Part shown: in pieces, positions 1 through 64,000 of the stretch
Layout: each line of letters starts with the position of its first letter
How positions within the stretch are numbered: position 1 is the first letter of the stretch
Source: Candidatus Levyibacteriota bacterium
GTDB taxonomy: Bacteria > Patescibacteriota > Microgenomatia > Levybacterales > UBA12049
Length of the DNA stretch: 64,000 bases
Assembly (NCBI GenBank): GCA_029260905.1
Contig: JAJDCH010000002.1
Location: 15,546 to 79,545, forward strand
Reading direction: 5' to 3'
Program-made: the position numbers and the translations under genes
The notes under the pieces: generated by a model
Told to the model about the DNA's origin: nothing
Seen by the model: the letters and a program-made list of their open reading frames with translations, nothing else
Databases searched by the model: none

Positions 1-131
1 CTCGGTTTGCTTTGGGGCTTGCCCTGAGCTTGCCGAAGGGTTGCTGGATGGGTCGTAGAGCCAAGACTCTCTCCATCACTCTTGATTGGTTAGATAATAT
101 CATGGACAAAGGATTTTATGCAAGAGGTAAA

Positions 132-512
132 TTATTTTTTGTATGAAAAGAAAAGTTCAAGCATGAGGAAAAGTGCTGCAAGTAAGATAAAGAAAAATGG
201 GTGGTCGATATTATTTAGCTTGAAAATAAGAGATGTTATTCCCAAAAGACTTATTAATCCTGCATGAAGAGGGGATTTGAACAAAAATAGTATTAGATAA
301 AAAATAAAGAGAAAAAGTGAAATAAGAAATAAAAGAACAATAGGTAATTTGAAAAAAAGAAGCGTAAATGTATGGTTTGGTGGGAAAAAGTAGATGAGAG
401 AAGAAAGTATTGATAGAAAGATGATGCTTAAAAATATTGATTTTAGAGATCTTTCGGGAGATTTCATAGAAAGGTTATCTGCAAGTTCCACTTCTGCCAA
501 CAACAGATACAC
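132..512 (-). CDS. Small, very hydrophobic multi-TM protein (hypothetical). The true start is probably the Met near 467, which would remove the overlap with the upstream gene.
   Basis: ORF lies immediately downstream of the pilin-like gene on the same strand. It has 3-4 predicted TM helices, but its L/F/I-rich composition could also be an artefact of AT-rich DNA. Confidence 0.3.
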   Translation of the reverse strand: MYLLLAEVELADNLSMKSPERSLKSIFLSIIFLSILSSLIYFFPPNHTFTLLFFKLPIVLLFLISLFLFIFYLILFLFKSPLHAGLISLLGITSLIFKLNNIDHPFFFILLAALFLMLELFFSYKK

Positions 513-1278
513 ATTTTAGTCCACCTTTGCATTGATTATTTCCTGCAACATCACATGATCCACCTTTTCCAATTGTTCCTTGATTTCCACCAAACTCTCG
601 GAGTTTAAGTACGTCAACACTAAGAAATTGGAGAAGAACAAGTGAGAGTATCAAGAAGATGAGTCCTACAATCGCAGCAATGAGTTGCTCACGTCCTTCT
701 TTTATTTTTTCAGGATTTCCACTAGACATCATTATCTTATATCCAGCACGCATGATCAGAAAAAGAGCTACACCGCCAGAGAGGCTCAGAAGTGCGCCAA
801 AAATTGTACTTACGTAACCACCAGGAGTTGTTGAAATAGTACCAATTGCTGTATTAAATTCTTCACAAACCTCGTATGGCTCTCCTTCTTTTGGGGCAGG
901 ATCAGCGCAAGGTGGGGGTGGAACGTTAATTATTTCAGCTGAGGGTTCACAGGTTTTAAAAAGTCCACTGCTTTGGTTAGTGCATTCAAACCCTTTCTTG
1001 CAAGCCTTTGAATTTCCACCACCTCGTCCAGTATTGTCACATCTTGCACCTTCATCAAGAGTTCCATCTTCTACACATATTGCTGGTTCGGGATCACCTG
1101 GATCAACACAACTGAAGCCTTCTTTGCATGTATCTAGAACGCCACAGGTCATTCCTTCTCCTACCTCTGCTGCAAGAACAGGCTGGGGTAGACTGATAAA
1201 AAACAAACTAACAAAAAATGAAAAAAGAAGGGCAGAAAAAATCTTTCTCACTATTTCAGCTTTGCAGAAAATTGGCAT
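475..1278 (-). CDS. Secreted Cys-rich protein carrying a C-terminal TrbC/VirB2-like two-helix pilin module. It is a paralog of the ORF at 5636..6013.
   Basis: N-terminal signal peptide. Repeated C-K-x-G-F/L-x-C motifs (CKEGFSCV, CKKGFECT, CKGGLKCV). A hydrophobic hairpin with the loop motif AGYKIMMSSGNPEKIKEG aligns with GGYNVMTSKGDPQKANIG of the 125-aa pilin-like protein. Confidence 0.55.
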   Translation of the reverse strand: MPIFCKAEIVRKIFSALLFSFFVSLFFISLPQPVLAAEVGEGMTCGVLDTCKEGFSCVDPGDPEPAICVEDGTLDEGARCDNTGRGGGNSKACKKGFECTNQSSGLFKTCEPSAEIINVPPPPCADPAPKEGEPYEVCEEFNTAIGTISTTPGGYVSTIFGALLSLSGGVALFLIMRAGYKIMMSSGNPEKIKEGREQLIAAIVGLIFLILSLVLLQFLSVDVLKLREFGGNQGTIGKGGSCDVAGNNQCKGGLKCVSVVGRSGTCR

Positions 1279-1300
1279 AAATGCAAGAGTGAAATGGCTC

Positions 1301-1329
1301 TTGACATCATTTGGCAGTCGTGTTATATT
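1301..1329 (+). promoter_or_regulatory. Sigma70-type promoter TTGACA-N17-TATATT upstream of hrcA
   Basis: TTGACA at 1301-1306 and TATATT at 1324-1329, with an exact 17-nt spacer, about 28 nt upstream of the hrcA ATG at 1357. Confidence 0.55.
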
Positions 1330-1337
1330 ATTGCTAA
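1311..1337 (+). promoter_or_regulatory. Degenerate CIRCE-like inverted repeat (HrcA operator candidate) overlapping the hrcA promoter
   Basis: TTGGCAGTC-N9-TATTGCTAA compared with the CIRCE consensus TTAGCACTC-N9-GAGTGCTAA, matching 7/9 in each half. hrcA is encoded immediately downstream. Confidence 0.35.
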
Positions 1338-1356
1338 TTCTGTTAACTTAAGTTCA

Positions 1357-2088
1357 ATGCATAATTTAACTCACAGACAAATAGAAATATTAAAAAGTAT
1401 TATTGAAGAATATATCGAGACAGCTGAGGCTGTTGGATCTGAGACTATTGAGAAGAAACACAATTTGTCAGCAAGCCCTGCAACTATTAGAAATGAGATG
1501 GTAAAGCTTGCAGAATATGGATACATCAAAAAAACCCATTCTTCAGCAGGACGTGTGCCAACAGCAAGGGGACTTAAGTTTTACGTTCATGAGTTGATGA
1601 AAGAAAAAGAGCTTTCAACTGTTGAGGAGGTAGCGCTTAAGGAAAGGGTTTGGGATTATAGAGCGAAAATGCAGAGATTTCTTAAGGAAGCAACAAGATC
1701 TCTTGCAGCAAAAACAAATACTTTGGCAATTGCCACAACAAACGAAGGTGAGCTTTATTGTTCTGGATATGCAAATATTTTAGATATGCCAGAGTTTCTT
1801 GATATAGATTTGACGAAAAACCTACTTGAAGTTTTGGATGAGTATGATGTTTTTTCAAGTATTTTTGCAAATGTCTTACCTGATGATGAAATTCATATCT
1901 TGATTGAGGATGATCTTGGATCAGCACTGAGAGGTCCATACGGATTTATTTTTACTGAGTACTCTACACCATTAAATGGTCATGGGAAGATAGGAGTATT
2001 GGGGCCTGCGCGTCTTGCCTATACATCAATAGTGCCAACTGTTAGATACTTTGGTGATTTGATAAGAACTAGTGCTGAAGGGTGGTAG
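1357..2088 (+). CDS. hrcA: Heat-inducible transcriptional repressor HrcA
   Basis: Winged-helix N-terminus and HrcA-typical segments (SASPATIRNEM, GVLGPARLAYTSI). It sits at the head of a grpE-dnaK-dnaJ operon. The start was moved to the internal Met at 1357, downstream of the promoter. Confidence 0.85.
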   Translation: MHNLTHRQIEILKSIIEEYIETAEAVGSETIEKKHNLSASPATIRNEMVKLAEYGYIKKTHSSAGRVPTARGLKFYVHELMKEKELSTVEEVALKERVWDYRAKMQRFLKEATRSLAAKTNTLAIATTNEGELYCSGYANILDMPEFLDIDLTKNLLEVLDEYDVFSSIFANVLPDDEIHILIEDDLGSALRGPYGFIFTEYSTPLNGHGKIGVLGPARLAYTSIVPTVRYFGDLIRTSAEGW

Positions 2089-2105
2089 GTTCTGCGAAGC
2101 AGAAC
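2089..2105 (+). terminator. Hairpin GTTCTGC-GAA-GCAGAAC directly after the hrcA stop codon (possible attenuating terminator)
   Basis: Perfect 7-bp stem with a 3-nt loop, followed by a short T-containing tract. Confidence 0.3.
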
Positions 2106-2146
2106 GCTTATTGTATGGCATTTAGTTTATGGTTAGTAATCATGCA

Positions 2147-2175
2147 TTGACAGAATAAGGATGAAAATTTAGAAT
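2147..2175 (+). promoter_or_regulatory. Sigma70-type promoter TTGACA-N17-TAGAAT upstream of grpE
   Basis: TTGACA at 2147-2152 and TAGAAT at 2170-2175, with a 17-nt spacer, ending 7 nt before the grpE ATG. Confidence 0.5.
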
Positions 2176-2181
2176 AAAAAA

Positions 2182-2652
2182 ATGGATAAAAAAGAAAAAA
2201 AGAAAGAAAAAAGAGATGAAAGCGCACAGATTGATAAAGAACCAGAAGAGTTAAAAGAAAAGATACATGATTTTGAGGATAAATACAAAAGAGCGCTTGC
2301 GGATTATCAAAATCTTGAAAAAAGAGTGGGTGATCAGAGAATAGAGCTTATTCGGGGAGCAAATCGAGATTTGCTCTTGAGACTTCTTCCGGTTTTGGAT
2401 ACACTGATGCTTGCGAGCGTGCATACAGAAGATCAGGGAGTAAAAGTAACTGTTCAGCAATTTATAGATACATTAAAAAACGAAGGGGTTGAACGGATTG
2501 AGACAAAAGGTGTACAATTTGATCCAACGACCATGGAGGCGATAGCCACAGGGGACGGGAAGGATGGAGAAGTTTTGGAAGAGCTGAGGACTGGTTTTAT
2601 GATAAATGGTAAATTATTAAGACCAGTTCAAGTTAAAGTAGGAAAATCCTAA
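2182..2652 (+). CDS. grpE: Nucleotide exchange factor GrpE
   Basis: Size (156 aa), a K/E-rich N-terminus and its position between hrcA and dnaK. Confidence 0.85.
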   Translation: MDKKEKKKEKRDESAQIDKEPEELKEKIHDFEDKYKRALADYQNLEKRVGDQRIELIRGANRDLLLRLLPVLDTLMLASVHTEDQGVKVTVQQFIDTLKNEGVERIETKGVQFDPTTMEAIATGDGKDGEVLEELRTGFMINGKLLRPVQVKVGKS

Positions 2653-2717
2653 ATACAAATTTCAAAAGTTTTAGGAATTAGAGATTGGAATTTAGAATTT
2701 GTCCTGAAAGGAGATTT

Positions 2718-4631
2718 ATGGGAAAAATAATAGGCATAGACCTAGGAACAACTAATTCATGTGTAGCCGTGATGGAGGGTGGTTCACCAAAGGTGATTCA
2801 TTCAGCTGAAGGGCGTAATGTCATTCCATCTGTTGTGGATCCTGTAACGCATGTTGTCGGAGATGTTGCCAAGAGACAACTTGTTCTTAAGCCAAAGCAG
2901 ACCGTCTTCTCAATCAAGAGACTGATGGGAAGAAAGTTTAAGGATAAGTCAGTTCAGGAAGACATGAAGTGGCTTCCGTATACTGTTAAAGCAGGAAGAA
3001 ATGACATGGCAGTTGTTGAGGTAGATGGTAAAACCTATACCCCTCAGGAGTTATCCGCTCAAATTCTTCAAAAGATTAAATCTGATGCTGAGAGCTATCT
3101 TGGCGATAAGGTGACTCAAGCTGTTATCACAGTTCCTGCTTATTTTGATGATTCAGAGAGACAAGCTACCAAGCAGGCAGGAGAGATTGCTGGACTTGAA
3201 GTTTTGAGGATTATCAATGAGCCAACAGCAGCAGCTCTTGCCTATGGGCTTGATAAGAAAAATGCGCACACCATTGCTGTTTATGATTTGGGTGGTGGTA
3301 CATTTGATATCTCAATCCTAGAGCTTGGAGAAGGTGTTTATCAGGTAAAATCAACTAATGGTGATACTCATCTTGGCGGAGATGATTTTGACCAGAAGAT
3401 AATTAATTATCTTGCTGAAGAGTTTCTAAAAGAAAATAGCGTGGATTTGAGAAAAGATCCTCAAGCTCTGCAAAGACTAAAAGAATCAGCTGAAAAGGCA
3501 AAGATAGAGCTTTCGAGTTCACAAGAAGCACAAATCAATCAGCCATTTATAACTCAGGGAAAAGACGGTCCCCTTCATTTGACTTTGACTCTTACAAGAT
3601 CCAAGCTTGAACAGATTGTAGATGAACTGATTCAAAATACATTAAAGCCTGTTGAGAAGGCATTAGCAGATGCAAAGATAAAAACAACTGATGTTGATGA
3701 AATAATTATGGTTGGTGGCATGACCCGAATGCCAAAAGTGGTTGAAGCAGTCACGAAATTCTTTGGTAAAGAACCAAATAAGTCAGTAAACCCAGACGAG
3801 GTTGTTGCAATAGGAGCAGCAGTTCAGGGAGGGGTTCTTGGTGGTGAGGTAAAAGATGTACTTCTTTTGGATGTGACACCTTTGACACTTGGGCTTGAGA
3901 CGCTTGGTGCTGTTTCTACACCACTTATTGACAGGAATACAACAATTCCAACTAGTAAGTCACAGGTTTTTTCAACTGCTGCTGATAACCAAACACAAGT
4001 AGAGATAAATGTTTTACAGGGTGAGAGATCAATGGCTGCTGATAACAAGTCTTTGGGACGATTTATTCTTGATGGTATTCCGCCTGCGCCTCGTGGCGTG
4101 CCACAGGTTGAGGTGACTTTTGATATTGATGCCAACGGAATACTAAGCGTTTCTGCAAAAGATAAGGCATCAGGAAAGGAGCAAAGCATTAAGATAACAG
4201 GTAGTACTGGTTTATCAAAAGAAGAAGTTGAAAAAATGACAAAAGATGCTGAGTCCCATGCTAAAGAAGATGAGGAGAAAAAGGGTAAGATTGAGGCCCG
4301 AAATCATGCAGATGCTCTTATTTTTACAGCTGAGAAGTCACTTAAAGATGCAGGGGATAAAGTAGCCGATGATGTTAAAAAAGAAGTTGAAGAAAAGACA
4401 AAAGAATTAAAAGATATTTTGGATAGTGGCACCAAAGAAGACTTGGAAACAAAGACTAATGAGCTTTCAGAAACGCTTCAAAAAATTGGTCAAGCAGCAT
4501 ATCAGCAGGGTCAGAAAGCTCAGGAAGAGCCTGAAATTGAAAGCGAAGAAAAGGAAGGTAAGAAAGATGATTCAGAATCTGAGAAGAAAAAAGATAAAGA
4601 CGAACCTGTTGAGGGAGAAGTGGTAGAATAG
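2718..4631 (+). CDS. dnaK: Molecular chaperone DnaK (Hsp70)
   Basis: N-terminal [21 protein letters not shown] and the Hsp70 substrate-binding domain. An AGGAG Shine-Dalgarno sits 7 nt before the ATG at 2718. Confidence 0.95.
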
Positions 4632-4666
4632 CTTTTAGCTTATGGCTTTTAGCTTTCAGGAATTTA

Positions 4667-4687
4667 GAGCGCAGAAGCGCTTTTTTA
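4667..4687 (+). terminator. Rho-independent terminator after dnaK (AGCGC-AGAA-GCGCT plus TTTTTT). A TATAAT at 4689-4694 may give dnaJ its own promoter.
   Basis: 5-bp GC stem and tetraloop, followed by a T6 run. Confidence 0.45.
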
Positions 4688-4706
4688 GTATAATAAAACT
4701 GTTATT

Positions 4707-5597
4707 ATGGCAAGTGAAAAAGATTATTATCAAGTTTTGGGTGTTACCAAATCAGCTAGTGCTGATGAGATAAAAAAGGCTTACCGCAAACTCGCCCTTG
4801 AGTATCATCCAGATCGCAATAAAACTAAAGAGGCAAATAATAAGTTCAAAGAAGTGACAAAGGCCTATGAAGTCCTATCAAATGATCAGAAAAGAAAGAC
4901 CTATGATCAATTCGGACATGCTGCTTTTGAGCAGGGTGGTATGGGAGGGGCAGGCGGCGGCGGTAACCCGTTTAGCGGTGGTCAACAGGGAGGACAATAT
5001 GGGCCATTTAGATACACCTATTCATCAGGCGGGCAGGGATCTGATTTTGATTTTGGAGGTTTTTCAGACCCATTTGAGATATTTGAGCAGTTTTTTGGAG
5101 GAGCGCAAAGACAGAGAAGACCTGCGTATTCAATCAGAATTAATTTTGATGAAGCAGTGAAAGGTGTTGAGAAGCAAGTAAGTATAAATGGTAAACCACA
5201 AAAAATAAAAATACCTCCAGGTGTTGATCGGGGATCTCGTATCAGATTTAGTGAATACGATATTGTGGTAGATGTAACACCTGATCCAAAATTTCAAAGA
5301 GAGGGTGCAGATATAGTTACAGTTGAGGATGTGTCTTTTCCTCAAGCTGCTCTTGGTGGAGAGCTTGAGATCGAAACAGTTCATGGAAAAGTAAAATTTA
5401 AAATACCATCAGGTACGCAGCCTGAAACACTGGTGAGGCTTAGTGGAAAGGGTATGCCAAGGATCAATAAGTCTGGAAATGGTGATCATTATGTCAAAAT
5501 TAAAGTTACAGTTCCTAAGAAGCTGAATAGGGATCAGAAAAAGATTCTGGAAGATCTTCTCAAAGAAGAGAAAAAATCAGGAAAAAGCTGGTTTTGA
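4707..5597 (+). CDS. dnaJ: J-domain co-chaperone (DnaJ/CbpA-like). It has a G/F-rich region but no CxxCxGxG zinc finger.
   Basis: J domain with HPD (YHPDRNK), Gly/Phe-rich linker and C-terminal substrate-binding domains. No Cys-rich repeats are present. Confidence 0.85.
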
Positions 5598-5635
5598 TAA
5601 TTGATTTTTCTCTTAACTCTTGCTACTGTTAGAAT

Positions 5636-6013
5636 ATGGCTCGTTTCGTTCTTTCTATATTTTTTTTGTTTGTTTTTATTTTTTCACCAGTTCAGGTATT
5701 TGCAGCAGGGTCAGGAGCGGATTGTGATTATTCAAAGGAGATAAATACTGATTTTGGTTGTCTTCCCAATGATCCGATTGGATTTGTGCAGGAATTTTAT
5801 GGAATAGGACTTAGCTTTATTGCAGCGCTTTCTCTTTTGGCGTTAATAATTGGAGGCTATAATGTGATGACATCCAAGGGAGATCCACAAAAAGCAAATA
5901 TCGGCAAATCATGGATATTTTATGCAATTGGAGGTTTGGTTCTTGCAATTTTTGGATATATATTTATAAGACTTATAATCGTTGATATTTTGAAGGTTCC
6001 AGGATTCTCATAG
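5636..6013 (+). CDS. VirB2/TrbC-like type IV secretion pilin-like protein (signal peptide plus two hydrophobic helices)
   Basis: 125 aa. Signal peptide, then helix-loop-helix with the loop GGYNVMTSKGDPQKANIGKS. It is a paralog of the C-terminal module of ORF 475..1278. Confidence 0.5.
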   Translation: MARFVLSIFFLFVFIFSPVQVFAAGSGADCDYSKEINTDFGCLPNDPIGFVQEFYGIGLSFIAALSLLALIIGGYNVMTSKGDPQKANIGKSWIFYAIGGLVLAIFGYIFIRLIIVDILKVPGFS

Positions 6014-6016
6014 TTT

Positions 6017-8512
6017 ATGAAAAAACTTCTGCCCAGTCTAATACTCTTTCTTTCTGTTTTTTTGGGAATAATGTTTTTTAATACTCCTCAGACTTTGGCT
6101 ACAGGCGCTTCTCCAGGTACAACTGCAACTACGGTAAGTGATGATAAATTGCCTGCTGGCACATGGAGACAAGATTCTGAAGTTACATTTATAGGTAAAA
6201 GCGCAGCAAGAGCCCGCACCATGCTTGATTGGACTATCCAAAATTATAATTGGATTTGTGTCGAGCGTATAGTAGGCACAAGTCAGTGTAATGATACAGA
6301 TAATCCCCTTCAGTCATTTTGGTTGAGGATTGTTACCTATATTGTGGTACCGCTTTTGTTCGTGGCAGTTTTGATTAGTGCTGCAGTAATCATTATTACA
6401 CGTGGAAGATCTGTTACCATCATGCGGCTTTTACCTCGTTTCTTGGGTGTTGTGATTTTAATCTTTTTTACCTATTCACTTCTGCAGTTTTTTTATCAGT
6501 TCTCTGATTTGATACAAGGATTTTTTCTTCGTCATCCAACAGAAACAGCACAGGATGGGACAACATCTTGTCCCCCAAGCTGTATTGGAACTAAAGATTT
6601 GTTATATGTTGGTTGGGATTATGATACTTTTCTTGGCTTGAGACTCGCAAGCCCAGATGCAAATAATTCAAATGCTGAGTCAGCATTCATGTCGCTTCTT
6701 CTCACCAAAATGACTGCCATGACTTACTACGTAATGGTAGGGATTCTTATTTTGAGGAAGATTATTTTATGGTTTTTTATTGTAGTATCGCCTGTCTTTC
6801 CGTTACTTTTGTTATTTTATCCTATCAGAAACACTGCCAAAATCTGGATTGGTGAGTTTTTCCGTTGGCTTCTTTATGCTCCGCTTTTTGCAATTTTTCT
6901 TCAGGGTCTTGTTTTTATGTGGAGTAATCCAGTTGGAATACCGCTTGACTTTAAATCAACAAAAATAGGAGTTGAGCAGGGCAGGATTGGTTCACCTGCC
7001 AAGGATGAGAATACGCTTTTTCCAACAACAGTAAATATTCTTCTCGGGGGTCCACAGGAGGTTGTAACTATTAGCAATAGTATTAATCTTACAGAAACAT
7101 TTGCGAAGTATGTTGTTGCTCTTTTGATGCTTTGGGGCGTTATCATTCTACCCTGGATACTCCTTCAGATCTTTTTGGATTATTCATCCAATTTTTCTGT
7201 AGGTGATACAGCTGTGATGAGAACCCTTCTTAATGTTAAAAATAAACCCCCAGCTCCTACTGGCACCCCTCCGAGTACCGGTCCGCCATTTAGCTTACCA
7301 TTTGCAAAGAAATTTGATTTGCGTCCTCCACAAACCCCACCCTCTGCACCAACTGGAGTAGCCAAGGAATTGCCTATTAGTACAGGTCGAATGATGCAGT
7401 CACATAATATGCCATCAGCTCAGATTAAGGCTCAGACTCTTAGTCTTTCAAATGTTACCCTTCCAACAATTCGTGATATTGCAAAATACGACACAGCAAT
7501 CACTTCTCGTGATACTACCAAGCAACAGGATATTATTAGGATGAGAGATACTCTGACAAAGATCGGTAATCCTGCAAGTTCCAGTTCTGACAGCCAGCGT
7601 TACACCGAAGTCCGCAGCAAGCTAACAAAAGAAAGCCAAGATGGAAATCAGTTGGCAGCATCAATTCTTAGCGCAGCAAATATAGCTACCAACAAGTCTG
7701 CTCAAAATCAAAATAGGCAAATAAAGAATGTTCTTAACCAGATAGCTAATCCAACAACAGCACCAGCTGTTACAAAGAAATTTGACACTCAAAAAGTTGC
7801 TCAGCTTCATGATTCGCTTGCTAAAGCAAGTAAGCAAGGAAACGCTTTGGCAACTTCTATTCTTTCAGTTGATGAAAAGACATCAGAAAAAGAAATTGAG
7901 GCATTGAAAGAGAAAATAGCACAGGCTAAAAAACGAAGCGATAAGCTTGCAGCTGAGGTGTTAGATGTTACAGATAAAGAAGTGGAAGCAGGCCTTCCTG
8001 CCGTAAATAGAGTTCAGACTGTCAGTCAGCAGGATTACCAGGCAGTTAAGGATATGTGGAGAGAGAATTACAAGAATCTTGAAGTTCCACAAGGCATGGC
8101 CGGAACAAGATCAGATTGGATCAAAGAAGATGTTGAAAAAATTAATAATATTGTAAACATGCTTTCATCAACCAGTCCGGATGACATGAAGAAGGGAATG
8201 GATGAAGTTTCTGATATTTTGCCTTTCCTTCTGGTTGGTGGCTTCTCTCAGACAGAAATTATATCTTATTTGAAGGCAAAGAAAGAAGCAGGACAAGAAG
8301 TAAATAGTCAACTTGCCACAGAGGAGGATGATAAGGTAGAGGTTTCAACACAGAAAGCAGAAACAAAACGAGAGATGGCTGCAACGCTTGAAGAGGAAGA
8401 TGCTACAAAGGGACAGGAGGCAAGTCAACCGTCATCTGTTTCTGTTCCTGATGAACCAAAAGTTGATGATGAAAAAGCAGTTAAGCCTGCAGATGAGAAC
8501 AAAAAACAATAA
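6017..8512 (+). CDS. Polytopic membrane protein, possibly VirB6/TrbL-like. It has a long hydrophilic C-terminal tail carrying repeats.
   Basis: Signal/anchor sequence, at least 6 predicted TM helices, then a P/T-rich linker. A C-terminal repeat module (KASKQGNALATSILS...) is homologous to the C-terminus of the downstream Clp ATPase. Confidence 0.45.
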   Translation: MKKLLPSLILFLSVFLGIMFFNTPQTLATGASPGTTATTVSDDKLPAGTWRQDSEVTFIGKSAARARTMLDWTIQNYNWICVERIVGTSQCNDTDNPLQSFWLRIVTYIVVPLLFVAVLISAAVIIITRGRSVTIMRLLPRFLGVVILIFFTYSLLQFFYQFSDLIQGFFLRHPTETAQDGTTSCPPSCIGTKDLLYVGWDYDTFLGLRLASPDANNSNAESAFMSLLLTKMTAMTYYVMVGILILRKIILWFFIVVSPVFPLLLLFYPIRNTAKIWIGEFFRWLLYAPLFAIFLQGLVFMWSNPVGIPLDFKSTKIGVEQGRIGSPAKDENTLFPTTVNILLGGPQEVVTISNSINLTETFAKYVVALLMLWGVIILPWILLQIFLDYSSNFSVGDTAVMRTLLNVKNKPPAPTGTPPSTGPPFSLPFAKKFDLRPPQTPPSAPTGVAKELPISTGRMMQSHNMPSAQIKAQTLSLSNVTLPTIRDIAKYDTAITSRDTTKQQDIIRMRDTLTKIGNPASSSSDSQRYTEVRSKLTKESQDGNQLAASILSAANIATNKSAQNQNRQIKNVLNQIANPTTAPAVTKKFDTQKVAQLHDSLAKASKQGNALATSILSVDEKTSEKEIEALKEKIAQAKKRSDKLAAEVLDVTDKEVEAGLPAVNRVQTVSQQDYQAVKDMWRENYKNLEVPQGMAGTRSDWIKEDVEKINNIVNMLSSTSPDDMKKGMDEVSDILPFLLVGGFSQTEIISYLKAKKEAGQEVNSQLATEEDDKVEVSTQKAETKREMAATLEEEDATKGQEASQPSSVSVPDEPKVDDEKAVKPADENKKQ

Positions 8513-8555
8513 TACTTGTCGTTTGGGTCTATTAGTGATAAATTGTAATTAAGAT

Positions 8556-11500
8556 ATGTTTGGGAAATTATTTGATCAAAAAAAAGAAGATGATCAAAAT
8601 GCTGCTGCCCCCCAACAGGGACAGGCTACTCAGTATTTTGATCAGCCACCTCCTGGTCAGCAACAGGTAGCACCGAATCAACCGGCTCAGCAAGTAGTTG
8701 CTCAACAGCCAGTAGCACCGACGCCTACTCCTCAAGCTAGTCCTGCAGATAACGCTGCTTCTCCAATTCAGAGTCAGGTTTCACCTCCTGTTGATGGAGC
8801 AACTTCAGCACAGCAGCAAGAACCTATACAGCCAGACACCTCTGCTGCACTTACTCATCTTGACCCTTTAGCAACTCAGGTTTTGACACGAGCGCAGGAA
8901 GAAACAAAAAGAATAAATCAACAGTTTATTGAACCCGAACAGATTTTACTTGCGATAATAAATGATCAGCAGACATATAAGCTTTTGGATGAGTTTAAGA
9001 TTGACGGAGGAGCTCTTTCAAAAGAAATTCAGTCAAAAGAGACAATGGGCGTTTTTAAGTCTCAGCCAACCCTTAGTCCTGTCTCGCAGAAGATTTTTGA
9101 TGCATCTTACAAAGATGCAAAGAATAGAGGCTCCAACTTTGTCACTCCTCAGGATATTTTTATACAGCTTTTATCCAAAGATTATCCTGTTTCAAATTAT
9201 CTAACAAGCAAAGGGCTTATGAAAGAAGCAGTAATTGAAAAGATGGCAAAAAACGCTGATCTTAATTATTCACATAAAACTATTCTTGAAACATATGCAA
9301 CAGACCTAACAGAGGAAGCGCGAACAGGCAAGCTTGATCCTGTTGCAGGACGTGAAAAAGAAGTTGATAGGATTGTTCATATTTTACTTCGAAGAACTAA
9401 AAATAACCCGATTATAATAGGAGAAACTGGAGTTGGAAAAACAGCAATAGTTGAGGGGCTTGCCCAGCAAATCGCAGCTGGTCAGGTTCCAAAAGATTTA
9501 CAAAATAAAAGAGTTTTTCAGCTTGATGTCTCATCTCTTATTGCAGGAGCCTCCCACAGGGGTGAATTTGAAGAAAGACTGCGTGGTGTTGTGAATGAAG
9601 TAATGGGATCCAATAATACAATTATTCTTTTTATTGATGAAATCCACAGTCTCTTAGGAACTGGTGATGGTGAAGGAATGAGTGCAGCAAACATCATAAA
9701 ACCACACCTTGCTCGTGGTCATTTGCAAATGATCGGTGCCACGACAACTATTGAATATAGAAAAAATTTTGCGAAAGACAAGGCGTTTGAGAGACGATTT
9801 CAGCCAGTTACTGCTGAGGAGCCATCTGAGGAAAATGCAGTCGAGATGCTTAAGGTTTTGAGACAAAAATATGAGAAGTTTCATAAGGTAGAAGTTTCTG
9901 ATGATACTTTGGTTGAGTGTGTGAAGCTCTCAAAGAAATATATTGGTGAACGTTATCTACCTGACAAGGCAGTTGATCTTTTGGATGAAGCATGTTCTGA
10001 GGTAAAATTGCAGATAGATGCAGGAAAGAGAAAAGAAGCTCAAGTAAGAAAAGGAGACATAGAAAAAGTTGTCAGTATTTGGACTGGTATTCCTATTACC
10101 AAATTAACAGAAGATGAAAGTCAAAAGCTTCTTAAGCTTGAAGATAGAATTCATAAGAGACTGATTGATCAGGAGCAGGCAGTTGTTGCTGTTGCTGAAG
10201 CGGTAAGGCGTGGAAGAATAGGTCTTGCTGCTGCAAATAGACCAATTGCATCCTTTATATTCCTTGGCCCAACAGGCACGGGTAAGACGGAACTTGCAAA
10301 GACTTTGGCGGAGCTTCTTTTTGGAAGAGATGACGCGATGGCAAGGCTTGACATGTCTGAGTATATGGAGAAGCATGAGGTTGCTAAGCTAATTGGCGCG
10401 CCACCAGGATATGTTGGTTATGAAGAGGGTGGTCAGCTCACAGAAGCAGTTCGCAAGAAGCCTTATTCAATCGTTCTTCTTGACGAGATCGAAAAAGCGC
10501 ATCCTGATGTTTTTAATATACTTTTACAGCTTCTTGAAGATGGAAGACTTACAGATAATAAAGGAAATACAATTTCTTTTAAGAATACAATTGTTATTTG
10601 TACGTCCAATATTGGTAGTAGCTTGATTCAGCAGAAATTAAATGAGCATGATTCAAAGACAGCAAAGACCAAGGAAGAATCAGAAAAACTATTCGAAGAA
10701 TTAACAGCTCTTGCAAAAGAAGAATTGGTCAAATTTTTCAGGCCTGAGCTTTTGAACAGATTTGATGAGACAGTTATTTTCAGGCCTCTTCTGCTTGAGC
10801 ATATGGCCGGCATCACAAGACTTGGTATTAAGAAAACAGCAGGTCTTTTGAAGGAGCAGGGATATAATCTTCAGATTACAGAAAAAGCAATTGCGCAACT
10901 TGCAAAAGATGGTTACGATCCTGTTTATGGGGCAAGACCTCTGAGAAGGCTTATTCAAACAGCGATTGAAAATCCTGTGGCGCTTGAGATTATATCCAAA
11001 AGATTTACACCTGGAGATACAATCTTAATTGATTATGATTCTGAGAAAAATACATTCGTGTTTACAAAAGGTGAGCAGAGCAAGGTATTTAATTCTGAAA
11101 ACATTAAAAAGACTTTGATGGGTGTTTTGCATCCTGAAACAGCCAGCGAAGATGATAAGGAAAAGCTGAAAATCCTGCATGATAAGGTCGAAGAAGCAGC
11201 CAAAAACGGTAATGAGCTAGCAGCAAGGATAATGGCTATGTCTGATGCAACAACAGCTGAAGAGACTCAAAAGATAATGGATGATTTGAAGGTTGCGCGA
11301 GAGAAAGAGGATCCTGTTTCTGCAGATATTTTAGCCTACGTTAATGCTGTTCTTTCAGCGCAAGCAACAGTAGAGCAGGAAGCTGATCCGATGTTTATAT
11401 TCAAGAAAAAGCTTCAGCAAATAGCAAATCCTTTGTATACAGCTGATGAAAAAGATAAAGAAAAATTTAATCATCTAAATGATATGCTTACAAAAGCTAG

Positions 11501-12059
11501 TCAGGAAAACAACGAATGGGCAAAAACTATACTGGCTTTAACAGATCAGACATCTGATACAGATATAGAAAAAATAAAAACAGATCTTGAAAAAGCAAAG
11601 GCAAATGGAGATCAGTTGGCAATCAACGTCCTGCAGGCGATATCTGATTCTGAGACAGCTGAGGTGGCTGGGTCCAGTCAAGAAGAAACTACCAAAGAAC
11701 CAGTTGCTGGCGCAGAAGATAAAAAAGCTGAGGGGGTACCACCTGTTCCAGTATCAGTGGCTGATCAGCCAAAAGAAGTGGTAAAGCCCGCTGTTGATTC
11801 ATCAAAAGGTGCGCCGTTTGGTTTGGCAAACGCGCCAAGTGCGCCTGACACAAGTCATATTACACCAGTTGAGTCCGTTGTTGCAGATCAGCCCGTTGTA
11901 GTTGCAGGAAATCCTGCGCCAGTTGAACCAACACCTCCTGCATCAGGAGGAGCGACCCTATCACAAAGTGCTGGAATGACAGCTTTGAATGAGCACTTAG
12001 AAAAAGAAAACAACATCATTTCTACCTCAGTCGAATCCGATGGTGAGAATATTTCCTAA
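8556..12059 (+). CDS. Clp-family AAA+ ATPase with two nucleotide-binding domains. It is ClpA-like, with no ClpB M-domain, and has an N-terminal Q/P-rich extension and a C-terminal repeat extension.
   Basis: Clp N-domain repeats. D1 Walker A IIIGETGVGKT; D2 Walker A FLGPTGTGKTE. LLDEIEKAHPDVFNILLQLLEDGRLTD and GARPLRRLIQ are present. The D1-D2 linker is short, like ClpA. No IG[FL] ClpP-docking tripeptide was seen. Confidence 0.8.
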   Translation: MFGKLFDQKKEDDQNAAAPQQGQATQYFDQPPPGQQQVAPNQPAQQVVAQQPVAPTPTPQASPADNAASPIQSQVSPPVDGATSAQQQEPIQPDTSAALTHLDPLATQVLTRAQEETKRINQQFIEPEQILLAIINDQQTYKLLDEFKIDGGALSKEIQSKETMGVFKSQPTLSPVSQKIFDASYKDAKNRGSNFVTPQDIFIQLLSKDYPVSNYLTSKGLMKEAVIEKMAKNADLNYSHKTILETYATDLTEEARTGKLDPVAGREKEVDRIVHILLRRTKNNPIIIGETGVGKTAIVEGLAQQIAAGQVPKDLQNKRVFQLDVSSLIAGASHRGEFEERLRGVVNEVMGSNNTIILFIDEIHSLLGTGDGEGMSAANIIKPHLARGHLQMIGATTTIEYRKNFAKDKAFERRFQPVTAEEPSEENAVEMLKVLRQKYEKFHKVEVSDDTLVECVKLSKKYIGERYLPDKAVDLLDEACSEVKLQIDAGKRKEAQVRKGDIEKVVSIWTGIPITKLTEDESQKLLKLEDRIHKRLIDQEQAVVAVAEAVRRGRIGLAAANRPIASFIFLGPTGTGKTELAKTLAELLFGRDDAMARLDMSEYMEKHEVAKLIGAPPGYVGYEEGGQLTEAVRKKPYSIVLLDEIEKAHPDVFNILLQLLEDGRLTDNKGNTISFKNTIVICTSNIGSSLIQQKLNEHDSKTAKTKEESEKLFEELTALAKEELVKFFRPELLNRFDETVIFRPLLLEHMAGITRLGIKKTAGLLKEQGYNLQITEKAIAQLAKDGYDPVYGARPLRRLIQTAIENPVALEIISKRFTPGDTILIDYDSEKNTFVFTKGEQSKVFNSENIKKTLMGVLHPETASEDDKEKLKILHDKVEEAAKNGNELAARIMAMSDATTAEETQKIMDDLKVAREKEDPVSADILAYVNAVLSAQATVEQEADPMFIFKKKLQQIANPLYTADEKDKEKFNHLNDMLTKASQENNEWAKTILALTDQTSDTDIEKIKTDLEKAKANGDQLAINVLQAISDSETAEVAGSSQEETTKEPVAGAEDKKAEGVPPVPVSVADQPKEVVKPAVDSSKGAPFGLANAPSAPDTSHITPVESVVADQPVVVAGNPAPVEPTPPASGGATLSQSAGMTALNEHLEKENNIISTSVESDGENIS

Positions 12060-12114
12060 ATTTGGGATTTGGTTATTTCATTTGTAATTTCTGCGTATTC
12101 TCCATATACTAAAT

Positions 12115-12450
12115 GTGAGCATGAATTCTTATCTGTCTATTCCACTTATTATTTTGAAGTTTTGGTATTTTGAGGCGCCAAGGGGAATTCTTGGTTATTT
12201 TGGATCGCTTAATAAAGCTTTTTTTGATTTCTTTTCACTACCTCTTTTTCTTAAGACCTATTTTAAGCCCCTGAAAAATGAATACAGACAAGGCTTGGTT
12301 GGTTTCTCAAGAGCAATGGGAATTATCATAAAGACAGGCTTTATTGTGATTGATCTGATAATCTTAGCCACTCTTTTAGTATTTGAGATAGGAGTAATTG
12401 TCGGATTTTTGGCATTTCCGATTCTTACTTTTTGGATGTTGTTTGTTTGA
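12115..12450 (+). CDS. Small membrane protein (hypothetical)
   Basis: 111-aa ORF with hydrophobic helices, lying between the two Clp-like genes. Confidence 0.4.
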   Translation: MSMNSYLSIPLIILKFWYFEAPRGILGYFGSLNKAFFDFFSLPLFLKTYFKPLKNEYRQGLVGFSRAMGIIIKTGFIVIDLIILATLLVFEIGVIVGFLAFPILTFWMLFV

Positions 12451-12459
12451 AAAGAAAAT

Positions 12460-14868
12460 ATGTTTTTTTACGCACGAATTTATCATTTTTACAGGCGAGC
12501 TTTATTAAGAGCCATACGCCTTTTTGTTTTTGCTGTTTTGCTTCTTATTATTTGGCCAAGTGTAGAGGCAGGAGGCTTGCCGAAAATTCCACTTTTCTTG
12601 TTTAATCTTTTTGTTATTTGGGAGATATTTTTTCATTTTAAGATTGGGCGTGTGATGCCTAGTTTAACAATTGAAAAGAATCAAAAAAAAGATCCTTATT
12701 TATCTTTTACACTCCAGGCAATTCTTCCATTTGTAGAGGAAGTAAAGACAGGAAATATTATAAGAAAAATTGTTAAGTACCCGCAAATTAAAGCCATAAT
12801 GCAAAAAGCAGACATAGAAGACAAAGACTTGAATTTTCCAGATGTGCCAGTTGATCTTTTGGCGCAATCCGCTTTTGAAACAGCACGTACGTTCAGGGCA
12901 AAATATGTGACATCTATTGATCTTTTTGCAGCATACATTTTTCTTATAGAGAAAGACACCGAGCTTCTTTTTGCCAAACAATTAAAGATAGATGATCTAA
13001 ATAATATTGTACGTTGGGCAAAGATAGAGTATCCAGATGAAGAAGAGCCCAAGAAAATAAGGACAGGGTCGTTGGGTGAGGGAATAGGAGAAGTATTAAC
13101 AACTGGATGGACTTATGAAACCAAAAAATATACAGTATCATTTTCATCTATTGCTCTTGGCAATAAACCTTTGATACTTGGGAGAGAGGCTGAATTTCGA
13201 CAATTAATTGAGACACTTATAAAAATAGAAAATAATAATGTGCTGCTGGTTGGAAATATAGGTGCGGGAAAGGAGAATTTGGTGCGGGCATTTTCTTATT
13301 ATTCTTTTACGGGTGAGCTTGGAGGGCTTCTCAATTACAAAAAAGTACTTCAACTTCTTACTGGTGCATTGACAGCTGGCGCATCACAAAGAGGAGATCT
13401 TGAAGTACGACTCCAAGAAATAATTGCTGAGATATCACATGCTGAGAATGTGCTTATTTATATACCTGATATTGAAAATATACTTGGTGGCGCGTCCTAC
13501 AACCTTGATTTATCAGGGGCACTGCTTCCTTATCTCAAGACAGGCAATCTGCCGGTTGTGGCAACTATGACAACTGGTGCTTACAAAACCTACATGGAGA
13601 AAAATCCGATTAAGGAGGCTTTTACTGTTATAAGTCTTTCAGATCCAGGCCCTGATGTTGCAACACAAATGGTACTTAGTGAGGCAAAAAAGATTGAGAA
13701 AAAATACAATGCCATCATTACATATGGTGCTGTTAAATCTTCTGTTGAGTTAGCCGGGAGATTTCTTCAGGATCAGGTACTTCCGGGTAGTGCTGTATCA
13801 CTTCTTGAGACAGTTGCAAATAAAGTTGCGCTTGATAAAAACGTTGTTTATTTTGAGCATACCAAGAAAAAAGCAGTTCTCAAGGATCATGTGGTTAGTG
13901 AGGTGGAGACTGAGGCGCATGTGGCAATCGGCACACCAAGCGATCAGGAGATAGAGCTACTTTTACATCTTGAGGAGAGGCTTCATGCGCGGGTTATCCA
14001 TCAGGATGAGGCCATCACTGCCATATCTGAGGCGATGAGAAGAGTCAGATCGGGAATGAGTACTAGCGAGAGGCCTGTCTCATTTTTGTTTCTTGGCCCA
14101 ACTGGTGTGGGCAAGACTGAGACAGCCAAGGCTCTTGCTGATTTTTATTTTGGTGGTGTCAAAAATATGATCAGGCTTGATATGAGTGAGTACTCAGATG
14201 ATGCGGGAGTAAGGCGTCTTCTTGGAGCGCTTCCAGGTGAGGGACAGGAAAGAGGAGAGCTGACTGATAAGATTCATGATAATCCAGCAAGCCTTGTTCT
14301 TCTTGATGAGTTTGAAAAAGCAAATCCCAAGATTCATAATTTATTTCTCCAGGTTTTGGATGATGGACGATTAACTGATAATAAAGGTGTGACTGTAAGT
14401 TTCCGTAACGCCATAATCATCGCCACATCCAATGCAGGATCTGAATTTATTCGTGAAGAAGTGGGAAAAGGTGTGGCAGTTGATAAAAGTTTTCAAAGAA
14501 ATCTGCTCGAGCATCTTCAGACTAATAGGCTTTTTAAGCCTGAACTTCTTAATCGATTTGATGATGTAGTTACCTTTAAACCACTTGCCAATGAAGACGT
14601 AATTCAAGTTGTAAAATTAATGCTTGGCAACTTGATTAAAACAATGGCTGAACAAGATATAGTCCTCGCCTTTGATGATGCTGTTATTGAGAAGATTAGC
14701 AAAGAAGGTTTTGACGCGCAGTTTGGGGCTAGGCCACTGAAGCGTTATATTCAGGATAATCTTGAGGACATAATTGCCCAGAAAAAACTTACAAAAGAAC
14801 TGGATAGAGGCAAGAGAGCTTCTTTCTCAATTGATGGAACAGGCGCGCTGACTGTAACCATTTCGTAA
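12460..14868 (+). CDS. Membrane-anchored Clp-like AAA+ protein. D1 is degenerate; D2 is intact but lacks the pore-loop tyrosine.
   Basis: N-terminal TM helices. D1 Walker A is GNIGAGKE and D1 Walker B is IPDIEN (degenerate). D2 has FLGPTGVGKTE, LVLLDEFEKA and GARPLKR intact. GALPGEGQ replaces the GYVG pore loop. Confidence 0.7.
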   Translation: MFFYARIYHFYRRALLRAIRLFVFAVLLLIIWPSVEAGGLPKIPLFLFNLFVIWEIFFHFKIGRVMPSLTIEKNQKKDPYLSFTLQAILPFVEEVKTGNIIRKIVKYPQIKAIMQKADIEDKDLNFPDVPVDLLAQSAFETARTFRAKYVTSIDLFAAYIFLIEKDTELLFAKQLKIDDLNNIVRWAKIEYPDEEEPKKIRTGSLGEGIGEVLTTGWTYETKKYTVSFSSIALGNKPLILGREAEFRQLIETLIKIENNNVLLVGNIGAGKENLVRAFSYYSFTGELGGLLNYKKVLQLLTGALTAGASQRGDLEVRLQEIIAEISHAENVLIYIPDIENILGGASYNLDLSGALLPYLKTGNLPVVATMTTGAYKTYMEKNPIKEAFTVISLSDPGPDVATQMVLSEAKKIEKKYNAIITYGAVKSSVELAGRFLQDQVLPGSAVSLLETVANKVALDKNVVYFEHTKKKAVLKDHVVSEVETEAHVAIGTPSDQEIELLLHLEERLHARVIHQDEAITAISEAMRRVRSGMSTSERPVSFLFLGPTGVGKTETAKALADFYFGGVKNMIRLDMSEYSDDAGVRRLLGALPGEGQERGELTDKIHDNPASLVLLDEFEKANPKIHNLFLQVLDDGRLTDNKGVTVSFRNAIIIATSNAGSEFIREEVGKGVAVDKSFQRNLLEHLQTNRLFKPELLNRFDDVVTFKPLANEDVIQVVKLMLGNLIKTMAEQDIVLAFDDAVIEKISKEGFDAQFGARPLKRYIQDNLEDIIAQKKLTKELDRGKRASFSIDGTGALTVTIS

Positions 14869-14952
14869 TTAAATTATATCTGCGGGATTTTTTGGAGGCA
14901 AGGTAAATATAAGAGATCATCACACCCATAAGTTCGATTTGGATGAGAAGCA

Positions 14953-15447
14953 TTACTCATTTTTTGTCACTCTTGCTAGTCCTTCTACTTTAATGTCCTG
15001 ACCTGCTATATCTTGAAATACTTCTTCAGTTAATGATCTCGCCCGGGTAGTTGGAAATTCTTTATTTTTATTTAATATTTCAAAAGGAATACCGTTAATA
15101 ACAATGACCTTAGAAAGACCTTCGTAAAGCAAACGTTCTGAATCTGATGGTCTCCCCAGTGTTCCCGCATCTTCAATTCTGATTAAGCCTGCTTCAGGGA
15201 TTTTTAATTTGCCTCTAGAGACTGCTAATTTAATTTTTCTATCACTCTCAGCAGCTAGGTCTACAAATGAAACTCCCAAAGGGCTTGTGTATGTCACATG
15301 ACTAAGAGTTCTTTCCTGAACCCCCCCCAAGTAATTTCTTCCTGATGCGTCGATAATTTCTGTTCTGACAAACATCAAGGTTCTTGGCTGTGTTCCCCTC
15401 GTTATCCCCTTTACAATATCCCTTGTTAGAAGTTCTGCTCGTACCAT
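14953..15447 (-). CDS. Hypothetical protein (164 aa)
   Basis: Clean ORF divergent from nusA. No family recognised with confidence. Confidence 0.5.
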   Translation of the reverse strand: MVRAELLTRDIVKGITRGTQPRTLMFVRTEIIDASGRNYLGGVQERTLSHVTYTSPLGVSFVDLAAESDRKIKLAVSRGKLKIPEAGLIRIEDAGTLGRPSDSERLLYEGLSKVIVINGIPFEILNKNKEFPTTRARSLTEEVFQDIAGQDIKVEGLARVTKNE

Positions 15448-15487
15448 AGTGTCCTATATTATATTATTCATAATATGAAAGTCAATA

Positions 15488-15516
15488 TTGTCACTTCGGG
15501 CTTAATTTGCTATACT
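15488..15516 (+). promoter_or_regulatory. Sigma70-type promoter TTGTCA-N17-TATACT upstream of nusA
   Basis: Hexamers at 15488-15493 and 15511-15516, separated by a 17-nt spacer. Confidence 0.45.
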
Positions 15517-15603
15517 TCACTTACGAACGTATGCAAGTGGAAATGAAAAATTATTTCCAGAATCCCAGTGATTCAAATATAATTAGCAGAAATTCGTTAT
15601 ATT

Positions 15604-16968
15604 ATGCCGGCAATACAAAGATCAGAATTCGCACTAGCTCTAAATCAAGTTGCTTCAGAACGAGGAGTTGACGTAGAGGTTGTCCTTGAGACAGTCCGAA
15701 ACGCTATCCTTGCTGCCTATCGTAAAGATCATCCAGGAGCAGAAATAGAAGAATTTACAGCAGAACTTGATCCCAATTCAGGGGAGGCTCACATCCTCAA
15801 AGAAGGAAAAGATGTGACACCTCCAGGTTTTGGAAGAATTGCAGCGCAAACTGCCAAGCAGGTTATACTTCAAAAGATCCGCGAGAAAGAGAAGGAAGCA
15901 ATCCTTACTGATTTCAGAGATAAAGTTGGAACAGTAATTAACGGTATGGTTCTCAGGTTTGCAGGACCAAACGTGATTGTTGATGTTGGAAAGACTGAGG
16001 CTCTTATGCCTCCTGGTGAGCAGATGCCTCAGGAAAAATACCATCTTAACCAAAGGCTTTCTTTTTATATGCTTGAGATTCGAGACGGGATGAAGGGTGA
16101 AGAGATAATTGTATCCCGTTCATCAAATGGACTGGTTGAAGGACTTTTCAAAAGAGAAGTTCCTGAAATCGCACAAGGATCAGTTGAGGTAAAGCAAATT
16201 GTCAGAGAGCCGGGAAACAGGACAAAGATTGCTGTTTTCTCAACGCAACCTGGAATTGATCCTGTTGGTTCATGTGTAGGACAAAAAGGTGTCAGAGTGC
16301 AAGCTATTATTCAGGAGCTTGGCGGAATTGAAAAGGTAGATATAATTCAGTGGTCAGATGATATAAAGACTTATATTGCACAAGCTTTATCTCCTGCCAA
16401 AAATGTAACACTTGAGATTGATGAGAAAGAAAAAGTAGCTCATGCTAAAGTACCACAAGAGGAACTGTCCTTAGCAATTGGAAAAGATGGACAAAACGTC
16501 AGGCTTGCTCACAAACTGACAGGTTACAGGATTGAGATAGAGGGAATTGGTGAGCCACCAGCTCCGGTTGAGGAAAAGGTCGAAAAAGTTGAAGAAGTTG
16601 TTGAGGCAGAAGAAAAACCAGCTGAAGAGGTGTCAGTTGATTCAAAAGATGACGCAGCAGCATCAAGCGAGCCAGTTGTAGAAGTATCCGATGATTCATC
16701 TGATGAGAAAAAGCCTGAAGCTGAAGCCGAAGCAGTTGGCAATCCTGATGAAAAGCAGGCAGATTCTTCACAAGCTCAGGAAGTAACTATAGAAGAAGCA
16801 GAAGAGAAAGAATCGGCTGAGAGTGATGAGTCACCTGCTGATGAGAAAAGTAAAACCCCTACCAAAGAAACTGCAAATGCTGTAGAAGATGAGGATTCAA
16901 AAGATTCTGAAGCTAGAGACACAAATTCAGAAAATGAAAAACCGTCAGAAGATAGCAGTAAAGAATAA
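15604..16968 (+). CDS. nusA: Transcription termination/antitermination factor NusA with an acidic low-complexity C-terminal tail
   Basis: NusA N-terminal domain, S1 domain and KH domains. The tail is E/D/S-rich. Confidence 0.9.
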   Translation: MPAIQRSEFALALNQVASERGVDVEVVLETVRNAILAAYRKDHPGAEIEEFTAELDPNSGEAHILKEGKDVTPPGFGRIAAQTAKQVILQKIREKEKEAILTDFRDKVGTVINGMVLRFAGPNVIVDVGKTEALMPPGEQMPQEKYHLNQRLSFYMLEIRDGMKGEEIIVSRSSNGLVEGLFKREVPEIAQGSVEVKQIVREPGNRTKIAVFSTQPGIDPVGSCVGQKGVRVQAIIQELGGIEKVDIIQWSDDIKTYIAQALSPAKNVTLEIDEKEKVAHAKVPQEELSLAIGKDGQNVRLAHKLTGYRIEIEGIGEPPAPVEEKVEKVEEVVEAEEKPAEEVSVDSKDDAAASSEPVVEVSDDSSDEKKPEAEAEAVGNPDEKQADSSQAQEVTIEEAEEKESAESDESPADEKSKTPTKETANAVEDEDSKDSEARDTNSENEKPSEDSSKE

Positions 16969-16995
16969 TATGAGAGGTATTATTCAACAATCATT

Positions 16996-18471
16996 ATGGA
17001 TAACAAAGATAAAAAAAATCAAACAGATTTCCCTCCAGTCGTAGCAGTTCTGGGTCATGTTGACCATGGAAAGACAACGCTTCTAGATGAAATAAGAAAA
17101 ACTTCAATTGCTGATCGTGAGAAGGGCGGTATTACGCAGGCAATAGGTGCATCACAAGTCGAGATAGAACATGATGGTGCAAAGAAAAAAATTACATTCA
17201 TTGACACACCTGGTCATGCAGCATTTACCAAAATGAGGGGAAGGGGTGCTCAAGCTGCTGATATTGGCATACTTGTTGTTTCTCTTGCAGATGGTCTTAA
17301 GCCCCAAACAGAAGAAAGTATAGAAATTATCAAAAAATCAGGCATACCATATATAGTTGCATTGACTAAGTCAGATCTGCCAGATCTTATTCCAGAAAAA
17401 GTAAAAAAACAACTTGCAGATGCAGGAGTTGCACTTGAGGGCTATGGCGGAGATGTACCGTATCTTGAGGTTTCAGCAAAGACCAGCTCCAATATAAAAG
17501 AGCTTTTAGATCTTGTCCTTCTTGTTTTTGATATGCATCACGCTTCAGATTATAAAGAAAAAATTTCCAGCTCTAGTCCGCTTGAGGCAGTTGTGATTGA
17601 GTCCAGGCTTGATATAAGATCAGGTCCGAAAGCAACAGTGGTTGTCAAAAACGGTACATTAAACGTGCGGGAGGCAGTGCAGGTTGATGGTGAGGTTTTC
17701 AAGATCAGATCCCTCATTGATGCTTTTGGAAAACAAGCTCAATCTACAACAGTAGGAGAGGCAGTTGAGATTCTTGGTTTTTCAAAGGCTCCAACAGTTG
17801 GGAGTATAGTTAGTCATGAATCAAAAGCTGATGAAGCAAAAGAAAATGCAAAAGAACCAAAAGCTCCTTTGATGAAAGATTATAGTTACAAAAGACAAAA
17901 AGAACACAAAGGTCTTTCTTTGGTTGTTGTTGCTGATACGCTAGGGAGTCTTGAAGCTATTACTGCAGCTCTTCCCAAGGATGTTAAGCTGATATCCAGC
18001 AAAACAGGTGAGGTTTCTGAGGCAGATGTTATGCTTGCTAAATCAACAGGAAGTATTCTTATTAGTTTTAATATCAAGCTTAAACCCAATATTCAAAAGC
18101 TTGCGATGGATGAGAAGATTTTGGCAAGGAACTATGAAATAATTTATGAACTTCTTGACGAAGTACATGATGCTCAGGAGGGAAAACTTCTTTCTCAAAT
18201 GGAAAAAATTTATGGTCAGGCAAAAATTTTGGCTAAGTTTCCATTTGATAAATCATTTGCTTTTGGTGTGGCAGTTACAGAGGGGAGACTTGCAAAAGGA
18301 GATAGAATCCGTTTTATGCGAGGTGAAGAGGTTGTAGGAGAAACAACAATCGCATCGCTGAGGGTTGGAAAAGATCAAGTTTCCAAGGTAGAATCTGGAA
18401 AAGAAGCAGGATTCGTGCCTGCAACACCTCTTGACATAATGGTTGGAGATATGATACTATCCCATAGTTAA
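16996..18471 (+). CDS. infB: Translation initiation factor IF-2 (short form without the N-terminal domains)
   Basis: G domain with AVLGHVDHGKTTLLD and DTPGH, followed by the IF2 C-terminal domains. The gene follows nusA. Confidence 0.9.
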   Translation: MDNKDKKNQTDFPPVVAVLGHVDHGKTTLLDEIRKTSIADREKGGITQAIGASQVEIEHDGAKKKITFIDTPGHAAFTKMRGRGAQAADIGILVVSLADGLKPQTEESIEIIKKSGIPYIVALTKSDLPDLIPEKVKKQLADAGVALEGYGGDVPYLEVSAKTSSNIKELLDLVLLVFDMHHASDYKEKISSSSPLEAVVIESRLDIRSGPKATVVVKNGTLNVREAVQVDGEVFKIRSLIDAFGKQAQSTTVGEAVEILGFSKAPTVGSIVSHESKADEAKENAKEPKAPLMKDYSYKRQKEHKGLSLVVVADTLGSLEAITAALPKDVKLISSKTGEVSEADVMLAKSTGSILISFNIKLKPNIQKLAMDEKILARNYEIIYELLDEVHDAQEGKLLSQMEKIYGQAKILAKFPFDKSFAFGVAVTEGRLAKGDRIRFMRGEEVVGETTIASLRVGKDQVSKVESGKEAGFVPATPLDIMVGDMILSHS

Positions 18472-18473
18472 CT

Positions 18474-19568
18474 ATGGACAACAACATTATTCAGCAAATT
18501 AAAGAAATTGTTACAGGTGCAGGTAGCATCGGAATCACGGTTGGAAAAAATCCGACTGTGGACGACATGGCTGCTGCGCTTGGTCTTTATATAGCGCTTC
18601 AAAATGCCAATAAAAAAGTATTGGTTGCATCACCTACCGACCCTATAGTCGAGTTTTCTTCACTTGTCGGAGTCAACAAGATCACAAAGACCTTAAGCGG
18701 TACTGGTGGCGGATCTGGTGATTTGACTGTTTCTTTTCCATATGTTGAAGGAGAAATTGAAAAAGTTTCATATACGACAGAGGAGGGATATTTAAATATA
18801 ATCGTTAAGGCATCACAACAAGGACTTTCATTCAGTGAGCAGGATGTGAGATTTCAAAGAGGTGGAGGAGAAAAGCTTGATGCTGTATTTGTGATCGGTG
18901 CTGCCTATCTGTCGGAGGTAGAAAGCGTTTTTGATACTCAGGATCTTGATATTAAAATTATTAATGTTGACAAAAGAGCTACAAATGAGGGATATGGTGA
19001 TATCGTTGATGTCATCCTACAGCTTTCATCAGTAAGCGAAGAGGTCGCAAGACTTGTTCTTTCAATGGGTATTCAGATGGATCAGGATGCAGCACAAAAT
19101 TTCATGACTGGAATTTCAGATGCGACCAAGAATTTTCAGAGTCCGCAGACATCATCTCTTGCTTTTGAGGTGGCAGGAAATCTGATGAAAAAAGGAGCAG
19201 TTAGAGCTCGTGAGACTATTGAGGGTACAGATCTTCAAAGAGCCAGACAAGACCTCTCAGATTTGACAAAAAAACAAGTCGGAGTAATGCAGGACAGTCC
19301 TGTTCAGGAGCCATCAGTTACAACACAGCCTCAAGTAAGACCACAGCCTTTGCAGAGTTCTCAACCTCAGGCAAGACTTCAGCAACAGGCAGCACCAACT
19401 GGTCAGGATTTGCCAAGAACCGCTCCTGTCAGACAGCCTCAAACACGACAACCACAACCAGCAAGAACTCAGCCAACGAAAGATCAGGGATTTGCAAATG
19501 ACGATCAAGATGCGCCAGATGACTGGCTGACTCCAAAAGTCTACAAAGGCTCAACTGATGTAAACTAA
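18474..19568 (+). CDS. Possible DHH-family (NrnA-like) homolog with no DHH catalytic motif. It has a Q/P-rich C-terminal tail.
   Basis: Lies in the position after infB. Weak N-terminal resemblance to NrnA (GKNPTVDDMAAALGL). No DHH or GGGH motifs were seen. Confidence 0.3.
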   Translation: MDNNIIQQIKEIVTGAGSIGITVGKNPTVDDMAAALGLYIALQNANKKVLVASPTDPIVEFSSLVGVNKITKTLSGTGGGSGDLTVSFPYVEGEIEKVSYTTEEGYLNIIVKASQQGLSFSEQDVRFQRGGGEKLDAVFVIGAAYLSEVESVFDTQDLDIKIINVDKRATNEGYGDIVDVILQLSSVSEEVARLVLSMGIQMDQDAAQNFMTGISDATKNFQSPQTSSLAFEVAGNLMKKGAVRARETIEGTDLQRARQDLSDLTKKQVGVMQDSPVQEPSVTTQPQVRPQPLQSSQPQARLQQQAAPTGQDLPRTAPVRQPQTRQPQPARTQPTKDQGFANDDQDAPDDWLTPKVYKGSTDVN

Positions 19569-19570
19569 AT

Positions 19571-20143
19571 ATGACAATAAAAGAAGCTGAAAATTTAAAA
19601 CAATTTAGCACCGAAGGATATATTGCTGATTCTCAACAAAGAATCAGTTATCTGACAGTACTCTTGGGAAACAATGGTGTTGATACGCAAGAAAGTGAGA
19701 GAAAAAAAGGAATCATTGCAAACACTACAAGAAAGCCTGGTCTGGTCGGAGAATTTTTTACAAACTTTGGTTATTCTCCTGCAACAGGGCTTGGTCAGTT
19801 GGTTCAGTTATTGGATTTTAAAAGAGAAGTAGCAAGCGAAGCGGGTAGAAGAGCTGGAAATTTAAATTTCTTGGAAGATAAAATTGCAAGGCAAGGATTA
19901 GACGAGGTTTTTGAGTTGCAAAATGATATAGGAAAAATTATTGAGGAAATTGGTAAAGAGGTGTTTGGAGAAGAAAAAGCAGGATCAGAGATCAGGGGAT
20001 TGGAATCTATCTTTTTTGCGCATCTTGATACTGATACTTATAATTCTTCTCAAAAGATTGAAGGGAGAAAAAAAGATAGAGACAGCCAGCTTAATAATCT
20101 TGTTGGTAGAATAAGGGATGAATATCCTCTTACAAGTAGATAA
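19571..20143 (+). CDS. Hypothetical protein (190 aa)
   Basis: ORF between infB and rpsO. No recognisable motifs. Confidence 0.5.
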   Translation: MTIKEAENLKQFSTEGYIADSQQRISYLTVLLGNNGVDTQESERKKGIIANTTRKPGLVGEFFTNFGYSPATGLGQLVQLLDFKREVASEAGRRAGNLNFLEDKIARQGLDEVFELQNDIGKIIEEIGKEVFGEEKAGSEIRGLESIFFAHLDTDTYNSSQKIEGRKKDRDSQLNNLVGRIRDEYPLTSR

Positions 20144-20151
20144 TCTCACTC

Positions 20152-20180
20152 TTGTTATAAAAATCCAAACCTGCTATAAT
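20152..20180 (+). promoter_or_regulatory. Sigma70-type promoter TTGTTA-N17-TATAAT upstream of rpsO
   Basis: Hexamers at 20152-20157 and 20175-20180, separated by a 17-nt spacer. Confidence 0.5.
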
Positions 20181-20213
20181 ACATGAAGATTTAAGAAAGA
20201 TAAGAAGTAAGTT

Positions 20214-20483
20214 ATGCCGCTAAGTACTACGCAGAAACAAGAAGTAATCAAAGAATACCAGACAGCAAAGGGTGACACCGGTTCGCCAGAGGTGCAGATT
20301 GCGCTCCTAACAACCAGAATCACAAAGCTTTCTGAGCATCTTAAAGAACATGCTCATGATGTTCATTCCAGACGCGGACTTCTCTCAATGATTGCAAAAA
20401 GACGAAGACTTATTAATTTTTTGAAAAAAGTTGATGATGAGAGAGTAAAAGAAATTGTAAAGAAAGTAGGAATTAAGGCTTAG
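20214..20483 (+). CDS. rpsO: 30S ribosomal protein S15
   Basis: 89 aa, with the typical S15 helical sequence. The gene precedes pnp. Confidence 0.9.
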   Translation: MPLSTTQKQEVIKEYQTAKGDTGSPEVQIALLTTRITKLSEHLKEHAHDVHSRRGLLSMIAKRRRLINFLKKVDDERVKEIVKKVGIKA

Positions 20484-20570
20484 TTAGTATTTATACCTCA
20501 TTAGGAAATTGTTTCACGATCTGGTATAGTTAAATAGTTAGCTTCGAATTAGAAAGAAATTATTATATAA

Positions 20571-22946
20571 ATGAATAAAACTTCAGTAAGTATAGATTTT
20601 GCAGGTAAGACAATGCTCCTTGAAACAGGCGAATTGGCTCCTCAAGCAACAGCATCAATTTTGGCTCGCCTTGGCGATACGGTTGTGCTAGCAACAGTTG
20701 TTGTGGGCAATTTGAGGCCTGAAATTGATTATTTCCCGCTTAGCGTTGATTATGTTGAGAGACTTTATGCAGGTGGTAAAATCAAAGGAAGCCGTTGGGT
20801 AAAAAGAGAAGGTAGGCCATCAGATGAGGCAATTCTCGCAGGACGTGTGATTGATCGTTCGATCAGACCGCTTTTTCCAAAAGAGTTCAAGCAAGAAGTT
20901 CAGGTAATTGTAACCGTTCTTTCAGTTGATGCTGAAAATGAGCCAGATATATTGGCTCTAAATGCTGTTTCAGCTGCTCTTGCTATTTCAAAAGCTCCAT
21001 GGAATGGACCTATTGCAGGAGTCAGAATGGGTTATGTTGAAGAAAATGGAGATCAGGCAGCGCTTCTAGCAAATCCTACAACCAGCCAAGCAGAGCATTC
21101 AGTTTTGGATATTATAGTTTCACAAAGCAAGGAAAAGACTGTGATGATTGAGGCTGGTGCAATGCAAGTAACAGAAGATGTTGTTTATCAAGCAGTAGAA
21201 GCAGCACACATCGAAACAAGCAAGGTGCTTGATGGAATTGCAGAACTTGTTAAAAAAGTCGGACAGGAAAAACTCCCAGTCCCACAGGATCCACTTCTTG
21301 CAGAGGCTGTAGCGATATTTGAAAAATCATATACAGATGAGGTCAAAAAGCTAATTGAGATAAGAGTAGGTAAAGAAGGCGGAGGAAATGAGGCAGGAGA
21401 ATTAATTGAAAAGATTTATGAAGAGCTGAAGATGAAAGATCCAGAAACAGAGATGGATAAAAAGATTCTTTCAAAAGCTCTTGAAAAGGTGATGTTTAAG
21501 ATCATAAGAAGTGAAACCGTCAGTAAGAAAAAAAGAGCTGATGGTAGAGCGCTTGATGAAATTCGTGAGATAACTGGTGTGACAGGAATTCTTCCAAGAA
21601 CACATGGTTCAGCACTTTTTAACCGTGGTATAACCCAGGCTTTAAGCGTCGCAACTCTTGGTTCCCCTCGTCTTGAACAGTTGATCGAATCAGCTGAGGG
21701 CGAAGAGACAAAGAGATATATTCATCATTACTCAGGCATGCCATATTCTTTTGGTCAGGCTGGGCGTATGGGATTCACATCACGCCGTGAAATTGGACAT
21801 GGTGCTCTAGCTGAGCGTGCATTGATGGCTGTTATACCATCCCAAGAAGTATTTCCATATACCATTAGGGTTGTTTCTGAGGTTCTATCTCAAAATGGTT
21901 CCTCATCAATGGCTAGTACTTGTGGTTCAACACTTGCTCTTATGGATGCAGGTGTGCCAATCACAGCACCCGTTGCTGGTATTTCAGTTGGCATGATGTC
22001 AGATGATAAAGATTATGTTTTGATGACAGATATCATTGGCCTTGAGGATTTTTCAGGTGATATGGATTTCAAGGTAGCTGGAACTTCAAAAGGTATTACA
22101 GCAATACAGCTTGACGTGAAGATTCCAGGTCTTACTCTTAAGCAAGTTAAAGAAATTCTAGCTCAAGCAAAAGGCGCAAGGGCTCTGATTCTTGAAAAGA
22201 TGGAGAAGATTATTCCATCTTCAAAAAAAGCTGTTTCAGAATATGCTCCAAAGATTGAACAAATCAAGATACCTGTGGATAAGATTGGGGAGATTATTGG
22301 ACCGTCAGGTAAGAATATCAAGGCTATTATCGCTCAGACAGGAGCTGAGGTAAATGTAGATGATGATGGAACTGTAAGTATTTCAGCTGTTTCTCAGGAG
22401 TCAGTTCAGGCAGCTGTTGACTGGATTGGTGGAATGACAAGAGAGGTTGCAGTTGGGGAAGAATTTGAGGGAGAAGTGAAAAGAATATTGCCATTTGGAG
22501 CATTTGTTGAGTATCTTCCGGGGCGAGAGGGAATGGTTCATGTAAGTAAGATGAAAAGAGGCTTTGTCAAAGATCCATCAGAAGTTGTTGCAATTGGAGA
22601 TAAGGTTAGGATTAAGATTGAAGAGCGTGACCAGCAGGGAAGAATTAATTTAACAATGCTTCTTGATGGAGACGAACCATCAAGTGGTGGAGATAATGAA
22701 GATAAACAGCCTGATTCAAATCAGCCAGAGCCTGGAAATGAAAGATCTTTTAATTCTCGTTTGCCACGAGATTTTAACAGACGTGATTCTTCCCCCCAAA
22801 GAGCAAATAATTTTGACAGACCCGATAGATCAGAACACCCTCTTTCCAAGCAATTAAGACGAGAAAGTACAGAATCTCGCGGAGGATCAAGAGGCAGTAA
22901 ATTTGGTCCACGTAAATTTGGCCCCAAAAAACCCTTCAGTAGATAA
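20571..22946 (+). CDS. pnp: Polyribonucleotide nucleotidyltransferase (PNPase) with an R/G/S-rich C-terminal tail
   Basis: Two RNase PH domains, a KH domain and an S1 domain. The 90-aa C-terminal tail is low-complexity. Confidence 0.95.
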   Translation: MNKTSVSIDFAGKTMLLETGELAPQATASILARLGDTVVLATVVVGNLRPEIDYFPLSVDYVERLYAGGKIKGSRWVKREGRPSDEAILAGRVIDRSIRPLFPKEFKQEVQVIVTVLSVDAENEPDILALNAVSAALAISKAPWNGPIAGVRMGYVEENGDQAALLANPTTSQAEHSVLDIIVSQSKEKTVMIEAGAMQVTEDVVYQAVEAAHIETSKVLDGIAELVKKVGQEKLPVPQDPLLAEAVAIFEKSYTDEVKKLIEIRVGKEGGGNEAGELIEKIYEELKMKDPETEMDKKILSKALEKVMFKIIRSETVSKKKRADGRALDEIREITGVTGILPRTHGSALFNRGITQALSVATLGSPRLEQLIESAEGEETKRYIHHYSGMPYSFGQAGRMGFTSRREIGHGALAERALMAVIPSQEVFPYTIRVVSEVLSQNGSSSMASTCGSTLALMDAGVPITAPVAGISVGMMSDDKDYVLMTDIIGLEDFSGDMDFKVAGTSKGITAIQLDVKIPGLTLKQVKEILAQAKGARALILEKMEKIIPSSKKAVSEYAPKIEQIKIPVDKIGEIIGPSGKNIKAIIAQTGAEVNVDDDGTVSISAVSQESVQAAVDWIGGMTREVAVGEEFEGEVKRILPFGAFVEYLPGREGMVHVSKMKRGFVKDPSEVVAIGDKVRIKIEERDQQGRINLTMLLDGDEPSSGGDNEDKQPDSNQPEPGNERSFNSRLPRDFNRRDSSPQRANNFDRPDRSEHPLSKQLRRESTESRGGSRGSKFGPRKFGPKKPFSR

Positions 22947-23134
22947 GTAAGAACATGCAGATATTTTAAATAGACTGCATCTCTCGCGCAGGAGACCGAC
23001 TATTCGATTTTAGTGAATCTTTAGCGACTAAAGTTTTGAATTGAAAGTTACTGTAGGATTATTCAACATTCAGGCTCAAGAATATAAATAGATTTTGTTT
23101 AAATTGGAGTAAATTCTCGAATCTATTTATGTCC

Positions 23135-23150
23135 AGTATACCTGTATACT
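23135..23150. promoter_or_regulatory. 16-bp perfect palindrome AGTATAC-CT-GTATACT in the upstream region of the Lon-like gene (candidate operator)
   Basis: Read directly from the sequence. It lies about 120 bp upstream of the ATG at 23272, inside a 325-bp intergenic region. Confidence 0.3.
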
Positions 23151-23271
23151 AGTCATAATATCAATAGTTGGCTTTTTGTACTAGTTTTAGTTTTGATTTA
23201 TTGTTTAGTTTTTAAATATTAGCTTTTAAATAATTCTTTCCAATAGGTCTTTAATGTTGTAAGATAGATCT

Positions 23272-24606
23272 ATGGATCCAACTGCCCAAAATCCACAAAA
23301 TCCTGCAGGCGCGACCACAGCTCAAACACCGCAACAGCCAACACCTGAGGAGCAGGCTGCTGCAGGGAGGGGAGATGCAGCACCTATTCAAAATAGCACT
23401 GTTCAGGCGCAAAACTCATCTGAGGCTGAGGCTTTGAGTAAGGTTGCATCTGTTAATTCTGCACAAATGATAAATAACGATAAGACTCAATTTGAGGCCA
23501 ATCAGGCGCAAAATAGCACGAACACACCAGTAACTGATCATGGAAGATCTTCTGATCAGATCCGCGTGCTTGGTGAAAAAATTGAAAAAGCAGCAATTCC
23601 TGAGGATTTCAAAAAAGAACTGCTTGATCGTATTTCACGGCTTGCAATGATAAGATCAAGCGCCGGTTTTCTTAGCTCAACCTACATAATGGAGTATGAA
23701 TCAACCAATAGATTTGTTAATTGGGTTCTTAGTCTTCCGTGGGGCAAGAAAAGTGAGGACGTGCTTGATCTCAACCGCGCCAAGGAGTGGATGGATAAAA
23801 ATCACTATGGACTTGAGCCGCTTAAACAAAGAGTGCTGGAGTATATAGCATCACTAATGTTAAATATCAAGAATTATGGTCAGACAGAAAATGTAATAAA
23901 GGCGCCAATTCTTTGCATAGTAGGTCTTGCCGGAACTGGTAAAACGACTTTTGCAAGATCTCTTGCTGGAGCCTTAGGTAGAGAGTTTGAGCGTATTCCA
24001 TTTGGAGGTATGGCTGATTCGCGCGTATTGAGAGGTCAGTCGCGTTATTTTCCTGATGCAGAACCTGGACAAGTTATGAAGAGACTTGCAAAGGCGGGTA
24101 CTAATAATCCTGTTATTCTTCTTGATGAGTTGGATCGTGTAACTGATACAGCAAGAGCTGATATCATGGGTGTTCTTATTGAGATACTTGATCCGGAACA
24201 AAACGCCAGATTTACTGATCATTACATAGACTATCCATTTAGCTTGCAAAACGTTTTATTTGTCGCAACAGCAAATAATGTCAGCAGTGTTTCAACTGCC
24301 GTTCTTGACCGTTTAGAAATAATACAAATGCCATCATACAATGATGAAGAAAAAACAGTTATCGGACGGGATTTTGTGTTGCCAAAGACAATGCAAACAA
24401 CTGGTCTTAAGCCTGAGCAGATGACTATTGATCCTGCTGTTTGGGAAGGGTTGGTGCGTCCTCTTGGTTATGATCCTGGTGTCCGTGGACTTGAGCGGGT
24501 CATAACTGGAATGTGTAGAAAAGCTGCGAAAATAATCATATCTGGTCAGGCGCAATCAGTTGTCATAAATAACGAAAATGTGAAACAGTTTTTGCCTGAG
24601 TGGTAA
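23272..24606 (+). CDS. Lon-family AAA+ ATPase module with no LAN N-terminal domain and no S16 protease domain. The N-terminus is Q/N/A-rich low complexity.
   Basis: Strong colinear similarity to the Lon coiled-coil and AAA+ region: LPWGKKSEDVLDLNRAKEWMDKNHYGLEPLKQRVLEYIA, GLAGTGKTT, VILLDELDRV, EILDPEQNARFTDHY, VLDRLEII and DPGVRGLERVITGMCRKAA. The ORF ends where the Lon protease domain would begin. Confidence 0.75.
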   Translation: MDPTAQNPQNPAGATTAQTPQQPTPEEQAAAGRGDAAPIQNSTVQAQNSSEAEALSKVASVNSAQMINNDKTQFEANQAQNSTNTPVTDHGRSSDQIRVLGEKIEKAAIPEDFKKELLDRISRLAMIRSSAGFLSSTYIMEYESTNRFVNWVLSLPWGKKSEDVLDLNRAKEWMDKNHYGLEPLKQRVLEYIASLMLNIKNYGQTENVIKAPILCIVGLAGTGKTTFARSLAGALGREFERIPFGGMADSRVLRGQSRYFPDAEPGQVMKRLAKAGTNNPVILLDELDRVTDTARADIMGVLIEILDPEQNARFTDHYIDYPFSLQNVLFVATANNVSSVSTAVLDRLEIIQMPSYNDEEKTVIGRDFVLPKTMQTTGLKPEQMTIDPAVWEGLVRPLGYDPGVRGLERVITGMCRKAAKIIISGQAQSVVINNENVKQFLPEW

Positions 24607-24703
24607 TTTAGCCATAGCTTAGAGCATATAGCTTGTGGCATATAGAAATCCATAAGCCATACACTCTTTGCTCTAAGTAATAAATAAGCTATACTTATAT
24701 CCA

Positions 24704-26410
24704 ATGGATGAACAAAACACACAACCCTCTCCAATATCCCCTCCTGACTCAGTTTCTTTTATAGCCCTTGGTGGATTGGAAGATGTGACTCGCAATTTGT
24801 ATCTTTATGAATACAAAGATCAGATACTTATAGTTGATTGTGGTATCGGATTTCCGGATGAGACGATGCTTGGGGTTGATCTTTTTCTCCCAGATATTAC
24901 TTATCTTCAAGAGCTTATAAAAAATAAAAATAAAAAAATTGTCGGTATGCTTCTGACGCATGGACATGAAGACCATATCGGCGGAGTGCCATTTATCTTG
25001 CCACAGTTAAATCAGGACTTTCCTATTTATGCATCACCTTTTACAGCGCGTCTTACCAATGAAAAACTTAAGGAATTTCATCTCCCAGAGATTGTGAAAA
25101 CAGTTAAATTTGAGGATGGAGATGTACGGATTGGGGATTTCACAGCCACGTTTATACGTGTTACTCATTCGGTTCCTGATAGCGCTAATTTTTTTATTAG
25201 AACTCCAGTCGGGAATTTTTTTCACGGAAGTGATTTTAAATTTGATCTCACTCCACATGATGGGAAAAGGACTGAATTTAATAAAATAATGAAAGCCTCA
25301 ACTGAAGGGGTTTTGTGTCTGATGACAGACTGTCTTGGGACAGAAAGAGAAGGACACAGCCCATCAGAGGAAGGGCTTGAGAAGAGCTTTGAAAGAGAGA
25401 TGAAGGACTGTACTGGCAAGTTCATTATCACTACTTATTCATCAAATGTAGCGCGTCTCAATCAGGCGATAGAAGCAGCAGAAAAAACAGGAAGAAAAGT
25501 TTGTTTTGTTGGAAGATCAGTTATCAAGGTTGCCCAAATTGCAGAAGAGATGGGTTATCTGAAAATAAAAAAAGGAACAGAGGTTGGGATAAATGATTTG
25601 AAAAATTATAAACCATCACAACTTCTTCTTTTTGTTGCCGGGTCTCAGGGACAGGATAATTCGTCAATGACAAGAATTGCTAACAATGAACACAAGGAGA
25701 TAAAACTTGGTAGAGAAGATCTCGTTGTTTTTTCATCAGATATTATCCCTGGTAATGAGCTGGCAGTAAGCGCTCTCTCAAACACTATTTCAAAAAGAGG
25801 AACAGCAGTTCTTGGTCTTTATAATCGTGGTAATTTTCATGTCTCTGGTCATGGATCACAAGGCGATCATAGACTTATGATGTCTTTGATTAAGCCCAAA
25901 TACATTCTGCCGATAAGTGGCACTTATAAACACATGGTTTTTTATAAAGACTTAGCCAAGAAAATGGGTTATGGCAACAAAGACACTATTCTTATAGAAA
26001 ACGGACAAATTATGCATTTTGGAAAAAATGGGTATCAATATGGAAAAAAGATCGAGACAAAAAATGTTTTTGTTGATCAGGTCTCAGGTGAGGAAGTGGA
26101 GCATTATGTGGTGCGTGATAGGGAAAAATTGGCAAAAGAAGGCGTGGTCATCGTCATGGCTGAGGTCAGGGGAGCGGACGGTCAGCTGGTTGACAGGCCT
26201 GAGATAATTGCTAGGGGCTCATCAGTTGGCGGCTTGAAGGATTTTTCTGGTGATTTGATGAAGGAGATTGTGCGTGATCTTTCTAATAAAAAGGAAAAGG
26301 TAACGAATTGGGCGCATATAAGACATATTATAGGAGATACAGCGCAGAAACAAATTTATCGTAAATTCCGCTCTCGCCCCCTCGTTTTACCTGTTATTAT
26401 AGAGGTCTGA
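24704..26410 (+). CDS. rnj: Ribonuclease J (metallo-beta-lactamase with a beta-CASP domain)
   Basis: HGHEDHIGG motif, beta-CASP region and an RNase J C-terminal domain. Confidence 0.9.
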   Translation: MDEQNTQPSPISPPDSVSFIALGGLEDVTRNLYLYEYKDQILIVDCGIGFPDETMLGVDLFLPDITYLQELIKNKNKKIVGMLLTHGHEDHIGGVPFILPQLNQDFPIYASPFTARLTNEKLKEFHLPEIVKTVKFEDGDVRIGDFTATFIRVTHSVPDSANFFIRTPVGNFFHGSDFKFDLTPHDGKRTEFNKIMKASTEGVLCLMTDCLGTEREGHSPSEEGLEKSFEREMKDCTGKFIITTYSSNVARLNQAIEAAEKTGRKVCFVGRSVIKVAQIAEEMGYLKIKKGTEVGINDLKNYKPSQLLLFVAGSQGQDNSSMTRIANNEHKEIKLGREDLVVFSSDIIPGNELAVSALSNTISKRGTAVLGLYNRGNFHVSGHGSQGDHRLMMSLIKPKYILPISGTYKHMVFYKDLAKKMGYGNKDTILIENGQIMHFGKNGYQYGKKIETKNVFVDQVSGEEVEHYVVRDREKLAKEGVVIVMAEVRGADGQLVDRPEIIARGSSVGGLKDFSGDLMKEIVRDLSNKKEKVTNWAHIRHIIGDTAQKQIYRKFRSRPLVLPVIIEV

Positions 26411-26446
26411 CTTGACAACTATAGGATTTTCTGTTATAATCCCCGC

Positions 26447-28912
26447 ATGACTGAAAGACGAGGAGCACCACGTACTCCGGAACAAGTATTACCCAAAGAA
26501 AATCTTTTGGGTTCTAATCATGCGCTTCAGGCAAGGCTTCTAAATCCGCTTAATCTTGAGGCGGATATGAACGGTACGGATGTGCTCGTAATAGCTGGTG
26601 ATGTCAAAGATCAGGGACTCGGGTTTGCTCTTGGAGAAGAGGGAGCAAGGGTTTATGAAGATGTTTCACTACAACAAAGAGGAAATGATACCCTCAAATT
26701 TAACCAATGGAGAGATAATTTCAACATTAGAATTGCTCAAATCAAAAAAAGAGAGCCTGAAAAGGCTGAATTTTTAGAGCAGATTGGTGTGACAGATGCT
26801 GATAGCTTTTATGATGAGTATCTTTTTGATAGAGAAAATGGAAAGCTCAAATCTGATTTGGTTGGATTTGTTTCAAAAGTAGCTGAGGCTGATGCAGGTT
26901 CTGTTGGAGCAAATGAAGATTTGATAAAAGAGCTTGGAAAGGCTTTTGGTGAGGGGTCAAATGAAGTGATAGTTAATCTGGTACAGGCTGTTAAAAATAT
27001 CCAAATGGGTGCAACAACTTTTGCTCAGTCAGCTGAGATTGATTTGGAAGTTGCAAAAACACATGATCTTATTCAAAGAATTGTTTCAGATAGAAATGAA
27101 TGGAATGCAGGCGGTCAAGATGCTGCAGAGCAGGATCTTCAGGCGTATTTGGCGACTTTGGAAGAAGATGAAGTAGACCAAGGCGGTGATGAGGGTGATG
27201 ATGATTCAGGTCCTGATGATGCTGGGAAAAGACACCAGGCTACGAAAGACAATTCTCAGTCTGATAAGGAAGAAGATGGTGGAGAAGGTGATGAAAGTGG
27301 AGATGGTAAAAATTTACCTGACAAGTTGGTTTGGAGAAGTGGGGGGATAAATGTTCCACCAGATCCGGATAGTAATGGCGAGCCTCCTGATGGTCCTAGT
27401 GGCGGCGTAGAGCCTGATTCGTCTCCTTCAGGAAGCGGTGGAGGATCAGGAGCGGTTGCTGAAGGAGATGGTAGCGGATCTGGAGAAGACAAGATTCCCG
27501 CAGGCACGTTTGGGCCTGGGGATGATGAGTTGGAGTTTGAGTATGATGAGCCAGAACGAGTCAGTCCAGATGTTTCAGATTGGCAGACCATGATTATGCG
27601 AGTCAAGTCAGGATCACTTCCTGATGAGACAAAAGCTAAATTGATAGCGCAAATTAGAGGAAAAATAGCTGAAGAAAGAGCAAATGCCGGTGGAAAACTG
27701 ACAAGCGGCGGAGAGGAGGATGGAGGAAATCCTGAGCCTGTTCAGATAGATAGACCTGCAAGTCCTGCAGTTGAAAGTTTTGTGAATGGAGATGGTTTGG
27801 ACCTAGATGCTGTTTTAGGGGAGATGCGCAGTTCTGCTGCCGAAACTGCAGGTCCAGTAACAGAACCTGATCGCGGGAGCGAAAGTAGTGAGACTGGGAA
27901 AGAGGTTCTTTCTTATGATCCTTTGATACTTAGGGATATCAGAGACAGATTAAGATATTTTAGTGAGGTTTTTCCTCACAAAGAATTTCTTCTTGGCAGG
28001 GATATAGAGTTGGAAGCAGACGTGCTGGATGAGGTGTTAAAGCTTGTAGATCAGGCAGGCAAAATTATTGAATCAAGAAAAGGAGAGGTCGCTGGTTTTG
28101 GGGAGTTTTTTGAGGCATACACAGAACAGGTGGAGCTGGATAAGGATCTGGAATCAGGATTTTGGATCTCAGATGATGGAAATACGAGATATGCATCTGC
28201 AGAGATATACGAACTTAATCAGATGGTACGTGCCAAGGCATATGTTGAGGCAATTGCAAAAGGCTATAAGTCAATACTTGAAGGTCAAGAAAATGGGTCG
28301 TTTGATAGGGAGTTGACAGAAATTTTTTCTAGTTATCTTCCAGCACTTGATGATTTCATGAGGAGTCAGATTGATGGCACTCCTGAGTATGAATCTCAAC
28401 TCGATCTGTCTTATCAAGGGTTTGTTGAAAGGGTTAAAGATCAGATTGAGGGTGTGGACAATCCAGGAGGAAATGTAAAAATTTTGGTAGAGATGCCTGC
28501 GCTTTCTGAATATATAAAAGGCAGATTGCGAAATGGTGAAAGTGTTCAGGATCTTGAGATTATTAGTTTGGGAAAAGACGGTCAAAAGCCATATATAAGA
28601 TTCGTGGTTGTGACAGCTGATGGTAGTGAGGTAAATTACAATATAGTTAACAATAAAGAGAATACAGGGATGGAAATTTATTTTGATCATGAGCTGAATG
28701 GCTCGCTAGACACAGATAATCCCGCAATAACAGAGATTGATGATGATTTAAATGATTATCCAGACGAAAATTATCGAGATTTCGGTGAGGGTTTGGTGCA
28801 TGATCTTGATTTGGCGATTGAAAATCCCAAAATGAGACCAGTTGGAATGATAATAGATACTTATGGTGAGTTGATAATTAAATTTGCAGATAGCGAATTT
28901 ATAGCGATATAA
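26447..28912 (+). CDS. Large acidic hypothetical protein (821 aa) with a G/D/E/S-rich, disordered-looking central region
   Basis: Long clean ORF with no TM helices or recognisable catalytic motifs. The region is more GC-rich than the surrounding sequence. Confidence 0.6.
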   Translation: MTERRGAPRTPEQVLPKENLLGSNHALQARLLNPLNLEADMNGTDVLVIAGDVKDQGLGFALGEEGARVYEDVSLQQRGNDTLKFNQWRDNFNIRIAQIKKREPEKAEFLEQIGVTDADSFYDEYLFDRENGKLKSDLVGFVSKVAEADAGSVGANEDLIKELGKAFGEGSNEVIVNLVQAVKNIQMGATTFAQSAEIDLEVAKTHDLIQRIVSDRNEWNAGGQDAAEQDLQAYLATLEEDEVDQGGDEGDDDSGPDDAGKRHQATKDNSQSDKEEDGGEGDESGDGKNLPDKLVWRSGGINVPPDPDSNGEPPDGPSGGVEPDSSPSGSGGGSGAVAEGDGSGSGEDKIPAGTFGPGDDELEFEYDEPERVSPDVSDWQTMIMRVKSGSLPDETKAKLIAQIRGKIAEERANAGGKLTSGGEEDGGNPEPVQIDRPASPAVESFVNGDGLDLDAVLGEMRSSAAETAGPVTEPDRGSESSETGKEVLSYDPLILRDIRDRLRYFSEVFPHKEFLLGRDIELEADVLDEVLKLVDQAGKIIESRKGEVAGFGEFFEAYTEQVELDKDLESGFWISDDGNTRYASAEIYELNQMVRAKAYVEAIAKGYKSILEGQENGSFDRELTEIFSSYLPALDDFMRSQIDGTPEYESQLDLSYQGFVERVKDQIEGVDNPGGNVKILVEMPALSEYIKGRLRNGESVQDLEIISLGKDGQKPYIRFVVVTADGSEVNYNIVNNKENTGMEIYFDHELNGSLDTDNPAITEIDDDLNDYPDENYRDFGEGLVHDLDLAIENPKMRPVGMIIDTYGELIIKFADSEFIAI

Positions 28913-28920
28913 ATGATATT

Positions 28921-29358
28921 TTGATTGGTTTTAGGTCTGGAAATAGTGTAAGCGCTAACACCCTATTAAGTGTCTTGCCGAGGATTTCAGATGCAGCTGA
29001 GAGATTAATAACAGAAAAAATTTTAGACACAGAAGGGATTGCAAAGGCATATGAGAGATTGACAGAGTTGTTTACAAAAAATCCGGAAAATATGGATGGG
29101 ATGTTGGTGCGTTCAGAGCAAGTGGCTAGAGAAGAAGATCCCGAATCTTCAAATCTTTCTGAGGGGCCTCTTGTTTTCACACCAGAAGTTTATGATTTGA
29201 TAATGGCAAATTTCGCATTGAAACAAGTTGTAAATGTGAGCACAGGTGTTAAATCAGCTTCTTCTGGGAGCGAGCATTTAATAATCAACAATACAAACCG
29301 GTTCATTTATTCTCTGGAAAATGTACGTGACTATGTTAGAAAGCATTTGATGTCATAA
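28921..29358 (+). CDS. Hypothetical protein (145 aa)
   Basis: ORF directly following the 821-aa gene on the same strand. Confidence 0.45.
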   Translation: MIGFRSGNSVSANTLLSVLPRISDAAERLITEKILDTEGIAKAYERLTELFTKNPENMDGMLVRSEQVAREEDPESSNLSEGPLVFTPEVYDLIMANFALKQVVNVSTGVKSASSGSEHLIINNTNRFIYSLENVRDYVRKHLMS

Positions 29359-29406
29359 TAGAGTTTGTATTTTGAATTTGAAAAATAGTGGTATATAATA
29401 TATTTT

Positions 29407-31536
29407 ATGCCCAGAGGAAGAGGACGAGGACGCAGAAAAGCTTTTAAGTTGAAGCTAAAGAAAAAAACTATATATACGATTTTTGGGATCGGCTTTCTTC
29501 TTGCGGGCGGATCACTTCTGGCATCACTTCTCAATCCTTCAGATACAACCTCAGTCATCACGGAGCAAGTAAGCGCAATGCTTGGTGGATCAACGCTTCT
29601 TTTTCCATTTGTTCTGATATTGATTGGTTTTCTTTTCCTTAATCTCAAGTTTTATTTATCAAGGATTAATGTGGCGATTGGATACGCGCTTTTTTTCGTA
29701 TCTGTTGTTGGTCTTTTTAGAACTGGGGCTGTAGGGGATCGGATATTTTTGATTCTTGAGGAGATAATCACAACTCCTGGGGCCAACCTGGTACTAATTG
29801 CCGGAATGCTGGTTGGGATAATTGTTTTTTTTGATACATCAATTGATGAGATATTTGAGGGATTTGGCGCAGTAATAGGAGTTCTGAAAAAGCTAGTTCC
29901 TTTTGGGCTTTTTTCCAAAAACAAGAACGAAAAACAACCTCTTATAAATAAAAACAAGCCGATGATGATAAAAGGTGGTAAGGATGAGGAAGAAAAAGAA
30001 AAACTCGACATCAAAAAACCACCAATCATTCATAAAAAGGAGCAACAGGAGCTTTTGCCTGAGACATTGGTTAGCAACGTGCTTGGTAAGGACGTATCAG
30101 GTGTTTGGGAATATCCACCTTTGTCACTTTTATCAGCAGAACCAGGACAAAAAGCTGAGCGTGGAGACATCAAGCAAATAGCCCAAACGATTGAAAATAC
30201 TCTTCAGAGTTTCAGAATTGAAGCACGTGTTGCTGAGGTAAATCTCGGTCCAGCTGTTACCCAATATGCGCTTGAGCTGGCGCTTGGTACGAGGATTTCA
30301 AAAATTACATCACTTGCCAATAATCTTGCACTTGCAACTGAGGCGCCAACTGGACAGATCAGAATAGAGGCGCCAATTCCTGGTAGGAATTTAGTTGGAA
30401 TCGAGATACCAAATAGATCTCTTGAAGTCGTTCCGCTTCGAACTATGCTTGCATCAACTCCAATGCAAAAAGCCAAATCCAAACTGACAGTTTCACTTGG
30501 AATTGATGTATCGGGAAATCCGATTGTAATTGATATAGCCAAAATGCCACATATGCTTGTTGCTGGTACGACTGGTTCTGGAAAATCAGTTCTGATCAAT
30601 GCGTTTATTTCGACTTTGCTTTTTCGCGCATCGCCTCAGGAGGTTCGTCTTATACTTATTGATCCGAAAAGAGTCGAGTTCACAGGCTATAATGGCATAC
30701 CTCATCTTTTGACTCCAGTAATTGTTGAGCCTGAGAAAATTCTTTCAGCTCTGAAGTGGGCAATGGCAGAGATGGATAAGAGATATAGGATTTTTGCAGA
30801 AAGGGGAGTGCGAAATATTGATTCATACAATGAATTATCAGGTTTTCAGGCACTTCCATATATAGTTATTTTTATTGATGAGCTTGCAGATCTGATGATG
30901 TTTGCGCCAGTTGAGGTGGAAGATGCGATTGCGCGTCTTGCCCAGATGGCCCGTGCAACTGGAATCCATCTAGTGATTGCTACACAAAGACCATCTGTTA
31001 ATGTTATAACTGGTCTTATTAAGGCCAACATTCCATGTCGCATTGCGTTTAATGTTTCATCAATGATTGACTCTCGCGTTATACTTGATGCGCCAGGTGC
31101 GGAAAAGCTTCTCGGAAGGGGAGATATGCTTTATATACCTCCAGATCAGGCAAAACCAACACGTATTCAGGGGGCATACATAGAAAAAGAAGTTAAAAAG
31201 TTGGTTGATTTTCTCAAATCCAAAGACTATCCTGTTGAATACACGGAAGAAGTTATATCCCAACCTCTTCCGCTTAAAAAGGGAGCAGGAGGAAGCATGG
31301 ATACTGGTGCAAGCAGTGAGGTTGAAGAGGCAATAAGAGTTGTATGTCAGTTTAATACAGCAAGCGCTTCTTTTCTGCAAAGAAAAATGTCAATTGGCTA
31401 TGCAAAGGCTGCTCGTATTTTGGATCAACTTGAGGAGATGGGGGTTGTTAGTCATGCTGAGGGATCAAAGCCCCGTGATGTTCTTGTCAGAAATGCTGAA
31501 GAGTACCTGACTAGCCAGCAGGAGAAAGATTCTTAG
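29407..31536 (+). CDS. ftsK: DNA translocase FtsK/SpoIIIE
   Basis: N-terminal TM helices, Walker A LVAGTTGSGKS, the motor domain and a C-terminal gamma wHTH domain. Confidence 0.9.
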   Translation: MPRGRGRGRRKAFKLKLKKKTIYTIFGIGFLLAGGSLLASLLNPSDTTSVITEQVSAMLGGSTLLFPFVLILIGFLFLNLKFYLSRINVAIGYALFFVSVVGLFRTGAVGDRIFLILEEIITTPGANLVLIAGMLVGIIVFFDTSIDEIFEGFGAVIGVLKKLVPFGLFSKNKNEKQPLINKNKPMMIKGGKDEEEKEKLDIKKPPIIHKKEQQELLPETLVSNVLGKDVSGVWEYPPLSLLSAEPGQKAERGDIKQIAQTIENTLQSFRIEARVAEVNLGPAVTQYALELALGTRISKITSLANNLALATEAPTGQIRIEAPIPGRNLVGIEIPNRSLEVVPLRTMLASTPMQKAKSKLTVSLGIDVSGNPIVIDIAKMPHMLVAGTTGSGKSVLINAFISTLLFRASPQEVRLILIDPKRVEFTGYNGIPHLLTPVIVEPEKILSALKWAMAEMDKRYRIFAERGVRNIDSYNELSGFQALPYIVIFIDELADLMMFAPVEVEDAIARLAQMARATGIHLVIATQRPSVNVITGLIKANIPCRIAFNVSSMIDSRVILDAPGAEKLLGRGDMLYIPPDQAKPTRIQGAYIEKEVKKLVDFLKSKDYPVEYTEEVISQPLPLKKGAGGSMDTGASSEVEEAIRVVCQFNTASASFLQRKMSIGYAKAARILDQLEEMGVVSHAEGSKPRDVLVRNAEEYLTSQQEKDS

Positions 31537-31585
31537 TATAAAGTATCAAGAATTAAGTATTATGTATTTTCTGCGGAAAGATTCT

Positions 31586-31614
31586 TTGACCCTTTATACT
31601 TAATACTTTATACT
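31586..31614 (+). promoter_or_regulatory. Promoter-like TTGACC-N17-TATACT inside a repeated TTTATACTTAATAC/TTTATACTACTA motif upstream of the rodZ-like gene
   Basis: Hexamers at 31586-31591 and 31609-31614. The same AT-rich motif recurs at 58381-58420, upstream of serS. Confidence 0.4.
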
Positions 31615-31627
31615 ACTACTTAATAGC

Positions 31628-32260
31628 ATGTTAAAGATAGGACAGAGACTACAAGGTATTAGAATAAAAAAAGGACTTAGTGTTGATGAAATTGCAAAAG
31701 AAATCAAAATCAAACCACAGTTTTTAACTGCAATTGAGAAAGGGGAGTATGAGAAACTTCCGTCAATTGCTTATGCTCAGGGATTTGTCAGAAATTATGC
31801 AGATTACCTAGGACTTCCCAAATCAGAAACAACAGCCCTTTTTAAAAGAGATTTTGATGAGAATAAAAATTTAAAAGTACTTCCTGATGGCTTGAGTGGA
31901 AATACTGAGGGGTTTCATGTGAGTTGGGCACGAATCAGACAAATTTTTCTGGGGTTGATCTTGGTACTTATTGTTCTTGGATTTGTTGTATTTCAATACA
32001 GGTCATTTTTCTTTGCTCCATCGCTTTCTATCACAAGTCCCAAGGACGAGATGGTTGAGGCGGGAGATATAAAGGTAGCAGGCATCACTGATAGCGCAGC
32101 AACTGTTTTGATAAACGGCGAGCAGGTGTCTGTTGCTGAGGATGGGAAGTTTGTAAAAGGAGTTACTCTTTTTCCCGGAACAGCAGAAATAGTTGTCAAA
32201 TCGACAAATAGACTAGGAAAACAGACCACTATAACAAAGCGAATTAAGGTAAAGGAGTAG
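31628..32260 (+). CDS. RodZ-like protein (XRE-type HTH, TM helix and C-terminal domain)
   Basis: N-terminal HTH (LSVDEIAKEIKIKPQFLTAIEKGEY), a single TM segment and a C-terminal beta-rich domain. Confidence 0.6.
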   Translation: MLKIGQRLQGIRIKKGLSVDEIAKEIKIKPQFLTAIEKGEYEKLPSIAYAQGFVRNYADYLGLPKSETTALFKRDFDENKNLKVLPDGLSGNTEGFHVSWARIRQIFLGLILVLIVLGFVVFQYRSFFFAPSLSITSPKDEMVEAGDIKVAGITDSAATVLINGEQVSVAEDGKFVKGVTLFPGTAEIVVKSTNRLGKQTTITKRIKVKE

Positions 32261-32327
32261 TAAGTGATAGATTGTTCCACATTGCTTTATTGACACATTG
32301 GTTTTCATACGCTAAGTTATATAAACC

Positions 32328-32618
32328 ATGATAGATCCTGTTCAGCTTGTTCTTCTTTTGATAATAGTAATTTTGGCAATTCTTCTGGTGGTTCTTGGAA
32401 TTCAAGTTTTTTTAATCCTTCGAGAATTGAAAAAAACAATTGGAAAAGCTAGTAATGTACTTGATAATATTGATTCGATAAGTGAGAGTATTGAGGGACC
32501 TGTTGAGGCCATCTCATCAATAGCGCTTGCTTTTAAAGCAGGATCATTTCTCAGTGTTGCAAAATTCATCAAGGATCTTCTTGGAGACAGGGAAGGGAAG
32601 AAGCGGGAAAGGGAATAA
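32328..32618 (+). CDS. DUF948-like small membrane protein
   Basis: N-terminal TM helix followed by a coiled-coil-like region. It pairs with the downstream YtxH-like gene, as in ytxG-ytxH clusters. Confidence 0.4.
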   Translation: MIDPVQLVLLLIIVILAILLVVLGIQVFLILRELKKTIGKASNVLDNIDSISESIEGPVEAISSIALAFKAGSFLSVAKFIKDLLGDREGKKRERE

Positions 32619-32746
32619 AATTTCTAAGTATTAATTTCTAATTTCTAAACAATATCAAAATCAAAATAAATTAATTCAAACCCTTTTTGTTTTTTGGATT
32701 TTTAAAATTTAAATTTGTTTAGGGTTTAGATACTCTAATTTAGAAT

Positions 32747-33115
32747 GTGAAAAAATATATGGAAAACAGGAATGACAATAGAGGAAATGGATTTTTGTTT
32801 GGTCTAATAGTTGGTGTGGCAGTTACTCTTCTTTTTACCACAAAAAAGGGCAGGGAAATTCTCAGAGAGCTAACTGACCGTGGTATGGAAAAGATAGGGG
32901 ATCTCGAGGAGAAGATTGATCGCAAGCAGACGGAGTTTGAACAGGAGTTAGAGGAGGAAGAGGGGGATGATTATATTGAAACCCTACCTGATCTTAAAAA
33001 GCCTCTCGCAGGGAGTATTGAAGAAGAAAAAAGTGAAGCGAATCCGTCCTCAAAGGGGCAAGTAGAAAAACCCAAAAAATCTCCCCGCCGTTTCTTTAAA
33101 GGAAAAAAGAGTTAG
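32747..33115 (+). CDS. YtxH-like protein
   Basis: GFLFGLIVGVAVTLLFTTKKGREILREL N-terminal signature, followed by a charged helical tail. Confidence 0.45.
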   Translation: MKKYMENRNDNRGNGFLFGLIVGVAVTLLFTTKKGREILRELTDRGMEKIGDLEEKIDRKQTEFEQELEEEEGDDYIETLPDLKKPLAGSIEEEKSEANPSSKGQVEKPKKSPRRFFKGKKS

Positions 33116-34062
33116 AGGCCGTACTTTTCGATATTGGCGTTGTGTTCTTCAAGTGTTCTTCCATAGTGATTGACTCCTGATTTATCGGTGATGTAGTAGA
33201 GATAGTTTGTGTCGGCTGGATTTAGCGCTGCATCTAGAGCTTGGGTTCCTGGATTAGAAATGGGAGTAGGCGGAAGGCCTGCATGGGTGTAAGTGTTGTA
33301 TGCTGAGTCTGGAACGATGTTGGATCCACTATTTGTTAGTTTTGGCCACCAGTCAGAGGGATTGCCAATCGCGTATTGGATCGTTGCATCGATATAAACG
33401 CCCATTCCTGCATTAAGTCTATTGTGGATGACTGATGAGACAATGAATCTATCCTCATCATGTTTTGCTTCTCTTTCTATCATTGATGCGATTGTGACTA
33501 TTTCATCTTTTGAGTATTTTGTATTGGAAGACTTGATGCTGTTATATTTTTTATCAAAATTATCACGCATTGTTTCTATGATCGTATCTATATTTGCATC
33601 TTTCGGGAAAAAGTAAGTGTCAGGAAAAAGATAGCCCTCATAAAGCCTAAGTTTGCCTCTCCAAGACTCATCATAACCAATTATTCTTTCTTCAAGCCTA
33701 TCAGCTATTTCATCAGCCCTGAGTCCTTCAGGAATAATTACCTGCATATCAAATGTTCCGACTTGGAGAGCTTCTGCGATCTCAGTTGCATTCATGGATG
33801 ATGAGAGATAAAACTCTCCTGCTTGGATTTTCTCTTCCAAATCAAGCCTTTTTACGTTTAGGAAAAATATAACTGGATCTTTGATAAGATTTTCTGACTT
33901 GAGGCTTTGTGCTATTTCACGAACTGTTTGTCCTTTTTCAACAGAGAAGAGTTTGGTGGTGGTGTCTGTAGGTTCTGGTGCTTGAGTTCCTTGAACAAAC
34001 CAGGCAAAGAATCCGCCAATTGCCAGAAGTAGCATTACTATTAAGAATGAAAGTTTTTTCAT
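33112..34062 (-). CDS. mltG: Endolytic murein transglycosylase MltG (YceG family)
   Basis: N-terminal TM anchor and a YceG-like domain (LFPDTYFF, IVTIASMIEREA). Confidence 0.85.
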   Translation of the reverse strand: MKKLSFLIVMLLLAIGGFFAWFVQGTQAPEPTDTTTKLFSVEKGQTVREIAQSLKSENLIKDPVIFFLNVKRLDLEEKIQAGEFYLSSSMNATEIAEALQVGTFDMQVIIPEGLRADEIADRLEERIIGYDESWRGKLRLYEGYLFPDTYFFPKDANIDTIIETMRDNFDKKYNSIKSSNTKYSKDEIVTIASMIEREAKHDEDRFIVSSVIHNRLNAGMGVYIDATIQYAIGNPSDWWPKLTNSGSNIVPDSAYNTYTHAGLPPTPISNPGTQALDAALNPADTNYLYYITDKSGVNHYGRTLEEHNANIEKYGL

Positions 34063-34074
34063 AAGTTATTGTTT

Positions 34075-35346
34075 TTATTCTAGTTCAAAAACCGGAAAAT
34101 TGTTAAGCGAATCCTTTGCTTCTTCAACTGCTTGGTGGCTATCACTATAAAGTGTAAATATTGGTTTGTCAACCAAGACCTCATCGCCGATTTTTACATT
34201 AAGAAGAAGGCCACTTTTTTTCTCTTTTGGCGCGCCAAGAATTCTTGCAATGGCTGTTACGTTTTTGCTGTTAATGTTTTTAACAATGCCTTTTTTTCTA
34301 GACTTGACGACGTGTTGGTGTTTTCCTGGTTTCATCATCTCGCTTGTAATATTGGGATTACCATTTTGTGCTTTTATAATCTCCATCATTTTCTGGTGAG
34401 CATGACCTGATGTTAGGATGTATTCTGCCCAGATGCGACCTGTTCCAAATTCTTTCTTGATTCTATCTTTTAGACTTTGGTTTGAATCGCTAAGACAAAG
34501 ATCAAGAAGTGATCCTGCAAGATTAAGTGATTTTTTTTCAAGATCAAGAGGTCTCTGAGAGTGTTGTTCAAGAACCATCAGTGCGTCTTTTGCTTCGAGT
34601 AGAGGACCTATTCCCCGTCCAACAGGCTCGTCTGTTTTGTGAATTATTGCTTCTACTTTGACTCCAAATTTTTCTGCTAAATTCTCGAATTTCCTTTTTA
34701 CTTTCTCAGCATCAGACAGATTATGCACTTTGACATGTGATCCGTATGGCAGATCGATCACAATATGATTTGATCCGAAAGCAACCTTTTTGGCCATAAT
34801 CGAAACCAGTATTTTGTCAAAACTTTCAAGAAGAAGCGGTTCTTCAACTTTTATTAATTCATCATCAGCTGGGGCTATGCTAACTGCTCCTCCCCAGACA
34901 ATACAGGCATTTGTTTTATCAACAATTTTATAAATCTGCTCTTTTGTAAAGCTGACATCTGCTATTACTTCCATGTCATCAGCTGTGCCACCAGCAGATG
35001 TTATGGCGCGGCTAGAGCTCTTAGGAATGGTAAAGCCAGCTGAGGCAACAATGGGAACAACAATCATGGTTGTACGAGTTCCTGGCACCCCACCGATTGA
35101 ATGTTTATCAGCAACAATCCCTTGGAATTTAAGCTTGTCACCCGTTTCTATCATTGCTTTTGTAAGGTAAAAAAGCTCTGTATTGTTAAAGCCAACTGTG
35201 TAACCAGTTGATGCAAAGTATGTAGTCAAGATCGTTCCTAGTCTGTGGTGGGCAATCTCATCCATAATGGCAAAGATGCCTTTATAATCAAGTCTTTTTC
35301 CTGAGATTTTTCTCTGGATTGCAAGTAGCGCTTCCTGTTCATTCAT
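34075..35346 (-). CDS. Thymidine/pyrimidine-nucleoside phosphorylase family enzyme, possibly an archaeal-type AMP phosphorylase
   Basis: DKHSIGGVPG (compare TP DKHSTGGVGD), SSRAITSAGGTAD and SIMAKKVA motifs, and a C-terminal alpha/beta domain. Confidence 0.75.
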   Translation of the reverse strand: MNEQEALLAIQRKISGKRLDYKGIFAIMDEIAHHRLGTILTTYFASTGYTVGFNNTELFYLTKAMIETGDKLKFQGIVADKHSIGGVPGTRTTMIVVPIVASAGFTIPKSSSRAITSAGGTADDMEVIADVSFTKEQIYKIVDKTNACIVWGGAVSIAPADDELIKVEEPLLLESFDKILVSIMAKKVAFGSNHIVIDLPYGSHVKVHNLSDAEKVKRKFENLAEKFGVKVEAIIHKTDEPVGRGIGPLLEAKDALMVLEQHSQRPLDLEKKSLNLAGSLLDLCLSDSNQSLKDRIKKEFGTGRIWAEYILTSGHAHQKMMEIIKAQNGNPNITSEMMKPGKHQHVVKSRKKGIVKNINSKNVTAIARILGAPKEKKSGLLLNVKIGDEVLVDKPIFTLYSDSHQAVEEAKDSLNNFPVFELE

Positions 35347-35500
35347 ATCTCACCTTTAATCATCTGAAGAGCGTATTTAAAAAAGCTTTTAATAATACTT
35401 ATAACAAAATAAAAAGCACTATTAAGGAGTCTATTGATTGTGGGCCAGATTTTTTTGAGAAATAAAATTACTGGGGATTGTTGTCTATTTTCTTCCATTT

Positions 35501-36229
35501 TTATATCTTCTCAGCTTTTGATTTTATTATCAACCTTTTCCAGGTTGTACCAGGCGGTGTACATGTAACAATTGTTAGATAAGAGCCGTCATATTGTTGA
35601 GTTAGATACGAGGTGTCTTCGGCATCAGTAACTGAGATATCAAATATTTTGTAATTATAAATTTTTCCATCTGATGAGACCTGAATATCATCGCCTGGTT
35701 TTACGCTATGAATATTGGCAAAGATCGTTTTATAGTTTTTTGGATCAAAAAGCTGTGGAAGGGTTGAGTGACCAAAAATGACAGATGTGCCACGATTTGG
35801 GGGTATAGCAGTTCCTGGAAAATTGACAAGATTGGAGGAAAGGTCAAGATTAACGGTTGAAGCTATTACATCTTTTATGCCGATTGATTCAATAGACAGA
35901 TAAAAAAACGATACATTACTTTCCTCCTCTTTTTTATGTGACGGTGGTAACCAGTTAGGATTGCCATTAAAATTAACACTTGAGATAGATTCTGCTGTGG
36001 TTTCAAAAAAGCTTTTTATAGAGTTTTTTGAAAGAATAAATTTTTGTGGGATAGGTGATGTATAAGTGCTGCTAGCAAAAGCAGGTTTTACGTAAAGTTC
36101 CCATGAAAGAATTGGAAACATCACATAAAGTCCGAAAAATAGACCAAGAAGTGAAATACCAAGTCCGCCAAGCCTTATTGTTTTTTTGATTTTTTTGGTG
36201 TCTGCTTTTTTGTAAACTTTTTTAATCAT
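35501..36229 (-). CDS. Sortase (transpeptidase)
   Basis: N-terminal TM anchor, His in IFGHSTL, the TLxTC motif LTIVTCTP with the catalytic Cys, and a conserved Arg (WKRL). Confidence 0.8.
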   Translation of the reverse strand: MIKKVYKKADTKKIKKTIRLGGLGISLLGLFFGLYVMFPILSWELYVKPAFASSTYTSPIPQKFILSKNSIKSFFETTAESISSVNFNGNPNWLPPSHKKEEESNVSFFYLSIESIGIKDVIASTVNLDLSSNLVNFPGTAIPPNRGTSVIFGHSTLPQLFDPKNYKTIFANIHSVKPGDDIQVSSDGKIYNYKIFDISVTDAEDTSYLTQQYDGSYLTIVTCTPPGTTWKRLIIKSKAEKI

Positions 36230-36231
36230 AT

Positions 36232-38550
36232 TTATTCCTGAGCGAAAAGTGAGACATTAATGTTGTTTGGAAGTGTTGGAAAAAGAGAGGTTAAAAAAAG
36301 AAGATTAGGAGTGTATTTTATTTCTGCTTTTTCGACTTGTGGAAGAGATGTCAGCATATTTTTTATTTCTTTTGCTGATCTACCTTTTATTTTTTTGACT
36401 ATCTCAGTGGTATCAATTTTGGGAAGAAGGCCTGCGTTAATATCAAGAGCTGCTGCTACTTCACCATCTTCTCCTGCTTCAGGTTCTGTTATTCTTGTTT
36501 CAAATTTATTATCAGCAAAGCTTATATCATCAGAGTATTCTTTTTTGAGAATTGCTTTTGAAAAATCAGTTAGTTCTGATTGGTTGTAAGCTATTTCTTC
36601 AAATACCACAGTTGCTGTTAATTTTACCTTTCCTGTTTCGTCATCTTCTTCTTTGTCAAACTTTTCTTTTTCCAGTGAGGAATTTATTATGACAGGAAGG
36701 ATTTTCTCATCGCCGCCTATTTTTTTGCTCAGCTCTTCAACAGCTTTTTCAGATAGGCTTTTGGGAAGATCAGTTCTTAATTTTTTGATATCATCTGCGC
36801 TAACAACGGTTACAGTTTTTTTGGTACCGTTTGAGAACGCAGATCCGTTTCTGGCTGCAAGATCTGAATTATTCCCAATTGTAAATCTAGTACCTGATGG
36901 AAGATTGCTATCGGTTCCTATTTCCTCTGCTACCACATCAACATCTTTGGTGCCGGGTTTGGTTCCTGAAAAGACATCACCTGTTGCTGCATCAATTTCG
37001 ATATCATTCTGAGTTACAAAAACAAGATCATTACTTGATGTGAGTCTCGTTCCGCTTGATATAGATATATCATCATCAGAATTGTTGTAAACAGTAACTT
37101 TTCCTTTTGCTTTTTCACCAACATCTTTTTTACCTGTTGTGTTTACTTCAAGTTCCCCATCAATTGCAACAGTTACACTTTTTCCAGCAATTATATTTTC
37201 AGAAAAGTTGGTACCTGATGCAGTAGAAAATATAACCTTTTCAGATGTTTCTACAATTTCTGGTTTAACTGATAAAACAACCTCAGCTTTTGTATTGAAG
37301 TAATAAAATAATGTAAATCCAACAAAAACAATAAGAATTCCAATTATTGCTAAGATTGGCATTAGCAAGCCTTTTTTTTCACGTAGGTTTGTAATTTTTT
37401 CAAAAACACCTGATGGTTTTATTGAACCCAAAAATGCGAGTGAATTTTCAACCATATTTTTAAATCCTATCTTTGATTCATCGTTGGTTGGTTCTTCTTC
37501 ATCATCATCATATTCAAAAGAACTCTTATCAGATTCCCTTTTGGGACCATGAAGATTCATAAGGGGCATGGAGTCATCATCTTTTTTTGCAGGAATGATA
37601 TCATCTTCTTTTTTTTCATGTTGTGGGATTACGCCAACTCCATCTTTTGCTACGTCTTTTCCTAGGACAAAGCCAAAATTACCTCCACCTTCTGAGATGT
37701 CATTTGTTTTTAATTCACCATCTGGATTTTTTAATTCATCTTCAGGTTCAATTGATGTTGAAATGTCAGGTATTTTTTCGGAAAGATTTGAAACAGTAAG
37801 CCCCATCTGCTCACTTGCGCCAAAAGTGACAGCTTTTATGTCGAAATCATATGCAAGGGCATTGACTTGAGGAACATGAAGAAAGGGAAGGGATTTACTC
37901 CATTGGTGCTTAGTAAATTCATGGCCGAGGTTTTTGTGTTCCTTGTTACTGTAGAGTATGACTCTTGCTGGGAGTACAGCAGTTGTGAATTCTTTAAGAA
38001 GCGTATCGGTGGTTGTGGCGGCGTTTTCTTCAAGTCCTCCTCGTGCTGTTTCAACTATTTTTCCTCCTCTATAAAGGGTTAATTTGACTTCTCTTTTTCC
38101 GACTTCTGCAAGAACTGCAGATAGAGGGGATCCTTCATCAGCTTGAAGCATGTGGGCTACAGCCTCGCTTATCACAAGAAAACCAACTGGTGTAAGTGAG
38201 AGAGCATCAGAGGCTTTTTTTAGCTTGTGTAGATATTCCTTTTTAATTTTTTTGGATTCATTGTCAATCCAATTATCTTTTACACCAAAAACTGTTTTGT
38301 GGGTTTGGATATCAGGTGGGAGAATCTCTTCAGCTCTACTTATGGTTTTATCGATAGTTTGTACAAGCTCATCTATTGTCAGGTTCTCAAGAGGCGTTAG
38401 GAGTTTTTCTTGATGGCGTGAAACGATTTCCGATTCGTTAAGATTTTTTTTGAGAATTACTGATTCAGCTTTATCGTCTGTGAGAAGAAGAACGAGGTAA
38501 TAATCGTCACTTCCTTTTTTTGATTTTAAAAATGGAATAGGCAGCTTCAT
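36232..38550 (-). CDS. Bitopic membrane protein (772 aa) with an N-terminal cytoplasmic domain, one TM helix and an extracellular S/T/G/D-rich C-terminal region. It is translationally coupled to the sortase gene.
   Basis: Single central hydrophobic segment (LLMPILAIIGILIVFVGFTLFYYF). Its stop codon overlaps the sortase start. Confidence 0.6.
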   Translation of the reverse strand: MKLPIPFLKSKKGSDDYYLVLLLTDDKAESVILKKNLNESEIVSRHQEKLLTPLENLTIDELVQTIDKTISRAEEILPPDIQTHKTVFGVKDNWIDNESKKIKKEYLHKLKKASDALSLTPVGFLVISEAVAHMLQADEGSPLSAVLAEVGKREVKLTLYRGGKIVETARGGLEENAATTTDTLLKEFTTAVLPARVILYSNKEHKNLGHEFTKHQWSKSLPFLHVPQVNALAYDFDIKAVTFGASEQMGLTVSNLSEKIPDISTSIEPEDELKNPDGELKTNDISEGGGNFGFVLGKDVAKDGVGVIPQHEKKEDDIIPAKKDDDSMPLMNLHGPKRESDKSSFEYDDDEEEPTNDESKIGFKNMVENSLAFLGSIKPSGVFEKITNLREKKGLLMPILAIIGILIVFVGFTLFYYFNTKAEVVLSVKPEIVETSEKVIFSTASGTNFSENIIAGKSVTVAIDGELEVNTTGKKDVGEKAKGKVTVYNNSDDDISISSGTRLTSSNDLVFVTQNDIEIDAATGDVFSGTKPGTKDVDVVAEEIGTDSNLPSGTRFTIGNNSDLAARNGSAFSNGTKKTVTVVSADDIKKLRTDLPKSLSEKAVEELSKKIGGDEKILPVIINSSLEKEKFDKEEDDETGKVKLTATVVFEEIAYNQSELTDFSKAILKKEYSDDISFADNKFETRITEPEAGEDGEVAAALDINAGLLPKIDTTEIVKKIKGRSAKEIKNMLTSLPQVEKAEIKYTPNLLFLTSLFPTLPNNINVSLFAQE

Positions 38551-38553
38551 AAA

Positions 38554-40401
38554 TTATCCGACTTTGGCATATATTCTCCTGAATCCGCGTCCCAAAGCAT
38601 CCTGCTTTATAATTTTAAATGATTTCACCTCTCCTGTAAATTCTACATGAGGTCCTCCACAGAACTCAATAGAATATGATTTTTCAGGGTTTTTGCTGTC
38701 TCCTCCTATAAAGTAGATTTTGGAGCTCTCGCCATATGTATCCATAAAGAGTCCGATTGCTCCTATCTCGTGTGCCTTGTCTGTAGGGATCATTTCAAAA
38801 TGAACAGGGATATTTTCTTTGATTTTTTTATTTACTACTTTTTCAAGCTTGGCTACTTCCTCATCTGTGAGTTTGCGATCAAAGTTAAAATCAAACCTGA
38901 CCCGTTCTGATGTGATATTGGATCCTGATTGGTGCAAATCTGTTCCAAACATATCCCTGAGGGCTGTATGCATAAGATGTGTGGCAGTATGTCCCATGAC
39001 TGTTTGTTTGGAGTGGTCAGCAAGTCCTCCGCGAAATTTTTTCTCAGCGCCTTTTTTGGAAAGATTTTTGTGTTCTTTCATTTTTTCAGCAAATTTTTGC
39101 TGATCAAATGAGTATCCCAGGTTTTTGATCTGTGTGGGTGATAGACCATGGGTTGTATAGATCACAAATGCATCCTCAGCTGAGATTTCTGTATTGCTCA
39201 TGAGCTCATCGCCTTGGTGTTTGTATTTTTTGATTAAAAAGCTTTTTGCCCTTTTTTGGCTATGTGCATATTTTTCTTGTTCTTCAAGTATGGTTCCTTT
39301 TATTTTTTCAAAATTTTCAACTAGATTAGGATCAGTTTGTTTGAATTGATCAACAATAGATTCGATAATATTATCTAAATTTTTACCACCCAGTTTATTG
39401 AAACTATCAACAGATCTTCTTATCAGTCTCCTGAGTATGTATCCCTGCTCTGTGTTTGAGGGATAGACGTTGGCATCAGCTATGAAGACACTTGAAGATA
39501 GGTGAGCTGAAATCATTCTCATTTCGCGTACGTTTTTCTCGTAACTTTTATTAGTTTGTTTTTCAATAGTTGTGATTGTGGGCGCAAAAAGTGATGTAAG
39601 GAAAACATCGGGTTGGTTTTCAGCTGCCATGAGAAGTCTCTCCACACCTGCTCCGTGATCAATGTTTTGTTGGGGTAGATTGGAAAAAGTTCCATTAGGC
39701 TGTTTCTTGTATTGCATAAATACGGTATTGCTGATTTCAAGATACCTTCCGCAATCGCAGTTAATATGGCACAGTGCGTTTTTATATTGGCTATTTTCAT
39801 GAAGCTTTAAGTCCTTGCCAAAATCATAAAATATTTCACTGCTTGGACCTCCTATTTCTCCTTCAGGCATATTTTCTGGAATTCCGGCTCTGGACCACCA
39901 GTTCTTGTGTGCATCATAATGAAAGATTCTGTTTGTAGGATTAAGCCCCACGTTTTCGAAAATTTCAGTCCAAACAGATAAGGCTTCATTATCTTGGGAA
40001 AATTCATTATGACCCCCAAAGATACTCACATAAAGTTTTTCTTGGTTAATACCCAGATCTTTTGTAATATATTCAAAAATCCAAGGCAACTGCTCTTTTT
40101 TAAAGTAATCTCCCAGTGACCAATTTCCAATCATTCGAAAAAAAGTCAAATGGCGATTGTCCCCAACCTCGTTGATGTCATCAAGCGCGCCTTGTCCGCG
40201 GAAAACATTCTGAACGTTTACAAATCTTTTACCCTCGGGATGTTTTTCTCCAGCAAGATAAGGTATTAGTGGTTGCATGCCTGAATTGGTAAAAAGCGTA
40301 GTTGGGTCGTTTTTGGGCACCAGAGGTGAGTTTGGGATTTTTTTATGATCCCTTTTTTCAAAAAATTTAATATATTTATCAACAATATCAAACGCAGTCA
40401 T
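38554..40401 (-). CDS. alaS: Alanine--tRNA ligase, short form with catalytic and editing domains but no C-terminal C-Ala domain
   Basis: FTNSGM, IGNWSLGDYFK and the editing motifs HTATHLMH and CGGPHV. Length is 615 aa. Confidence 0.85.
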   Translation of the reverse strand: MTAFDIVDKYIKFFEKRDHKKIPNSPLVPKNDPTTLFTNSGMQPLIPYLAGEKHPEGKRFVNVQNVFRGQGALDDINEVGDNRHLTFFRMIGNWSLGDYFKKEQLPWIFEYITKDLGINQEKLYVSIFGGHNEFSQDNEALSVWTEIFENVGLNPTNRIFHYDAHKNWWSRAGIPENMPEGEIGGPSSEIFYDFGKDLKLHENSQYKNALCHINCDCGRYLEISNTVFMQYKKQPNGTFSNLPQQNIDHGAGVERLLMAAENQPDVFLTSLFAPTITTIEKQTNKSYEKNVREMRMISAHLSSSVFIADANVYPSNTEQGYILRRLIRRSVDSFNKLGGKNLDNIIESIVDQFKQTDPNLVENFEKIKGTILEEQEKYAHSQKRAKSFLIKKYKHQGDELMSNTEISAEDAFVIYTTHGLSPTQIKNLGYSFDQQKFAEKMKEHKNLSKKGAEKKFRGGLADHSKQTVMGHTATHLMHTALRDMFGTDLHQSGSNITSERVRFDFNFDRKLTDEEVAKLEKVVNKKIKENIPVHFEMIPTDKAHEIGAIGLFMDTYGESSKIYFIGGDSKNPEKSYSIEFCGGPHVEFTGEVKSFKIIKQDALGRGFRRIYAKVG

Positions 40402-40466
40402 AATAATAATTATAGCACGAATTTATTCAGGCTGGACAAGTTGGTTTTTTGATGTTAACCTGAGAA

Positions 40467-40919
40467 ATGAAGATGAAAAAAATTCTGCTCATTCTTTTTT
40501 CTTTTTTATTTTTCTTCATTACAGCAGGGGAGGCGCGCGCGCAGATTTTTACAACCGAAAAGCTGATAACTGTTGATATCGGAAAGCAGAGGCTTTATGC
40601 ATGGGAAAATGGGCAAGTTCTGATGAATACAGCTGTTTCAACAGGCATGTATTACACGCCAACTGTTAAGGGAAGCTTCAGTATCTACAAAAAAATTCCT
40701 TTGCAGGATATGAGAGGTTATTTTCCACCATACGAACCATACTATATAAAGAATGTTCCAAGCGTAATGTATTTTTATGGAGCTTATGCAATTCATGGAA
40801 CACACTGGCATAGTAAATTTGGTTGGAGAGCATCCCACGGCTGTGTCAACGTACCGGTCACACAGGCTCAATGGCTCTATTCATGGGCTGATCAGGGAAC
40901 AAGAGTTGAGATTTTTTGA
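40467..40919 (+). CDS. L,D-transpeptidase (YkuD domain)
   Basis: Signal peptide and a catalytic HG...SHGCVN motif. Confidence 0.8.
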   Translation: MKMKKILLILFSFLFFFITAGEARAQIFTTEKLITVDIGKQRLYAWENGQVLMNTAVSTGMYYTPTVKGSFSIYKKIPLQDMRGYFPPYEPYYIKNVPSVMYFYGAYAIHGTHWHSKFGWRASHGCVNVPVTQAQWLYSWADQGTRVEIF

Positions 40920-40922
40920 AGT

Positions 40923-41667
40923 TTAGAGATCGTTTGGGTTTGATGGTGGGGTTAGATCAGGCTTTGGCTCTTTAAAGAGGCTACCGAATTCAGCTAGAAA
41001 ACTTTTTATTGTTGATCTGCGGGCAAGATCTCGCTCGGCCTTGGTTTTAACAGCAATCTCTTTGGCTTTTTTGAAATATTCCCCAAAGACAGGGATTTTG
41101 TCAGGATGGTTGTTTGTGTTTGTTATTTCTGCGCCAAAAACGAAAGGGCAAGTCAATAAGTAATTTGCTGCTTGATCGGCAGTTCTCCACATGCGGGAAG
41201 GACGTTTATCCAGGCTTTCTAAAGGAGTGTCATTAGGATTAAAATTTTTCCCATACTCATCAGGTTCTGATGTCAGTCTCTGATCGGCTGTTGTCATCAT
41301 TTGTCCATTTTTAAAAAACAAAAGATGTTCTGAGCCCTTTTCATCTAGGGGAAGAATATAGCCAATAAGATTTTCGCTTTTTAGTTCTCCTATATTCTGA
41401 ATTTCAAGTCCCTCAGTAGTCTGCGCTACTCTAGTTGATGGGGGGGGTTGTAGTAACCACAATGCCTCTGCCGAGGCCTTCGCGATCAAGTTTGTCGATC
41501 ATCTCGGAAAATCGTGCCAAGGCTTCTGTTTCAGACTCTCCATTTTTTGCCAAATCAGGATGAGCTGAAATATCTGGATAGCCTGGTTTAGCACCATCTG
41601 CTTTGCCTGATTGTCCCTCATCTTCTGTCATAATAAAATCATAGCAAATTTTTTTTAGTCTTGACAA
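40923..41667 (-). CDS. Hypothetical protein, apparently split by a frameshift at an 8-nt homopolymer into two overlapping ORFs (40923..41489 and 41431..41667)
   Basis: The two ORFs overlap across the G8 (C8 on the coding strand) run at 41440-41447. Removing one nucleotide fuses them in frame. Confidence 0.45.
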
Positions 41668-41689
41668 CTAGTTTGTGCATATGATATAA
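41661..41689 (+). promoter_or_regulatory. Sigma70-type promoter TTGACA-N17-ATATAA upstream of rpoB, giving a leader of about 125 nt
   Basis: TTGACA at 41661-41666 and an A/T-rich -10 at 41684-41689. Confidence 0.4.
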
Positions 41690-41814
41690 ACATATCAATT
41701 CTCCGGAATCGAAGGTACAAGGGCGAGAGCCCAGGTATCTCCTTTTTGCATGATTGAGCTTCTTTTGCCGCCATGTAAGTTGATTGGAGTCTGCCTTTAA
41801 TTTAAAATCTCAAG

Positions 41815-44800
41815 ATGCCAAAAAGTTCCATTGACTCGAATAAAAAAGAAGTTCTAAGACACAACTGGGGTAGGGAATATAAAAACGTTCCAACTCTTGA
41901 CCTTCTTGCAGTACAAAAAAATTCATATAAAAAATTTCAGGAAAAAGGAATAGAAGAAATTATTCAGGAGGTATCCCCGGTTGATGATTTTACGGGAAAG
42001 AATTGGAATCTGGTTTTTCATGATCACAAGATCGGTAAGCCTTCAATTGATCCAGAAACAGCACTTATTAAGGGGCTTACCTACAACTCTCCTCTCACAA
42101 TAAAAGTTACACTTACCAACAAGAAAACAAACGAAACACATAAGGCAGAGGTTTTTCTTGGAGATATTCCACAGATGACTGAGCGAGCAACATTTATCAT
42201 AAATGGTATAGAGCGCGCAGTTGTGAATCAGCTTGTTCGTTCGCCTGGTGTGTTCTTTACAAGTACGCAAGATCCCATTACTGGAAAGATGCTTTACTCA
42301 GCTGAGATAAGGCCAGTTCATGGATCATGGCTTGAATTCTCTACAACACGTTATGGAACAATTACAGTAAAGATTGATAGACGCAGGAAATTTCTTGCAA
42401 CGACATTTCTTCGAGCTCTTGGAATATCTGATAACGAAGCAATAAAAGAGAAATTTAAAGACCAAGAAAAAAGAGAAGGAGCATCTCTTATAGATAATAC
42501 TCTCCAAAAAGACGATACAGTTGATGAGACAGACGCATTGGTTCAGATATTTAAGAAAATGCATCCAGGAGAACCTGTTGTTCTTGATAAGGTTAGAGAA
42601 TATTTTACCAACTTGTTCTTCAATAATAGGAGATATGATTTGGGTGATGTCGGACGCTACAAGACAAATAAGAGGCTGTCTGTAGTTCCAGGATTTACTC
42701 CTTCAAAAGAAAGAGTACTAGCCATTGAAGATATTATTGCAGCTCTTTCATATCTGATGGTTCTAGAAACAGGAGATGGTTATGTGGATGATATAGACAG
42801 TCTTGCAAACAGACGTGTCAGAAGTGTTGGAGAGCTTGTTGCGATAAATGCTTTCAGGGTTGGAATGCTTAGAGTTGAGAGAAGCATTAAAGAAAGAATG
42901 GGGCTGCTTCAAGCTGATGTGCCAGTTGTTGTTGCAAATCTTATCAACGCAAGGCCAATTATGGCGGCAATTAATGAATTCTTCCGTACCTCTCAACTCT
43001 CAACTATCCTTGATCAAACAAATCCACTCTCAGAAATTGACAACCTTAACAGGCTTACAGTTATGGGAACAGGTGGTATTTCAAGAGAAAGAGCAGCTTT
43101 CTCAATTCGTGATATTAATAGTTCTCAGTATAGTAGAATTGATCCGATTAGATCACCTGAGGGACCAAATATCGGACTTGTTACTTATATGTCTCTTTAT
43201 GCAAGGGTTAATGATTTTGGATTTTTGGAAGCACCATATATAAAACTTGCCAAAGTAAAAAAGAATGGAAAAGAAGTAATGAAGATGACTGATGAAGTTG
43301 TATATCTTGATGCAGAAGATGAGAGAGGTAAGTATATTACTCATGCAGTTTTAGATTTTTCACCAAGCGGTGAGGTACTAAACGAGAGAGTTCCTGCTCG
43401 ATATAAAGGCGAGTTTAAAGAGGTCGAAAGTACAGTTATTGAATATATAGATGTTATTCCAAGACAAGTTATTGGAACATCAGCAAGCTTGATTCCTTTT
43501 ATTGCACATGATGAAGCAAACAGAGCCTTGATGGGAACGCACATGCAGTGTCAGGCAGTGCCGCTTATTAATCCACAAAGCCCGACTGTTGGAACAGGAA
43601 TGGAATCAGACATCTCAGCAGTTATGGGGCGTGTAGTAAGGGCGCCTTTTGAAGGAAAAGTCGAATATGTTGATTCAGATAAATTAGTTCTTAAGAGTAA
43701 TAAGGGAGAGAAAGAAGCATTTTCAATCAAAACTTTTGAGAGAACATCACAAGCAACAGCATACACTCAGCGCCCAATGGTGGTTGAGGGACAAAGGGTT
43801 GAAAAGGGTGATGTTATAATAGATGGACCCTCAAGTGAAAAAGGAGAACTTGCGTTGGGACAAAACCTTCTTATTGCATATTGTTCTCTTGATGGACTTG
43901 GATACGAAGACGCTATTGTTATCTCAGACCGAATGGTAAAAGACAATGCGTTATCCAGTATTCATATTGAAAAGTATGAAGCAGCTGTGGTTGAAACTAA
44001 GCTTGGACCTGAAGAAACAACAAGAGATATTCCAAATGTTTCAGAAGAAGATTTGGCAAACCTTGATGAAGACGGAGTAGTTGTTGTGGGATCAGACGTC
44101 GGGCCTGGTGATATACTTGTTGGAAAGATTGCGCCAAAAGGCGAGACTGAATTAACCGCTGAAGAGAGACTTCTGCGTGCGATATTTGGTGAGCAGGCGA
44201 GAGAAGTTCGTGATACCAGTCTTAGAACACCTCATGGTGAGCGTGGAACAGTTATAAATGTTCAGGTCTTAGACAGGAAAAATGGTGATGAGCTAGAGCC
44301 TGGTACAATGAGAAAGATTATCGTAGAGGTTGCTCAATTTCGTCACGTTTCAGTTGGAGATAAGTTGGCAGGAAGACACGGAAACAAGGGAATTATTTCA
44401 AGAATTCTTCCAATTGCTGATATGCCACATCTTGAAGATGGAACACCAGTTGATATAATTATATCTCCTGTTTCGATCCTTGCCCGTATGAATCTTGGAC
44501 AGATTCTTGAGGCGCATCTTGGGTTTGCGGCACAGAAACTTGGAATGAAGATTGGTGTTCCTGCTTTTGAAAAGATTGAAGAGGTTAGAATGACTGATCT
44601 TCTCAAGAAAGCTGGCCTGCCAGTAAGCGGTAAAGTTAAGCTGATTGATGGAAAGACAGGAAAACCATATGAGAATCCAGTTGTTGTTGGAATCGAGTAT
44701 ATAATGAAGCTTATCCACATGGTTGAGGATAAAACCCATGCAAGATCAACCGGTCCTTATTCGCTTGTTACTCAACAGCCACTTGGTGGAAAGGCTCAAA

Positions 44801-45222
44801 TGGGTGGACAGAGGCTTGGAGAGATGGAGGTTTGGGCGCTTGAAGCACATCGTGCAAGATATATCCTTCAGGAGATGCTTACTATTAAATCAGATGATGT
44901 GGTTGGGCGTGCAAAAGCATTTGAAGCGATTGTAAAAGGAACGGATATCCCAACACCAAAAGTTCCTGAATCGTTCAAGGTTCTTATTAAAGAACTTCAG
45001 TCATTAGGGCTCAATGTTGTTCCCCAAGGAGCAGTAGTTGAAGTTGAGGAAGTGGAGAAAAAAGAAGAAAAGACAGAAGAGATAAAAGATGTAGTTGAGG
45101 AATTTAAAAAAGCCCTTGACACAGAAGGGGAGGTAAAGGATGATGATTTATCAGAAGAAAAGAAGGAGTCAGCTAAAGAAAGCGTTGAAGAGAAAGTAGA
45201 AGAAGAGGAAGAAGAGGAATAA
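41815..45222 (+). CDS. rpoB: DNA-directed RNA polymerase subunit beta
   Basis: Conserved RpoB blocks throughout. Compact at 1135 aa. Confidence 0.95.
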   Translation: MPKSSIDSNKKEVLRHNWGREYKNVPTLDLLAVQKNSYKKFQEKGIEEIIQEVSPVDDFTGKNWNLVFHDHKIGKPSIDPETALIKGLTYNSPLTIKVTLTNKKTNETHKAEVFLGDIPQMTERATFIINGIERAVVNQLVRSPGVFFTSTQDPITGKMLYSAEIRPVHGSWLEFSTTRYGTITVKIDRRRKFLATTFLRALGISDNEAIKEKFKDQEKREGASLIDNTLQKDDTVDETDALVQIFKKMHPGEPVVLDKVREYFTNLFFNNRRYDLGDVGRYKTNKRLSVVPGFTPSKERVLAIEDIIAALSYLMVLETGDGYVDDIDSLANRRVRSVGELVAINAFRVGMLRVERSIKERMGLLQADVPVVVANLINARPIMAAINEFFRTSQLSTILDQTNPLSEIDNLNRLTVMGTGGISRERAAFSIRDINSSQYSRIDPIRSPEGPNIGLVTYMSLYARVNDFGFLEAPYIKLAKVKKNGKEVMKMTDEVVYLDAEDERGKYITHAVLDFSPSGEVLNERVPARYKGEFKEVESTVIEYIDVIPRQVIGTSASLIPFIAHDEANRALMGTHMQCQAVPLINPQSPTVGTGMESDISAVMGRVVRAPFEGKVEYVDSDKLVLKSNKGEKEAFSIKTFERTSQATAYTQRPMVVEGQRVEKGDVIIDGPSSEKGELALGQNLLIAYCSLDGLGYEDAIVISDRMVKDNALSSIHIEKYEAAVVETKLGPEETTRDIPNVSEEDLANLDEDGVVVVGSDVGPGDILVGKIAPKGETELTAEERLLRAIFGEQAREVRDTSLRTPHGERGTVINVQVLDRKNGDELEPGTMRKIIVEVAQFRHVSVGDKLAGRHGNKGIISRILPIADMPHLEDGTPVDIIISPVSILARMNLGQILEAHLGFAAQKLGMKIGVPAFEKIEEVRMTDLLKKAGLPVSGKVKLIDGKTGKPYENPVVVGIEYIMKLIHMVEDKTHARSTGPYSLVTQQPLGGKAQMGGQRLGEMEVWALEAHRARYILQEMLTIKSDDVVGRAKAFEAIVKGTDIPTPKVPESFKVLIKELQSLGLNVVPQGAVVEVEEVEKKEEKTEEIKDVVEEFKKALDTEGEVKDDDLSEEKKESAKESVEEKVEEEEEEE

Positions 45223-45229
45223 TTTAATT

Positions 45230-48200
45230 ATGGATAATAATAAAACAAAGAATAAAAATTTATTAAAAGATTTGAACATCTCAGATTTTAAATCACTAAA
45301 GCTTTTGCTTGCAAAGCCCGAGGACATAATGGATTGGTCATATGGCGAGGTAACAAAGCCTGAGACGATAAATTATCGAACACTTAGACCTGAAAAAGAT
45401 GGACTTTTTGATGAGAGAATATTTGGTCCTACGAAAGATTGGGAGTGTTATTGTGGAAAATACAAGAGAATTAGATATCGAGGAATTGTTTGTGATAAGT
45501 GTGGGGTTGAGGTTACTCTCTCAAGAGTGAGGCGAGAAAGGCTTGGACATATTAGTCTTGCATGTCCAGTTGCGCATGTCTGGTTCTTTAAGGGCGCATC
45601 CAGTGCTTTAGCTCTTATTCTTGATGTTCAGCAAAAGAGTCTTGAGTCAATAATTTACTATGCATCATATCTCATAACCAACATTGATGAAAATAAGAAA
45701 AAAGAAGCGCTTGAAGCATTTGTTAAAAATATTGAAGAAAGAAAAGAGGCTTTGAAGAAAAGAATTGAAACCGAAGAAGCTGAAATAGGAAAAGAAGCTG
45801 AAAGCAAGAAAAAAGAAGTAAAGGGAGGCGCGGAACATAAGCAGCTTATCGCTGAAGAGGTTGAGCTTTCAAAGAGACAAAAAGTTGCAAGACTTGCAGA
45901 AACTCTTGACCAGGAGGTAAAAAAACTTGATGAGATATCAGATACATTCATAAAGCTTTTAAAGAGTTTGAGGGTTGGAAGTGTTCTGTCTGAAGACGAA
46001 TACTTTAAATTACTTGAGTATGATACACCGATCTTTTTCTCAATCAAGACAGGTTCTGAAGCACTTCTTGAGGTTGTAAAAAACATTGATCTGTCAGCGC
46101 TTATTGCAAATCTCCGAACTGAAGCAGAAAAATCATCTGGTCAGCGTTACATAAGAGTTGTAAAAAGATTGAGACTTATTGAATCTATGAGAGGGGCTGG
46201 AACATCACCTGCTTCAATGGTCATGTCAGTCTTGCCTGTTATCCCGCCAGATCTTCGTCCAATGGTTCAGCTATCAGGTGGAAGATTTGCAACATCTGAT
46301 CTAAACGATCTATACAGAAGGGTAATAAATAGAAATAATCGTCTTAAGCACCTACTTGTTCTTGGTGCGCCAGAAATAATTTTAAGAAATGAAAAGAGGA
46401 TGCTTCAGGAATCTGTTGATGCTTTGATTGATTCATCACAGAGAAGTTCACAAACAGTTGCATCTAGCCTTCGATCTCTTTCAGATATGCTTCGTGGAAA
46501 ACAGGGTCGTTTCCGTCAGAATCTACTTGGAAAAAGGGTCGACTATTCAGGGCGTTCAGTTATTGTTGTTGGACCTGAGCTTTCTCTTTCGCAATGTGGA
46601 CTTCCAAAGGAGATGGCGCTTGAGGTTTTTAAGCCATTTATTCTTCGTGAGGTAATTATCAGAGGTCTTGCAACCAACATTAAATCAGCAAAGAGATATA
46701 TTGAAAAGAGACCACCTGAAGTCTTTGATATTCTTGAGGAAATTACAAAAGATCATCCAGTTCTTTTGAACCGTGCTCCTACCTTGCACAAGCTTGGTAT
46801 GCAGGCGTTCTATCCTGTTTTGATTGAAGGATCAGCTATTCAGCTTCATCCTTGTGTCTGTTCTGGTTATAATGCTGATTTTGATGGAGATCAGATGGCT
46901 GTTCATATCCCACTTTCCAAAAAAGCGCAAGAAGAGGCAGTAAGACTCATGACACCAGAGCACAATCTTCTTAAGCCTGCAAGTGGCGACCCGATAACTC
47001 TTCCAAACAAAGAAATGGCACTTGGAACTTATTACATCACAACCATAAATGAGGATCTCAGAAAACCAAAAGAAGAAATGGCTTATTTTGAATCATCTGA
47101 TGCAGCTCTTCTTGCTTTTGATTTGGATAAGATTCAGATGAGAGAGCCTGTAAATGTGAGAATAAAGGGTGAATTGATTGAAACAAGTGTTGGTAGGCTT
47201 AAGTTCAATGAACTTCTTTTTGAAGACCTACGATTTGTAAACAAGAGCATAAATGCTGGAGCAATCAAGACAGTTATTGTTAAAGCTATGAAGATGTATT
47301 CATCGTCCGAGGTGGCTGAGCTTATTGATAAGATCAAAAATCTTGGATTTTATGGAGCTACGATTTCGGGAATAAGTGTTAGTGTTTTTGATAATGATAT
47401 TGTCCCAGAAAAAGGCAAAATGGTTGAGGATGCAGAGAAAAAAGTCGCGCTGATTGACAAGGAATATCAAGATGGTTTGATAACAATAACTGAAAAGAAA
47501 AGGCTTTCAAATAATGTTTGGCTTAAAGCAACAGATGAAGTTGCTGATCTTACTTGGAAAGCATTGAAAGCTTCCAACCCTATTAAGCTCAGTATCGACT
47601 CTGGAGGATCACGTGCTGGCCTTGAGCAGCTCAAACAACTTTCAGCTATCCGTGGTCTTATCGTTGACCCGCTTGGAAAGATTGTTGAACTTCCCGTTAA
47701 ATCAAACTTCCGTGAGGGTTTAAGTATTTTTGAATACGTTGCATCAGCAAGGGGTTCAAGAAAAGGTCTGACAGATGGTGCGCTTAAGACAGCAAACGCA
47801 GGTTATTTGACACGTCGTCTTGTAGATGTGGCACATGATGTGATTATAAGAGCTGAAGATTGTGGAACAACTGAGGGAATTGTCATTCAGGAAGGCGAAA
47901 AAGATAGAACGTCAATACTTGTTGATCGTGTGGTTGGACGTGTAGCAGCTGAGAATGTGACATCCAAAAAGAGTAAAAAGGTCCTTCTTAAAGCAGGAGA
48001 AGAGATAAACGAAGATGCAGTAAAATTATTTGAAGAAAATGAAGTAGATGAAGTTGTTGTTCGTTCGCCACTTCTTTGTAAGTTGTCATATGGAATTTGT
48101 AGCGCGTGTTATGGATGGGATTTCTCAACTAAGAAATTGATTGGTGATGGCGTTCCAGTTGGAGTTGTAGCTGCGCAATCAATTGGTGAGCCGGGAACTC

Positions 48201-49030
48201 AGCTTACTATGCGTGTTAAGCATTATGGTGGTGTTGTTATGTCAGATGTGACCCAAGGATTGCCAAGAGTTGAAGAACTTTTTGAAATGAGAACTCCCAA
48301 GAATCTTGCTCCTGTTTCTGAAATTACAGGAAAGGTAAAAATAGATACTAATAATGAAGGACATCTTGTTTATATCAAGAATACAAAGATAAAACCAATA
48401 GAGACACAGGAATATTTTGTTCCTCTCTCAGCTGAGTTACAGATTAAAGATGGTGATGAGGTTAATGCAGGTACACCACTTGCAGCTGGTGACTTGGATC
48501 CAAAAGAAGTTTTGAAGATTGGTGGCGTTTTGATGGCGCAGCGCTATCTTATTACACAGGTTCAAAAAGTGTATGAATCACAAGGAATTATGATAAATGA
48601 CAAACATTTTGAGGTCACAATCAGAAAGATGTCGGATAAGATAATTGTTGAAACAGTAGGTGATACATCGCTCATACCAGGAGATTTTATTACTAAAGCA
48701 AAATTTGAGGAGATTAATGGTGGAGTTCTGGCTGAAGGCGGAGAACCTGCAACAGGAAGGCAAGTGCTTCTTGGTATCACCAAAGCAGCTTTATTCTCTG
48801 ATTCATGGCTATCTGCTGCATCATTCCAGGAGACAACAAAAGTACTTACAGAAGCGGCTCTTGAAGGACGTGTAGATAAATTGATTGGTCTTAAGGAGAA
48901 CGTTATAATAGGACGTCTTATTCCTGTTGCTCCAATGGAAGGTGATGATGCAGATGGTAAAAAAATTGCTACTACTGAAGAATCATCTGAAGAAAAAGTA
49001 GAAGTGGTTGAAGAATCAGTTGCCGCTTAA
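45230..49030 (+). CDS. rpoC: DNA-directed RNA polymerase subunit beta'
   Basis: Zinc-binding CxxC motifs, NADFDGD and the trigger loop region. Confidence 0.95.
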   Translation: MDNNKTKNKNLLKDLNISDFKSLKLLLAKPEDIMDWSYGEVTKPETINYRTLRPEKDGLFDERIFGPTKDWECYCGKYKRIRYRGIVCDKCGVEVTLSRVRRERLGHISLACPVAHVWFFKGASSALALILDVQQKSLESIIYYASYLITNIDENKKKEALEAFVKNIEERKEALKKRIETEEAEIGKEAESKKKEVKGGAEHKQLIAEEVELSKRQKVARLAETLDQEVKKLDEISDTFIKLLKSLRVGSVLSEDEYFKLLEYDTPIFFSIKTGSEALLEVVKNIDLSALIANLRTEAEKSSGQRYIRVVKRLRLIESMRGAGTSPASMVMSVLPVIPPDLRPMVQLSGGRFATSDLNDLYRRVINRNNRLKHLLVLGAPEIILRNEKRMLQESVDALIDSSQRSSQTVASSLRSLSDMLRGKQGRFRQNLLGKRVDYSGRSVIVVGPELSLSQCGLPKEMALEVFKPFILREVIIRGLATNIKSAKRYIEKRPPEVFDILEEITKDHPVLLNRAPTLHKLGMQAFYPVLIEGSAIQLHPCVCSGYNADFDGDQMAVHIPLSKKAQEEAVRLMTPEHNLLKPASGDPITLPNKEMALGTYYITTINEDLRKPKEEMAYFESSDAALLAFDLDKIQMREPVNVRIKGELIETSVGRLKFNELLFEDLRFVNKSINAGAIKTVIVKAMKMYSSSEVAELIDKIKNLGFYGATISGISVSVFDNDIVPEKGKMVEDAEKKVALIDKEYQDGLITITEKKRLSNNVWLKATDEVADLTWKALKASNPIKLSIDSGGSRAGLEQLKQLSAIRGLIVDPLGKIVELPVKSNFREGLSIFEYVASARGSRKGLTDGALKTANAGYLTRRLVDVAHDVIIRAEDCGTTEGIVIQEGEKDRTSILVDRVVGRVAAENVTSKKSKKVLLKAGEEINEDAVKLFEENEVDEVVVRSPLLCKLSYGICSACYGWDFSTKKLIGDGVPVGVVAAQSIGEPGTQLTMRVKHYGGVVMSDVTQGLPRVEELFEMRTPKNLAPVSEITGKVKIDTNNEGHLVYIKNTKIKPIETQEYFVPLSAELQIKDGDEVNAGTPLAAGDLDPKEVLKIGGVLMAQRYLITQVQKVYESQGIMINDKHFEVTIRKMSDKIIVETVGDTSLIPGDFITKAKFEEINGGVLAEGGEPATGRQVLLGITKAALFSDSWLSAASFQETTKVLTEAALEGRVDKLIGLKENVIIGRLIPVAPMEGDDADGKKIATTEESSEEKVEVVEESVAA

Positions 49031-49049
49031 ATGCCTTAATGGTATAATA
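49021..49049 (+). promoter_or_regulatory. Extended -10 promoter (TTGCCG-N17, then TGGTATAAT) for rpsL-rpsG, located within the 3' end of rpoC
   Basis: TGGTATAAT at 49041-49049. Confidence 0.45.
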
Positions 49050-49063
49050 CCAAGACTAAATAT

Positions 49064-49537
49064 ATGCCGACACTATCACAATTATCAAAATCAGGAAGGT
49101 CAAAAAGGATTAAGAAGACCAAGTCAACAGCTCTTAAAACAGTTTTTAATTCAAAAGAGAGACGTTTTAAAGAGTTTAGTTCGCCTCAGAAAAGAGGAGT
49201 GGTTACGCTGGTTAAAACCATGACTCCCAAAAAGCCTAATTCTGCTCTTCGAAAAGTGGCGCGTATCAAGCTTTCAAATAAGACTGAGGTTACAGCATAT
49301 ATTCAAGGAGTTGGTCATACTTTGTCAGAGCACGGAATTGTTTTGGTAAGGGGTGGTCGTGTCAGGGATCTTCCAGGTGTTAAATATCATTTGGTAAGAG
49401 GCAAATTTGATCTTTTGGGAGTTGATGGAAGAAAGACATCAAGAAGTATTTACGGAACTAAGTTGCAAAAAGGCGGAGCAAAGGTTGCGCCAGCAGCTGC
49501 AGCTCCAACTCCTGCGCCTGAAGCGCCAGTCGCCTAA
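49064..49537 (+). CDS. rpsL: 30S ribosomal protein S12, with an internal insertion and an Ala/Pro-rich C-terminal extension
   Basis: [40 protein letters not shown]. Length is 157 aa against a typical 124. Confidence 0.9.
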
Positions 49538-49546
49538 ACATAAAAT

Positions 49547-50020
49547 ATGAGACACAAAAAAGTTAAAAAAAGAATAACAAATCCTGATACTATCCATAAT
49601 TCTATGGTTGTTTCAAAGCTGATCAACTACATCATGAAAGATGGTAAAAAGACAGTTGCCCAGAAGCAGGTTTATGGTGCATTTGATGTATTAACAGAAA
49701 AGGGAAAAGACCCACTAAAAGAATTTGATCTCGCGCTTACAAATGTAGGACCAAAAGTAGAAGTAAAGGCAAGACGTGTAGGTGGGGCAAATTATCAAGT
49801 TCCTGTTGAGGTAAGTCCAGCAAGACGAACATCCCTTGCGCTACGTTGGATTATTGAAGCAGCAACCAAAAGACCAAACAAAGAATACCACACTTTTTCT
49901 GAAAAGCTGGCAGCAGAGATAATAGATGCGACGCAAAATCTTGGTGATGCAGTTAGAAAAAGAGAAATAGCCCTCAAGCAAGCAGAAGCCAACCGCGCCT
50001 TCTCCCACTTCAGGTGGTAA
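49547..50020 (+). CDS. rpsG: 30S ribosomal protein S7
   Basis: Typical S7 sequence. The gene follows rpsL. Confidence 0.9.
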   Translation: MRHKKVKKRITNPDTIHNSMVVSKLINYIMKDGKKTVAQKQVYGAFDVLTEKGKDPLKEFDLALTNVGPKVEVKARRVGGANYQVPVEVSPARRTSLALRWIIEAATKRPNKEYHTFSEKLAAEIIDATQNLGDAVRKREIALKQAEANRAFSHFRW

Positions 50021-50037
50021 ATAAAATCTGTTGAGAT

Positions 50038-50301
50038 TTACTCAAATCTGAATAAGTCAGGATTTTTTTGAACTTCGTTTGATTTGAAAATTCCACCGTT
50101 CATACTGAGAAAAACTCCAGGTTCTATGTTGTCAAACGATGCTATTGAAAATCCGAGATTAAACCCCGCATCAGATGCTGAAAAACTAGTTATTGGGATC
50201 ATGGATCCAGTAAAGATAATTTTTTTATCTCCAAAAGAATTCTTGTCAAAAAAATGAGCAGTTTCTTGAAAGAGCTGACAGGTTTTTTGATGCTGTAGCA
50301 T
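50038..50301 (-). pseudogene. L-asparaginase gene remnant, an internal fragment of about 87 aa
   Basis: QETAHFFDKNSFGDKKIIFTGSMIPITSFSASDAGFNLGFSIAS...GVFLSMNGGIF aligns with the asparaginase motifs EETAYFL...[21 protein letters not shown]...GVLVVFNDEIH. The N-terminal TGGTIAG region and the C-terminal half are absent, and the HGTDT motif is degenerate. Confidence 0.45.
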
Positions 50302-50371
50302 GGTGAATTGTTTGGTTTTGAAAAAGTTGGGAGAGCATATTTAAGGGCAAGATAACTTGAATTGTAAAAGC

Positions 50372-51085
50372 TTATTCAAATTCTACCCCGAGGATTTTGT
50401 CACCGATTTCTATTTTGTTAACAACACTCATACCACTTGTTACTATCCCAAAGTTGGTGTATTGGTTATCAAGCCAGTCTGCCTCAGATTTTGTAATGAA
50501 GAACTGTGAGTCATTTGAGACGCGGGCGCCTTGCCCTATCTGCATTTGGCTTGAGGCAGCCATGCCCAAAGATCCCGTGAGAAAGGGCTTGTTGTTTAGC
50601 TCAGTCTGAATTGCATTTCCTCCTGTGCCGTTTGCAAGAGGATCACCGCCTTGGACGACCCAGCCCTCGACTCTATGGAAATTTTTGTTTTTATAGAATC
50701 CTGCTTTTGATTTGTTTATAAAATTAGCAACAGCATTGGGCGCTTCTCTACCAAAAAGAATAATATCTATATCACCTTTACTTGTTTTGATGGTTGCTGA
50801 AACAGACGCATTAAGAGGCCCCTGGATTCCAGTATCTGTAGCGGTCTGTTGCTGAGATGCTTGTTGTTGTTGATCTTGTTGCCCGTTTTTTGCAAATGTT
50901 TGGGATTCAGGAGGAAGTGTGGGGAGGATGCTTCCTGTTAATTTATTTCCAAGTGTGTCTTTTTGAGAAAATAGCAAGATTCCACCCAGGATGACAATGA
51001 CAGAAATAGTTGATATAAGATTGAATTTGTTCATATTGGTTATTTTAGCAAACAAAACGCGTTTTGCGAAGTCCCCTGAAATCAC
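50372..51085 (-). CDS. Cyclophilin-type peptidyl-prolyl cis-trans isomerase with a TM anchor and a Q-rich linker. The probable true start is 51034.
   Basis: FHRVEGWVVQGGDP and the cyclophilin core. The first 17 codons are hydrophilic and are followed by MNKFNLIST..., a signal-anchor sequence. Confidence 0.85.
   Translation of the reverse strand: MISGDFAKRVLFAKITNMNKFNLISTISVIVILGGILLFSQKDTLGNKLTGSILPTLPPESQTFAKNGQQDQQQQASQQQTATDTGIQGPLNASVSATIKTSKGDIDIILFGREAPNAVANFINKSKAGFYKNKNFHRVEGWVVQGGDPLANGTGGNAIQTELNNKPFLTGSLGMAASSQMQIGQGARVSNDSQFFITKSEADWLDNQYTNFGIVTSGMSVVNKIEIGDKILGVEFE
51053..51066. promoter_or_regulatory. 14-bp perfect palindrome CAAAACGCGTTTTG in the divergent lepA / cyclophilin control region
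   Basis: Read directly from the sequence. Confidence 0.3.
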
Positions 51086-51161
51086 ATATTCTCCTACGCC
51101 TTGTTTGGTAGGGCTACGGCGGATCTACAGTTGTAATTGCTAAGCGAGGTGGTATACAATT

Positions 51162-52898
51162 ATGACCATGATTAAACAGGAAAATATTAGGAACTTTGCA
51201 ATCATAGCGCATATTGATCATGGTAAGTCAACACTATCTGATAGGCTTTTGGAAATAACAAAAACAATTGCCAAGGACAAGCTTCAAGAGCAATTTCTTG
51301 ATCAAAACGTGATAAGCCGCAAGCGTGGAATCACTATTAAACTTGCACCAGTCAGGATGAAATACGTCTTGGATGAAAAAGAATATCAGATGAATTTGAT
51401 TGATACGCCAGGACACGTTGATTTTTCCTATGAGGTATCACGTACGCTTGCTGCATGCGAAGGGGCTGTTTTACTCGTTGATGCAACTCAGGGGATTCAA
51501 GCACAAACCGTTGCCCATTTTCAGGTAGCCCAAAAGCTGGGTCTTGTTATGATCCCTGTTCTAAATAAAATTGATCTGCCAAATGCAGACACAGAAAAAG
51601 TAATAAAAGAACTAGAAAAATTTGGGTTTGAAGCAAAAGATATCATCTCGATCTCTGCAAAAACAGGAGAGAACGTAGATGTTCTTCTTGAAAGAGTTAT
51701 TGAAAAAATTCCAGCACCAAAGGGTGATGAGAAAGCACCACTTAGGGCACTTATATTTGATGCAGTTTATGATGAATATAGGGGTGTAATCGCATACGTA
51801 AGAGTAGTAGACGGAAGTATAAGAAAAGGTGAAAAGATTGAGTTTTTTCAAAATAAGCTTAAAGTCGATACTGCAGAAGTTGGGATATTCACGCCTTTTT
51901 TGAAAGAAACAGAAGATCTTGGAGCAGGCGAAATTGGATATATTGTTGGTTCAATAAAAGATATCAGACAGGCAAGGGTTGGTGATACGATAATTGAAGC
52001 AGGGAAAAAAGTTGAACCACTTCCTGGATATGATGTACCACAACCAATGATATTTTTTGGGATGTACCCGAAAATATCAGATGATTACCCAAAGCTCAAG
52101 GAATCGCTAGGCAAGCTTACTCTCAACGATACATCTCTTACCTATACTGATGAGTATTCAGCTTATCTCGGATCAGGATTTAGAGTTGGATTTTTAGGAC
52201 TTCTCCATGCTGATATTGTAAAGGACAGACTCAAGCAGGAGTTTGAATTGGACCTTCTTCTTACCATGCCTCAGGTTCTCTATGAAACACGGGGTGAGGA
52301 TATCTATGAACCGTATATGTTTCTAAGCGTATATGTTCCAGAAGAATATGTTGGAAATACTATGACTGTTTGTCAAAAGAAAAAAGGACAAATGATAGAC
52401 ATTAAATACCATGAAGGATTCGCAGTTCTTTCATATGAGATGCCTTATTCTATGTTCATAAGAGGCTTGTCAGGCGATCTTAAGTCAGTAACAGCAGGTT
52501 ATGGAAGCCTTGATTATATATTGACTGAGTATAAAAAGGCAGATCTAGTAAAGCTTGAAATATTTATCAATTCAAATTCGATTGATGTTTTATCAGAGCT
52601 TGTCTACAAAGACGAAGCAGTTTATGTGGCAAGAGAAAAAGCAGAAAAGCTGAAGGAGTCGCTTGATAGGCAACAGTTTCGTCAGATCATCCAAGCAGTG
52701 ATAAATGGTAACATTGTTGCAAGAGAGGAGATAGCTCCTTTTAGAAAGGATGTCACAGCCAAATTGTATGGTGGTGATAGGACAAGAAAGGACAAGCTTC
52801 TAGATAAGCAGAAGAAGGGTAAAAAGAAAATGATTTCAACTGGAAAGGTGTCTCTTCCACAAAGCGCTCTTTTTTCCATGATAAGTGATAGTAAGTAG
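51162..52898 (+). CDS. lepA: Elongation factor 4 (LepA)
   Basis: G domain (AIIAHIDHGKSTL, DTPGHVDF) and the LepA C-terminal domain. Confidence 0.95.
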   Translation: MTMIKQENIRNFAIIAHIDHGKSTLSDRLLEITKTIAKDKLQEQFLDQNVISRKRGITIKLAPVRMKYVLDEKEYQMNLIDTPGHVDFSYEVSRTLAACEGAVLLVDATQGIQAQTVAHFQVAQKLGLVMIPVLNKIDLPNADTEKVIKELEKFGFEAKDIISISAKTGENVDVLLERVIEKIPAPKGDEKAPLRALIFDAVYDEYRGVIAYVRVVDGSIRKGEKIEFFQNKLKVDTAEVGIFTPFLKETEDLGAGEIGYIVGSIKDIRQARVGDTIIEAGKKVEPLPGYDVPQPMIFFGMYPKISDDYPKLKESLGKLTLNDTSLTYTDEYSAYLGSGFRVGFLGLLHADIVKDRLKQEFELDLLLTMPQVLYETRGEDIYEPYMFLSVYVPEEYVGNTMTVCQKKKGQMIDIKYHEGFAVLSYEMPYSMFIRGLSGDLKSVTAGYGSLDYILTEYKKADLVKLEIFINSNSIDVLSELVYKDEAVYVAREKAEKLKESLDRQQFRQIIQAVINGNIVAREEIAPFRKDVTAKLYGGDRTRKDKLLDKQKKGKKKMISTGKVSLPQSALFSMISDSK

Positions 52899-52899
52899 T

Positions 52900-54063
52900 T
52901 TAGAGGAAGAGGAAGATGAATGCGCCTCCGAGCATAAGAACCAATGATACAATTCCTACACCCAGTGCAACTTCTGCTGATCCTGTTGGCTCAAGCGTTG
53001 GTATAGGTGTAGGAGCAGTTACTCCGCCACCAGTTGAGCCACCACCGCCACCAGTTGAGCCACTATCCCCATTTACAGTAACAGTCCCTTTACATAGATC
53101 AGATGGAGCGCTTACTCCTCCTCGTTCATCATATATAACAGCGCTTACGTTGAATGTTCCAGCATTATTGTAGGTGTAGGATGCTGGTGCATTTACAGAT
53201 GCTGTTCCTATTCCGCCGCCAGATGAGACATCAGTTGTCCCACCGTCACCAAAGTTGAATGTTACTTTATTAATAGTTCCATCTGTGTCACTACCTGCAA
53301 CAGTAAATGTAACTGAGAATGGTAAATCTCCAACTGGATCCCTGTCAACACTTAAGCTGTCACAAACAGGAAGCTCGTTTGGAATTTCAGGTCCAGGAGT
53401 TGAATCAGGATCTGGCGTAGCAGTTGGAGATGGAATTTTGGTTGGAGCTGGAGTGCCAGTCGGAATTGCTGTGTCCTGGACTCCGATTGCAATGTATGCT
53501 GGATTTGATGATGATAGAACGTTCTCTGCAAATTCACTATTACCATCAATTGATGAAACAGTTGTAGTAATACCATATGAAACCTGCGTTGGTGTTGTTG
53601 CGTCGGTGTTGCTGAGTGCAGTAAATGTAACCTTTCCAGCACTTGTTGGTATTTGTTGGATTGCCTTTGTTGGGTCTGATCCAACTGAGAGGGCGACTGA
53701 AATTTTGCCAGGTTCATATACAGGACCTTCTGTAATTGTCGGGAATGCGCTTGTGTTTACTACAAACGCACCGTTTTCTGCTGATAATTTTTCGGGATCA
53801 TAACTAATTTCAAGTTTTACAAAAGAAACAAGGTTTTCTCCGGGATCGACAACAACATCAAGAGTTACCTGTTTATCAATATCTGTTTTTATTGGTGCGC
53901 TTGCTGAAGAATCGGGTTTGTAGAGAAGGTTTGTGGATGGGTTAGCTCTTGATCTAGTATCTGTGGTTGTGCCCACAAGATAGATGGTTAGCGGTATTCC
54001 AATTAGAAGTACGGCAAGAAGTCCAAACAAGAGAATTTTTTTACCGCTTATTTTTTGTTTCAT
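52900..54063 (-). CDS. Surface protein with an N-terminal anchor/signal, a T/P-rich linker, a PKD-like domain, and a C-terminal LEPTG motif followed by a hydrophobic tail
   Basis: PFSVTFTVAGSDTDGTINKVTFNFGDGG (PKD-like). The C-terminus is ...TLEPTGSAEVALGVGIVSLVLMLGGAFIFLFL. Confidence 0.6.
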   Translation of the reverse strand: MKQKISGKKILLFGLLAVLLIGIPLTIYLVGTTTDTRSRANPSTNLLYKPDSSASAPIKTDIDKQVTLDVVVDPGENLVSFVKLEISYDPEKLSAENGAFVVNTSAFPTITEGPVYEPGKISVALSVGSDPTKAIQQIPTSAGKVTFTALSNTDATTPTQVSYGITTTVSSIDGNSEFAENVLSSSNPAYIAIGVQDTAIPTGTPAPTKIPSPTATPDPDSTPGPEIPNELPVCDSLSVDRDPVGDLPFSVTFTVAGSDTDGTINKVTFNFGDGGTTDVSSGGGIGTASVNAPASYTYNNAGTFNVSAVIYDERGGVSAPSDLCKGTVTVNGDSGSTGGGGGSTGGGVTAPTPIPTLEPTGSAEVALGVGIVSLVLMLGGAFIFLFL

Positions 54064-54177
54064 AAATTTATTTTATTCAATTGAGAAGTGCCGAGATAAT
54101 CCTCGTATTTTTATCGTATACTAATAAAAAAGCCTCTGTCAAGCGGTAATTAAAATTCACTGAAATATTATAAGATA

Positions 54178-54206
54178 TTGACACATCTGGAAGTCTGTTG
54201 TATAAA
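54178..54206 (+). promoter_or_regulatory. Sigma70-type promoter TTGACA-N17-TATAAA upstream of groES
   Basis: Hexamers at 54178-54183 and 54201-54206, with an exact 17-nt spacer. Confidence 0.55.
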
Positions 54207-54233
54207 TTAGCATACAGATTGATCAAGTGATAA
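54207..54233 (+). promoter_or_regulatory. CIRCE-like HrcA operator TTAGCATAC-N9-AAGTGATAA immediately downstream of the groES -10
   Basis: Matches 7/9 in each half against TTAGCACTC-N9-GAGTGCTAA, with a 9-nt spacer. Its position after the -10 is classical, and hrcA is present in the same window. Confidence 0.5.
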
Positions 54234-54261
54234 AACTTGGTTGGTCTATATTTTTTGACTT

Positions 54262-54558
54262 ATGGCAAATAAAAAAATAAAACCACTTTTTGATAATATA
54301 CTAGTTAAGCCAGTTCAAGCCGAAACTAGAACATCAGGAGGTATATATCTTCCAGAAACAGCTAAAGAAAAACCACAAATTGGTGAGGTGATTGCAATAG
54401 GTGATGGTGCTAGAGATAATGCAGGAAAGCTTATTCCAATGGTTGTGAAGATAGGTCAGAAAGTAATGTATGCCAAATGGGGTGGAAGTGAAGTTAAGGT
54501 AGATAACGAAGAATGGAAATTGGTGAAGCAGACAGATATACTTGCAATTGTTGAGTAG
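54262..54558 (+). CDS. groES: Co-chaperonin GroES
   Basis: 98 aa with the typical GroES sequence. An SD is present. Confidence 0.95.
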   Translation: MANKKIKPLFDNILVKPVQAETRTSGGIYLPETAKEKPQIGEVIAIGDGARDNAGKLIPMVVKIGQKVMYAKWGGSEVKVDNEEWKLVKQTDILAIVE

Positions 54559-54591
54559 ATCTTAAGCACTAAGCACGAAATTCAAAATTAA

Positions 54592-56274
<1,683 letters not shown>

Positions 56275-56278
56275 CTTA

Positions 56279-57940
56279 TTACTCCTTGTCTCTTCCGATA
56301 AGTTCGTTGGTACGACCCAAGACCTCTCTCCAATTACCCATTCTCTGAAGCATCAAGACGTAGCTTTTTGCTTCTTTGACGTCAAAGAACCAGGTCAGGA
56401 AAAGATAGATTGAAAGTCCTGCAAGGGATGAGATACCAGTTAGGATCAAGAGATTTAATGTGCGTGTTGTATCAAAAACAAGCTGATCGAGAAGTTTTAT
56501 TGGTATGTAGAGCGCAAATGCTGTGAAGAATGATGCAGTTGCGATCTTAATCCATGATATGAAAAGGCTTGGAAGATGAAAACCCTTTGTTGTTTTATTG
56601 AGAAGAACAAGAAGAAGTATCAATTGTGAAATTCCTGCAATTGAATATGCCGCAGCTATGCTTTCTATTCCAAGCTGCATGGGAACAACAAAAATGTAGC
56701 CAAGCCCAAGCATGAAAAGCGTGCCAAGAACACCTGTGATAAGTGGGGTTTTGGTATCATGCAATGCGTAAAACGCACGGTAAGTAAGGGCAATAAGCGC
56801 TTGTGCAAAAATTGAAAGAGAGAAGAAGGCAAGCGTGTGGCCTGTAAGAACGGTTGCCTCCCAGGTAAGTTTGGGCGCTCCAAAAATTAGTCTGACAACA
56901 GGAATTCTAAGAACCAAAATCAAAACAGAAATAGGAAGAATAAGATAAAGCATCTGATTAAAACTAAGTATAAAAGTTGATTTAAAACTTTCAAGATTAT
57001 CTTTTTCTCGAGCCAATACAGGAAATGCTGCCTGGGCAATTGCTTGACCGATTAGCGCAACTGGTGCCCACGCAATTGTTTGAGCAAGATCGAAAATAAG
57101 GTAATTTGTTCCAGCTGATGGAAGAAAGGAAACAAGTGAGACAATAAGAATTGTGCCAGCCTGAAAAACAGCATTGGCAATTGTTCTTGGCCACATAAGA
57201 TGGGTTATTATCCGTAAGCCTTTATTTTTCAGATCAAAAATTGGTTTGTAGCTAAAGCCAATTTTTTTGACCATTGGGATTTGAAGGGAAATAAAAAGTA
57301 CAGCTCCAAATATAGTGCCAACCGCGCCTGAATAAATTCCGATAAAAGGAGAAAGAGTCACAAGGCCGACTATAATTCCAAGGTTATAAAGTGCTAACGC
57401 AAAACCAGGAATAAAAAAATGGTTGTATGATTGAAGGAGTGCCGTAAAAAACATCCCAATAACTAGAAGGAATTGTCCGATGATTATTATCCTGACAAGA
57501 TTTGTCATCAGTTGCATGTCAGCTGGTGTAAATCCACCACCAGGATTAAAGATAGTTAGAAAATATGGAGCAAAAATTAGAAGGATTATAGAAATTAATG
57601 AAAAGGCAGCTAGGCCAATTGTAAAGAGATTTGAGGCAATTCTATGTGCTTCCTGCTCTTTGTCTTTTGCTAGATAGCTTGAAAAAACAGGAATGAAAGC
57701 ACTTGATAAAGCCGATGCGATAATAAGCTGAAAAATAAAATCAGGAAGTTTATATGCAACATCATAGACACCAATTATATTTGATGTCCCAAAAAGAGAA
57801 ATAAGAATACGTTTCTTAAATACTCCAAGGAGTTGCGATAAGACAACTGTTGTCATGATGACAAATGCAGCAGACAGGATGTTGTTTTGTCTTCTTGTCA
57901 GAAGATCAAAGCTTTTTGATAAGAAATTGTTTTTTGTCAT
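56279..57940 (-). CDS. murJ: Lipid II flippase MurJ
   Basis: 553 aa with 14 predicted TM helices. The MurJ/MviN N-terminus ILSAAFVIMTTVVLSQLLG is present. Confidence 0.85.
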   Translation of the reverse strand: MTKNNFLSKSFDLLTRRQNNILSAAFVIMTTVVLSQLLGVFKKRILISLFGTSNIIGVYDVAYKLPDFIFQLIIASALSSAFIPVFSSYLAKDKEQEAHRIASNLFTIGLAAFSLISIILLIFAPYFLTIFNPGGGFTPADMQLMTNLVRIIIIGQFLLVIGMFFTALLQSYNHFFIPGFALALYNLGIIVGLVTLSPFIGIYSGAVGTIFGAVLFISLQIPMVKKIGFSYKPIFDLKNKGLRIITHLMWPRTIANAVFQAGTILIVSLVSFLPSAGTNYLIFDLAQTIAWAPVALIGQAIAQAAFPVLAREKDNLESFKSTFILSFNQMLYLILPISVLILVLRIPVVRLIFGAPKLTWEATVLTGHTLAFFSLSIFAQALIALTYRAFYALHDTKTPLITGVLGTLFMLGLGYIFVVPMQLGIESIAAAYSIAGISQLILLLVLLNKTTKGFHLPSLFISWIKIATASFFTAFALYIPIKLLDQLVFDTTRTLNLLILTGISSLAGLSIYLFLTWFFDVKEAKSYVLMLQRMGNWREVLGRTNELIGRDKE

Positions 57941-57971
57941 AATTGAATAATATTATGTAGCTTTGTGATGA

Positions 57972-58000
57972 TTGTCTTTTTAAGTATATCATGGTAAAAT
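57972..58000 (+). promoter_or_regulatory. Promoter TTGTCT-N17-TAAAAT ending 6 nt before the rpsT ATG, implying a leaderless or near-leaderless transcript
   Basis: Hexamers at 57972-57977 and 57995-58000. The ATG is at 58007. Confidence 0.4.
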
Positions 58001-58006
58001 ACCTCT

Positions 58007-58369
58007 ATGCCAATACTAAAACACGCAAAGAAAAAATTAAAACAAGATAAAAAAAGAACTGAAAGAAATAAGCTGGTGAAAGTAGCTTTTAAAAAAGCTG
58101 TTAAAAAAGCACGCGAAACAAAAACCCCAAAGAGTCTTAGCGAGGCATTTAAGGCAATTGACAAGGCAGCAAAGGCAAACATCTTTCATAAAAATAGAGC
58201 AGCAAGAATCAAATCATCTCTTTCAAAATTAGTCGGAAAATCAGCACCAGTTGCAAAAAAAACAGTTCCCGTAACTAAAACAGAAAAAGCAAAGCCTGTC
58301 TCCAAAACAAAAACCGCAAAGATAAAAACTCCTACGAAGAAGAAAGCCTCTCCTAAAAAATCAAAATAA
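58007..58369 (+). CDS. rpsT: 30S ribosomal protein S20 with a K-rich C-terminal extension
   Basis: S20 helical N-terminal region, followed by a lysine-rich tail. Confidence 0.85.
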   Translation: MPILKHAKKKLKQDKKRTERNKLVKVAFKKAVKKARETKTPKSLSEAFKAIDKAAKANIFHKNRAARIKSSLSKLVGKSAPVAKKTVPVTKTEKAKPVSKTKTAKIKTPTKKKASPKKSK

Positions 58370-58422
58370 TCCCCCTTTTTAATACTTTATACTTAATACC
58401 AAATACTTTATACTACTAACGT

Positions 58423-59679
58423 ATGTTTGACATTAAACTAATCCGCGACAATCCTGAGCAAATTCAAAAATCTGCAAAAGATAAGAGAATTGATATTGAT
58501 GTAAAAAAGATTCTTGAAATTGATAAAAAAGAATCTGAGCTTCAGAAAAAAGTTCAATCCCTTCAGGAGAAAAGAAACGCTTTTAATAAGGAAATAAAAG
58601 GCAAGCCGAGTGCTGAGCAGATCGAAAAAGGAAAAAAGATAAGAGAAGAGCTTGTAGCACTAGGGACAGAATTTAACAAAACAAAAGAAGAATTAAACGT
58701 ATTGCTTCTTCAGATTCCAAATCCAGCAAAACCTGATGTAAAGGCGGGAAAAGATGAGTCAGAAAATGATGTTATCCGAAAATGGGGAGAGATTCCTAGG
58801 TTTTCATTCAAACCAAAAGATCATCTAGGGCTTGGAGAGGCGCTTGGAATAATAAATATTGAAAAAGCAGCAAAGGTTTCTGGAACCCGCTTTGCATATC
58901 GGATGGGCGATATGGTTCTTTTGGAGTTGGCGCTTGTTCAGTATTCAATGGATTTTCTGGTCAAGGAAGGATTTATCCCAGTTATCCCACCTGTTCTTGT
59001 CAAAAGAGAGGTAATGCAAGGTCTTGGATATATGGAAAATGGTGGCGAAGAAGACATGTTTCAGTTGAAAGAAGATGGATTGTTTTTGGTCGGAACAGCA
59101 GAGCATTCACTTGTTCCGATGCATAAGGATGAGATTTTGGACATCAAAGACTTGCCAAGACGTTACGTAGGGTATTCGACATCATTTAGAAGAGAGGCTG
59201 GATCATATGGCAAAGATACAAGAGGAATTTTTCGCAATCACCAGTTCAATAAAGTTGAAATGGTTTCATTTGTCGCTGCAGGCGAGGATGACCATGAAAA
59301 TGATTATTTATTGGGACTTGAAGAAAAGATGTTCCAGGAGCTTGAGATTCCCTACCAGGTAATAAAAATGTGTACAGGAGATCTTGGTTTTCCAGCAGCC
59401 CGTAAATATGATATCGAGGCATGGATGCCAGGGCAAGAAAAATATCGCGAAGTTACATCTGTTTCAACTGTTACAGATTTTCAGTCAAGGCGTCTGAACA
59501 TGAAGTATCAAGATGGATCTGAGAAAAAATATTTGCAGGTTTTAAATGGTACAGCTTTTGCAATGTCTAGAACTCCAATTGCGATTCTCGAAAATTATCA
59601 GCAGGAAGATGGCTCAATTGTGATTCCTGAAATTTTGAGAAAATATATGAACAAAGAAAAGATCAGTAATATGAAGTAG
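58423..59679 (+). CDS. serS: Serine--tRNA ligase
   Basis: N-terminal coiled coil and class II aaRS motifs. Confidence 0.95.
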   Translation: MFDIKLIRDNPEQIQKSAKDKRIDIDVKKILEIDKKESELQKKVQSLQEKRNAFNKEIKGKPSAEQIEKGKKIREELVALGTEFNKTKEELNVLLLQIPNPAKPDVKAGKDESENDVIRKWGEIPRFSFKPKDHLGLGEALGIINIEKAAKVSGTRFAYRMGDMVLLELALVQYSMDFLVKEGFIPVIPPVLVKREVMQGLGYMENGGEEDMFQLKEDGLFLVGTAEHSLVPMHKDEILDIKDLPRRYVGYSTSFRREAGSYGKDTRGIFRNHQFNKVEMVSFVAAGEDDHENDYLLGLEEKMFQELEIPYQVIKMCTGDLGFPAARKYDIEAWMPGQEKYREVTSVSTVTDFQSRRLNMKYQDGSEKKYLQVLNGTAFAMSRTPIAILENYQQEDGSIVIPEILRKYMNKEKISNMK

Positions 59680-59842
59680 ACATTAAGAAATGTTTGTGTG
59701 ATTTTTGGCTCCAGATCAATCTAAATCCTCATTTTTGAAGCAGGAAGAATTCTTGACAAGTATTTAATAAAAGAGAGAATATTAAATTGGATTAAGACCC
59801 TCCTATGCATAAAGCCCAGGAGGGCAAAGGGGGTGATTCTCC

Positions 59843-59884
59843 ATGCCAGCAAAGAAAAAAGCCAAAAAAGCTAAAAAAAAGTAA
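59843..59884 (+). CDS. Candidate Lys-rich mini-ORF (MPAKKKAKKAKKK) with a strong Shine-Dalgarno, in the serS-secA intergenic leader-like region
   Basis: AGGGGGTGA SD ends 9 nt upstream of the ATG. 13 codons, 8 of them Lys (AAA/AAG runs). It is followed by an 18-bp palindrome and an intrinsic terminator. Confidence 0.3.
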   Translation: MPAKKKAKKAKKK

Positions 59885-59919
59885 CTTAATAAATATAAAG
59901 CACCAATTGATCAATTGGT

Positions 59920-59955
59920 AAAACCCCTTTTCAGGAATGATGAGGGGTTTTTTTT
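59920..59955 (+). terminator. Rho-independent terminator (AAAACCCCT ... AGGGGTTTT stem plus a T8 run)
   Basis: 9-bp stem with a CCCC/GGGG core and a 14-nt loop, followed by TTTTTTTT at 59948-59955. Confidence 0.6.
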
Positions 59956-60009
59956 GAACCTGAAATGTGCTAGTATGAGATGCAATTGTAATTTTTTACA
60001 GTCAGTAAT

Positions 60010-62775
60010 ATGTTAGGAGTATTAAATAGATTATTTGATAGTAACAACCGTGAGATATCCAAACTTCAGCCAATTGTTGATGAGATAGAGTCTTTTTCAA
60101 AAAAGTTTGAGAAACTGAATGACAGTGATTTCCCCAAAAAAACAGAAGAGTTTAAGAAGAGAATAGCAAAAGGGGAAGATCTGTTTTTGGTTTTACCTGA
60201 AGCTTTTGCATTGACTCGTGAAGCGGCAAGAAGAACCCTTGGGCTTTATCACTATGAAGTTCAACTTATGTCTGCAATAGTTCTTGCTCAAGGTAGAATC
60301 TCTGAACAGAAAACAGGAGAAGGAAAAACTTTATCAGCAGTTCCAGCACTTTATTTACATAGTTTAACAGGAAAAAGCGTTCATCTTGTCACAGTCAATG
60401 ACTACCTAGCACGTCGTGATGCGGGGTGGATGGGTCCTGTTTTTGAACTTTTAGGAGTCAGTGTTTCATCAATAATTAGTGAGCGTTCTTTTATTTATGA
60501 TTCAAAGTTTAAGCAGGAAGATGCATCAGAATATCGTCTTTTACATCTAAAACCAGTAAGTAGAAAAGAAGCATATGATGCTGATGTTGTTTATGGAATT
60601 AACTCTGAGTTTGGTTTTGATTATCTTCGGGATAATATGGCTCAAGACATAAATAGGGTTGCTCAAAGAGGCTATCATTTTGCAATAGTTGACGAAGTAG
60701 ACTCAGTACTTATTGATGAGGCTAGAACGCCGCACATTATTTCTGCACCTGATGAATCTCCTTCTGCCAAATATTTTGAGTATGCAAAGGTCGTTGATAA
60801 GCTAACCCCAGATGTTGATTATAAAATTGATGAAAAGCTAAGAACAGCCCATCTTACAGATCATGGAATAGGAAAAATTGAAAAGCTTTATGGAATCAAT
60901 GATATTTATGAAAAAGATTTTGATACTGTATATCATCTTGAAGCAGCACTGAAGGCGCGTACTCTTTTTAGAAAAGAAAAAGATTATATAGTTAAGGACA
61001 ACCAGGTTATACTCGTTGATGAATTCACAGGACGTTTGATGGAGGGTAGAAGGCTTTCTGATGGAATCCATCAAGCAATTGAAGCGAAAGAAAATGTAAC
61101 TATTCAAAAAGAATCAAAAACACTAGCAACTGTTTCTCTTCAGAATTATTTTAGAATGTATGATGTTCTTGCAGGCATGACAGGAACTGCTGTGACAGAA
61201 GCGCAGGAGTTCAAAAAGATTTATGATCTTGATGTTGTTGTTATTCCAACCAATAATCCGGTTAAGCGTGAAGATTTTCCTGATGCAGTTTACAAAACAG
61301 GCAGAGGTAAGTTGTCAGCAGTTGTAGCTGAAATTGAAAAAGCTCATAAAAAAGGACAACCTGTACTGGTGGGCACTACATCAATTGAGAAAAACGAAAT
61401 AATCGGTCAATCTCTCAAAAGACGAGGGATAAAATTTGAACTTCTTAATGCCAAAAATCATTTGAGAGAGGCTGAAATTATCTCCCAGGCTGGAAGAAGG
61501 GGTGCAATTACTGTTGCGACTAACATGGCAGGAAGAGGAGTTGATATAGTTCTTGGAGGTGAGACACTAAAGAAAAAAGATGGTACTGTAAATAAAAGCT
61601 CAGCTGAGTATAAAAAATGGCAAAAAGAACATGATGAAGTGATAGGGCTTGGTGGGTTATATGTTATAGGAACAGAAAGACATGAATCAAGAAGAATTGA
61701 TAATCAGCTAAGGGGAAGATCGGGTAGGCAAGGGGATCCTGGCGCATCAAAATTTTTTGTATCACTTGATGATGAGATAATGAGACTTTTTGGCGGGGAC
61801 AGGATAGCAGGTCTTATGAGTAGATTTAATATGCCTGAGGATGTACCGCTTGAACACGGACTGGTCTCTAAATCAATTGAAAATGCGCAAACAAAAGTTG
61901 AGGGATTTTATTTTGATCAGAGAAAACACGAAGTTGAGTATGATGATGTGCTGAATAAGCAAAGAGAGATTATTTACTCGCTCAGAAGAAAAGCGCTTGA
62001 ATCAACAATTGATGGTGGGTCAAAATTAAAAGAGGAAATACTTGATAGGTTGCACGATCAAATATCAGATTTTGTTAATATGATACCTGCTGATGTAGCC
62101 ACAAGAACAGGAGGCGCTGATTCTGTAAATGAAAAAATTATTGAAAATTTTGTTGCTATAGTTCCATTTGATCCAGCATCCCAAAAGCAACTGGTAAAAC
62201 AGCTGGAGCAGATTCATACAACAGATGAAAAAAAGGAGTTTCTCGATAAGCTGATTGATGATTTGTATAAAAAACGGGAACAGGATTTGACAGAAAAAGT
62301 AATGCGACAGATTGAGAAATTTGTAATGTTAACAGTAATTGATAATCTCTGGATGAATCATCTGGATGCTATGACAAACCTTAGGGGAGGCATAGGGCTT
62401 CGTGGATATGCACAGAAAGATCCGTTGGTTGAGTATAAAAATGATGGATTTAGCATGTTTGAGAAATTAATGGCAAGTATAAATGACGAGATTGTCAGGA
62501 GAATCTTTAGGGTACAAGTGCAAGAACAGACTCACACACACGCTGATGGATCAGTTCACACAGGGCCTATGCATTCTCCCACAGATTTAGGAAAAGCTGC
62601 TTCGCCTCTTGCAAATGCAGTTACAAATACGCCAGCAAGTGAGGTTTCAGAAGATGTCAAAAAGCCTGTTATTTCGGCTAAAAAAACGCAAAATAAATTA
62701 AGCCGAAATGACCCATGTTGGTGCGGCTCGGGAAAGAAATGGAAGAAATGCCATTATCCGGCAACTGGTGAGTAA
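60010..62775 (+). CDS. secA: Preprotein translocase ATPase SecA
   Basis: DEAD-like motor domains, a preprotein cross-linking domain and a C-terminal zinc-binding tail (CWCGSGKKWKKCH). Confidence 0.95.
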   Translation: MLGVLNRLFDSNNREISKLQPIVDEIESFSKKFEKLNDSDFPKKTEEFKKRIAKGEDLFLVLPEAFALTREAARRTLGLYHYEVQLMSAIVLAQGRISEQKTGEGKTLSAVPALYLHSLTGKSVHLVTVNDYLARRDAGWMGPVFELLGVSVSSIISERSFIYDSKFKQEDASEYRLLHLKPVSRKEAYDADVVYGINSEFGFDYLRDNMAQDINRVAQRGYHFAIVDEVDSVLIDEARTPHIISAPDESPSAKYFEYAKVVDKLTPDVDYKIDEKLRTAHLTDHGIGKIEKLYGINDIYEKDFDTVYHLEAALKARTLFRKEKDYIVKDNQVILVDEFTGRLMEGRRLSDGIHQAIEAKENVTIQKESKTLATVSLQNYFRMYDVLAGMTGTAVTEAQEFKKIYDLDVVVIPTNNPVKREDFPDAVYKTGRGKLSAVVAEIEKAHKKGQPVLVGTTSIEKNEIIGQSLKRRGIKFELLNAKNHLREAEIISQAGRRGAITVATNMAGRGVDIVLGGETLKKKDGTVNKSSAEYKKWQKEHDEVIGLGGLYVIGTERHESRRIDNQLRGRSGRQGDPGASKFFVSLDDEIMRLFGGDRIAGLMSRFNMPEDVPLEHGLVSKSIENAQTKVEGFYFDQRKHEVEYDDVLNKQREIIYSLRRKALESTIDGGSKLKEEILDRLHDQISDFVNMIPADVATRTGGADSVNEKIIENFVAIVPFDPASQKQLVKQLEQIHTTDEKKEFLDKLIDDLYKKREQDLTEKVMRQIEKFVMLTVIDNLWMNHLDAMTNLRGGIGLRGYAQKDPLVEYKNDGFSMFEKLMASINDEIVRRIFRVQVQEQTHTHADGSVHTGPMHSPTDLGKAASPLANAVTNTPASEVSEDVKKPVISAKKTQNKLSRNDPCWCGSGKKWKKCHYPATGE

Positions 62776-62899
62776 GTTTCTAATTTTTTGCTAAAAAGGT
62801 AAATGATTAAAGCATATCTGACCCAGTTTGTTGTTTTAGATTATTTTTTCTGATTTCCCCTGTTGCAATTTCTGATGTTTTATTTTAAAATTCTGGTTA

Positions 62900-63643
62900 A
62901 TGGAATTGATAGTTATACTGTTTGTCCTCCTTGTTCTACTTGCCTCAATTAAACAAATCAATGAATATCAAAGGGGTATCAAATTTTCATTTGGAAGATA
63001 TAGTGGCATGATGAATCCAGGATGGAGGATTGTTCTTCCAATAATTCAATCTTATCAGAAGGTTGACATCAGAACCAAAGCGGTTGATGTACCTGATCAG
63101 GAGGCAATTACCAAAGATAATGTTTCAGCAAGCATCTCTGCAGTTATTTATTATAAAGTAGTGGATGCGTCAAAGGCGGTTTTGGAGGTGGAGAATTATT
63201 TTCAGGCAGTTCATCAGCTTGCTCAGACAACTATGAGAAATGTGGTAGGTGAGGTAGATCTTGATTCTCTTCTTGCAAATCGTGATGCTGTTGCTGAACG
63301 GATAAGAGACATTGTCAAAAAAACAACAGATGATTGGGGAATTGAGGTTATATCGGTTGAGCTGAAAGACATTATACTTCCAGATAGCATGAAGAGAACC
63401 ATGGCCAAGCAGGCAGAAGCAGAGCGAGAAAAACGCGCAACAATTATTAACTCAGAAGGGGAAGTGATAGCTGCGAGTAATCTTTCAAAAGCTGCCAAGC
63501 TGATGAGTAATTCACCAGGTGCGCTTCATCTGAGAACTCTTAATTCAATAAATGATATTTCATCAGATCAGTCAAATACAATTGTTTTTGCGACACCGAT
63601 TGAAGTTCTAAAAGCCCTTGAGGGATTCACTAAAAAGAAGTGA
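62900..63643 (+). CDS. SPFH/band-7 (stomatin-like) membrane protein
   Basis: N-terminal TM helix, an SPFH domain and a charged helical C-terminus (AEAEREKRA). Confidence 0.8.
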   Translation: MELIVILFVLLVLLASIKQINEYQRGIKFSFGRYSGMMNPGWRIVLPIIQSYQKVDIRTKAVDVPDQEAITKDNVSASISAVIYYKVVDASKAVLEVENYFQAVHQLAQTTMRNVVGEVDLDSLLANRDAVAERIRDIVKKTTDDWGIEVISVELKDIILPDSMKRTMAKQAEAEREKRATIINSEGEVIAASNLSKAAKLMSNSPGALHLRTLNSINDISSDQSNTIVFATPIEVLKALEGFTKKK

Positions 63644-64000
63644 TTATTTTTTATTGAGGGTTTTTATTATTTGTGATATTATGGCGTGATTTTTGGTCAG
63701 CGCCCCGTTTTTTCGGATTAACAAACCGTATTCCCGTATCCATTTGACGGGTGTTTTTTGGACTCTTAAAATTTTTTGTTTAAGTTCAGATCTTATATAA
63801 TTCTTTGGAAGAAGCGTAACCCCTGTTCCAAGTATTGCTAGTTCTTTCATGAAAGTAACACTTGTTGATTGAGCAATTATATTTGGATTTATGTGTTTTT
63901 TTATAAAATTAAGATCAATTTGTGCTCTAGTTTTTGATCCTGTTGCATAGAGAATAAAAGGAATCTTATCAAGATTATTTTTAAAATTTGTTGATGAAAC
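63644..64000 (-). CDS. Partial CDS (C-terminal portion) of a LysR-type regulator substrate-binding domain. It runs off the window edge.
   Basis: The frame stays open to position 64000. The C-terminal pattern ELAILGTGVTLLPKNYIRSEL...GLLIRKNGALTKNHAII resembles LysR substrate-binding domain ends. Confidence 0.4.
   Translation of the reverse strand, partial: VSSTNFKNNLDKIPFILYATGSKTRAQIDLNFIKKHINPNIIAQSTSVTFMKELAILGTGVTLLPKNYIRSELKQKILRVQKTPVKWIREYGLLIRKNGALTKNHAIISQIIKTLNKK

Follow-up and report, generated by a model that had tools for sequence, protein, structure and literature searches.

A predicted membrane-anchored Clp/Hsp100-like ATPase with a degenerate D1 and tyrosine-less pore loops, co-inherited with a small membrane protein across Patescibacteria

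We analyzed a 64,000-nucleotide stretch of DNA (the window) from a Candidatus Levyibacteriota bacterium. It encodes an 802-residue Clp/Hsp100-like ATPase (12460..14868; this and all other features described here lie on the + strand) that is predicted to be anchored in the cytoplasmic membrane. Its first AAA+ module, D1, has lost the catalytic glutamate and both arginine fingers, its second, D2, keeps the catalytic motifs, and the pore-loop tyrosines are gone from both rings. Throughout Patescibacteria the ATPase is inherited together with a small membrane protein encoded immediately upstream, and in some lineages the two are fused. The odds are roughly even, in our judgment, that the pair is a membrane AAA+ machine of two components, powered by D2, that derives from class I Clp/Hsp100 proteins and does not thread in the classical manner.

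Clp/Hsp100 ATPases are textbook soluble threading motors. Patescibacteria (CPR bacteria) form a very large, mostly uncultured radiation, and little is understood of their cell-envelope biology. The variant reported here is no one-off, as it recurs across this radiation with a dedicated, sometimes fused, membrane subunit. A literature search over 8 million papers returned no description of an integral-membrane Clp/Hsp100 protein with a dead D1 and tyrosine-less pore loops, and the Patescibacteria-wide family is apparently undescribed. Databases label these proteins simply as 'ClpA/ClpC', which keeps the family hidden.

Domain architecture and membrane topology

Pfam analysis of the ATPase identified AAA_2 at residues 540-702 (3e-45), ClpB_D2-small (1e-20) and AAA_lid_9 (1.5e-7), and gave no significant AAA match in D1. 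In phmmer the protein matched B. subtilis ClpC (3j3t) in two segments with an E value of 4e-107. The AF2 model (pLDDT 84.6) has ClpC, ClpB and ClpA as its top structural matches in Foldseek. The protein belongs to class I of the Clp/Hsp100 family by its pair of tandem AAA+ modules, its AAA_lid_9 and its ClpB_D2-small lid, and in these features as well as in its D2 catalytic motifs it is the same in kind as ClpC, ClpA and ClpB. Its scores nevertheless fall far below every NCBIfam equivalog cut-off, including those of TIGR03346 (ClpB; 424 bits versus 1232) and TIGR02639 (ClpA; 385 bits versus 993).

An all-helical N-domain was modeled by AF2 at 12694..13029 (residues 79-190). Its similarity to Clp_N is marginal and limited to one repeat: hhalign against canonical N-domains gave an E value of 0.011 over a single 41-column repeat, Pfam reported no Clp_N in the 802 residues, no Clp_N double repeat was recognizable, and the ClpA model aligns from residue 124 onwards. 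At the other end, the ClpB_D2-small lid domain (14584..14829) carries the sensor-2 motif GARPLKR (14725-14745). The ATPase differs from ClpB and ClpC in having no M-domain, the aligned D1-D2 linker being free of any insertion. It differs from ClpA and ClpC in having no ClpP-docking [LIV]-G-[FL] loop; where ClpC has its VGF loop, the aligned segment of the ATPase reads VGKGVAV, with EKGTKI as the consensus of the family. More generally, a predicted membrane-integral chain, a degenerate D1, the absence of pore-loop tyrosines and a dedicated small membrane partner set it apart from class I Clp/Hsp100 proteins.

The earlier note had predicted transmembrane helices in the first 70 or so residues of the ATPase. 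Our own prediction, which draws on hydropathy, the helices of the AF2 model and the positive-inside rule, places two such helices within the first ~62 residues (12499..12645; TM1, residues 14-36; TM2, residues 42-62). The Kyte-Doolittle 19-mer maxima of this segment are 2.4 and 1.7, compared with at most 1.2 elsewhere in the protein, and AF2 models both helices with a pLDDT of about 90. A basic amphipathic helix (residues 2-12) precedes the hairpin, and TM2 bears a conserved FNLFVMxEVFFHxKI motif that includes the invariant Glu-55. The K/R counts in the hairpin flanks (5, 1 and 5) indicate an N-in/C-in topology. The ATPase would thus have an N-in/C-in helical hairpin as its anchor in the cytoplasmic membrane, and its N-domain/D1 face, which is the substrate-entry face of Clp/Hsp100 proteins, would be turned to the membrane.

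A degenerate D1 and an intact D2 without aromatic pore loops

Residue-level alignments to ClpC (3j3t) and to the upstream canonical Clp, in which conserved anchors flank the motifs, established the motif equivalences, and the motif states were read from three independent alignments. Every motif string quoted in the earlier note was recovered at its position. Within the D1 pseudo-ATPase module (13171..13884), Walker A is GNIGAGKE (13252-13275, residues 265-272) in place of ClpC GEPGVGKT, with the lysine retained and the threonine changed to glutamate. The Walker B position is LIYIPDIEN (13453-13479), in which YIPDIE replaces ClpC FIDELH and PD stands for DE. Both alignments bear out the earlier note on these two motifs. 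Two further losses, which that note had overlooked, are evident from the alignment. The D1 pore loop AGASQRGDLE (13375-13404) has no tyrosine, KYR being replaced by SQR, and the arginine-finger position KEAFTV (13612-13629) has no arginine, both fingers being lost in the change from ERRFQ to KEAFT.

D1 retains the AAA+ fold and is devoid of the catalytic glutamate and both arginine fingers; its states GKE, PD and KEAFT are not those of a catalytically competent D1. Loss of ATP hydrolysis in D1 is a well-supported prediction from these motifs. The earlier note had gone further and called D1 deficient in nucleotide binding. This overstates the case, as the GxxGxGK P-loop, lysine included, is invariant across the clade.

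D2 (13942..14574; Pfam and alignments) is predicted to be an active ATPase module. Alignment to ClpC and to the upstream Clp revealed an intact Walker A GPTGVGKTE (14095-14121), Walker B LLDEFEKA (14299-14322) followed by sensor-1 TSN, the arginine finger Arg-699 in LLNRFD (14545-14562), and sensor-2. The D2 pore loop GALPGEGQERGE (14224-14259) is altered: ClpC has GSPPGYVGYDEGG where the ATPase has GALPG--EGQERG, a two-residue deletion with no aromatic. No Tyr, Phe or Trp occurs between the LLGA and GELT anchors of the ATPase D2 in the alignments. At the tyrosine-equivalent position the clade is variable (Glu, Gln, Lys or Ala), and the loop is acidic and two residues shorter. Neither ring of the ATPase therefore has the aromatic pore loop of the Clp/Hsp100 pattern (KYR in D1, GYVG in D2). 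The earlier description of D2 as catalytically intact with a changed pore loop agrees with the Clp/Hsp100 alignment, as does the view that the protein is atypical for a threading unfoldase, with both pore-loop tyrosines gone and D1 lacking its catalytic glutamate and arginine fingers.

The altered motifs are conserved across Patescibacteria

Loss of several catalytic and substrate-contact motifs could mark a decaying, non-functional Clp paralog. This explanation is scarcely credible and is effectively refuted by the conservation pattern. A set of 120 homologs with 59-70% identity to the ATPase conserves GDIGAGKE, YIPDF, KEAFTV and GAPPGEGDERGE, with the altered motifs kept at 60-99% per column, which exceeds chance, and the persistence of the degenerate motifs in more than 120 relatives rules out gene decay. 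Relatives in more than 100 clusters have an intact ORF of the same length, the partner gene is conserved, AF2 models the protein with confidence, and the family alignment contains 150-plus invariant columns, among them the altered motifs and every D2 catalytic residue. Judged from these columns, the altered motifs are under purifying selection.

Similar TM-anchored, D1-degenerate proteins are found in Levy-, Parcu-, WWE3-, Berkel- and Saccharibacteria, that is, Patescibacteria-wide. Among 192 two-ring proteins surveyed, entries that are not phylogenetically independent, 134 bear TM helices and 58 do not; the D1 arginine fingers are retained in 3 of the TM-bearing proteins versus 54 of the others, the D1 Walker B DE in 20 versus 54, and the D2 pore-loop aromatic in 36 versus 55. 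The D2 arginine finger is present in all 134 TM-bearing members. In other lineages, about a quarter of the members retain a D2-loop aromatic, for example in GAPPGYSG. Substrate threading may thus have been an activity of the ancestral protein, and loops without tyrosine might still be capable of weak translocation.

A small membrane protein is the conserved partner of the ATPase

The earlier note had pointed to a separate small membrane ORF upstream of the ATPase. This ORF exists; it was listed from a GTG at 12115 (12115..12450), and its true start is likely the ATG at 12121, because the database entry P0121 has 109 residues, the length encoded by 12121..12450. AF2 predicts, with a pLDDT of 91, a long helix (residues 6-39), followed by an invariant basic loop and then a helix of 49 residues (residues 62-110). 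The loop contains the invariant motif FKPLKNEYRQGLVGFS (12262..12309; residues 50-65 counted from the GTG at 12115), which is predicted to be cytoplasmic. The long hydrophobic helix (12298..12444) harbors the invariant Asp-80 and Glu-91, placed within the membrane in the prediction, and a conserved Pro-102. The small protein has no family match in Pfam, NCBIfam or PADLOC, and its relatives, which fall into 266 clusters, are all annotated as 'hypothetical'.

The small protein is found upstream of the ATPase in all 20 close loci. Of the 46 distant loci, 38 carry it as an ORF of its own, and in 5 more it forms the N-terminal part of a fusion with the ATPase. Profile-profile comparison supports homology of the small proteins with a probability of 96% (E 2e-9), the reversed control being negative, and de novo neighbor clustering recovered the small protein as the only ATPase neighbor conserved across all lineages. 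The two genes are separated by a 9-nt gap here and overlap by 4-16 nt in relatives. Our definition of the module comprises an N-terminal TM segment, a D1 without arginine fingers, an intact D2 and a small-protein ortholog either immediately upstream or fused, all of which are present at this locus. We also considered that the small ORF and the ATPase might be the halves of a split gene. Their combined 913 residues resemble the 895-935-residue Parcubacterial proteins in length, but the latter have their own upstream small ORF, and true fusions are limited to the ~855-residue proteins of the WWE3/Saccharibacteria type.

Comparison with known AAA+ machines and mode of action

FtsH and Msp1/ATAD1 belong to the classical AAA clade, form a single ring and have aromatic pore loops that are essential; FtsH also has an M41 protease domain. 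The ATPase resembles them in its N-terminal TM anchor and in an entry face predicted to lie against the membrane, and differs from them in being a two-ring Clp-clade protein that has neither aromatic pore loops nor a protease domain. Assignment to the FtsH/Msp1 type fails on ring number, pore loop and protease domain, the TM anchor being the one feature present. In NSF, D2, and in Pex1/Pex6, D1, is an inactive ring that presumably serves assembly, and the other ring does the work. The motif states suggest a likewise inactive stacked ring in the ATPase; unlike it, NSF and Pex1/Pex6 belong to another AAA+ clade, are soluble and have aromatic pore loops in the active ring. Plasmodium HSP101 in PTEX and chloroplast Hsp93/ClpC at TIC are Hsp100 motors that act at membranes together with membrane subunits. 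Both are canonical threading motors, soluble in themselves and brought to the membrane through protein-protein contacts, whereas the ATPase is predicted to be an integral membrane protein and no longer has the threading tyrosines.

The Torsins of the eukaryotic ER and nuclear envelope, with their cofactors LAP1 and LULL1, offer a further likeness, as they are of a Clp/Hsp100-related clade, associate with the membrane through N-terminal hydrophobic segments, have no aromatic pore loops and use a membrane-spanning cofactor; a non-threading mode of action has been proposed for them (PMC5425593). Kinship with Torsins is meant here at the level of the shared Clp/Hsp100-related clade. Torsins form a single AAA+ ring and obtain their arginine finger from the cofactor, which has a degenerate AAA+ fold, whereas the ATPase has two rings, its own D2 arginine finger and a helical membrane protein of ~110 residues as partner. 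Two rings and Arg-699 in D2 led us to reject a Torsin-type assignment, despite the shared absence of aromatic loops.

In the non-classical machine that we favor, the D1 ring would serve structure or assembly, leaving D2 as the sole motor. The small protein would be a stoichiometric membrane subunit touching the TM hairpin and/or the N-domain, perhaps through its invariant KPLKNEYRQG loop and the intramembrane carboxylates (Glu-55 of the ATPase, Asp-80 and Glu-91 of the small protein); we infer a physical complex solely from gene linkage and fusion. The machine would be neither protease-coupled nor coupled to DnaK in the manner of ClpB, and would lack the gripping and processive threading of polypeptides seen in ClpA, ClpB and ClpC. 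Cycles of ATP hydrolysis in D2 would instead power conformational changes in membrane clients or in the partner embedded in the membrane, in a Torsin- or Bcs1-like remodeling rather than a ClpB-like threading.

The ATPase may alternatively be a threading motor after all, an FtsH/Msp1-like extractase or quality-control dislocase with non-aromatic D2 loops, which we consider possible though rather doubtful. Membrane or secreted proteins would be pulled into the cytoplasm through the D1-to-D2 channel, with the small protein as the substrate-delivery or anchoring subunit. An N-terminal anchor that sets the canonical entry face against the membrane fits such an extractase equally well; D2, the main Hsp100 motor, is fully intact, and some lineages retain the D2 pore-loop tyrosine. 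The Levy-clade module is also located downstream of hrcA-grpE-dnaK-dnaJ. This dnaK-operon link is, however, confined to one clade, and control by HrcA/CIRCE was rejected as no CIRCE-like inverted repeat was detected in the window with up to 3 mismatches. Also arguing against an extractase are the missing protease partner loop and the pore loops of the clade, both without aromatics and the D2 loop acidic and shortened; processive unfolding by Clp/Hsp100 proteins depends critically on aromatic pore loops, which Torsins do without (PMC5425593).

If the machine is non-threading, as favored above, it would be a bacterial counterpart of the Torsin problem, namely a Clp-clade ATPase at the membrane without aromatic pore loops. 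If it still threads, the requirement for aromatic pore loops would be challenged. The two possibilities are directly testable in a defined two-gene system. An extended version of the non-threading reading, which we think unlikely in its full form, envisages an ancient Patescibacteria-specific machine in which a non-threading hexameric D2 motor on a dead-D1 scaffold drives a ring of 12-18 TM helices, with the carboxylates Glu-55, Asp-80 and Glu-91, as an ATP-powered gate, transporter or membrane/lipid remodeler. Such an activity would be a new output of the Hsp100 scaffold and could bear on envelope handling by lipid- and nutrient-dependent episymbionts.

Genomic context of the module

A canonical two-ring Clp of 1167 residues, whose N-terminal tail is Q/P-rich and whose C-terminal tail contains repeats, is encoded upstream (8556..12059) and serves here as context only. 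The earlier note had suggested that the ATPase regulates or partners this Clp; it might do so, for instance, through mixed hexamers or by recruiting that Clp to the membrane. The two genes share a strand, with 55 nt and the small ORF between them in the window, a terminator scan found no terminator-like site after the Clp gene, and most Levyibacteriota loci have a canonical Clp at most 8 kb upstream of the ATPase. The Clp is nevertheless missing from two loci (L004 and L005) and adjoins the ATPase in none of the 51 distant family members, so that the adjacency looks like clade-level synteny. Moreover, D1 has no arginine fingers with which to complement a neighbor's active site in a mixed ring, and it is the small protein that is conserved as a partner and found fused. 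The canonical Clp is outside the conserved module and adjacent only in the Levyibacteriota clade, which leaves the proposed partnership without positive support from comparative genomics and, in our estimate, improbable. Of the arrangement Clp-small protein-ATPase, whose conservation the earlier note had raised, only the latter two genes are kept together across lineages.

An ATPase encoded next to a small TM protein also resembles the layout of some defense systems, and PADLOC returned matches to DolB and PDC-M37B. These matches cover only the generic AAA_2 core (residues ~460-670), and the small protein matches nothing; membership in Dodola DolB or PDC-M37B was rejected, as PADLOC gave neither a full-length ATPase match nor the partner gene. 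An anti-phage defense or mobile-element module made of the ATPase and a small membrane effector is very improbable, given that the module is conserved across the whole superphylum, that its surroundings are housekeeping genes in conserved synteny (the dnaK operon, nusA, infB and PNPase), and that no relatives were found on viral contigs. Other neighbors, namely GlyRS-like, Tgt-like and pilin-like genes, occur in at most 16 of 51 loci and reflect lineage-level synteny only. A promoter scan identified one promoter-like site, matching at 9 of 12 positions, ahead of the small ORF.

A two-ring ATPase with an altered D1 and a catalytically equipped D2

The ORF at 12460..14868 (+) has an intact reading frame and encodes an 802-aa Clp/Hsp100-like ATPase (TM-Clp) with two AAA+ modules, D1 and D2. 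Pfam identified AAA_2 at residues 540-702 (3e-45) together with ClpB_D2-small and AAA_lid_9; D1 had no significant match to a Pfam AAA family. The NCBIfam models for ClpB, ClpA, ClpK, ClpG and ClpV all matched, far under their equivalog cut-offs (424 bits versus 1232 for ClpB; 385 versus 993 for ClpA). Motif equivalences were set by residue-level alignment to the closest solved relative, B. subtilis ClpC (E 4e-107). In D1, the ClpC Walker A GEPGVGKT is replaced by GNIGAGKE, the pore loop AGTKYRGEFE by AGASQRGDLE, the Walker B FIDELH by YIPDIE and the Arg fingers ERRFQ by KEAFT. The D2 pore loop GSPPGYVGYDEGG of ClpC reads GALPG-E-GQERG in TM-Clp, and D2 keeps Walker A, Walker B, sensor-1, Arg finger and sensor-2. 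MAFFT alignments of TM-Clp with the canonical Clp encoded upstream and with 90 diverse homologs gave the same placement, bearing out the degenerate motifs described in the earlier note; a re-alignment that finds canonical residues elsewhere is ruled out because conserved anchors lie on both sides of each loop. TM-Clp was found to contain neither an M-domain insertion nor a ClpP-docking tripeptide (VGF of ClpC is opposite VGK; family consensus EKGTKI). We propose that D1 would serve as an assembly scaffold and D2 as the sole motor, in a machine probably coupled neither to ClpP nor, in the fashion of ClpB, to DnaK.

Word-indexed searching retrieved more than 120 TM-Clp clusters at 59-70% identity, nearly all of about 802 aa, labelled, where a label was given, as Levyibacteriota, Roizmanbacteria or Patescibacteria and annotated solely as 'ClpA/ClpC'. 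The altered motifs are themselves conserved among close homologs (GDIGAGKE, LYIPDFQN, KEAFTV and GAPPG--EGDERGE), and every D2 catalytic motif is over 90% conserved. This uniform length and motif conservation argue against a pseudogene in decay, a reading we disfavor. The D2 Tyr-equivalent position, occupied by E, Q, K or A, is only about 60% conserved, suggesting that it is no longer a critical contact.

An N-terminal hairpin anchor

Strongly hydrophobic segments are confined to the first 62 residues of TM-Clp, where Kyte-Doolittle 19-mer maxima reach 2.4 and 1.7 (≤1.2 in the rest of the protein). In the AlphaFold2 model (69-sequence alignment; mean pLDDT 84.6, pTM 0.72), a basic amphipathic helix (residues 2-12) precedes two long helices (14-36 and 42-62, pLDDT about 90) and an all-helical N-domain (79-190), after which come the two AAA+ modules. 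With 5, 1 and 5 K/R residues in its N-flank, loop and C-flank, the segment fits an N-in/C-in hairpin with a cytoplasmic ATPase. Hydropathy, modeled helices and charged flanks thus agree with the N-terminal TM helices predicted earlier. The second TM helix carries a conserved FNLFVMxEVFFHxKI motif whose invariant Glu is E55. The N-domain has marginal similarity to Clp_N (hhalign E 0.011, one repeat only).

A conserved small membrane protein, the probable partner

Directly upstream lies a small ORF that encodes 111 aa if started at GTG 12115 or 109 aa from ATG 12121, the more likely true start (12121..12450, +). All 266 homolog clusters are 'hypothetical', and Pfam, NCBIfam and PADLOC hold no family for it. 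The absence of a PADLOC family speaks against the module being a defense or mobile-element system, which we disfavor. AF2 modelled the small protein confidently (pLDDT 91) as a helix at residues 6-39, a loop with the invariant sequence FKPLKNEYRQGLVGFS and a 49-residue helix whose hydrophobic segment includes the invariant residues D80 and E91.

The small ORF is directly 5' of the Clp-like gene on the same strand in 20/20 distinct close loci having upstream sequence, often overlapping its start by 4-16 nt; the gap here is 9 nt. In distant lineages, the small-protein HMM picked up 125-135-aa ORFs at the equivalent position, and de novo clustering of the neighbors of 51 distant members returned the small ORF as the sole widely shared neighbor (40 loci; runner-up 16). 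When the close and distant small-protein alignments were compared as profiles, the probability was 96% (E 2e-9, 97 columns), versus 0.3% for the reversed control. Once duplicates were removed, the small ORF was separate in 38 of 46 distant loci and, in five of WWE3/Saccharibacteria type, fused to the ATPase N-terminus. In the fusions, a small-protein-like region is followed by a long hydrophobic helix and, beyond a short polar break, by a single TM helix, a basic stretch and the AAA+ body; because the number of membrane passes is even, the conserved loop shares the cytoplasmic side with the ATPase. Conserved linkage and fusion are strong evidence from which we infer a physical two-subunit complex.

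Type IV pilin-like ORFs lie 5' of the pair in Parcubacterial loci L044, L048, L050, L053, L056-L060 and L063 (one subclade, 9 loci, 16 ORFs, N-terminal KGFTLVQLIISISIF motif), which may reflect synteny of the lineage or else a connection with surface appendages.

Distribution of the family and loss of pore-loop aromatics

Scanning a single genome for each GTDB species recovered full-length relatives in Levyibacteriota, along with 800-990-aa proteins of 28-39% identity in Nealson-, Falkow- and Buchananbacteria, other Parcubacteria, WWE3, Berkelbacteria and Saccharibacteria. Residues 1-480, used as the query of an exhaustive HMMER search, added about 45 full-length 50%-identity representatives, aligned from the TM hairpin onward, among which identity falls to about 25%. 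Many 60-66%-identical members with Patescibacteria-type synteny (L013, L014, L016, L017, L020, L021, L023, L028 and others) sit on contigs titled 'uncultured Gammaproteobacteria', 'Lysobacterales', 'Acidiferrales', 'Limnocylindrales' or similar; these look like mislabelled MAGs rather than true occurrences outside Patescibacteria.

We sorted 192 two-ring proteins into 134 with and 58 without an N-terminal TM segment. The split in motif states is clear, though the counts are not phylogenetically independent: D1 Arg fingers are kept in 3/134 TM-bearing versus 54/58 other proteins, the D1 Walker B DE in 20/134 versus 54/58 and the D1 Walker A GK[ST] in 55/134 versus 55/58, while aromatics are present in the D1 pore loop of 2/134 versus 19/58 and the D2 pore loop of 36/134 versus 55/58. 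The D2 Arg finger is present in all 134 TM-bearing proteins and in 54/58 of the others. A crude NJ tree groups every canonical protein in a single clade, with all TM forms outside it. Roughly one quarter of TM forms keep the D2-loop aromatic, none of them from the Levy clade, which makes the Tyr loss a lineage-specific trait inside the family.

In Clp/Hsp100 proteins, processive unfolding depends critically on aromatic pore loops (PMC5425593). Lacking them, Levy-clade TM-Clp probably acts on its membrane partner, or on clients in the membrane, through conformational or remodelling work instead of classical threading. The main rival is that TM-Clp is an unconventional extractase, as favored by an entry face directed at the membrane and by retention of the D2 Tyr in some relatives. 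Full-text literature searches turned up no account of a membrane-integral Clp/Hsp100, nor of a Patescibacterial TM-Clp family. Within a known superfamily, TM-Clp is a new variant in both architecture and function, and its partner belongs to an uncharacterised family.

The upstream canonical Clp

The gene at 8556..12059 (+) encodes a 1167-aa canonical two-ring Clp with intact motifs (ClpB model, 859 bits). Most Levyibacteriota loci have a homolog of it no more than 8 kb upstream of TM-Clp; it is absent in loci L004/L005 and adjoins none of the distant family members. The proposal in the earlier note that TM-Clp may be a regulator or partner of this Clp is therefore without comparative support. 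From the three-gene arrangement, the small protein-TM-Clp pair is conserved in relatives, and the canonical Clp belongs to clade-level synteny, as do the dnaK-operon and nusA-infB flanks.

The canonical Clp is unusual in its own right: its D1 pore loop reads SHR, with His where Tyr is usual, in all Levy-clade orthologs. The protein is without an M-domain and a ClpP-docking loop; it is extended by about 100 Q/P-rich aa at the N-terminus and by 330 to 650 aa at the C-terminus. Its C-terminal tail (11060..12059) shares a repeat module of roughly 50 aa (blastp E 1e-17; core ...NP...DK.K...LHD.L.KAS..GN.LA..IL...D.TS..EIE...) with the C-terminal tail (7450..8512) of an 831-aa, weakly TrbL/VirB6-like membrane protein (6017..8512, +), and in other loci a TrbL-like probe matches canonical Clp ORFs via this repeat. 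The repeat may be a docking or self-association module through which the membrane protein and the soluble Clp are linked.

Other genes of the window

The hrcA-grpE-dnaK-dnaJ operon occupies 1294..5597; a CIRCE-like operator (TTAGCACTC-N9-GAGTGCTAA, up to 3 mismatches) was not found anywhere in the 64-kb window. Two small T4SS_pilin-family (PF18895) proteins are encoded at 475..1278 (-) and 5636..6013 (+). The pilin and TrbL-like genes lie in the interval that separates the dnaK operon from the Clp genes. In Levy-clade loci, genes of the pilin, TrbL-like and Clp kinds reappear together as one block. An 821-aa ORF without a Pfam match (26447..28912) lies in the segment with the window's highest GC (0.436) and GC skew (0.31). 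The 772-aa protein of 36232..38550 (-) has a weak Baseplate_J-like domain (5.6e-7) and falls, amid housekeeping genes, within a block of negative AT skew at about 34-40 kb. At 23272..24606, a 444-aa protein combines an AAA with a Lon_lid domain and lacks the Lon protease domain, and such a protease-less Lon-like ATPase recurs downstream in several related loci.

What the first reader, a model, noticed from the sequence alone, without database searches (positions are those of the whole stretch)
23272..24606. Lon-like AAA+ ATPase with no protease domain
- The protein aligns to LonA from the helical region before the AAA+ module through the end of the alpha-subdomain (Walker A GLAGTGKTT, Walker B VILLDELDRV, sensor/arginine-finger region VLDRLEII, and GVRGLERVITGMCRKAAK).
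- It terminates exactly where the S16 Ser-Lys protease domain should begin.
- It lacks the LAN substrate-binding N-domain, which is replaced by about 110 aa of Q/N/A/T-rich low complexity.
- The 97-bp downstream intergenic region has no protease-domain remnant, so this is not a simple frameshifted lon.
- A stand-alone Lon ATPase module could act as an unfoldase or chaperone, or pair with a protease encoded elsewhere.
Basis: partly seen in the sequence, partly recalled or inferred. Interest (0 to 1): 0.65.

Follow-up and report, generated by a model that had tools for sequence, protein, structure and literature searches.

The report
Conserved Lon-derived ATPase lacking its protease
This gene encodes the ATP-driven motor of the Lon protease with no protease attached; the same shortened form is kept in hundreds of tiny CPR bacteria (Levybacteria, Dojkabacteria), so it is a real, selected protein that probably unfolds or remodels proteins instead of degrading them.

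Summary
ORF 23272-24606 (+) encodes 444 aa. Residues ~91-444 match LonA from the helical bundle before the AAA+ module to the end of the lid (E. coli Lon ~235-580). There is no S16 protease domain and no LAN N-domain. Residues 1-90 are A/Q/T/N/P-rich and poorly conserved.

It is not a truncation artefact. More than 120 protein clusters and 236 species genomes carry the same 350-470 aa architecture, always stopping at the lid. No Lon protease domain was found in six-frame scans of the window plus 84 related loci (1.42 Mb).

The carriers are Levybacteria. A deeper sister branch occurs in Dojkabacteria, where one closed genome has two paralogs. In an unbootstrapped tree, all protease-less forms make one clade inside LonA.

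All ATPase catalytic motifs are intact. Pore-loop 1 is rebuilt (RRT-Y-[VI]-G-A-[ML] becomes SR-[YF][FY]-P-D-A-E).

The gene appears to have its own promoter directly before the ATG. Its place between pnp and rnj looks like inherited gene order.

Best reading: a stand-alone hexameric Lon-derived unfoldase or remodeller. A protease partner encoded elsewhere in the genome could not be excluded. Verdict: new variant of a known kind, moderate interest.

The parts
23237..23265 (+). Putative promoter directly before the start codon: -35-like TTTCCA (23237-23242), 17-nt spacer ending in TG, -10-like TAAGAT (23260-23265), then 6 nt to the ATG. This implies a leaderless or near-leaderless mRNA.
   Evidence: In most of the ~80 related loci, a TGTAATATA-type box ends about 6 nt before the ATG, with TTGCA-like sequence ~17 nt upstream. 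The window copy is weaker and falls below the threshold of the consensus scan. Sequence read. Function is inferred.
23272..24606 (+). Complete gene for the protease-less LonA-derived AAA+ ATPase (444 aa plus stop).
23272..23541 (+). N-terminal low-complexity, probably disordered region (aa 1-90). It carries a conserved N-terminal MDP[TAS][AQ] motif and a small GD.P island.
   Evidence: Composition and hydrophobicity. Mean conservation 0.38 against 0.74-0.87 for the core. pLDDT is low, block means 33-68 over residues 1-90. Alignment A1. MD start in 110 of 121 relatives; synonymous variation in the first codons.
23542..23886 (+). Helical region before the AAA+ core (aa 91-205). It corresponds to LonA residues ~235/249-350 (three-helix-bundle region).
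   Evidence: Aligned ranges. Helices 90-106, 111-131, 136-154, 167-177 and 182-202 in the AF2 model.
23887..24327 (+). AAA+ alpha/beta subdomain (aa 206-352).
   Evidence: Pfam AAA 214-352. Foldseek matches Lon AAA+ modules, e.g. 6n2i with target-normalised TM 0.86.
23923..23949 (+). Walker A, GLAGTGKTT (aa 218-226).
   Evidence: Invariant in A1; motif table.
24001..24069 (+). Pre-pore and pore-loop 1 segment, FGGMADSRVLRGQSRYFPDAEPG (aa 244-266). F260 aligns with the Lon pore-loop Tyr. The clade signature is P-D-A-E.
   Evidence: The longest near-invariant stretch in the family. Comparison with canonical Lon. Role of the Tyr in LonA: PMC8503904.
24112..24135 (+). Walker B, VILLDELD (aa 281-288; D285, E286).
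24265..24279 (+). Sensor-1 region, ATANN (aa 332-336).
24304..24318 (+). Arginine-finger region, LDRLE (aa 345-349; R347).
   Evidence: Invariant. Conserved across the whole protease-less clade.
24328..24561 (+). Lon-type lid (alpha subdomain, aa 353-430), including sensor-2 R405 in GVRGLER (nt 24478-24498).
   Evidence: Pfam Lon_lid 376-428.
24562..24603 (+). C-terminal tail ending ...NVKQFLPEW. It corresponds to the Lon lid-to-protease linker (NLxxYLG). The terminal [LM]P[EQ]W is common in the family.
   Evidence: Alignment to E. coli and B. subtilis Lon. C-terminal four residues tabulated: LPEW 33, MPEW 23, and related forms, of 121.

Best explanation
The gene encodes a stand-alone AAA+ ATPase that descends from LonA. 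It has lost both the N-terminal LAN substrate-binding domain and the C-terminal S16 protease domain. It keeps the pre-AAA helical bundle, the nucleotide-binding subdomain and the Lon lid.

Shown by the data:
- The architecture is conserved and under strong purifying selection in Levybacteria. Related forms occur in Dojkabacteria.
- All residues needed for ATP binding and hydrolysis are intact: Walker A Lys, Walker B Asp-Glu, sensor-1 Asn, the Arg finger (which acts in trans in LonA rings), and sensor-2 Arg.
- The central pore loop keeps an aromatic residue at the Lon Tyr position. It now sits in a new, acidic, family-invariant context, [YF][FY]-P-D-A-E.

Inferred:
- The protein assembles into a ring, as Lon does. 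A conserved Arg finger fits ring-dependent hydrolysis.
- It uses ATP to grip and pull on protein substrates through the pore, then releases them unfolded or remodelled instead of feeding them to a protease chamber.
- So it would act as a Lon-derived unfoldase or chaperone, like ClpB/Hsp104 or ClpX without ClpP.
- The variable, disordered N-terminal tail with its conserved MDP.. tip may recruit substrates or partners, or regulate the ring.
- The gene is probably transcribed from its own promoter as a leaderless mRNA. Its position between pnp and rnj reflects a conserved chromosomal backbone and not an operon.
For: Identity:
- Pfam AAA + Lon_lid only.
- TIGR00763 matched over positions 249-572 only.
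- LonA structures at E~1e-76.
- AF2 model matches LonA AAA+ modules: 6n2i, target-normalised TM 0.86, rmsd 3.2.

Conservation of the architecture:
- The best 120 clusters are 321-539 aa with no Lon_C.
- 236 species genomes carry a relative. In the 80 loci fetched, the reading frame closes at or a few codons after the end of the match, apart from two cut by a contig end.
- 120 Dojkabacteria-type relatives have the same architecture.

No protease domain nearby:
- My protease-only HMM hit 19 of 22 control Lons. It found nothing with E<0.8 in six-frame translations of the window plus 84 loci, 1.42 Mb.
- No LAN domain either.
- Pfam on 42 window ORFs (all but one of the non-overlapping ORFs of at least 120 aa, plus rpsO) shows no ClpP, HslV, FtsH or Lon_C.
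- None lies within +-10 kb of the two Dojkabacteria paralogs.

One origin: the NJ tree puts the protease-less proteins in one clade among LonA AAA modules.

Active ATPase: catalytic motifs are invariant.

Pore loop: aromatic in 11 of 11 family members. The Lon pore-loop Tyr contacts substrate and is required for degradation (PMC8503904).

Own promoter.

Proteostasis hint: divergent members sit head-to-head with groES-groEL.
Against: - Whole genomes could not be scanned, so a protease partner encoded far away is not excluded.
- Neither oligomeric state nor ATPase or unfoldase activity can be tested here.
- From my own knowledge, the protease domain helps hold LonA hexamers together, so a ring without it is an assumption.
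- In most other protease-less clusters (10 of 14), the pore-loop aromatic is replaced by H/R/S/E/N/Q/D. The clade as a whole may therefore not be a classical threading motor, and the acidic PDAE loop has no characterised precedent.
- The hydrophobic pore-loop-2 position (Trp431 in MtaLonA) is Ala in this family.
- The tree has no bootstrap support.
Confidence: 0.6

Rival explanations
1. Two-component (split) Lon. The ATPase ring docks non-covalently onto a separately encoded peptidase, either a stand-alone Lon_C/S16 hexamer or another chambered protease, possibly through the conserved C-terminal [LM]P[EQ]W tail. Proteolysis would then be retained, with the two halves on separate genes.
For: - The protein ends exactly in the linker that normally leads into the protease domain.
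- A C-terminal ...F[LM]P[EQ]W is common in the family, and C-terminal tails are docking elements in other AAA+ protease systems (own knowledge).
- This family keeps an aromatic pore loop.
- Whole genomes were not searched, so a distant partner is possible.
Against: - No Lon_C in the 64-kb window or in 84 loci from about 80 species, nor near the Dojkabacteria paralogs. Split genes usually stay adjacent in at least some lineages.
- No peptidase partner of any kind in the window.
- The pore-loop aromatic is lost in most sister clusters, which fits poorly with processive delivery to a protease.
- The C-terminal tail is not an HbYX-type motif and is not conserved in the deeper branches.
Confidence: 0.2
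2. RNA-decay accessory ATPase. The protein works with its neighbours PNPase and RNase J, for example by remodelling a degradosome-like complex or its protein cofactors.
For: The order pnp - Lon-ATPase - rnj is kept, same strand, in almost all Levybacteria loci long enough to show it.
Against: - The whole 15-kb block nusA-infB-DHH-rpsO-pnp-X-rnj-ftsK is conserved, so this is backbone synteny and not a specific pairing.
- The gene and rnj each seem to have their own promoter directly before the ATG.
- Insertions of up to 9 kb separate it from rnj in L001.
- Synteny is absent in divergent Levybacteria members (L080, L083, next to groESL) and in Dojkabacteria.
- No RNA-binding domain is present, and the pore loop is acidic.
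Confidence: 0.08
3. Non-threading ATP-dependent switch or scaffold. The ring or oligomer binds partners and changes conformation with ATP but does not translocate polypeptides. The reworked pore loop would then be a binding site and not a pulling paddle.
For: - 10 of 14 other protease-less clusters have no aromatic at the pore-loop position while keeping every ATPase motif.
- The hydrophobic pore-loop-2 residue is replaced by Ala.
- Long disordered tails are typical of hub proteins.
Against: - In this family the aromatic pair is invariant, and the pore-loop segment is the most conserved stretch of the whole protein. That is what one expects of a working pore loop.
- No partner-binding domain is detectable.
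Confidence: 0.1
4. Artefact or decaying gene: a lon gene truncated by assembly error, frameshift or recent pseudogenisation.
For: None beyond the unusual length.
Against: - The same start, stop and length occur in over 120 clusters and 236 species genomes, including closed chromosomes.
- The core is 74-87% conserved, with invariant catalytic residues.
- The next gene starts 97 bp downstream and is RNase J.
Confidence: 0.01

Closest known systems
LonA protease (endopeptidase La; E. coli Lon, B. subtilis LonA, human LONP1; PDB 6u5z, 3m6a, 6n2i, 7p09)
   Same: - The pre-AAA helical bundle, AAA+ alpha/beta subdomain and Lon-specific lid are all present, at 31-36% identity in the structural alignments, with E~1e-76 in the sequence search.
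- All ATPase motifs are the same.
- The predicted fold superposes on the Lon AAA+ module.
   Different: - No S16 Ser-Lys protease domain.
- No LAN domain and no long-helix N-domain.
- Pore-loop 1 is RRT-Y-[VI]-G-A-[ML]-PG in Lon and SR-[YF][FY]-P-D-A-E-PG here.
- The pore-loop-2 hydrophobic residue is Ala here.
- It scores at half the TIGR00763 cutoff.
LonBA / short-N Lon (B. subtilis LonBA; PMC9569914)
   Same: Lacks the extended LonA N-terminal region, and its ATPase is related to A-type Lon.
   Different: LonBA keeps a functional protease domain. The paper states that all Lons contain both ATPase and protease domains. The protein here has none.
LonC (Meiothermus taiwanensis LonC; PMC3391209, PMC13069640)
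   Same: A natural Lon relative in which one of the two Lon activities has been given up.
   Different: It is the mirror image. LonC keeps the protease and has lost ATPase activity (abstracts). Here the ATPase is kept and the protease is gone.
Stand-alone Hsp100/Clp unfoldases without a peptidase (ClpB/Hsp104; ClpX acting without ClpP) - works-like comparison, from established knowledge
   Same: A ring AAA+ motor with aromatic pore loops that remodels or unfolds proteins and releases them without degrading them.
   Different: - Different AAA+ families and domain organisation.
- ClpB has two AAA rings and a middle domain that couples to DnaK. Nothing of that kind is present here.
- Two Clp/Hsp100 ATPases are encoded separately in the same window.
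Proteolytically inactive FtsH homologs (FtsHi of the chloroplast Ycf2-FtsHi import motor) - own knowledge
   Same: A precedent for an AAA+ protease lineage re-used purely as an ATP-driven motor.
   Different: FtsHi proteins keep a degenerate protease domain and are membrane-bound. Here the protease domain is deleted outright and the protein is predicted to be soluble.

Membership tests
Lon protease family (MEROPS S16; LonA subfamily) | C-terminal S16 proteolytic domain with a Ser-Lys dyad fused to the ATPase | tested here: not met
   No Pfam Lon_C at E<=1. My protease-only HMM gives no hit in the ORF, the window or 84 loci, while hitting 19 of 22 control Lons. The protein ends at Lon position ~580.
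Lon protease family (MEROPS S16; LonA subfamily) | N-terminal LAN (LON_substr_bdg) substrate-binding domain | tested here: not met
   No PF02190 hit. No hit with my N-domain HMM in any frame. Residues 1-90 are low complexity with low pLDDT.
Lon protease family (MEROPS S16; LonA subfamily) | Whole-protein score above the curated cutoff of the endopeptidase La model | tested here: not met
   TIGR00763: 309.9 bits against a cutoff of 608.05. NF008053: 245.1 against 891.
Lon protease family (MEROPS S16; LonA subfamily) | LonA-type AAA+ module: pre-AAA helical bundle, alpha/beta subdomain and Lon-specific lid | tested here: met
   Pfam AAA + Lon_lid. Aligned to LonA 235/249-580. Foldseek top hits are all LonA or LONP1. 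It groups within LonA AAA modules in the tree.
Lon protease family (MEROPS S16; LonA subfamily) | Pore-loop 1 Tyr followed by a hydrophobic residue (RRTY[VI]G) | tested here: inconclusive
   An aromatic (F/Y) is kept at the Tyr position in 11 of 11 family members. The following residue is Pro, and the loop becomes acidic (PDAE).
Catalytically competent classical AAA+ ATPase | Walker A Lys, Walker B Asp-Glu, sensor-1 Asn, Arg finger, sensor-2 Arg | tested here: met
   K224, D285/E286, N335, R347 and R405 are invariant in A1 and kept across all protease-less clusters.
Catalytically competent classical AAA+ ATPase | Hexameric ring assembly and measurable ATP hydrolysis | not testable with these tools
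   Only a monomer model was made. This needs biochemistry or a multimer prediction.
Two-component AAA+ protease unfoldase (ClpX/ClpA/HslU/PAN type) | A partner self-compartmentalising peptidase encoded in the genome | tested here: inconclusive
   None in the 64-kb window. No Lon_C in 84 flanking loci. None near the Dojkabacteria paralogs. Whole genomes could not be searched.
Two-component AAA+ protease unfoldase (ClpX/ClpA/HslU/PAN type) | A recognised docking element (IGF/IGL loop, HbYX or HslU-type C-terminal tail) | tested here: inconclusive
   The C-terminus is ...F[LM]P[EQ]W in most members, which is not HbYX. No insertion relative to Lon that could be an IGF loop is visible in the alignments. 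No docking test is possible.
Lon-like proteins of anti-phage defence systems (e.g. BrxL) | Match to a defence-system model and a defence-island context | tested here: not met
   PADLOC gives only weak generic AAA hits, the best being TRIP13 at E=1.9e-5. The context is housekeeping.

The most novel reading that the evidence does not exclude
Levybacteria and Dojkabacteria have given up Lon proteolysis altogether and kept only a re-engineered Lon motor. That motor has a new acidic pore loop (PDAE), disordered recruiting tails and, in some genomes, two paralogs that might form mixed rings. It would be a dedicated ATP-dependent chaperone or remodeller for a specific class of substrates, for example basic proteins. 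This would be a natural separation of Lon's long-debated chaperone function from its protease function. Alternatively, the motor docks through its [LM]PEW tail onto an unrelated peptidase, giving a previously unseen two-component Lon system.
Probability: 0.2. Interest if true: 0.75.

Novelty: new variant of a known kind. Interest (0 to 1): 0.55.

Why it matters
Lon is defined in textbooks and in the specialist literature as one chain carrying both ATPase and protease (PMC9569914).

This is a monophyletic, strongly conserved, protease-less and LAN-less LonA lineage. It is spread over hundreds of CPR species. Its catalytic motifs are intact and its substrate pore is redesigned. That shows the Lon motor can be kept by selection on its own.

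It offers a natural system for asking three questions:
- What does the Lon ATPase do without proteolysis (chaperone or remodelling activity)?
- How does a Lon ring hold together without the protease ring?
- How do ultra-small symbiotic bacteria organise protein quality control?

It also matters for annotation. JGI calls these proteins 'ATP-dependent Lon protease', which over-predicts proteolytic capacity. NCBI calls them only 'AAA family ATPase'.

Tried and rejected
1. HrcA/CIRCE regulation. The window encodes hrcA, and divergent homologs abut groESL. But no CIRCE-like site (TTAGCACTC-N9-GAGTGCTAA, up to 3 mismatches) exists anywhere in the window, not even near the chaperone genes. The test is uninformative.

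2. A perfect palindrome, AGTATAC-CT-GTATACT, at 23135-23150 upstream of the gene. It is not conserved in any relative, so I dropped it as an operator.

3. Degenerate protease remnants in the 72-aa and 193-aa C-terminal tails of deep-branch members P0159 and P0162. These tails are S/N/Q low complexity and do not match the protease HMM.

This needs a CPR Lon as query. The nearest canonical Lons turned out to be unnamed or from Firmicutes. I abandoned the route and left the third homolog search unused.

5. Literature. Six searches on Lon in CPR or on protease-less Lon and one on Levybacteria found no description of a natural protease-less LonA.

6. Defence-system membership: PADLOC gave only weak generic AAA hits, no match to a Lon-like defence protein.

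7. The consensus promoter and terminator scan of 22800-24800 gave nothing above shuffled expectation. The promoter proposal rests on cross-species conservation instead.
Full report
**1. The observation**

The window contains an ORF at 23272..24606 on the + strand, 444 aa with an ATG start. An in-frame stop lies 9 nt upstream, so the ORF cannot begin earlier.

- Pfam detects AAA (residues 214-352) and the Lon-specific lid, Lon_lid (376-428). It detects neither Lon_C nor the LAN domain (LON_substr_bdg), even at E<=1.
- The NCBIfam endopeptidase La model TIGR00763 matches only profile positions 249-572 of 795. The score is 309.9 bits, half the 608-bit cutoff.
- Against PDB sequences the best match is B. 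subtilis LonA (3m6a, E=1.7e-76, query 94-441). E. coli Lon (6u5z) aligns over its residues 222-579.
- The protein ends three residues after the last aligned position, within the linker that leads into the protease domain in Lon.
- The downstream gap is 97 bp, and the next gene is RNase J.

The non-Lon N-terminus is about 90 residues, not 110. It is rich in A/Q/T/N/P/S, 11% hydrophobic, and modelled with low confidence.

**2. It is a conserved architecture, not an artefact**

A search of 5.8 billion proteins returned 120 listed clusters at 57-100% identity. They are 321-539 aa long, most of them 420-470 aa. All carry AAA plus Lon_lid (one lacks the lid call), and none carries Lon_C. Several lie on contigs of 0.4-1.6 Mb.

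A scan of one genome per species found 236 loci that encode a relative. The 80 best have 49-77% identity. In these loci the stop-to-stop reading frame closes at or a few codons after the end of the match, apart from two loci cut by a contig end.

I built a protease-only HMM from 42 full-length Lons. It recovered 19 of 22 unseen long Lon-like proteins. Run against six-frame translations of the window plus 84 loci (1.42 Mb), it gave no hit better than E=0.84. An N-domain HMM also found nothing.

Pfam annotation of 42 window ORFs (all but one of the non-overlapping ORFs of at least 120 aa, plus rpsO) shows a housekeeping region. It includes hrcA-grpE-dnaK-dnaJ, two Clp/Hsp100 ATPases, nusA-infB, rpsO-pnp, rnj, ftsK, rpoBC, groEL and secA. 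No ClpP, HslV, FtsH or Lon_C is present.

**3. Who carries it**

The informative record titles name Levybacteria/Levyibacteriota, Microgenomates or the Patescibacteria group. Three are closed chromosomes: OY970292.1, OZ246394.1 and CP066685.1. Many MAGs titled 'uncultured Gammaproteobacteria' or other phyla share the same synteny, so they are probably mislabelled.

In the 50%-identity representative library, canonical ~780-aa Lons appear only at 43% identity or less. Before them come about 15 further short clusters made of AAA plus Lon_lid only.

A neighbour-joining tree of the AAA modules puts all of these in one clade with the family, nested among LonA modules. It is midpoint-rooted and has no bootstrap, so it is only indicative. 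The few protease-less sequences scattered among canonical Lons look like fragments.

A search seeded with the deepest branch (P0159) returned 120 more proteins of the same architecture. Where named, they come from Dojkabacteria. One closed Dojkabacteria chromosome, CP129478.1, carries two paralogs about 450 kb apart. So the loss of the protease and LAN domains is old and has been inherited across at least two CPR lineages.

**4. Anatomy and what it implies**

In a 27-sequence alignment, the core (residues 91-444) is 74-87% conserved per region. The N-terminal 6-90 is 38% conserved.

These catalytic residues are invariant: Walker A (G218-T226), Walker B (D285, E286), sensor-1 (N335/N336), the Arg finger (R347) and sensor-2 (R405). 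They are also kept in every other protease-less cluster. In LonA rings the Arg finger acts in trans (own knowledge), so its conservation fits a ring assembly here too; this is inferred.

The AF2 model has a mean pLDDT of 71. Block means over the core (residues 91-444) range from 45 to 91 and are mostly 70 or higher. It superposes on LonA AAA+ modules; for the E. coli Lon AAA+ crystal structure 6n2i the target-normalised TM-score is 0.86 and the rmsd is 3.2 Å.

The longest near-invariant stretch is the pre-pore and pore-loop-1 segment, FGGMADSRVLRGQSR[YF][FY]PDAEPG.

- Canonical Lon has GGVRDEAEIRGHRRTY[VI]GA[ML]PG, with Tyr in 84 of 88 sequences.
- In this family the aligned position is F or Y in 11 of 11. 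The following hydrophobic residue is Pro, and Gly and Met/Leu have become Asp and Glu.
- In MtaLonA the pore-loop-1 Tyr and the pore-loop-2 Trp contact the substrate and are required for degradation (PMC8503904). The pore-loop-2 position is Ala here.
- In 10 of 14 other protease-less clusters, the aromatic is replaced by a polar or charged residue.

I read this as a motor that still grips polypeptides in the Levybacteria family but with changed specificity. The constraint is relaxed or different elsewhere in the clade.

**5. Termini**

- 110 of 121 relatives start with MD and 79 with MDP. The first codons vary synonymously, so selection acts on the peptide.
- The low-complexity spacer is 62-186 aa long within the family. 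It is absent in ~355-aa relatives and reaches ~300 aa in P0123.
- The C-terminus is ...F[LM]P[EQ]W in most members. The Phe corresponds to the Tyr of Lon's YLG linker.
- Deep-branch members instead carry low-complexity C-terminal tails with no trace of a protease.

Other proteins in this window also carry low-complexity tails, for example PNPase and the DHH-like protein. The tail is therefore partly a habit of this genome and not a designed replacement for the LAN domain.

**6. Context and expression**

The order nusA-infB-DHH-rpsO-pnp-[Lon ATPase]-rnj-ftsK, all on one strand, holds in nearly every Levybacteria locus long enough to show it.

Three points argue against a functional pairing with pnp or rnj.
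- The whole block is conserved, not just this trio.
- Insertions of up to 9 kb occur between the ATPase and rnj.
- The arrangement is lost in divergent members, where the gene sits head-to-head with groES-groEL. It is also lost in Dojkabacteria.

In most loci a TGTAATATA-type -10 box ends about 6 nt before the ATG, with a TTGCA-like -35 box ~17 nt upstream. In the window this is TTTCCA-17-TAAGAT-6-ATG. The window's rnj start (24704) has a similar layout (sequence read). I infer that the gene has its own promoter and a leaderless mRNA. This supports the annotated start and argues against an operon. The consensus scan of the window alone did not reach its threshold.

**7. Mechanism**

Most likely (about 0.6): a stand-alone, ring-forming, ATP-hydrolysing Lon-derived unfoldase or remodeller. 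It releases its substrates instead of degrading them. The disordered N-tail would act in recruitment or regulation.

- Shown: identity, architecture, conservation, intact catalytic residues, a conserved aromatic pore loop, and no protease domain in cis or nearby.
- Inferred: ring assembly, threading, and chaperone-like output.

Rivals:
- A split Lon with a distant peptidase partner (0.2). This cannot be excluded without whole-genome scans.
- A non-threading ATP switch (0.1).
- An RNA-decay accessory protein (0.08).
- An artefact (0.01).

**8. Comparison with what is known**

The specialist literature defines all Lons (A, B, C and BA) as single chains that contain both ATPase and protease (PMC9569914). 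LonC is the mirror case: the protease is kept and the ATPase is inactive.

This protein meets the LonA AAA+ criteria but fails the two features that make a Lon a protease. It should therefore not be filed as a Lon protease, although JGI names it so. It is a Lon-type AAA+ ATPase.

Seven literature searches found no description of a natural protease-less LonA: six on Lon in CPR or on protease-less Lon and one on Levybacteria. NCBI labels these proteins only as 'AAA family ATPase'. PADLOC gave only weak generic AAA hits and no match to a Lon-like defence protein.

**9. Verdict**

This is a real, conserved, previously uncharacterised variant of a well-known family. Interest is moderate (0.55). It is surprising relative to the definition of Lon, and it is useful for separating Lon's motor and chaperone role from proteolysis. 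On the other hand, it is a domain-loss variant in reduced genomes, and its function is untested. The decisive missing step is a whole-genome census of peptidase domains in the closed Levybacteria and Dojkabacteria chromosomes.

Noticed in passing
not in the window; proteins P0124, P0126, P0129 and about 25 other clusters: Lon proteases with two or three tandem Lon-type AAA+ modules (AAA + Lon_lid repeated) before a single Lon_C domain, 900-3865 aa long. P0129 also has the LAN domain. They may be double- or triple-ring Lons. Their origin is unknown.
   Followed up: partly
L085 10001-11194 and L086 10001-11521 (CP129478.1, Dojkabacteria, 1.04 Mb): One closed genome carries two diverged protease-less Lon-ATPase paralogs (397 aa and 506 aa). 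Against the query P0159 they score 71% and 45% identity. They lie about 450 kb apart in unrelated contexts. Mixed rings are conceivable.
   Followed up: partly
L083 7881-11083; L080 7513-10685: In the most divergent Levybacteria-type members (~355 aa, no N-terminal tail), the gene sits head-to-head with groES-groEL instead of between pnp and rnj.
   Followed up: partly
window 23237-23271 and 24665-24703; about 80 related loci: A promoter-like -35/-10 pair ends about 6-7 nt before the ATG of the Lon ATPase (conserved across about 80 loci) and, in the window, of rnj. There is no Shine-Dalgarno sequence. This suggests leaderless mRNAs may be common in these genomes.
   Followed up: partly
window 1294-5597, 8556-12059, 12460-14868: A proteostasis cluster, hrcA-grpE-dnaK-dnaJ, is followed by two unannotated ORFs (5636-6013 and 6017-8512, 831 aa, no Pfam hit) and two Clp/Hsp100 ATPases. 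The first (1167 aa) is unusually long. In the second (802 aa), only one AAA module is clearly detected.
   Followed up: no
window, whole: hrcA is present, but no CIRCE-like operator exists anywhere in 64 kb at up to 3 mismatches, including near dnaK and groEL. The HrcA operator of this lineage may differ from the canonical one.
   Followed up: no
window 20571-22946, 18474-19568, 26447-28912: Several proteins carry long low-complexity tails. PNPase has a ~90-aa R/S/G/D-rich C-terminal tail, and the DHH-like protein has a Q/P-rich tail. An 821-aa very acidic ORF with no Pfam hit follows rnj. tblastn recovered that ORF, the 190-aa ORF at 19571-20143 and the 145-aa ORF at 28921-29358 in none of the related loci.
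   Followed up: no
L006, L008, L012, L016, L020 and many CAZ*/CAY* loci: Some contigs have Levybacteria-type gene order and 59-77% identical Lon-ATPase, yet their titles read Lysobacterales, Limnocylindrales, Methylomirabilota, Sulfotelmatobacter or 'uncultured Gammaproteobacteria'. They are probably mis-binned contigs or placeholder taxonomy.
   Followed up: no
window 23135-23150: A perfect palindrome, AGTATAC-CT-GTATACT, lies 122-137 nt upstream of the start codon. It is not conserved in any relative.
   Followed up: yes
window 36232-38550 (-), 35501-36229 (-), 475-1278 (-): A 771-aa protein has a weak Baseplate_J-like match and lies next to a sortase. There is also a T4SS-pilin-like protein. 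These are surface or appendage genes embedded in the housekeeping region.
   Followed up: no

What the first reader, a model, noticed from the sequence alone, without database searches (positions are those of the whole stretch)
59796..59955. Leader-like element upstream of secA: hairpin, strong-SD Lys-rich mini-ORF, 18-bp perfect palindrome and intrinsic terminator
The 330-bp serS-secA spacer contains, in order:
- A 7-bp inverted repeat CCCTCCT...AGGAGGG at 59798-59824, with anti-SD-like sequence pairing to SD-like sequence.
- A strong SD (AGGGGGTGA) 9 nt before an ATG at 59843, opening a 13-codon ORF MPAKKKAKKAKKK built from slippery A-runs.
- A perfect 18-bp palindrome ACCAATTGATCAATTGGT at 59902-59919.
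- A strong rho-independent terminator at 59920-59955 (9-bp stem plus T8), about 55 nt before the secA ATG.

Possible readings:
- A leader peptide followed by a terminator is the architecture of transcription attenuators.
- A Lys/polyA-rich leader could sense ribosome stalling, by analogy to secM-secA in Enterobacteria.
- Alternatively it is simply the serS terminator plus a fortuitous mini-ORF.
Basis: seen in the sequence. Interest (0 to 1): 0.55.

Follow-up and report, generated by a model that had tools for sequence, protein, structure and literature searches.

The report
Conserved oligolysine micro-gene upstream of secA
The serS-secA spacer of this uncultured Levybacteria-like (candidate phyla radiation) bacterium most likely holds not a secA attenuator but a tiny gene of its own, with promoter, the only strong ribosome-binding site in 64 kb, 13 codons of mostly lysine and a strong terminator; it recurs in dozens of related genomes and matches no described protein or RNA family.

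Summary
All four features are in the sequence as described. The hairpin alone is within chance; the palindrome, the Shine-Dalgarno (SD) site and the terminator are not.

The attenuator reading fails, and so does "fortuitous ORF plus serS terminator". About 50 related uncultured Microgenomates/Levybacteria genomes (SecA 60-76% identical) carry the same module between serS and secA:
- a promoter, TTGACA-17-CAnnAT;
- a near-perfect SD, AAGGAGGTGAT;
- an ORF of 9-51 codons beginning ATG-GCA/CCA. It is 58% Lys, the rest Ala, Thr, Val, Arg and Pro, with no acidic residue in 36 distinct ORFs;
- usually the element ACCAAyTGATCrATTGGT;
- a GC-rich terminator.

secA has its own extended -10 promoter just after the terminator, often 6-7 nt before its ATG.

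No antiterminator exists. Blocking the terminator costs a median 16.8 kcal/mol, and re-pairing its 5' arm gains only 1.6.

The window's genes otherwise lack SD sequences, so this is its one clearly SD-led gene.

Best reading: an independently transcribed, probably highly expressed micro-gene for an oligolysine peptide. The peptide's function is inferred only (a polycation binding ribosomes or nucleic acids). The palindrome is a conserved 3'-UTR element of unknown role.

The parts
58423..59679 (+). serS (serine--tRNA ligase), the conserved upstream neighbour. No terminator of its own lies before the micro-gene promoter.
   Evidence: NCBIfam TIGR00414, 465.7 bits. serS lies upstream of the module in nearly all related loci.
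59718..59742 (+). Conserved upstream promoter block AATCTAAA-N7-TTTTGAAGCA. It is A/T-rich and resembles an UP element, or it could be an activator site.
   Evidence: Conserved in the alignment of unbiased relatives and in the listing. The exact TTTTGAAGCA occurs once in the window.
59753..59781 (+). Promoter of the micro-gene: -35 TTGACA (59753-59758) and -10 GAGAAT (59775-59780). The predicted transcription start is about 59787.
   Evidence: Promoter scan, 10 of 12 matches. TTGACA-17 nt-CAnnAT is found in all 43 distinct related loci.
59798..59824 (+). 5'-UTR hairpin CCCTCCT/AGGAGGG. It is lineage-specific and probably an mRNA 5' stabiliser. It is not a universal part of the module.
   Evidence: -20 kcal/mol for the whole 5'UTR, z = -1.3. 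Homologous hairpins with changed stems occur in L149 and L148. The hairpin is absent in L094, L128, L152, L154 and L155.
59827..59837 (+). Extended Shine-Dalgarno AAGGGGGTGAT. Relatives carry AAGGAGGTGAT(C), complementary to up to 12 nt of the canonical 16S rRNA 3' tail.
   Evidence: GGTG and flanking bases invariant. It is the only long SD match in an intergenic stretch of the window. Only 9 of 43 window ORFs have even a 4-mer SD-like sequence upstream.
59843..59884 (+). Micro-ORF MPAKKKAKKAKKK plus stop codon.
   Evidence: There are 36 distinct homologous ORFs of 9-51 aa: 58% Lys, no Asp or Glu. L153 encodes the identical peptide with one synonymous difference, although its SecA is only 73% identical.
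59902..59919 (+). Conserved 3'-UTR element ACCAATTGATCAATTGGT, directly abutting the terminator stem.
   Evidence: An exact copy lies in 42 module loci out of 67 metagenome hits. Variants ACCAACTG.., ACCACTTG.. and ..GATCGATTGGT occur in relatives found independently of the palindrome. Its pairs never vary, whereas the terminator pairs covary.
59920..59955 (+). Intrinsic terminator: C-rich 5' arm, G-rich 3' arm, T8. It ends the micro-gene transcript and probably serS read-through as well.
   Evidence: Strongest hairpin-plus-T-run in the window. The stems covary among relatives: 5 of 8 pairs carry compensatory changes.
59968..59976 (+). Extended -10 TGCTAGTAT, the candidate secA promoter, homologous in position to the TGnTAAAAT of relatives. 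A second -10-like TACAGT (59997-60002) ends 7 nt before the secA ATG.
   Evidence: an extended -10 lies after the terminator in nearly all loci, and in about 20 of them it ends 6-7 nt before the secA ATG.
60010..62775 (+). secA, the conserved downstream neighbour. It has no SD.
   Evidence: NCBIfam NF009538, 1056 bits. Upstream sequence.

Best explanation
The element is a stand-alone micro-gene lodged in the ancestral serS-secA spacer of a Levybacteria/Microgenomates clade. It is not a leader of secA.

How it is read:
- A consensus-type promoter (UP-like block, TTGACA, -10) starts a transcript of about 170 nt.
- In this lineage a 5' hairpin, followed by a near-perfect SD, recruits 30S subunits.
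- The ribosome makes a 13-residue oligolysine peptide, MPAKKKAKKAKKK. Relatives encode 9-51 residues.
- A strong intrinsic terminator, preceded by a conserved 18-nt element, ends the transcript and shields secA.
- secA is transcribed from its own extended -10 promoter a few nucleotides further on.

Shown by comparison: the transcription and translation signals, the ORF composition and the gene order are conserved.

Inferred only:
- High expression, from the strong promoter, perfect SD, 5' hairpin and strongest terminator.
- That the peptide is the functional product, acting as a polycation that binds ribosomes, rRNA or DNA.

The 18-nt element is best read as a 3'-UTR RNA element. In many relatives its 5' half pairs with a UUGG that follows the stop codon directly (hairpin X). 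A terminating ribosome could then switch it to the self-hairpin. In the window only the self-hairpin is possible. Its role is unknown.
For: Independent unit:
- TTGACA-17-CAnnAT lies at a fixed place upstream in 43 of 43 distinct loci, while the 5'UTR after it varies from 25 to about 150 nt.
- A conserved upstream block is present.

Translation:
- AAGGAGGTGAT is followed 5-8 nt later by ATG-GCA or ATG-CCA in every locus.
- The 36 distinct ORFs always end at an in-frame stop and hold K, A, T, V, R and P but never D or E.
- Arg is also encoded by CGA and CGC, which break the purine run but keep the charge.
- AAG makes up 58% of Lys codons, against 33% in the window's genes.
- The 51-codon version was called as a gene in its own record.

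Not an attenuator:
- Blocking the terminator costs a median 16.8 kcal/mol.
- Re-pairing its 5' arm elsewhere in the ORF or 3'UTR gains a median 1.6 kcal/mol (window 1.4).

secA promoter:
- An extended -10 follows the terminator in nearly all loci.
- The distance from the palindrome centre to that -10 varies from 46 to 125 nt.

Separability:
- In L155 another gene lies between the module and secA; in L099 about 440 nt of other DNA does.
- L001, L156 and L158 have serS-secA without the module.

Unusual status:
- This is the only long intergenic SD in 64 kb of an SD-poor genome.
- It has the strongest terminator in the window.

Unbiased sample: among relatives found through SecA, 10 of 13 carry the module.
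Against: - There are no expression or proteomic data. Transcription start, termination efficiency and peptide accumulation are all predictions.
- The purine-rich triplet repeat could keep its frame by slippage alone in the shortest versions.
- A 9-residue peptide is very small for a specific binding role.
- The module stays next to secA in almost all genomes, including L005 and L122, where serS has been replaced. This leaves room for a functional link that I could not see.
- With the 5'UTR included, the G-run of the SD can pair in silico with the C-rich 5' arm of the terminator. A translation-dependent effect on termination is therefore not formally excluded.
- The role of the 18-nt element is unexplained.
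Confidence: 0.66

Rival explanations
1. Leader-peptide transcription attenuator of secA. Ribosome progress through the Lys codons would decide whether the terminator forms, and so how much transcription reaches secA.
For: - The order SD, short Lys-rich ORF, terminator, secA is conserved.
- In many relatives a hairpin (X) starts right after the stop codon and shares a strand with the palindrome hairpin. Ribosome position could therefore change the local RNA structure.
- The SD G-run can pair in silico with the terminator's 5' arm.
Against: - Neither of the two alternative hairpins overlaps the terminator stem.
- Alternative pairing of the terminator's 5' arm is worth only about 1.6 kcal/mol, against 16.8 for the terminator.
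- secA has its own conserved promoter after the terminator, often placed for a leaderless mRNA.
- secA has no link to lysine.
- ORF length varies from 9 to 51 codons.
- The window itself lacks hairpin X.
- The SD-to-terminator pairing follows from base composition alone, and no test showed it to be more than that.
Confidence: 0.08
2. The functional product is the RNA, a small RNA or dual-function RNA. The perfect SD would hold 30S subunits (titrating the anti-SD or stabilising the RNA). The invariant 3' element would be a binding site for a protein or another RNA. The peptide would be a by-product.
For: - The SD complementarity is far longer than translation needs, up to 12 nt in L157.
- The 3' element is conserved in sequence while the neighbouring terminator stems drift.
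- Hairpin X covaries, with at least six different inner stems.
- The window and L153 ORFs differ at only one nucleotide although SecA is 73% identical.
- The unit has an sRNA-like size and architecture.
Against: - The ATG spacing, the in-frame stop and a strictly basic, acid-free composition persist over 9-51 codons, including non-purine codons. This is hard to explain without selection on the peptide.
- The 3' element is missing in L153 and L154, which keep promoter, SD and ORF.
- There is no Rfam match.
- No target for the 3' element exists elsewhere in the window.
Confidence: 0.12
3. The 18-bp palindrome is a DNA operator for a dimeric regulator. It would control secA or the micro-gene, or act as a roadblock to transcription.
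For: - It is a perfect palindrome, nearly invariant across genomes whose SecA is only 60-76% identical.
- The variants are one-sided (ACCAAC, ACCACT), as expected for half-sites and not for a hairpin.
- It occurs once per contig, including contigs of 863 kb and 384 kb.
Against: - Its distance to the secA -10 varies from 46 to 125 nt, whereas it always lies 0-6 nt from the terminator stem.
- No regulator gene is a conserved neighbour.
- The variable positions lie at the foot of the covarying RNA hairpin X.
- The L159 variant gives a U-G wobble, which an RNA helix tolerates.
- L153 keeps only a GATC-centred loop, on a different stem.
Confidence: 0.1
4. A secM-like monitoring substrate. Translation arrest in the poly-Lys peptide would report secretion or ribosome status and up-regulate secA.
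For: The position directly upstream of secA. Poly-lysine and poly(A) tracts can perturb elongation; this rests on my general knowledge of ribosome sliding on poly(A), not on a test here.
Against: - The peptides are 9-51 residues with no signal peptide or transmembrane segment, and no RAPP- or SecM-type arrest motif.
- A terminator and a separate promoter lie between the ORF and secA.
- secA has no SD that an arrested ribosome could unmask.
- Long A-runs are not conserved.
Confidence: 0.02
5. An ordinary serS terminator plus a chance mini-ORF.
For: serS has no other terminator, so the hairpin at 59920-59955 probably also ends serS transcripts.
Against: Promoter, SD, ATG and ORF composition are conserved in about 50 loci. 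They are also kept where serS is not the upstream gene (L005, L122).
Confidence: 0.02

Closest known systems
Leader-peptide transcription attenuators (trpL, hisL, pheL type)
   Same: A short ORF rich in one amino acid, preceded by an SD and followed by an intrinsic terminator, upstream of a gene on the same strand.
   Different: - There is no antiterminator overlapping the terminator.
- A conserved promoter lies between the terminator and secA.
- The downstream gene is unrelated to lysine.
- The ORF has its own dedicated promoter.
- ORF length ranges from 9 to 51 codons.
Monitoring substrates upstream of protein-export genes (SecM-secA, MifM-yidC2, VemP-secDF2, RAPP-type arrest peptides; PMC12992588)
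   Same: A small ORF immediately upstream of a sec gene.
   Different: - The peptides have no export signal or membrane anchor and no arrest motif.
- Transcription is not coupled to secA, because a terminator and a separate promoter intervene.
- There is no secA SD to be unmasked.
rpsU (bS21) of Flavobacteriia: the one gene with a strong, extended SD in an SD-blind lineage, used for autoregulation (PMC9976891, PMC13000453, PMC7797042)
   Same: The genome is otherwise almost devoid of SD sequences. A single small, very basic protein gene carries an extended SD complementary to most of the 16S 3' tail.
   Different: - The product shows no similarity to bS21 (no family hit for any variant).
- No evidence exists here that ribosomes of this lineage mask their anti-SD, or that the peptide binds the ribosome.
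- The analogy is one of logic, not of family membership.
Very small polybasic ribosomal proteins (bTHX, bS22, bL37, eL41)
   Same: Size of 9-51 residues, extreme Lys/Arg content and signals of high expression. The neighbouring S20 carries a tail of the same K/T/P-rich composition.
   Different: - No sequence similarity was detectable.
- Length and sequence are far more variable than for a protein with a fixed rRNA pocket.
- Ribosome association has not been tested.
Histone H1-like bacterial proteins (Hc2 and the Burkholderia H1-like family)
   Same: AKK/KKT-type low-complexity repeats. The 51-residue variant gives weak, sub-threshold hits: Pfam HC2 E = 0.0034 at 17.9 bits against a cut-off of 40, and NCBIfam NF038052 at 15 bits against 135.
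   Different: The hits are compositional and below threshold. The peptides are 4-20 times shorter, and the short forms give no hit at all.

Membership tests
Leader-peptide transcription attenuator | A short translated ORF enriched in codons of the sensed amino acid | tested here: met
   9 of 13 codons are Lys. SD and ATG are conserved.
Leader-peptide transcription attenuator | An intrinsic terminator between the leader ORF and the regulated gene | tested here: met
   Hairpin plus T8 at 59920-59955.
Leader-peptide transcription attenuator | A mutually exclusive antiterminator that uses the terminator's 5' arm and is governed by ribosome position | tested here: not met
   Over 38 loci, the terminator is worth a median 16.8 kcal/mol. 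Re-pairing its 5' arm within the ORF or 3'UTR gains a median 1.6 (window 1.4). Hairpins X and Y do not touch the terminator stem.
Leader-peptide transcription attenuator | The regulated gene depends on the leader's promoter, with no promoter in between | tested here: not met
   A conserved extended -10 (TGnTAAAAT; window TGCTAGTAT at 59968-59976) lies after the terminator. This is a sequence prediction only; no transcript data exist.
SecM-type monitoring substrate / arrest peptide | An N-terminal signal peptide or membrane anchor that makes arrest release depend on the export machinery | tested here: not met
   All 36 peptides consist of K, A, T, V, R and P with no hydrophobic segment. The shortest are 9 residues.
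SecM-type monitoring substrate / arrest peptide | A defined C-terminal arrest motif, and arrest that remodels the downstream ribosome-binding site | tested here: not met
   No RAPP- or SecM-like motif is present. secA has no SD. A terminator and a promoter intervene. Arrest itself cannot be tested with these tools.
SD-mediated autoregulation of an anti-SD-masking ribosomal protein (Flavobacterial rpsU type) | The genome largely lacks SD sequences while one gene has an extended SD | tested here: met
   Only 9 of 43 ORFs have even a 4-mer SD-like sequence upstream. The only long intergenic SD is at 59827-59837. The sample is 64 kb, not the whole genome.
SD-mediated autoregulation of an anti-SD-masking ribosomal protein (Flavobacterial rpsU type) | The SD-led gene encodes the protein that sequesters the 16S 3' tail | not testable with these tools
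   This needs ribosome structures or biochemistry. No variant matched any ribosomal-protein family.
Known small basic protein families (bTHX, bS22, bL37, Hc2/H1-like) | A sequence match to the family model above its curated threshold | tested here: not met
   Pfam and NCBIfam give only sub-threshold compositional hits of the 51-residue variant to HC2/H1-like models, and nothing for the variants of 20-28 residues. The 5.8-billion-protein search found no relative. The exact sequences are not in the collection.
Any Rfam RNA family | A covariance-model match at the gathering score | tested here: not met
   No hit in the window or in 8 related loci. The best sub-threshold hits only recognise the terminator (rimP 21 bits against 47, PyrG leader 21 against 65).
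Chromosomal dif / origin-type single-copy palindrome | Location at a GC-skew switch, and similarity to the Xer dif consensus | tested here: not met
   GC skew is positive across the whole window with no switch at 59.9 kb. serS and secA lie on the same strand. From my knowledge of the consensus, there is no resemblance to the dif core.
Operator for a class I-type activator of secA | A fixed, helically phased distance to the promoter | tested here: not met
   The distance from the palindrome centre to the secA -10 takes values from 46 to 125 nt with no phasing.

The most novel reading that the evidence does not exclude
The oligolysine peptide is an abundant ribosome-bound factor in these SD-less CPR bacteria. 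It would be a free-standing basic tail that sits at or near the 16S 3' end.

Its mRNA, the only one with a full-length SD, would be translated preferentially by ribosomes that lack the peptide. This would give an rpsU-like autoregulatory loop and explain why the anti-SD is retained in a lineage that otherwise initiates on leaderless or SD-less mRNAs.

The invariant 3'-UTR element would be a second control point, switched by the terminating ribosome.
Probability: 0.12. Interest if true: 0.85.

Novelty: new variant of a known kind. Interest (0 to 1): 0.62.

Why it matters
- **A missed gene.** Gene callers and protein databases miss ORFs this short, and none of these ORFs is in the 15-billion-protein collection. 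Yet the unit carries every mark of a heavily expressed, selected gene across a broad uncultured clade.
- **A possible new product class.** If the peptide is functional, a 9-13-residue oligolysine would be, as far as I know, one of the shortest conserved bacterial gene products. It would be a genetically encoded polycation in organisms with minimal biosynthesis.
- **A handle on translation initiation.** It is the one SD-led gene seen in an otherwise SD-poor, largely leaderless-looking genome. That gives a concrete way to ask what the anti-SD is kept for in such lineages, a question so far addressed experimentally only in Bacteroidia.
- **A practical lesson.** An SD, mini-ORF and terminator ahead of a gene does not by itself indicate attenuation.

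Tried and rejected
- **Rfam.** Searched at E up to 10 on the spacer, and at gathering score on the window and 8 related loci. Only terminator look-alikes appeared.
- **tRNA/tmRNA scan.** Nothing found in the window.
- **Protein families.** Pfam and NCBIfam on the longer peptide variants gave only sub-threshold compositional H1-like hits.
- **Protein databases.** The large-database search with the 51-residue variant found no relative. The exact look-up of four variants found none in the collection.
- **The window's own record.** The SecA look-up was not on record, so the source record was not retrieved.
- **Origin, terminus or dif site.** Rejected on GC skew and gene orientation.
- **Palindrome as a positioned activator site for secA.** Rejected on variable spacing.
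- **Antisense promoter in the palindrome.** The window has a weak TTACCA-18-TATATT on the minus strand, but by eye I found no conserved -10 in the relatives listed.
- **A target for the 3' element elsewhere in the window.** None beyond chance.
- **Upstream motifs as general promoter features of this genome.** TTTTGAAGCA and TGARGCY-N7-TGnTAnnAT are not enriched elsewhere in the window.
- **C-rich 5' arm of the terminator as a sign of SD pairing.** All 38 module terminators are C-first. They are homologous, however, and there were too few other terminators for a control. I treat this as uninformative.
- **The 38-codon ORF at 59805-59921.** It overlaps the variable 5' hairpin and is not conserved.
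- **Literature searches.** Searches for lysine-rich small proteins, leaderless or SD usage, and bS21 in Patescibacteria returned nothing describing this element.
Full report
**1. The observation**

The window carries serS (58423-59679) and secA (60010-62775), both confirmed by NCBIfam, separated by 330 nt.
- the inverted repeat CCCTCCT/AGGAGGG at 59798-59824;
- the SD AAGGGGGTGAT at 59827-59837;
- the ORF 59843-59884, MPAKKKAKKAKKK*;
- the perfect palindrome ACCAATTGATCAATTGGT at 59902-59919;
- a hairpin plus T8 at 59920-59955.

The features differ in weight.
- The 7-bp repeat is one of 21 such repeats in 401 nt. The 5'UTR folds no better than shuffles (z = -1.3).
- The palindrome is unique in 64 kb even with three mismatches allowed (expected 0.05).
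- Palindrome plus terminator folds at z = -3.85. It is the strongest hairpin-plus-T-run in the window.
- A promoter-like TTGACA-16-GAGAAT lies at 59753-59780, upstream of the hairpin.

**2. Whose genome**

The closest SecA among species-representative genomes is 70% identical and comes from a Candidatus Levyibacteriota MAG. Other Microgenomates follow. In the large protein collection the nearest relatives are 75-76% identical. The window is 39% G+C and holds no tRNA or Rfam-detectable RNA.

**3. Relatives**

*Found through SecA.* One relative, L005 (SecA 60% identical), has a different gene upstream. It still shows AAGGAGGTGA, then ATG MAKKKKKKRR*, a hairpin, the identical 18-bp palindrome, a terminator and TGCTACAAT before secA.

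*Found through the palindrome.* An exact-match scan of metagenome contigs gave 67 loci.
- 42 of them have the same module. The rest are chance matches inside unrelated genes.
- In almost all 42, serS (45-75% identical) lies upstream and secA (60-75%) downstream.
- The palindrome occurs once per contig, including contigs of 863 kb and 384 kb.

*An unbiased sample.* That scan was selected on the palindrome, so I also fetched loci of SecA homologues chosen without regard to it. Counting L001 and L005 as well, 10 of 13 relatives carry the module.
- Eight of the ten have the 18-nt element. It is exact, or varies as ACCAACTGATCAATTGGT, ACCACTTGATCAATTGGT or ACCAATTGATCGATTGGT.
- L153 and L154 keep promoter, SD and ORF but lack the element.
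- L001, L156 and L158 have serS-secA without the module. L001 retains what looks like the 3' half of the terminator, as after a deletion.

**4. Anatomy of the conserved unit**

*Promoter.* All 43 distinct loci have TTGACA, 17 nt, CAnnAT. It is preceded by a conserved AATCTAAA...TTTTGAAGCA block. The 5'UTR that follows varies from 25 to about 150 nt.

*5' hairpin.* Many loci have a hairpin before the SD, with unrelated stem sequences. Five have none (L094, L128, L152, L154, L155). The window's CCCTCCT/AGGAGGG hairpin is therefore a lineage-specific feature, shared with L149 and, with changed pairs, with L148. It is not the core of the element.

*SD and start.* AAGGAGGTGAT(C) is followed 5-8 nt later by ATG-GCA or ATG-CCA in every locus.

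*ORF.* The 36 distinct ORFs run from 9 to 51 codons.
- Composition is K 58%, A 15%, T 7.5%, then V, R and P. There is no Asp, Glu or aromatic residue in 542 positions.
- Arg is sometimes encoded by CGA or CGC.
- AAG makes up 58% of Lys codons, against 33% in the window's genes.
- The longest A-run is usually 5-6 nt (8 in the window), so the slippery run is not a conserved feature.
- The window and L153 encode the identical peptide with a single synonymous difference, although their SecA proteins are only 73% identical.

*Terminator.* Its stems differ between loci with compensatory changes in 5 of 8 pairs. The seven pairs of the palindrome hairpin essentially never vary (one mismatch in 22 sequences).

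**5. Is it an attenuator of secA?**

Three tests say no.
- *No antiterminator.* In RNAs running from the start codon to the T-run of 38 loci, forbidding the terminator costs a median 16.8 kcal/mol. Letting its 5' arm pair elsewhere gains a median 1.6 (window 1.4).
- *secA has its own promoter.* An extended -10 (TGnTAAAAT; window TGCTAGTAT at 59968-59976) follows the terminator in nearly all loci. In about 20 it ends 6-7 nt before the secA ATG, the spacing expected for a leaderless mRNA.
- *The module and secA can be separated.* See L155, L099, L001, L156 and L158.

One caveat remains. With the 5'UTR included, the G-run of the SD pairs in silico with the C-rich 5' arm of the terminator. This follows from base composition, and I could devise no meaningful control. 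A translation-dependent effect on termination is therefore unlikely but not excluded.

The secM analogy also fails. The peptides have no export signal or arrest motif, and secA has no SD to unmask.

**6. An SD in an SD-poor genome**

- Of 43 ORFs in the window, only 9 have even a 4-mer SD-like sequence upstream.
- 24 have a TAnnnT ending 4-12 nt before the start codon, the pattern of leaderless or very short-leader mRNAs. Examples are rpsT (TGGTAAAAT, 6 nt, ATG) and serS.
- The micro-ORF has the only long SD in an intergenic stretch of the 64 kb.
- The closest described situation is in Flavobacteriia. There ribosomes are blind to SD sequences, and the one gene with a strong SD, rpsU, encodes the protein that masks the anti-SD, giving autoregulation (PMC9976891, PMC13000453, PMC7797042).

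This is an analogy of logic only. Nothing here shows that the peptide binds ribosomes.

**7. The 18-nt element**

It always lies 0-6 nt before the terminator stem. Its distance to the secA -10 varies from 46 to 125 nt, which argues against a positioned activator site.

In many relatives a UUGG(U) right after the stop codon pairs with the ACCAA of the element's 5' half. Between them lies an inner stem of variable, covarying sequence: CCGCC/GGCGG, AUGUUU/AAACAU, UCCCGC/GCGGGA, CCGUC/GACGG and others. The minimum-free-energy folds of L104 and L152 choose this hairpin X and leave UGAUCAAUUGGUAA unpaired.

The element therefore takes part in two exclusive helices. Because X begins at the stop codon, a terminating ribosome would favour the self-hairpin.

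The window lacks the upstream UUGG, so only the self-hairpin is possible, stacked on the terminator.

Sequence-level invariance beyond what pairing needs suggests recognition by a protein, as RNA or as DNA. I could not decide between these. In L153, which has lost the element, the terminator loop is centred on the same GATC (UGAUCA).

Readings as an origin, terminus or dif site are excluded by the uniformly positive GC skew and the co-oriented flanking genes.

**8. What it is, and how sure**

*Well supported by comparison.* This is an independently promoted, SD-led, terminated micro-gene conserved across a broad Microgenomates clade. Its ORF is under selection for a short, acid-free, lysine-dominated peptide. 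It is not a leader of secA.

*Inferred.*
- High expression, from the consensus -35, the UP-like block, the perfect SD, the 5' hairpin and the strongest terminator in the window.
- The peptide acting as a polycation on ribosomes or nucleic acids. The neighbouring S20 carries a C-terminal tail of the same K/T/P-rich composition. The 51-residue variant resembles H1-like proteins only in composition.

*Unknown.* The peptide's target and the role of the 3' element.

**9. Novelty**

No Pfam, NCBIfam or Rfam family matches. The large protein search finds no relative. The sequences are absent from the 15-billion-protein collection. Four literature searches found no description.

The kind, a very small polybasic protein gene, is known from bTHX, bS22, bL37 and eL41. 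What is new:
- the extreme brevity and low complexity of the product;
- the status as the only SD-led gene seen in an SD-poor stretch of genome;
- the conserved 3'-UTR element.

Noticed in passing
window, all 43 large ORFs (for example rpsT 58007, serS 58423, 26447, 38554 on the minus strand): The genome stretch is almost free of Shine-Dalgarno sequences. 24 of 43 ORFs have a -10-like TAnnnT, often with an upstream TG, ending 4-12 nt before the start codon. This suggests widespread leaderless or very short-leader mRNAs.
   Followed up: partly
L085, L087, L090, L100, L101, L104, L105, L107, L109, L110, L120, L121, L123, L125, L133, L138 and others, just upstream of secA: In about 20 related loci an extended -10 (TGnTAAAAT) ends exactly 6-7 nt before the secA ATG, so secA is predicted to be leaderless there. 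The window has TGCTAGTAT 33 nt upstream, plus a TACAGT ending 7 nt before the ATG.
   Followed up: partly
window 58007-58369: Ribosomal protein S20 is 120 residues, against a family model of about 84 positions. It has a C-terminal K/T/P/A-rich tail (...KKTVPVTKTEKAKPVSKTKTAKIKTPTKKKASPKKSK) whose composition resembles the long variants of the micro-ORF.
   Followed up: no
L113, L116, L129, L133 (between terminator and secA promoter); L094 on the minus strand: A GC-rich palindromic insert, GCCTGCCTGCCGGCAGGCAGG, sits between the module terminator and the secA promoter in several loci. It looks like a small REP- or MITE-like repeat.
   Followed up: no
L148 1610-1640, L149 1715-1745, L134 (5'UTR of the micro-gene): Three loci with long 5'UTRs share an extra block AGGAGGCYTTGCC..CCGAAGCCC upstream of the SD-proximal hairpin. 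The loop of the window hairpin (GCAUAAAGCCC) resembles the loops in L148 and L149 (GCUAAAGCU, GCUAAAACU). This may be a further conserved 5'UTR element.
   Followed up: no
L153 1833-1862: In the relative that encodes the identical peptide but lacks the 18-nt element, the terminator hairpin is AACCCCTCACC-TGATCA-GGTGAGGGGTT. Its loop is centred on the same GATC as the palindrome.
   Followed up: partly
L001 about 2940-3000; L156 1930-2000; L158 1960-2000: Relatives without the module keep a secA promoter of the form TTGAGGCTG-N-TGnTAnnAT. L001 also keeps GAGGGGTTTTTTTTGA, identical to the 3' arm and tail of the window terminator, which suggests secondary loss of the module by deletion.
   Followed up: partly
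window 59663-59673 and 60002-60012: An exact 11-nt direct repeat, TCAGTAATATG, lies at the end of serS and across the secA start codon (D2). It is probably chance.
   Followed up: no
window 54216-54247: A 13-bp AT-rich hairpin followed by a T-run lies upstream of groEL. It contains TTGATCAAGTGATAA, a loose resemblance to the 3' half of the 18-nt element with 2 mismatches.
   Followed up: no
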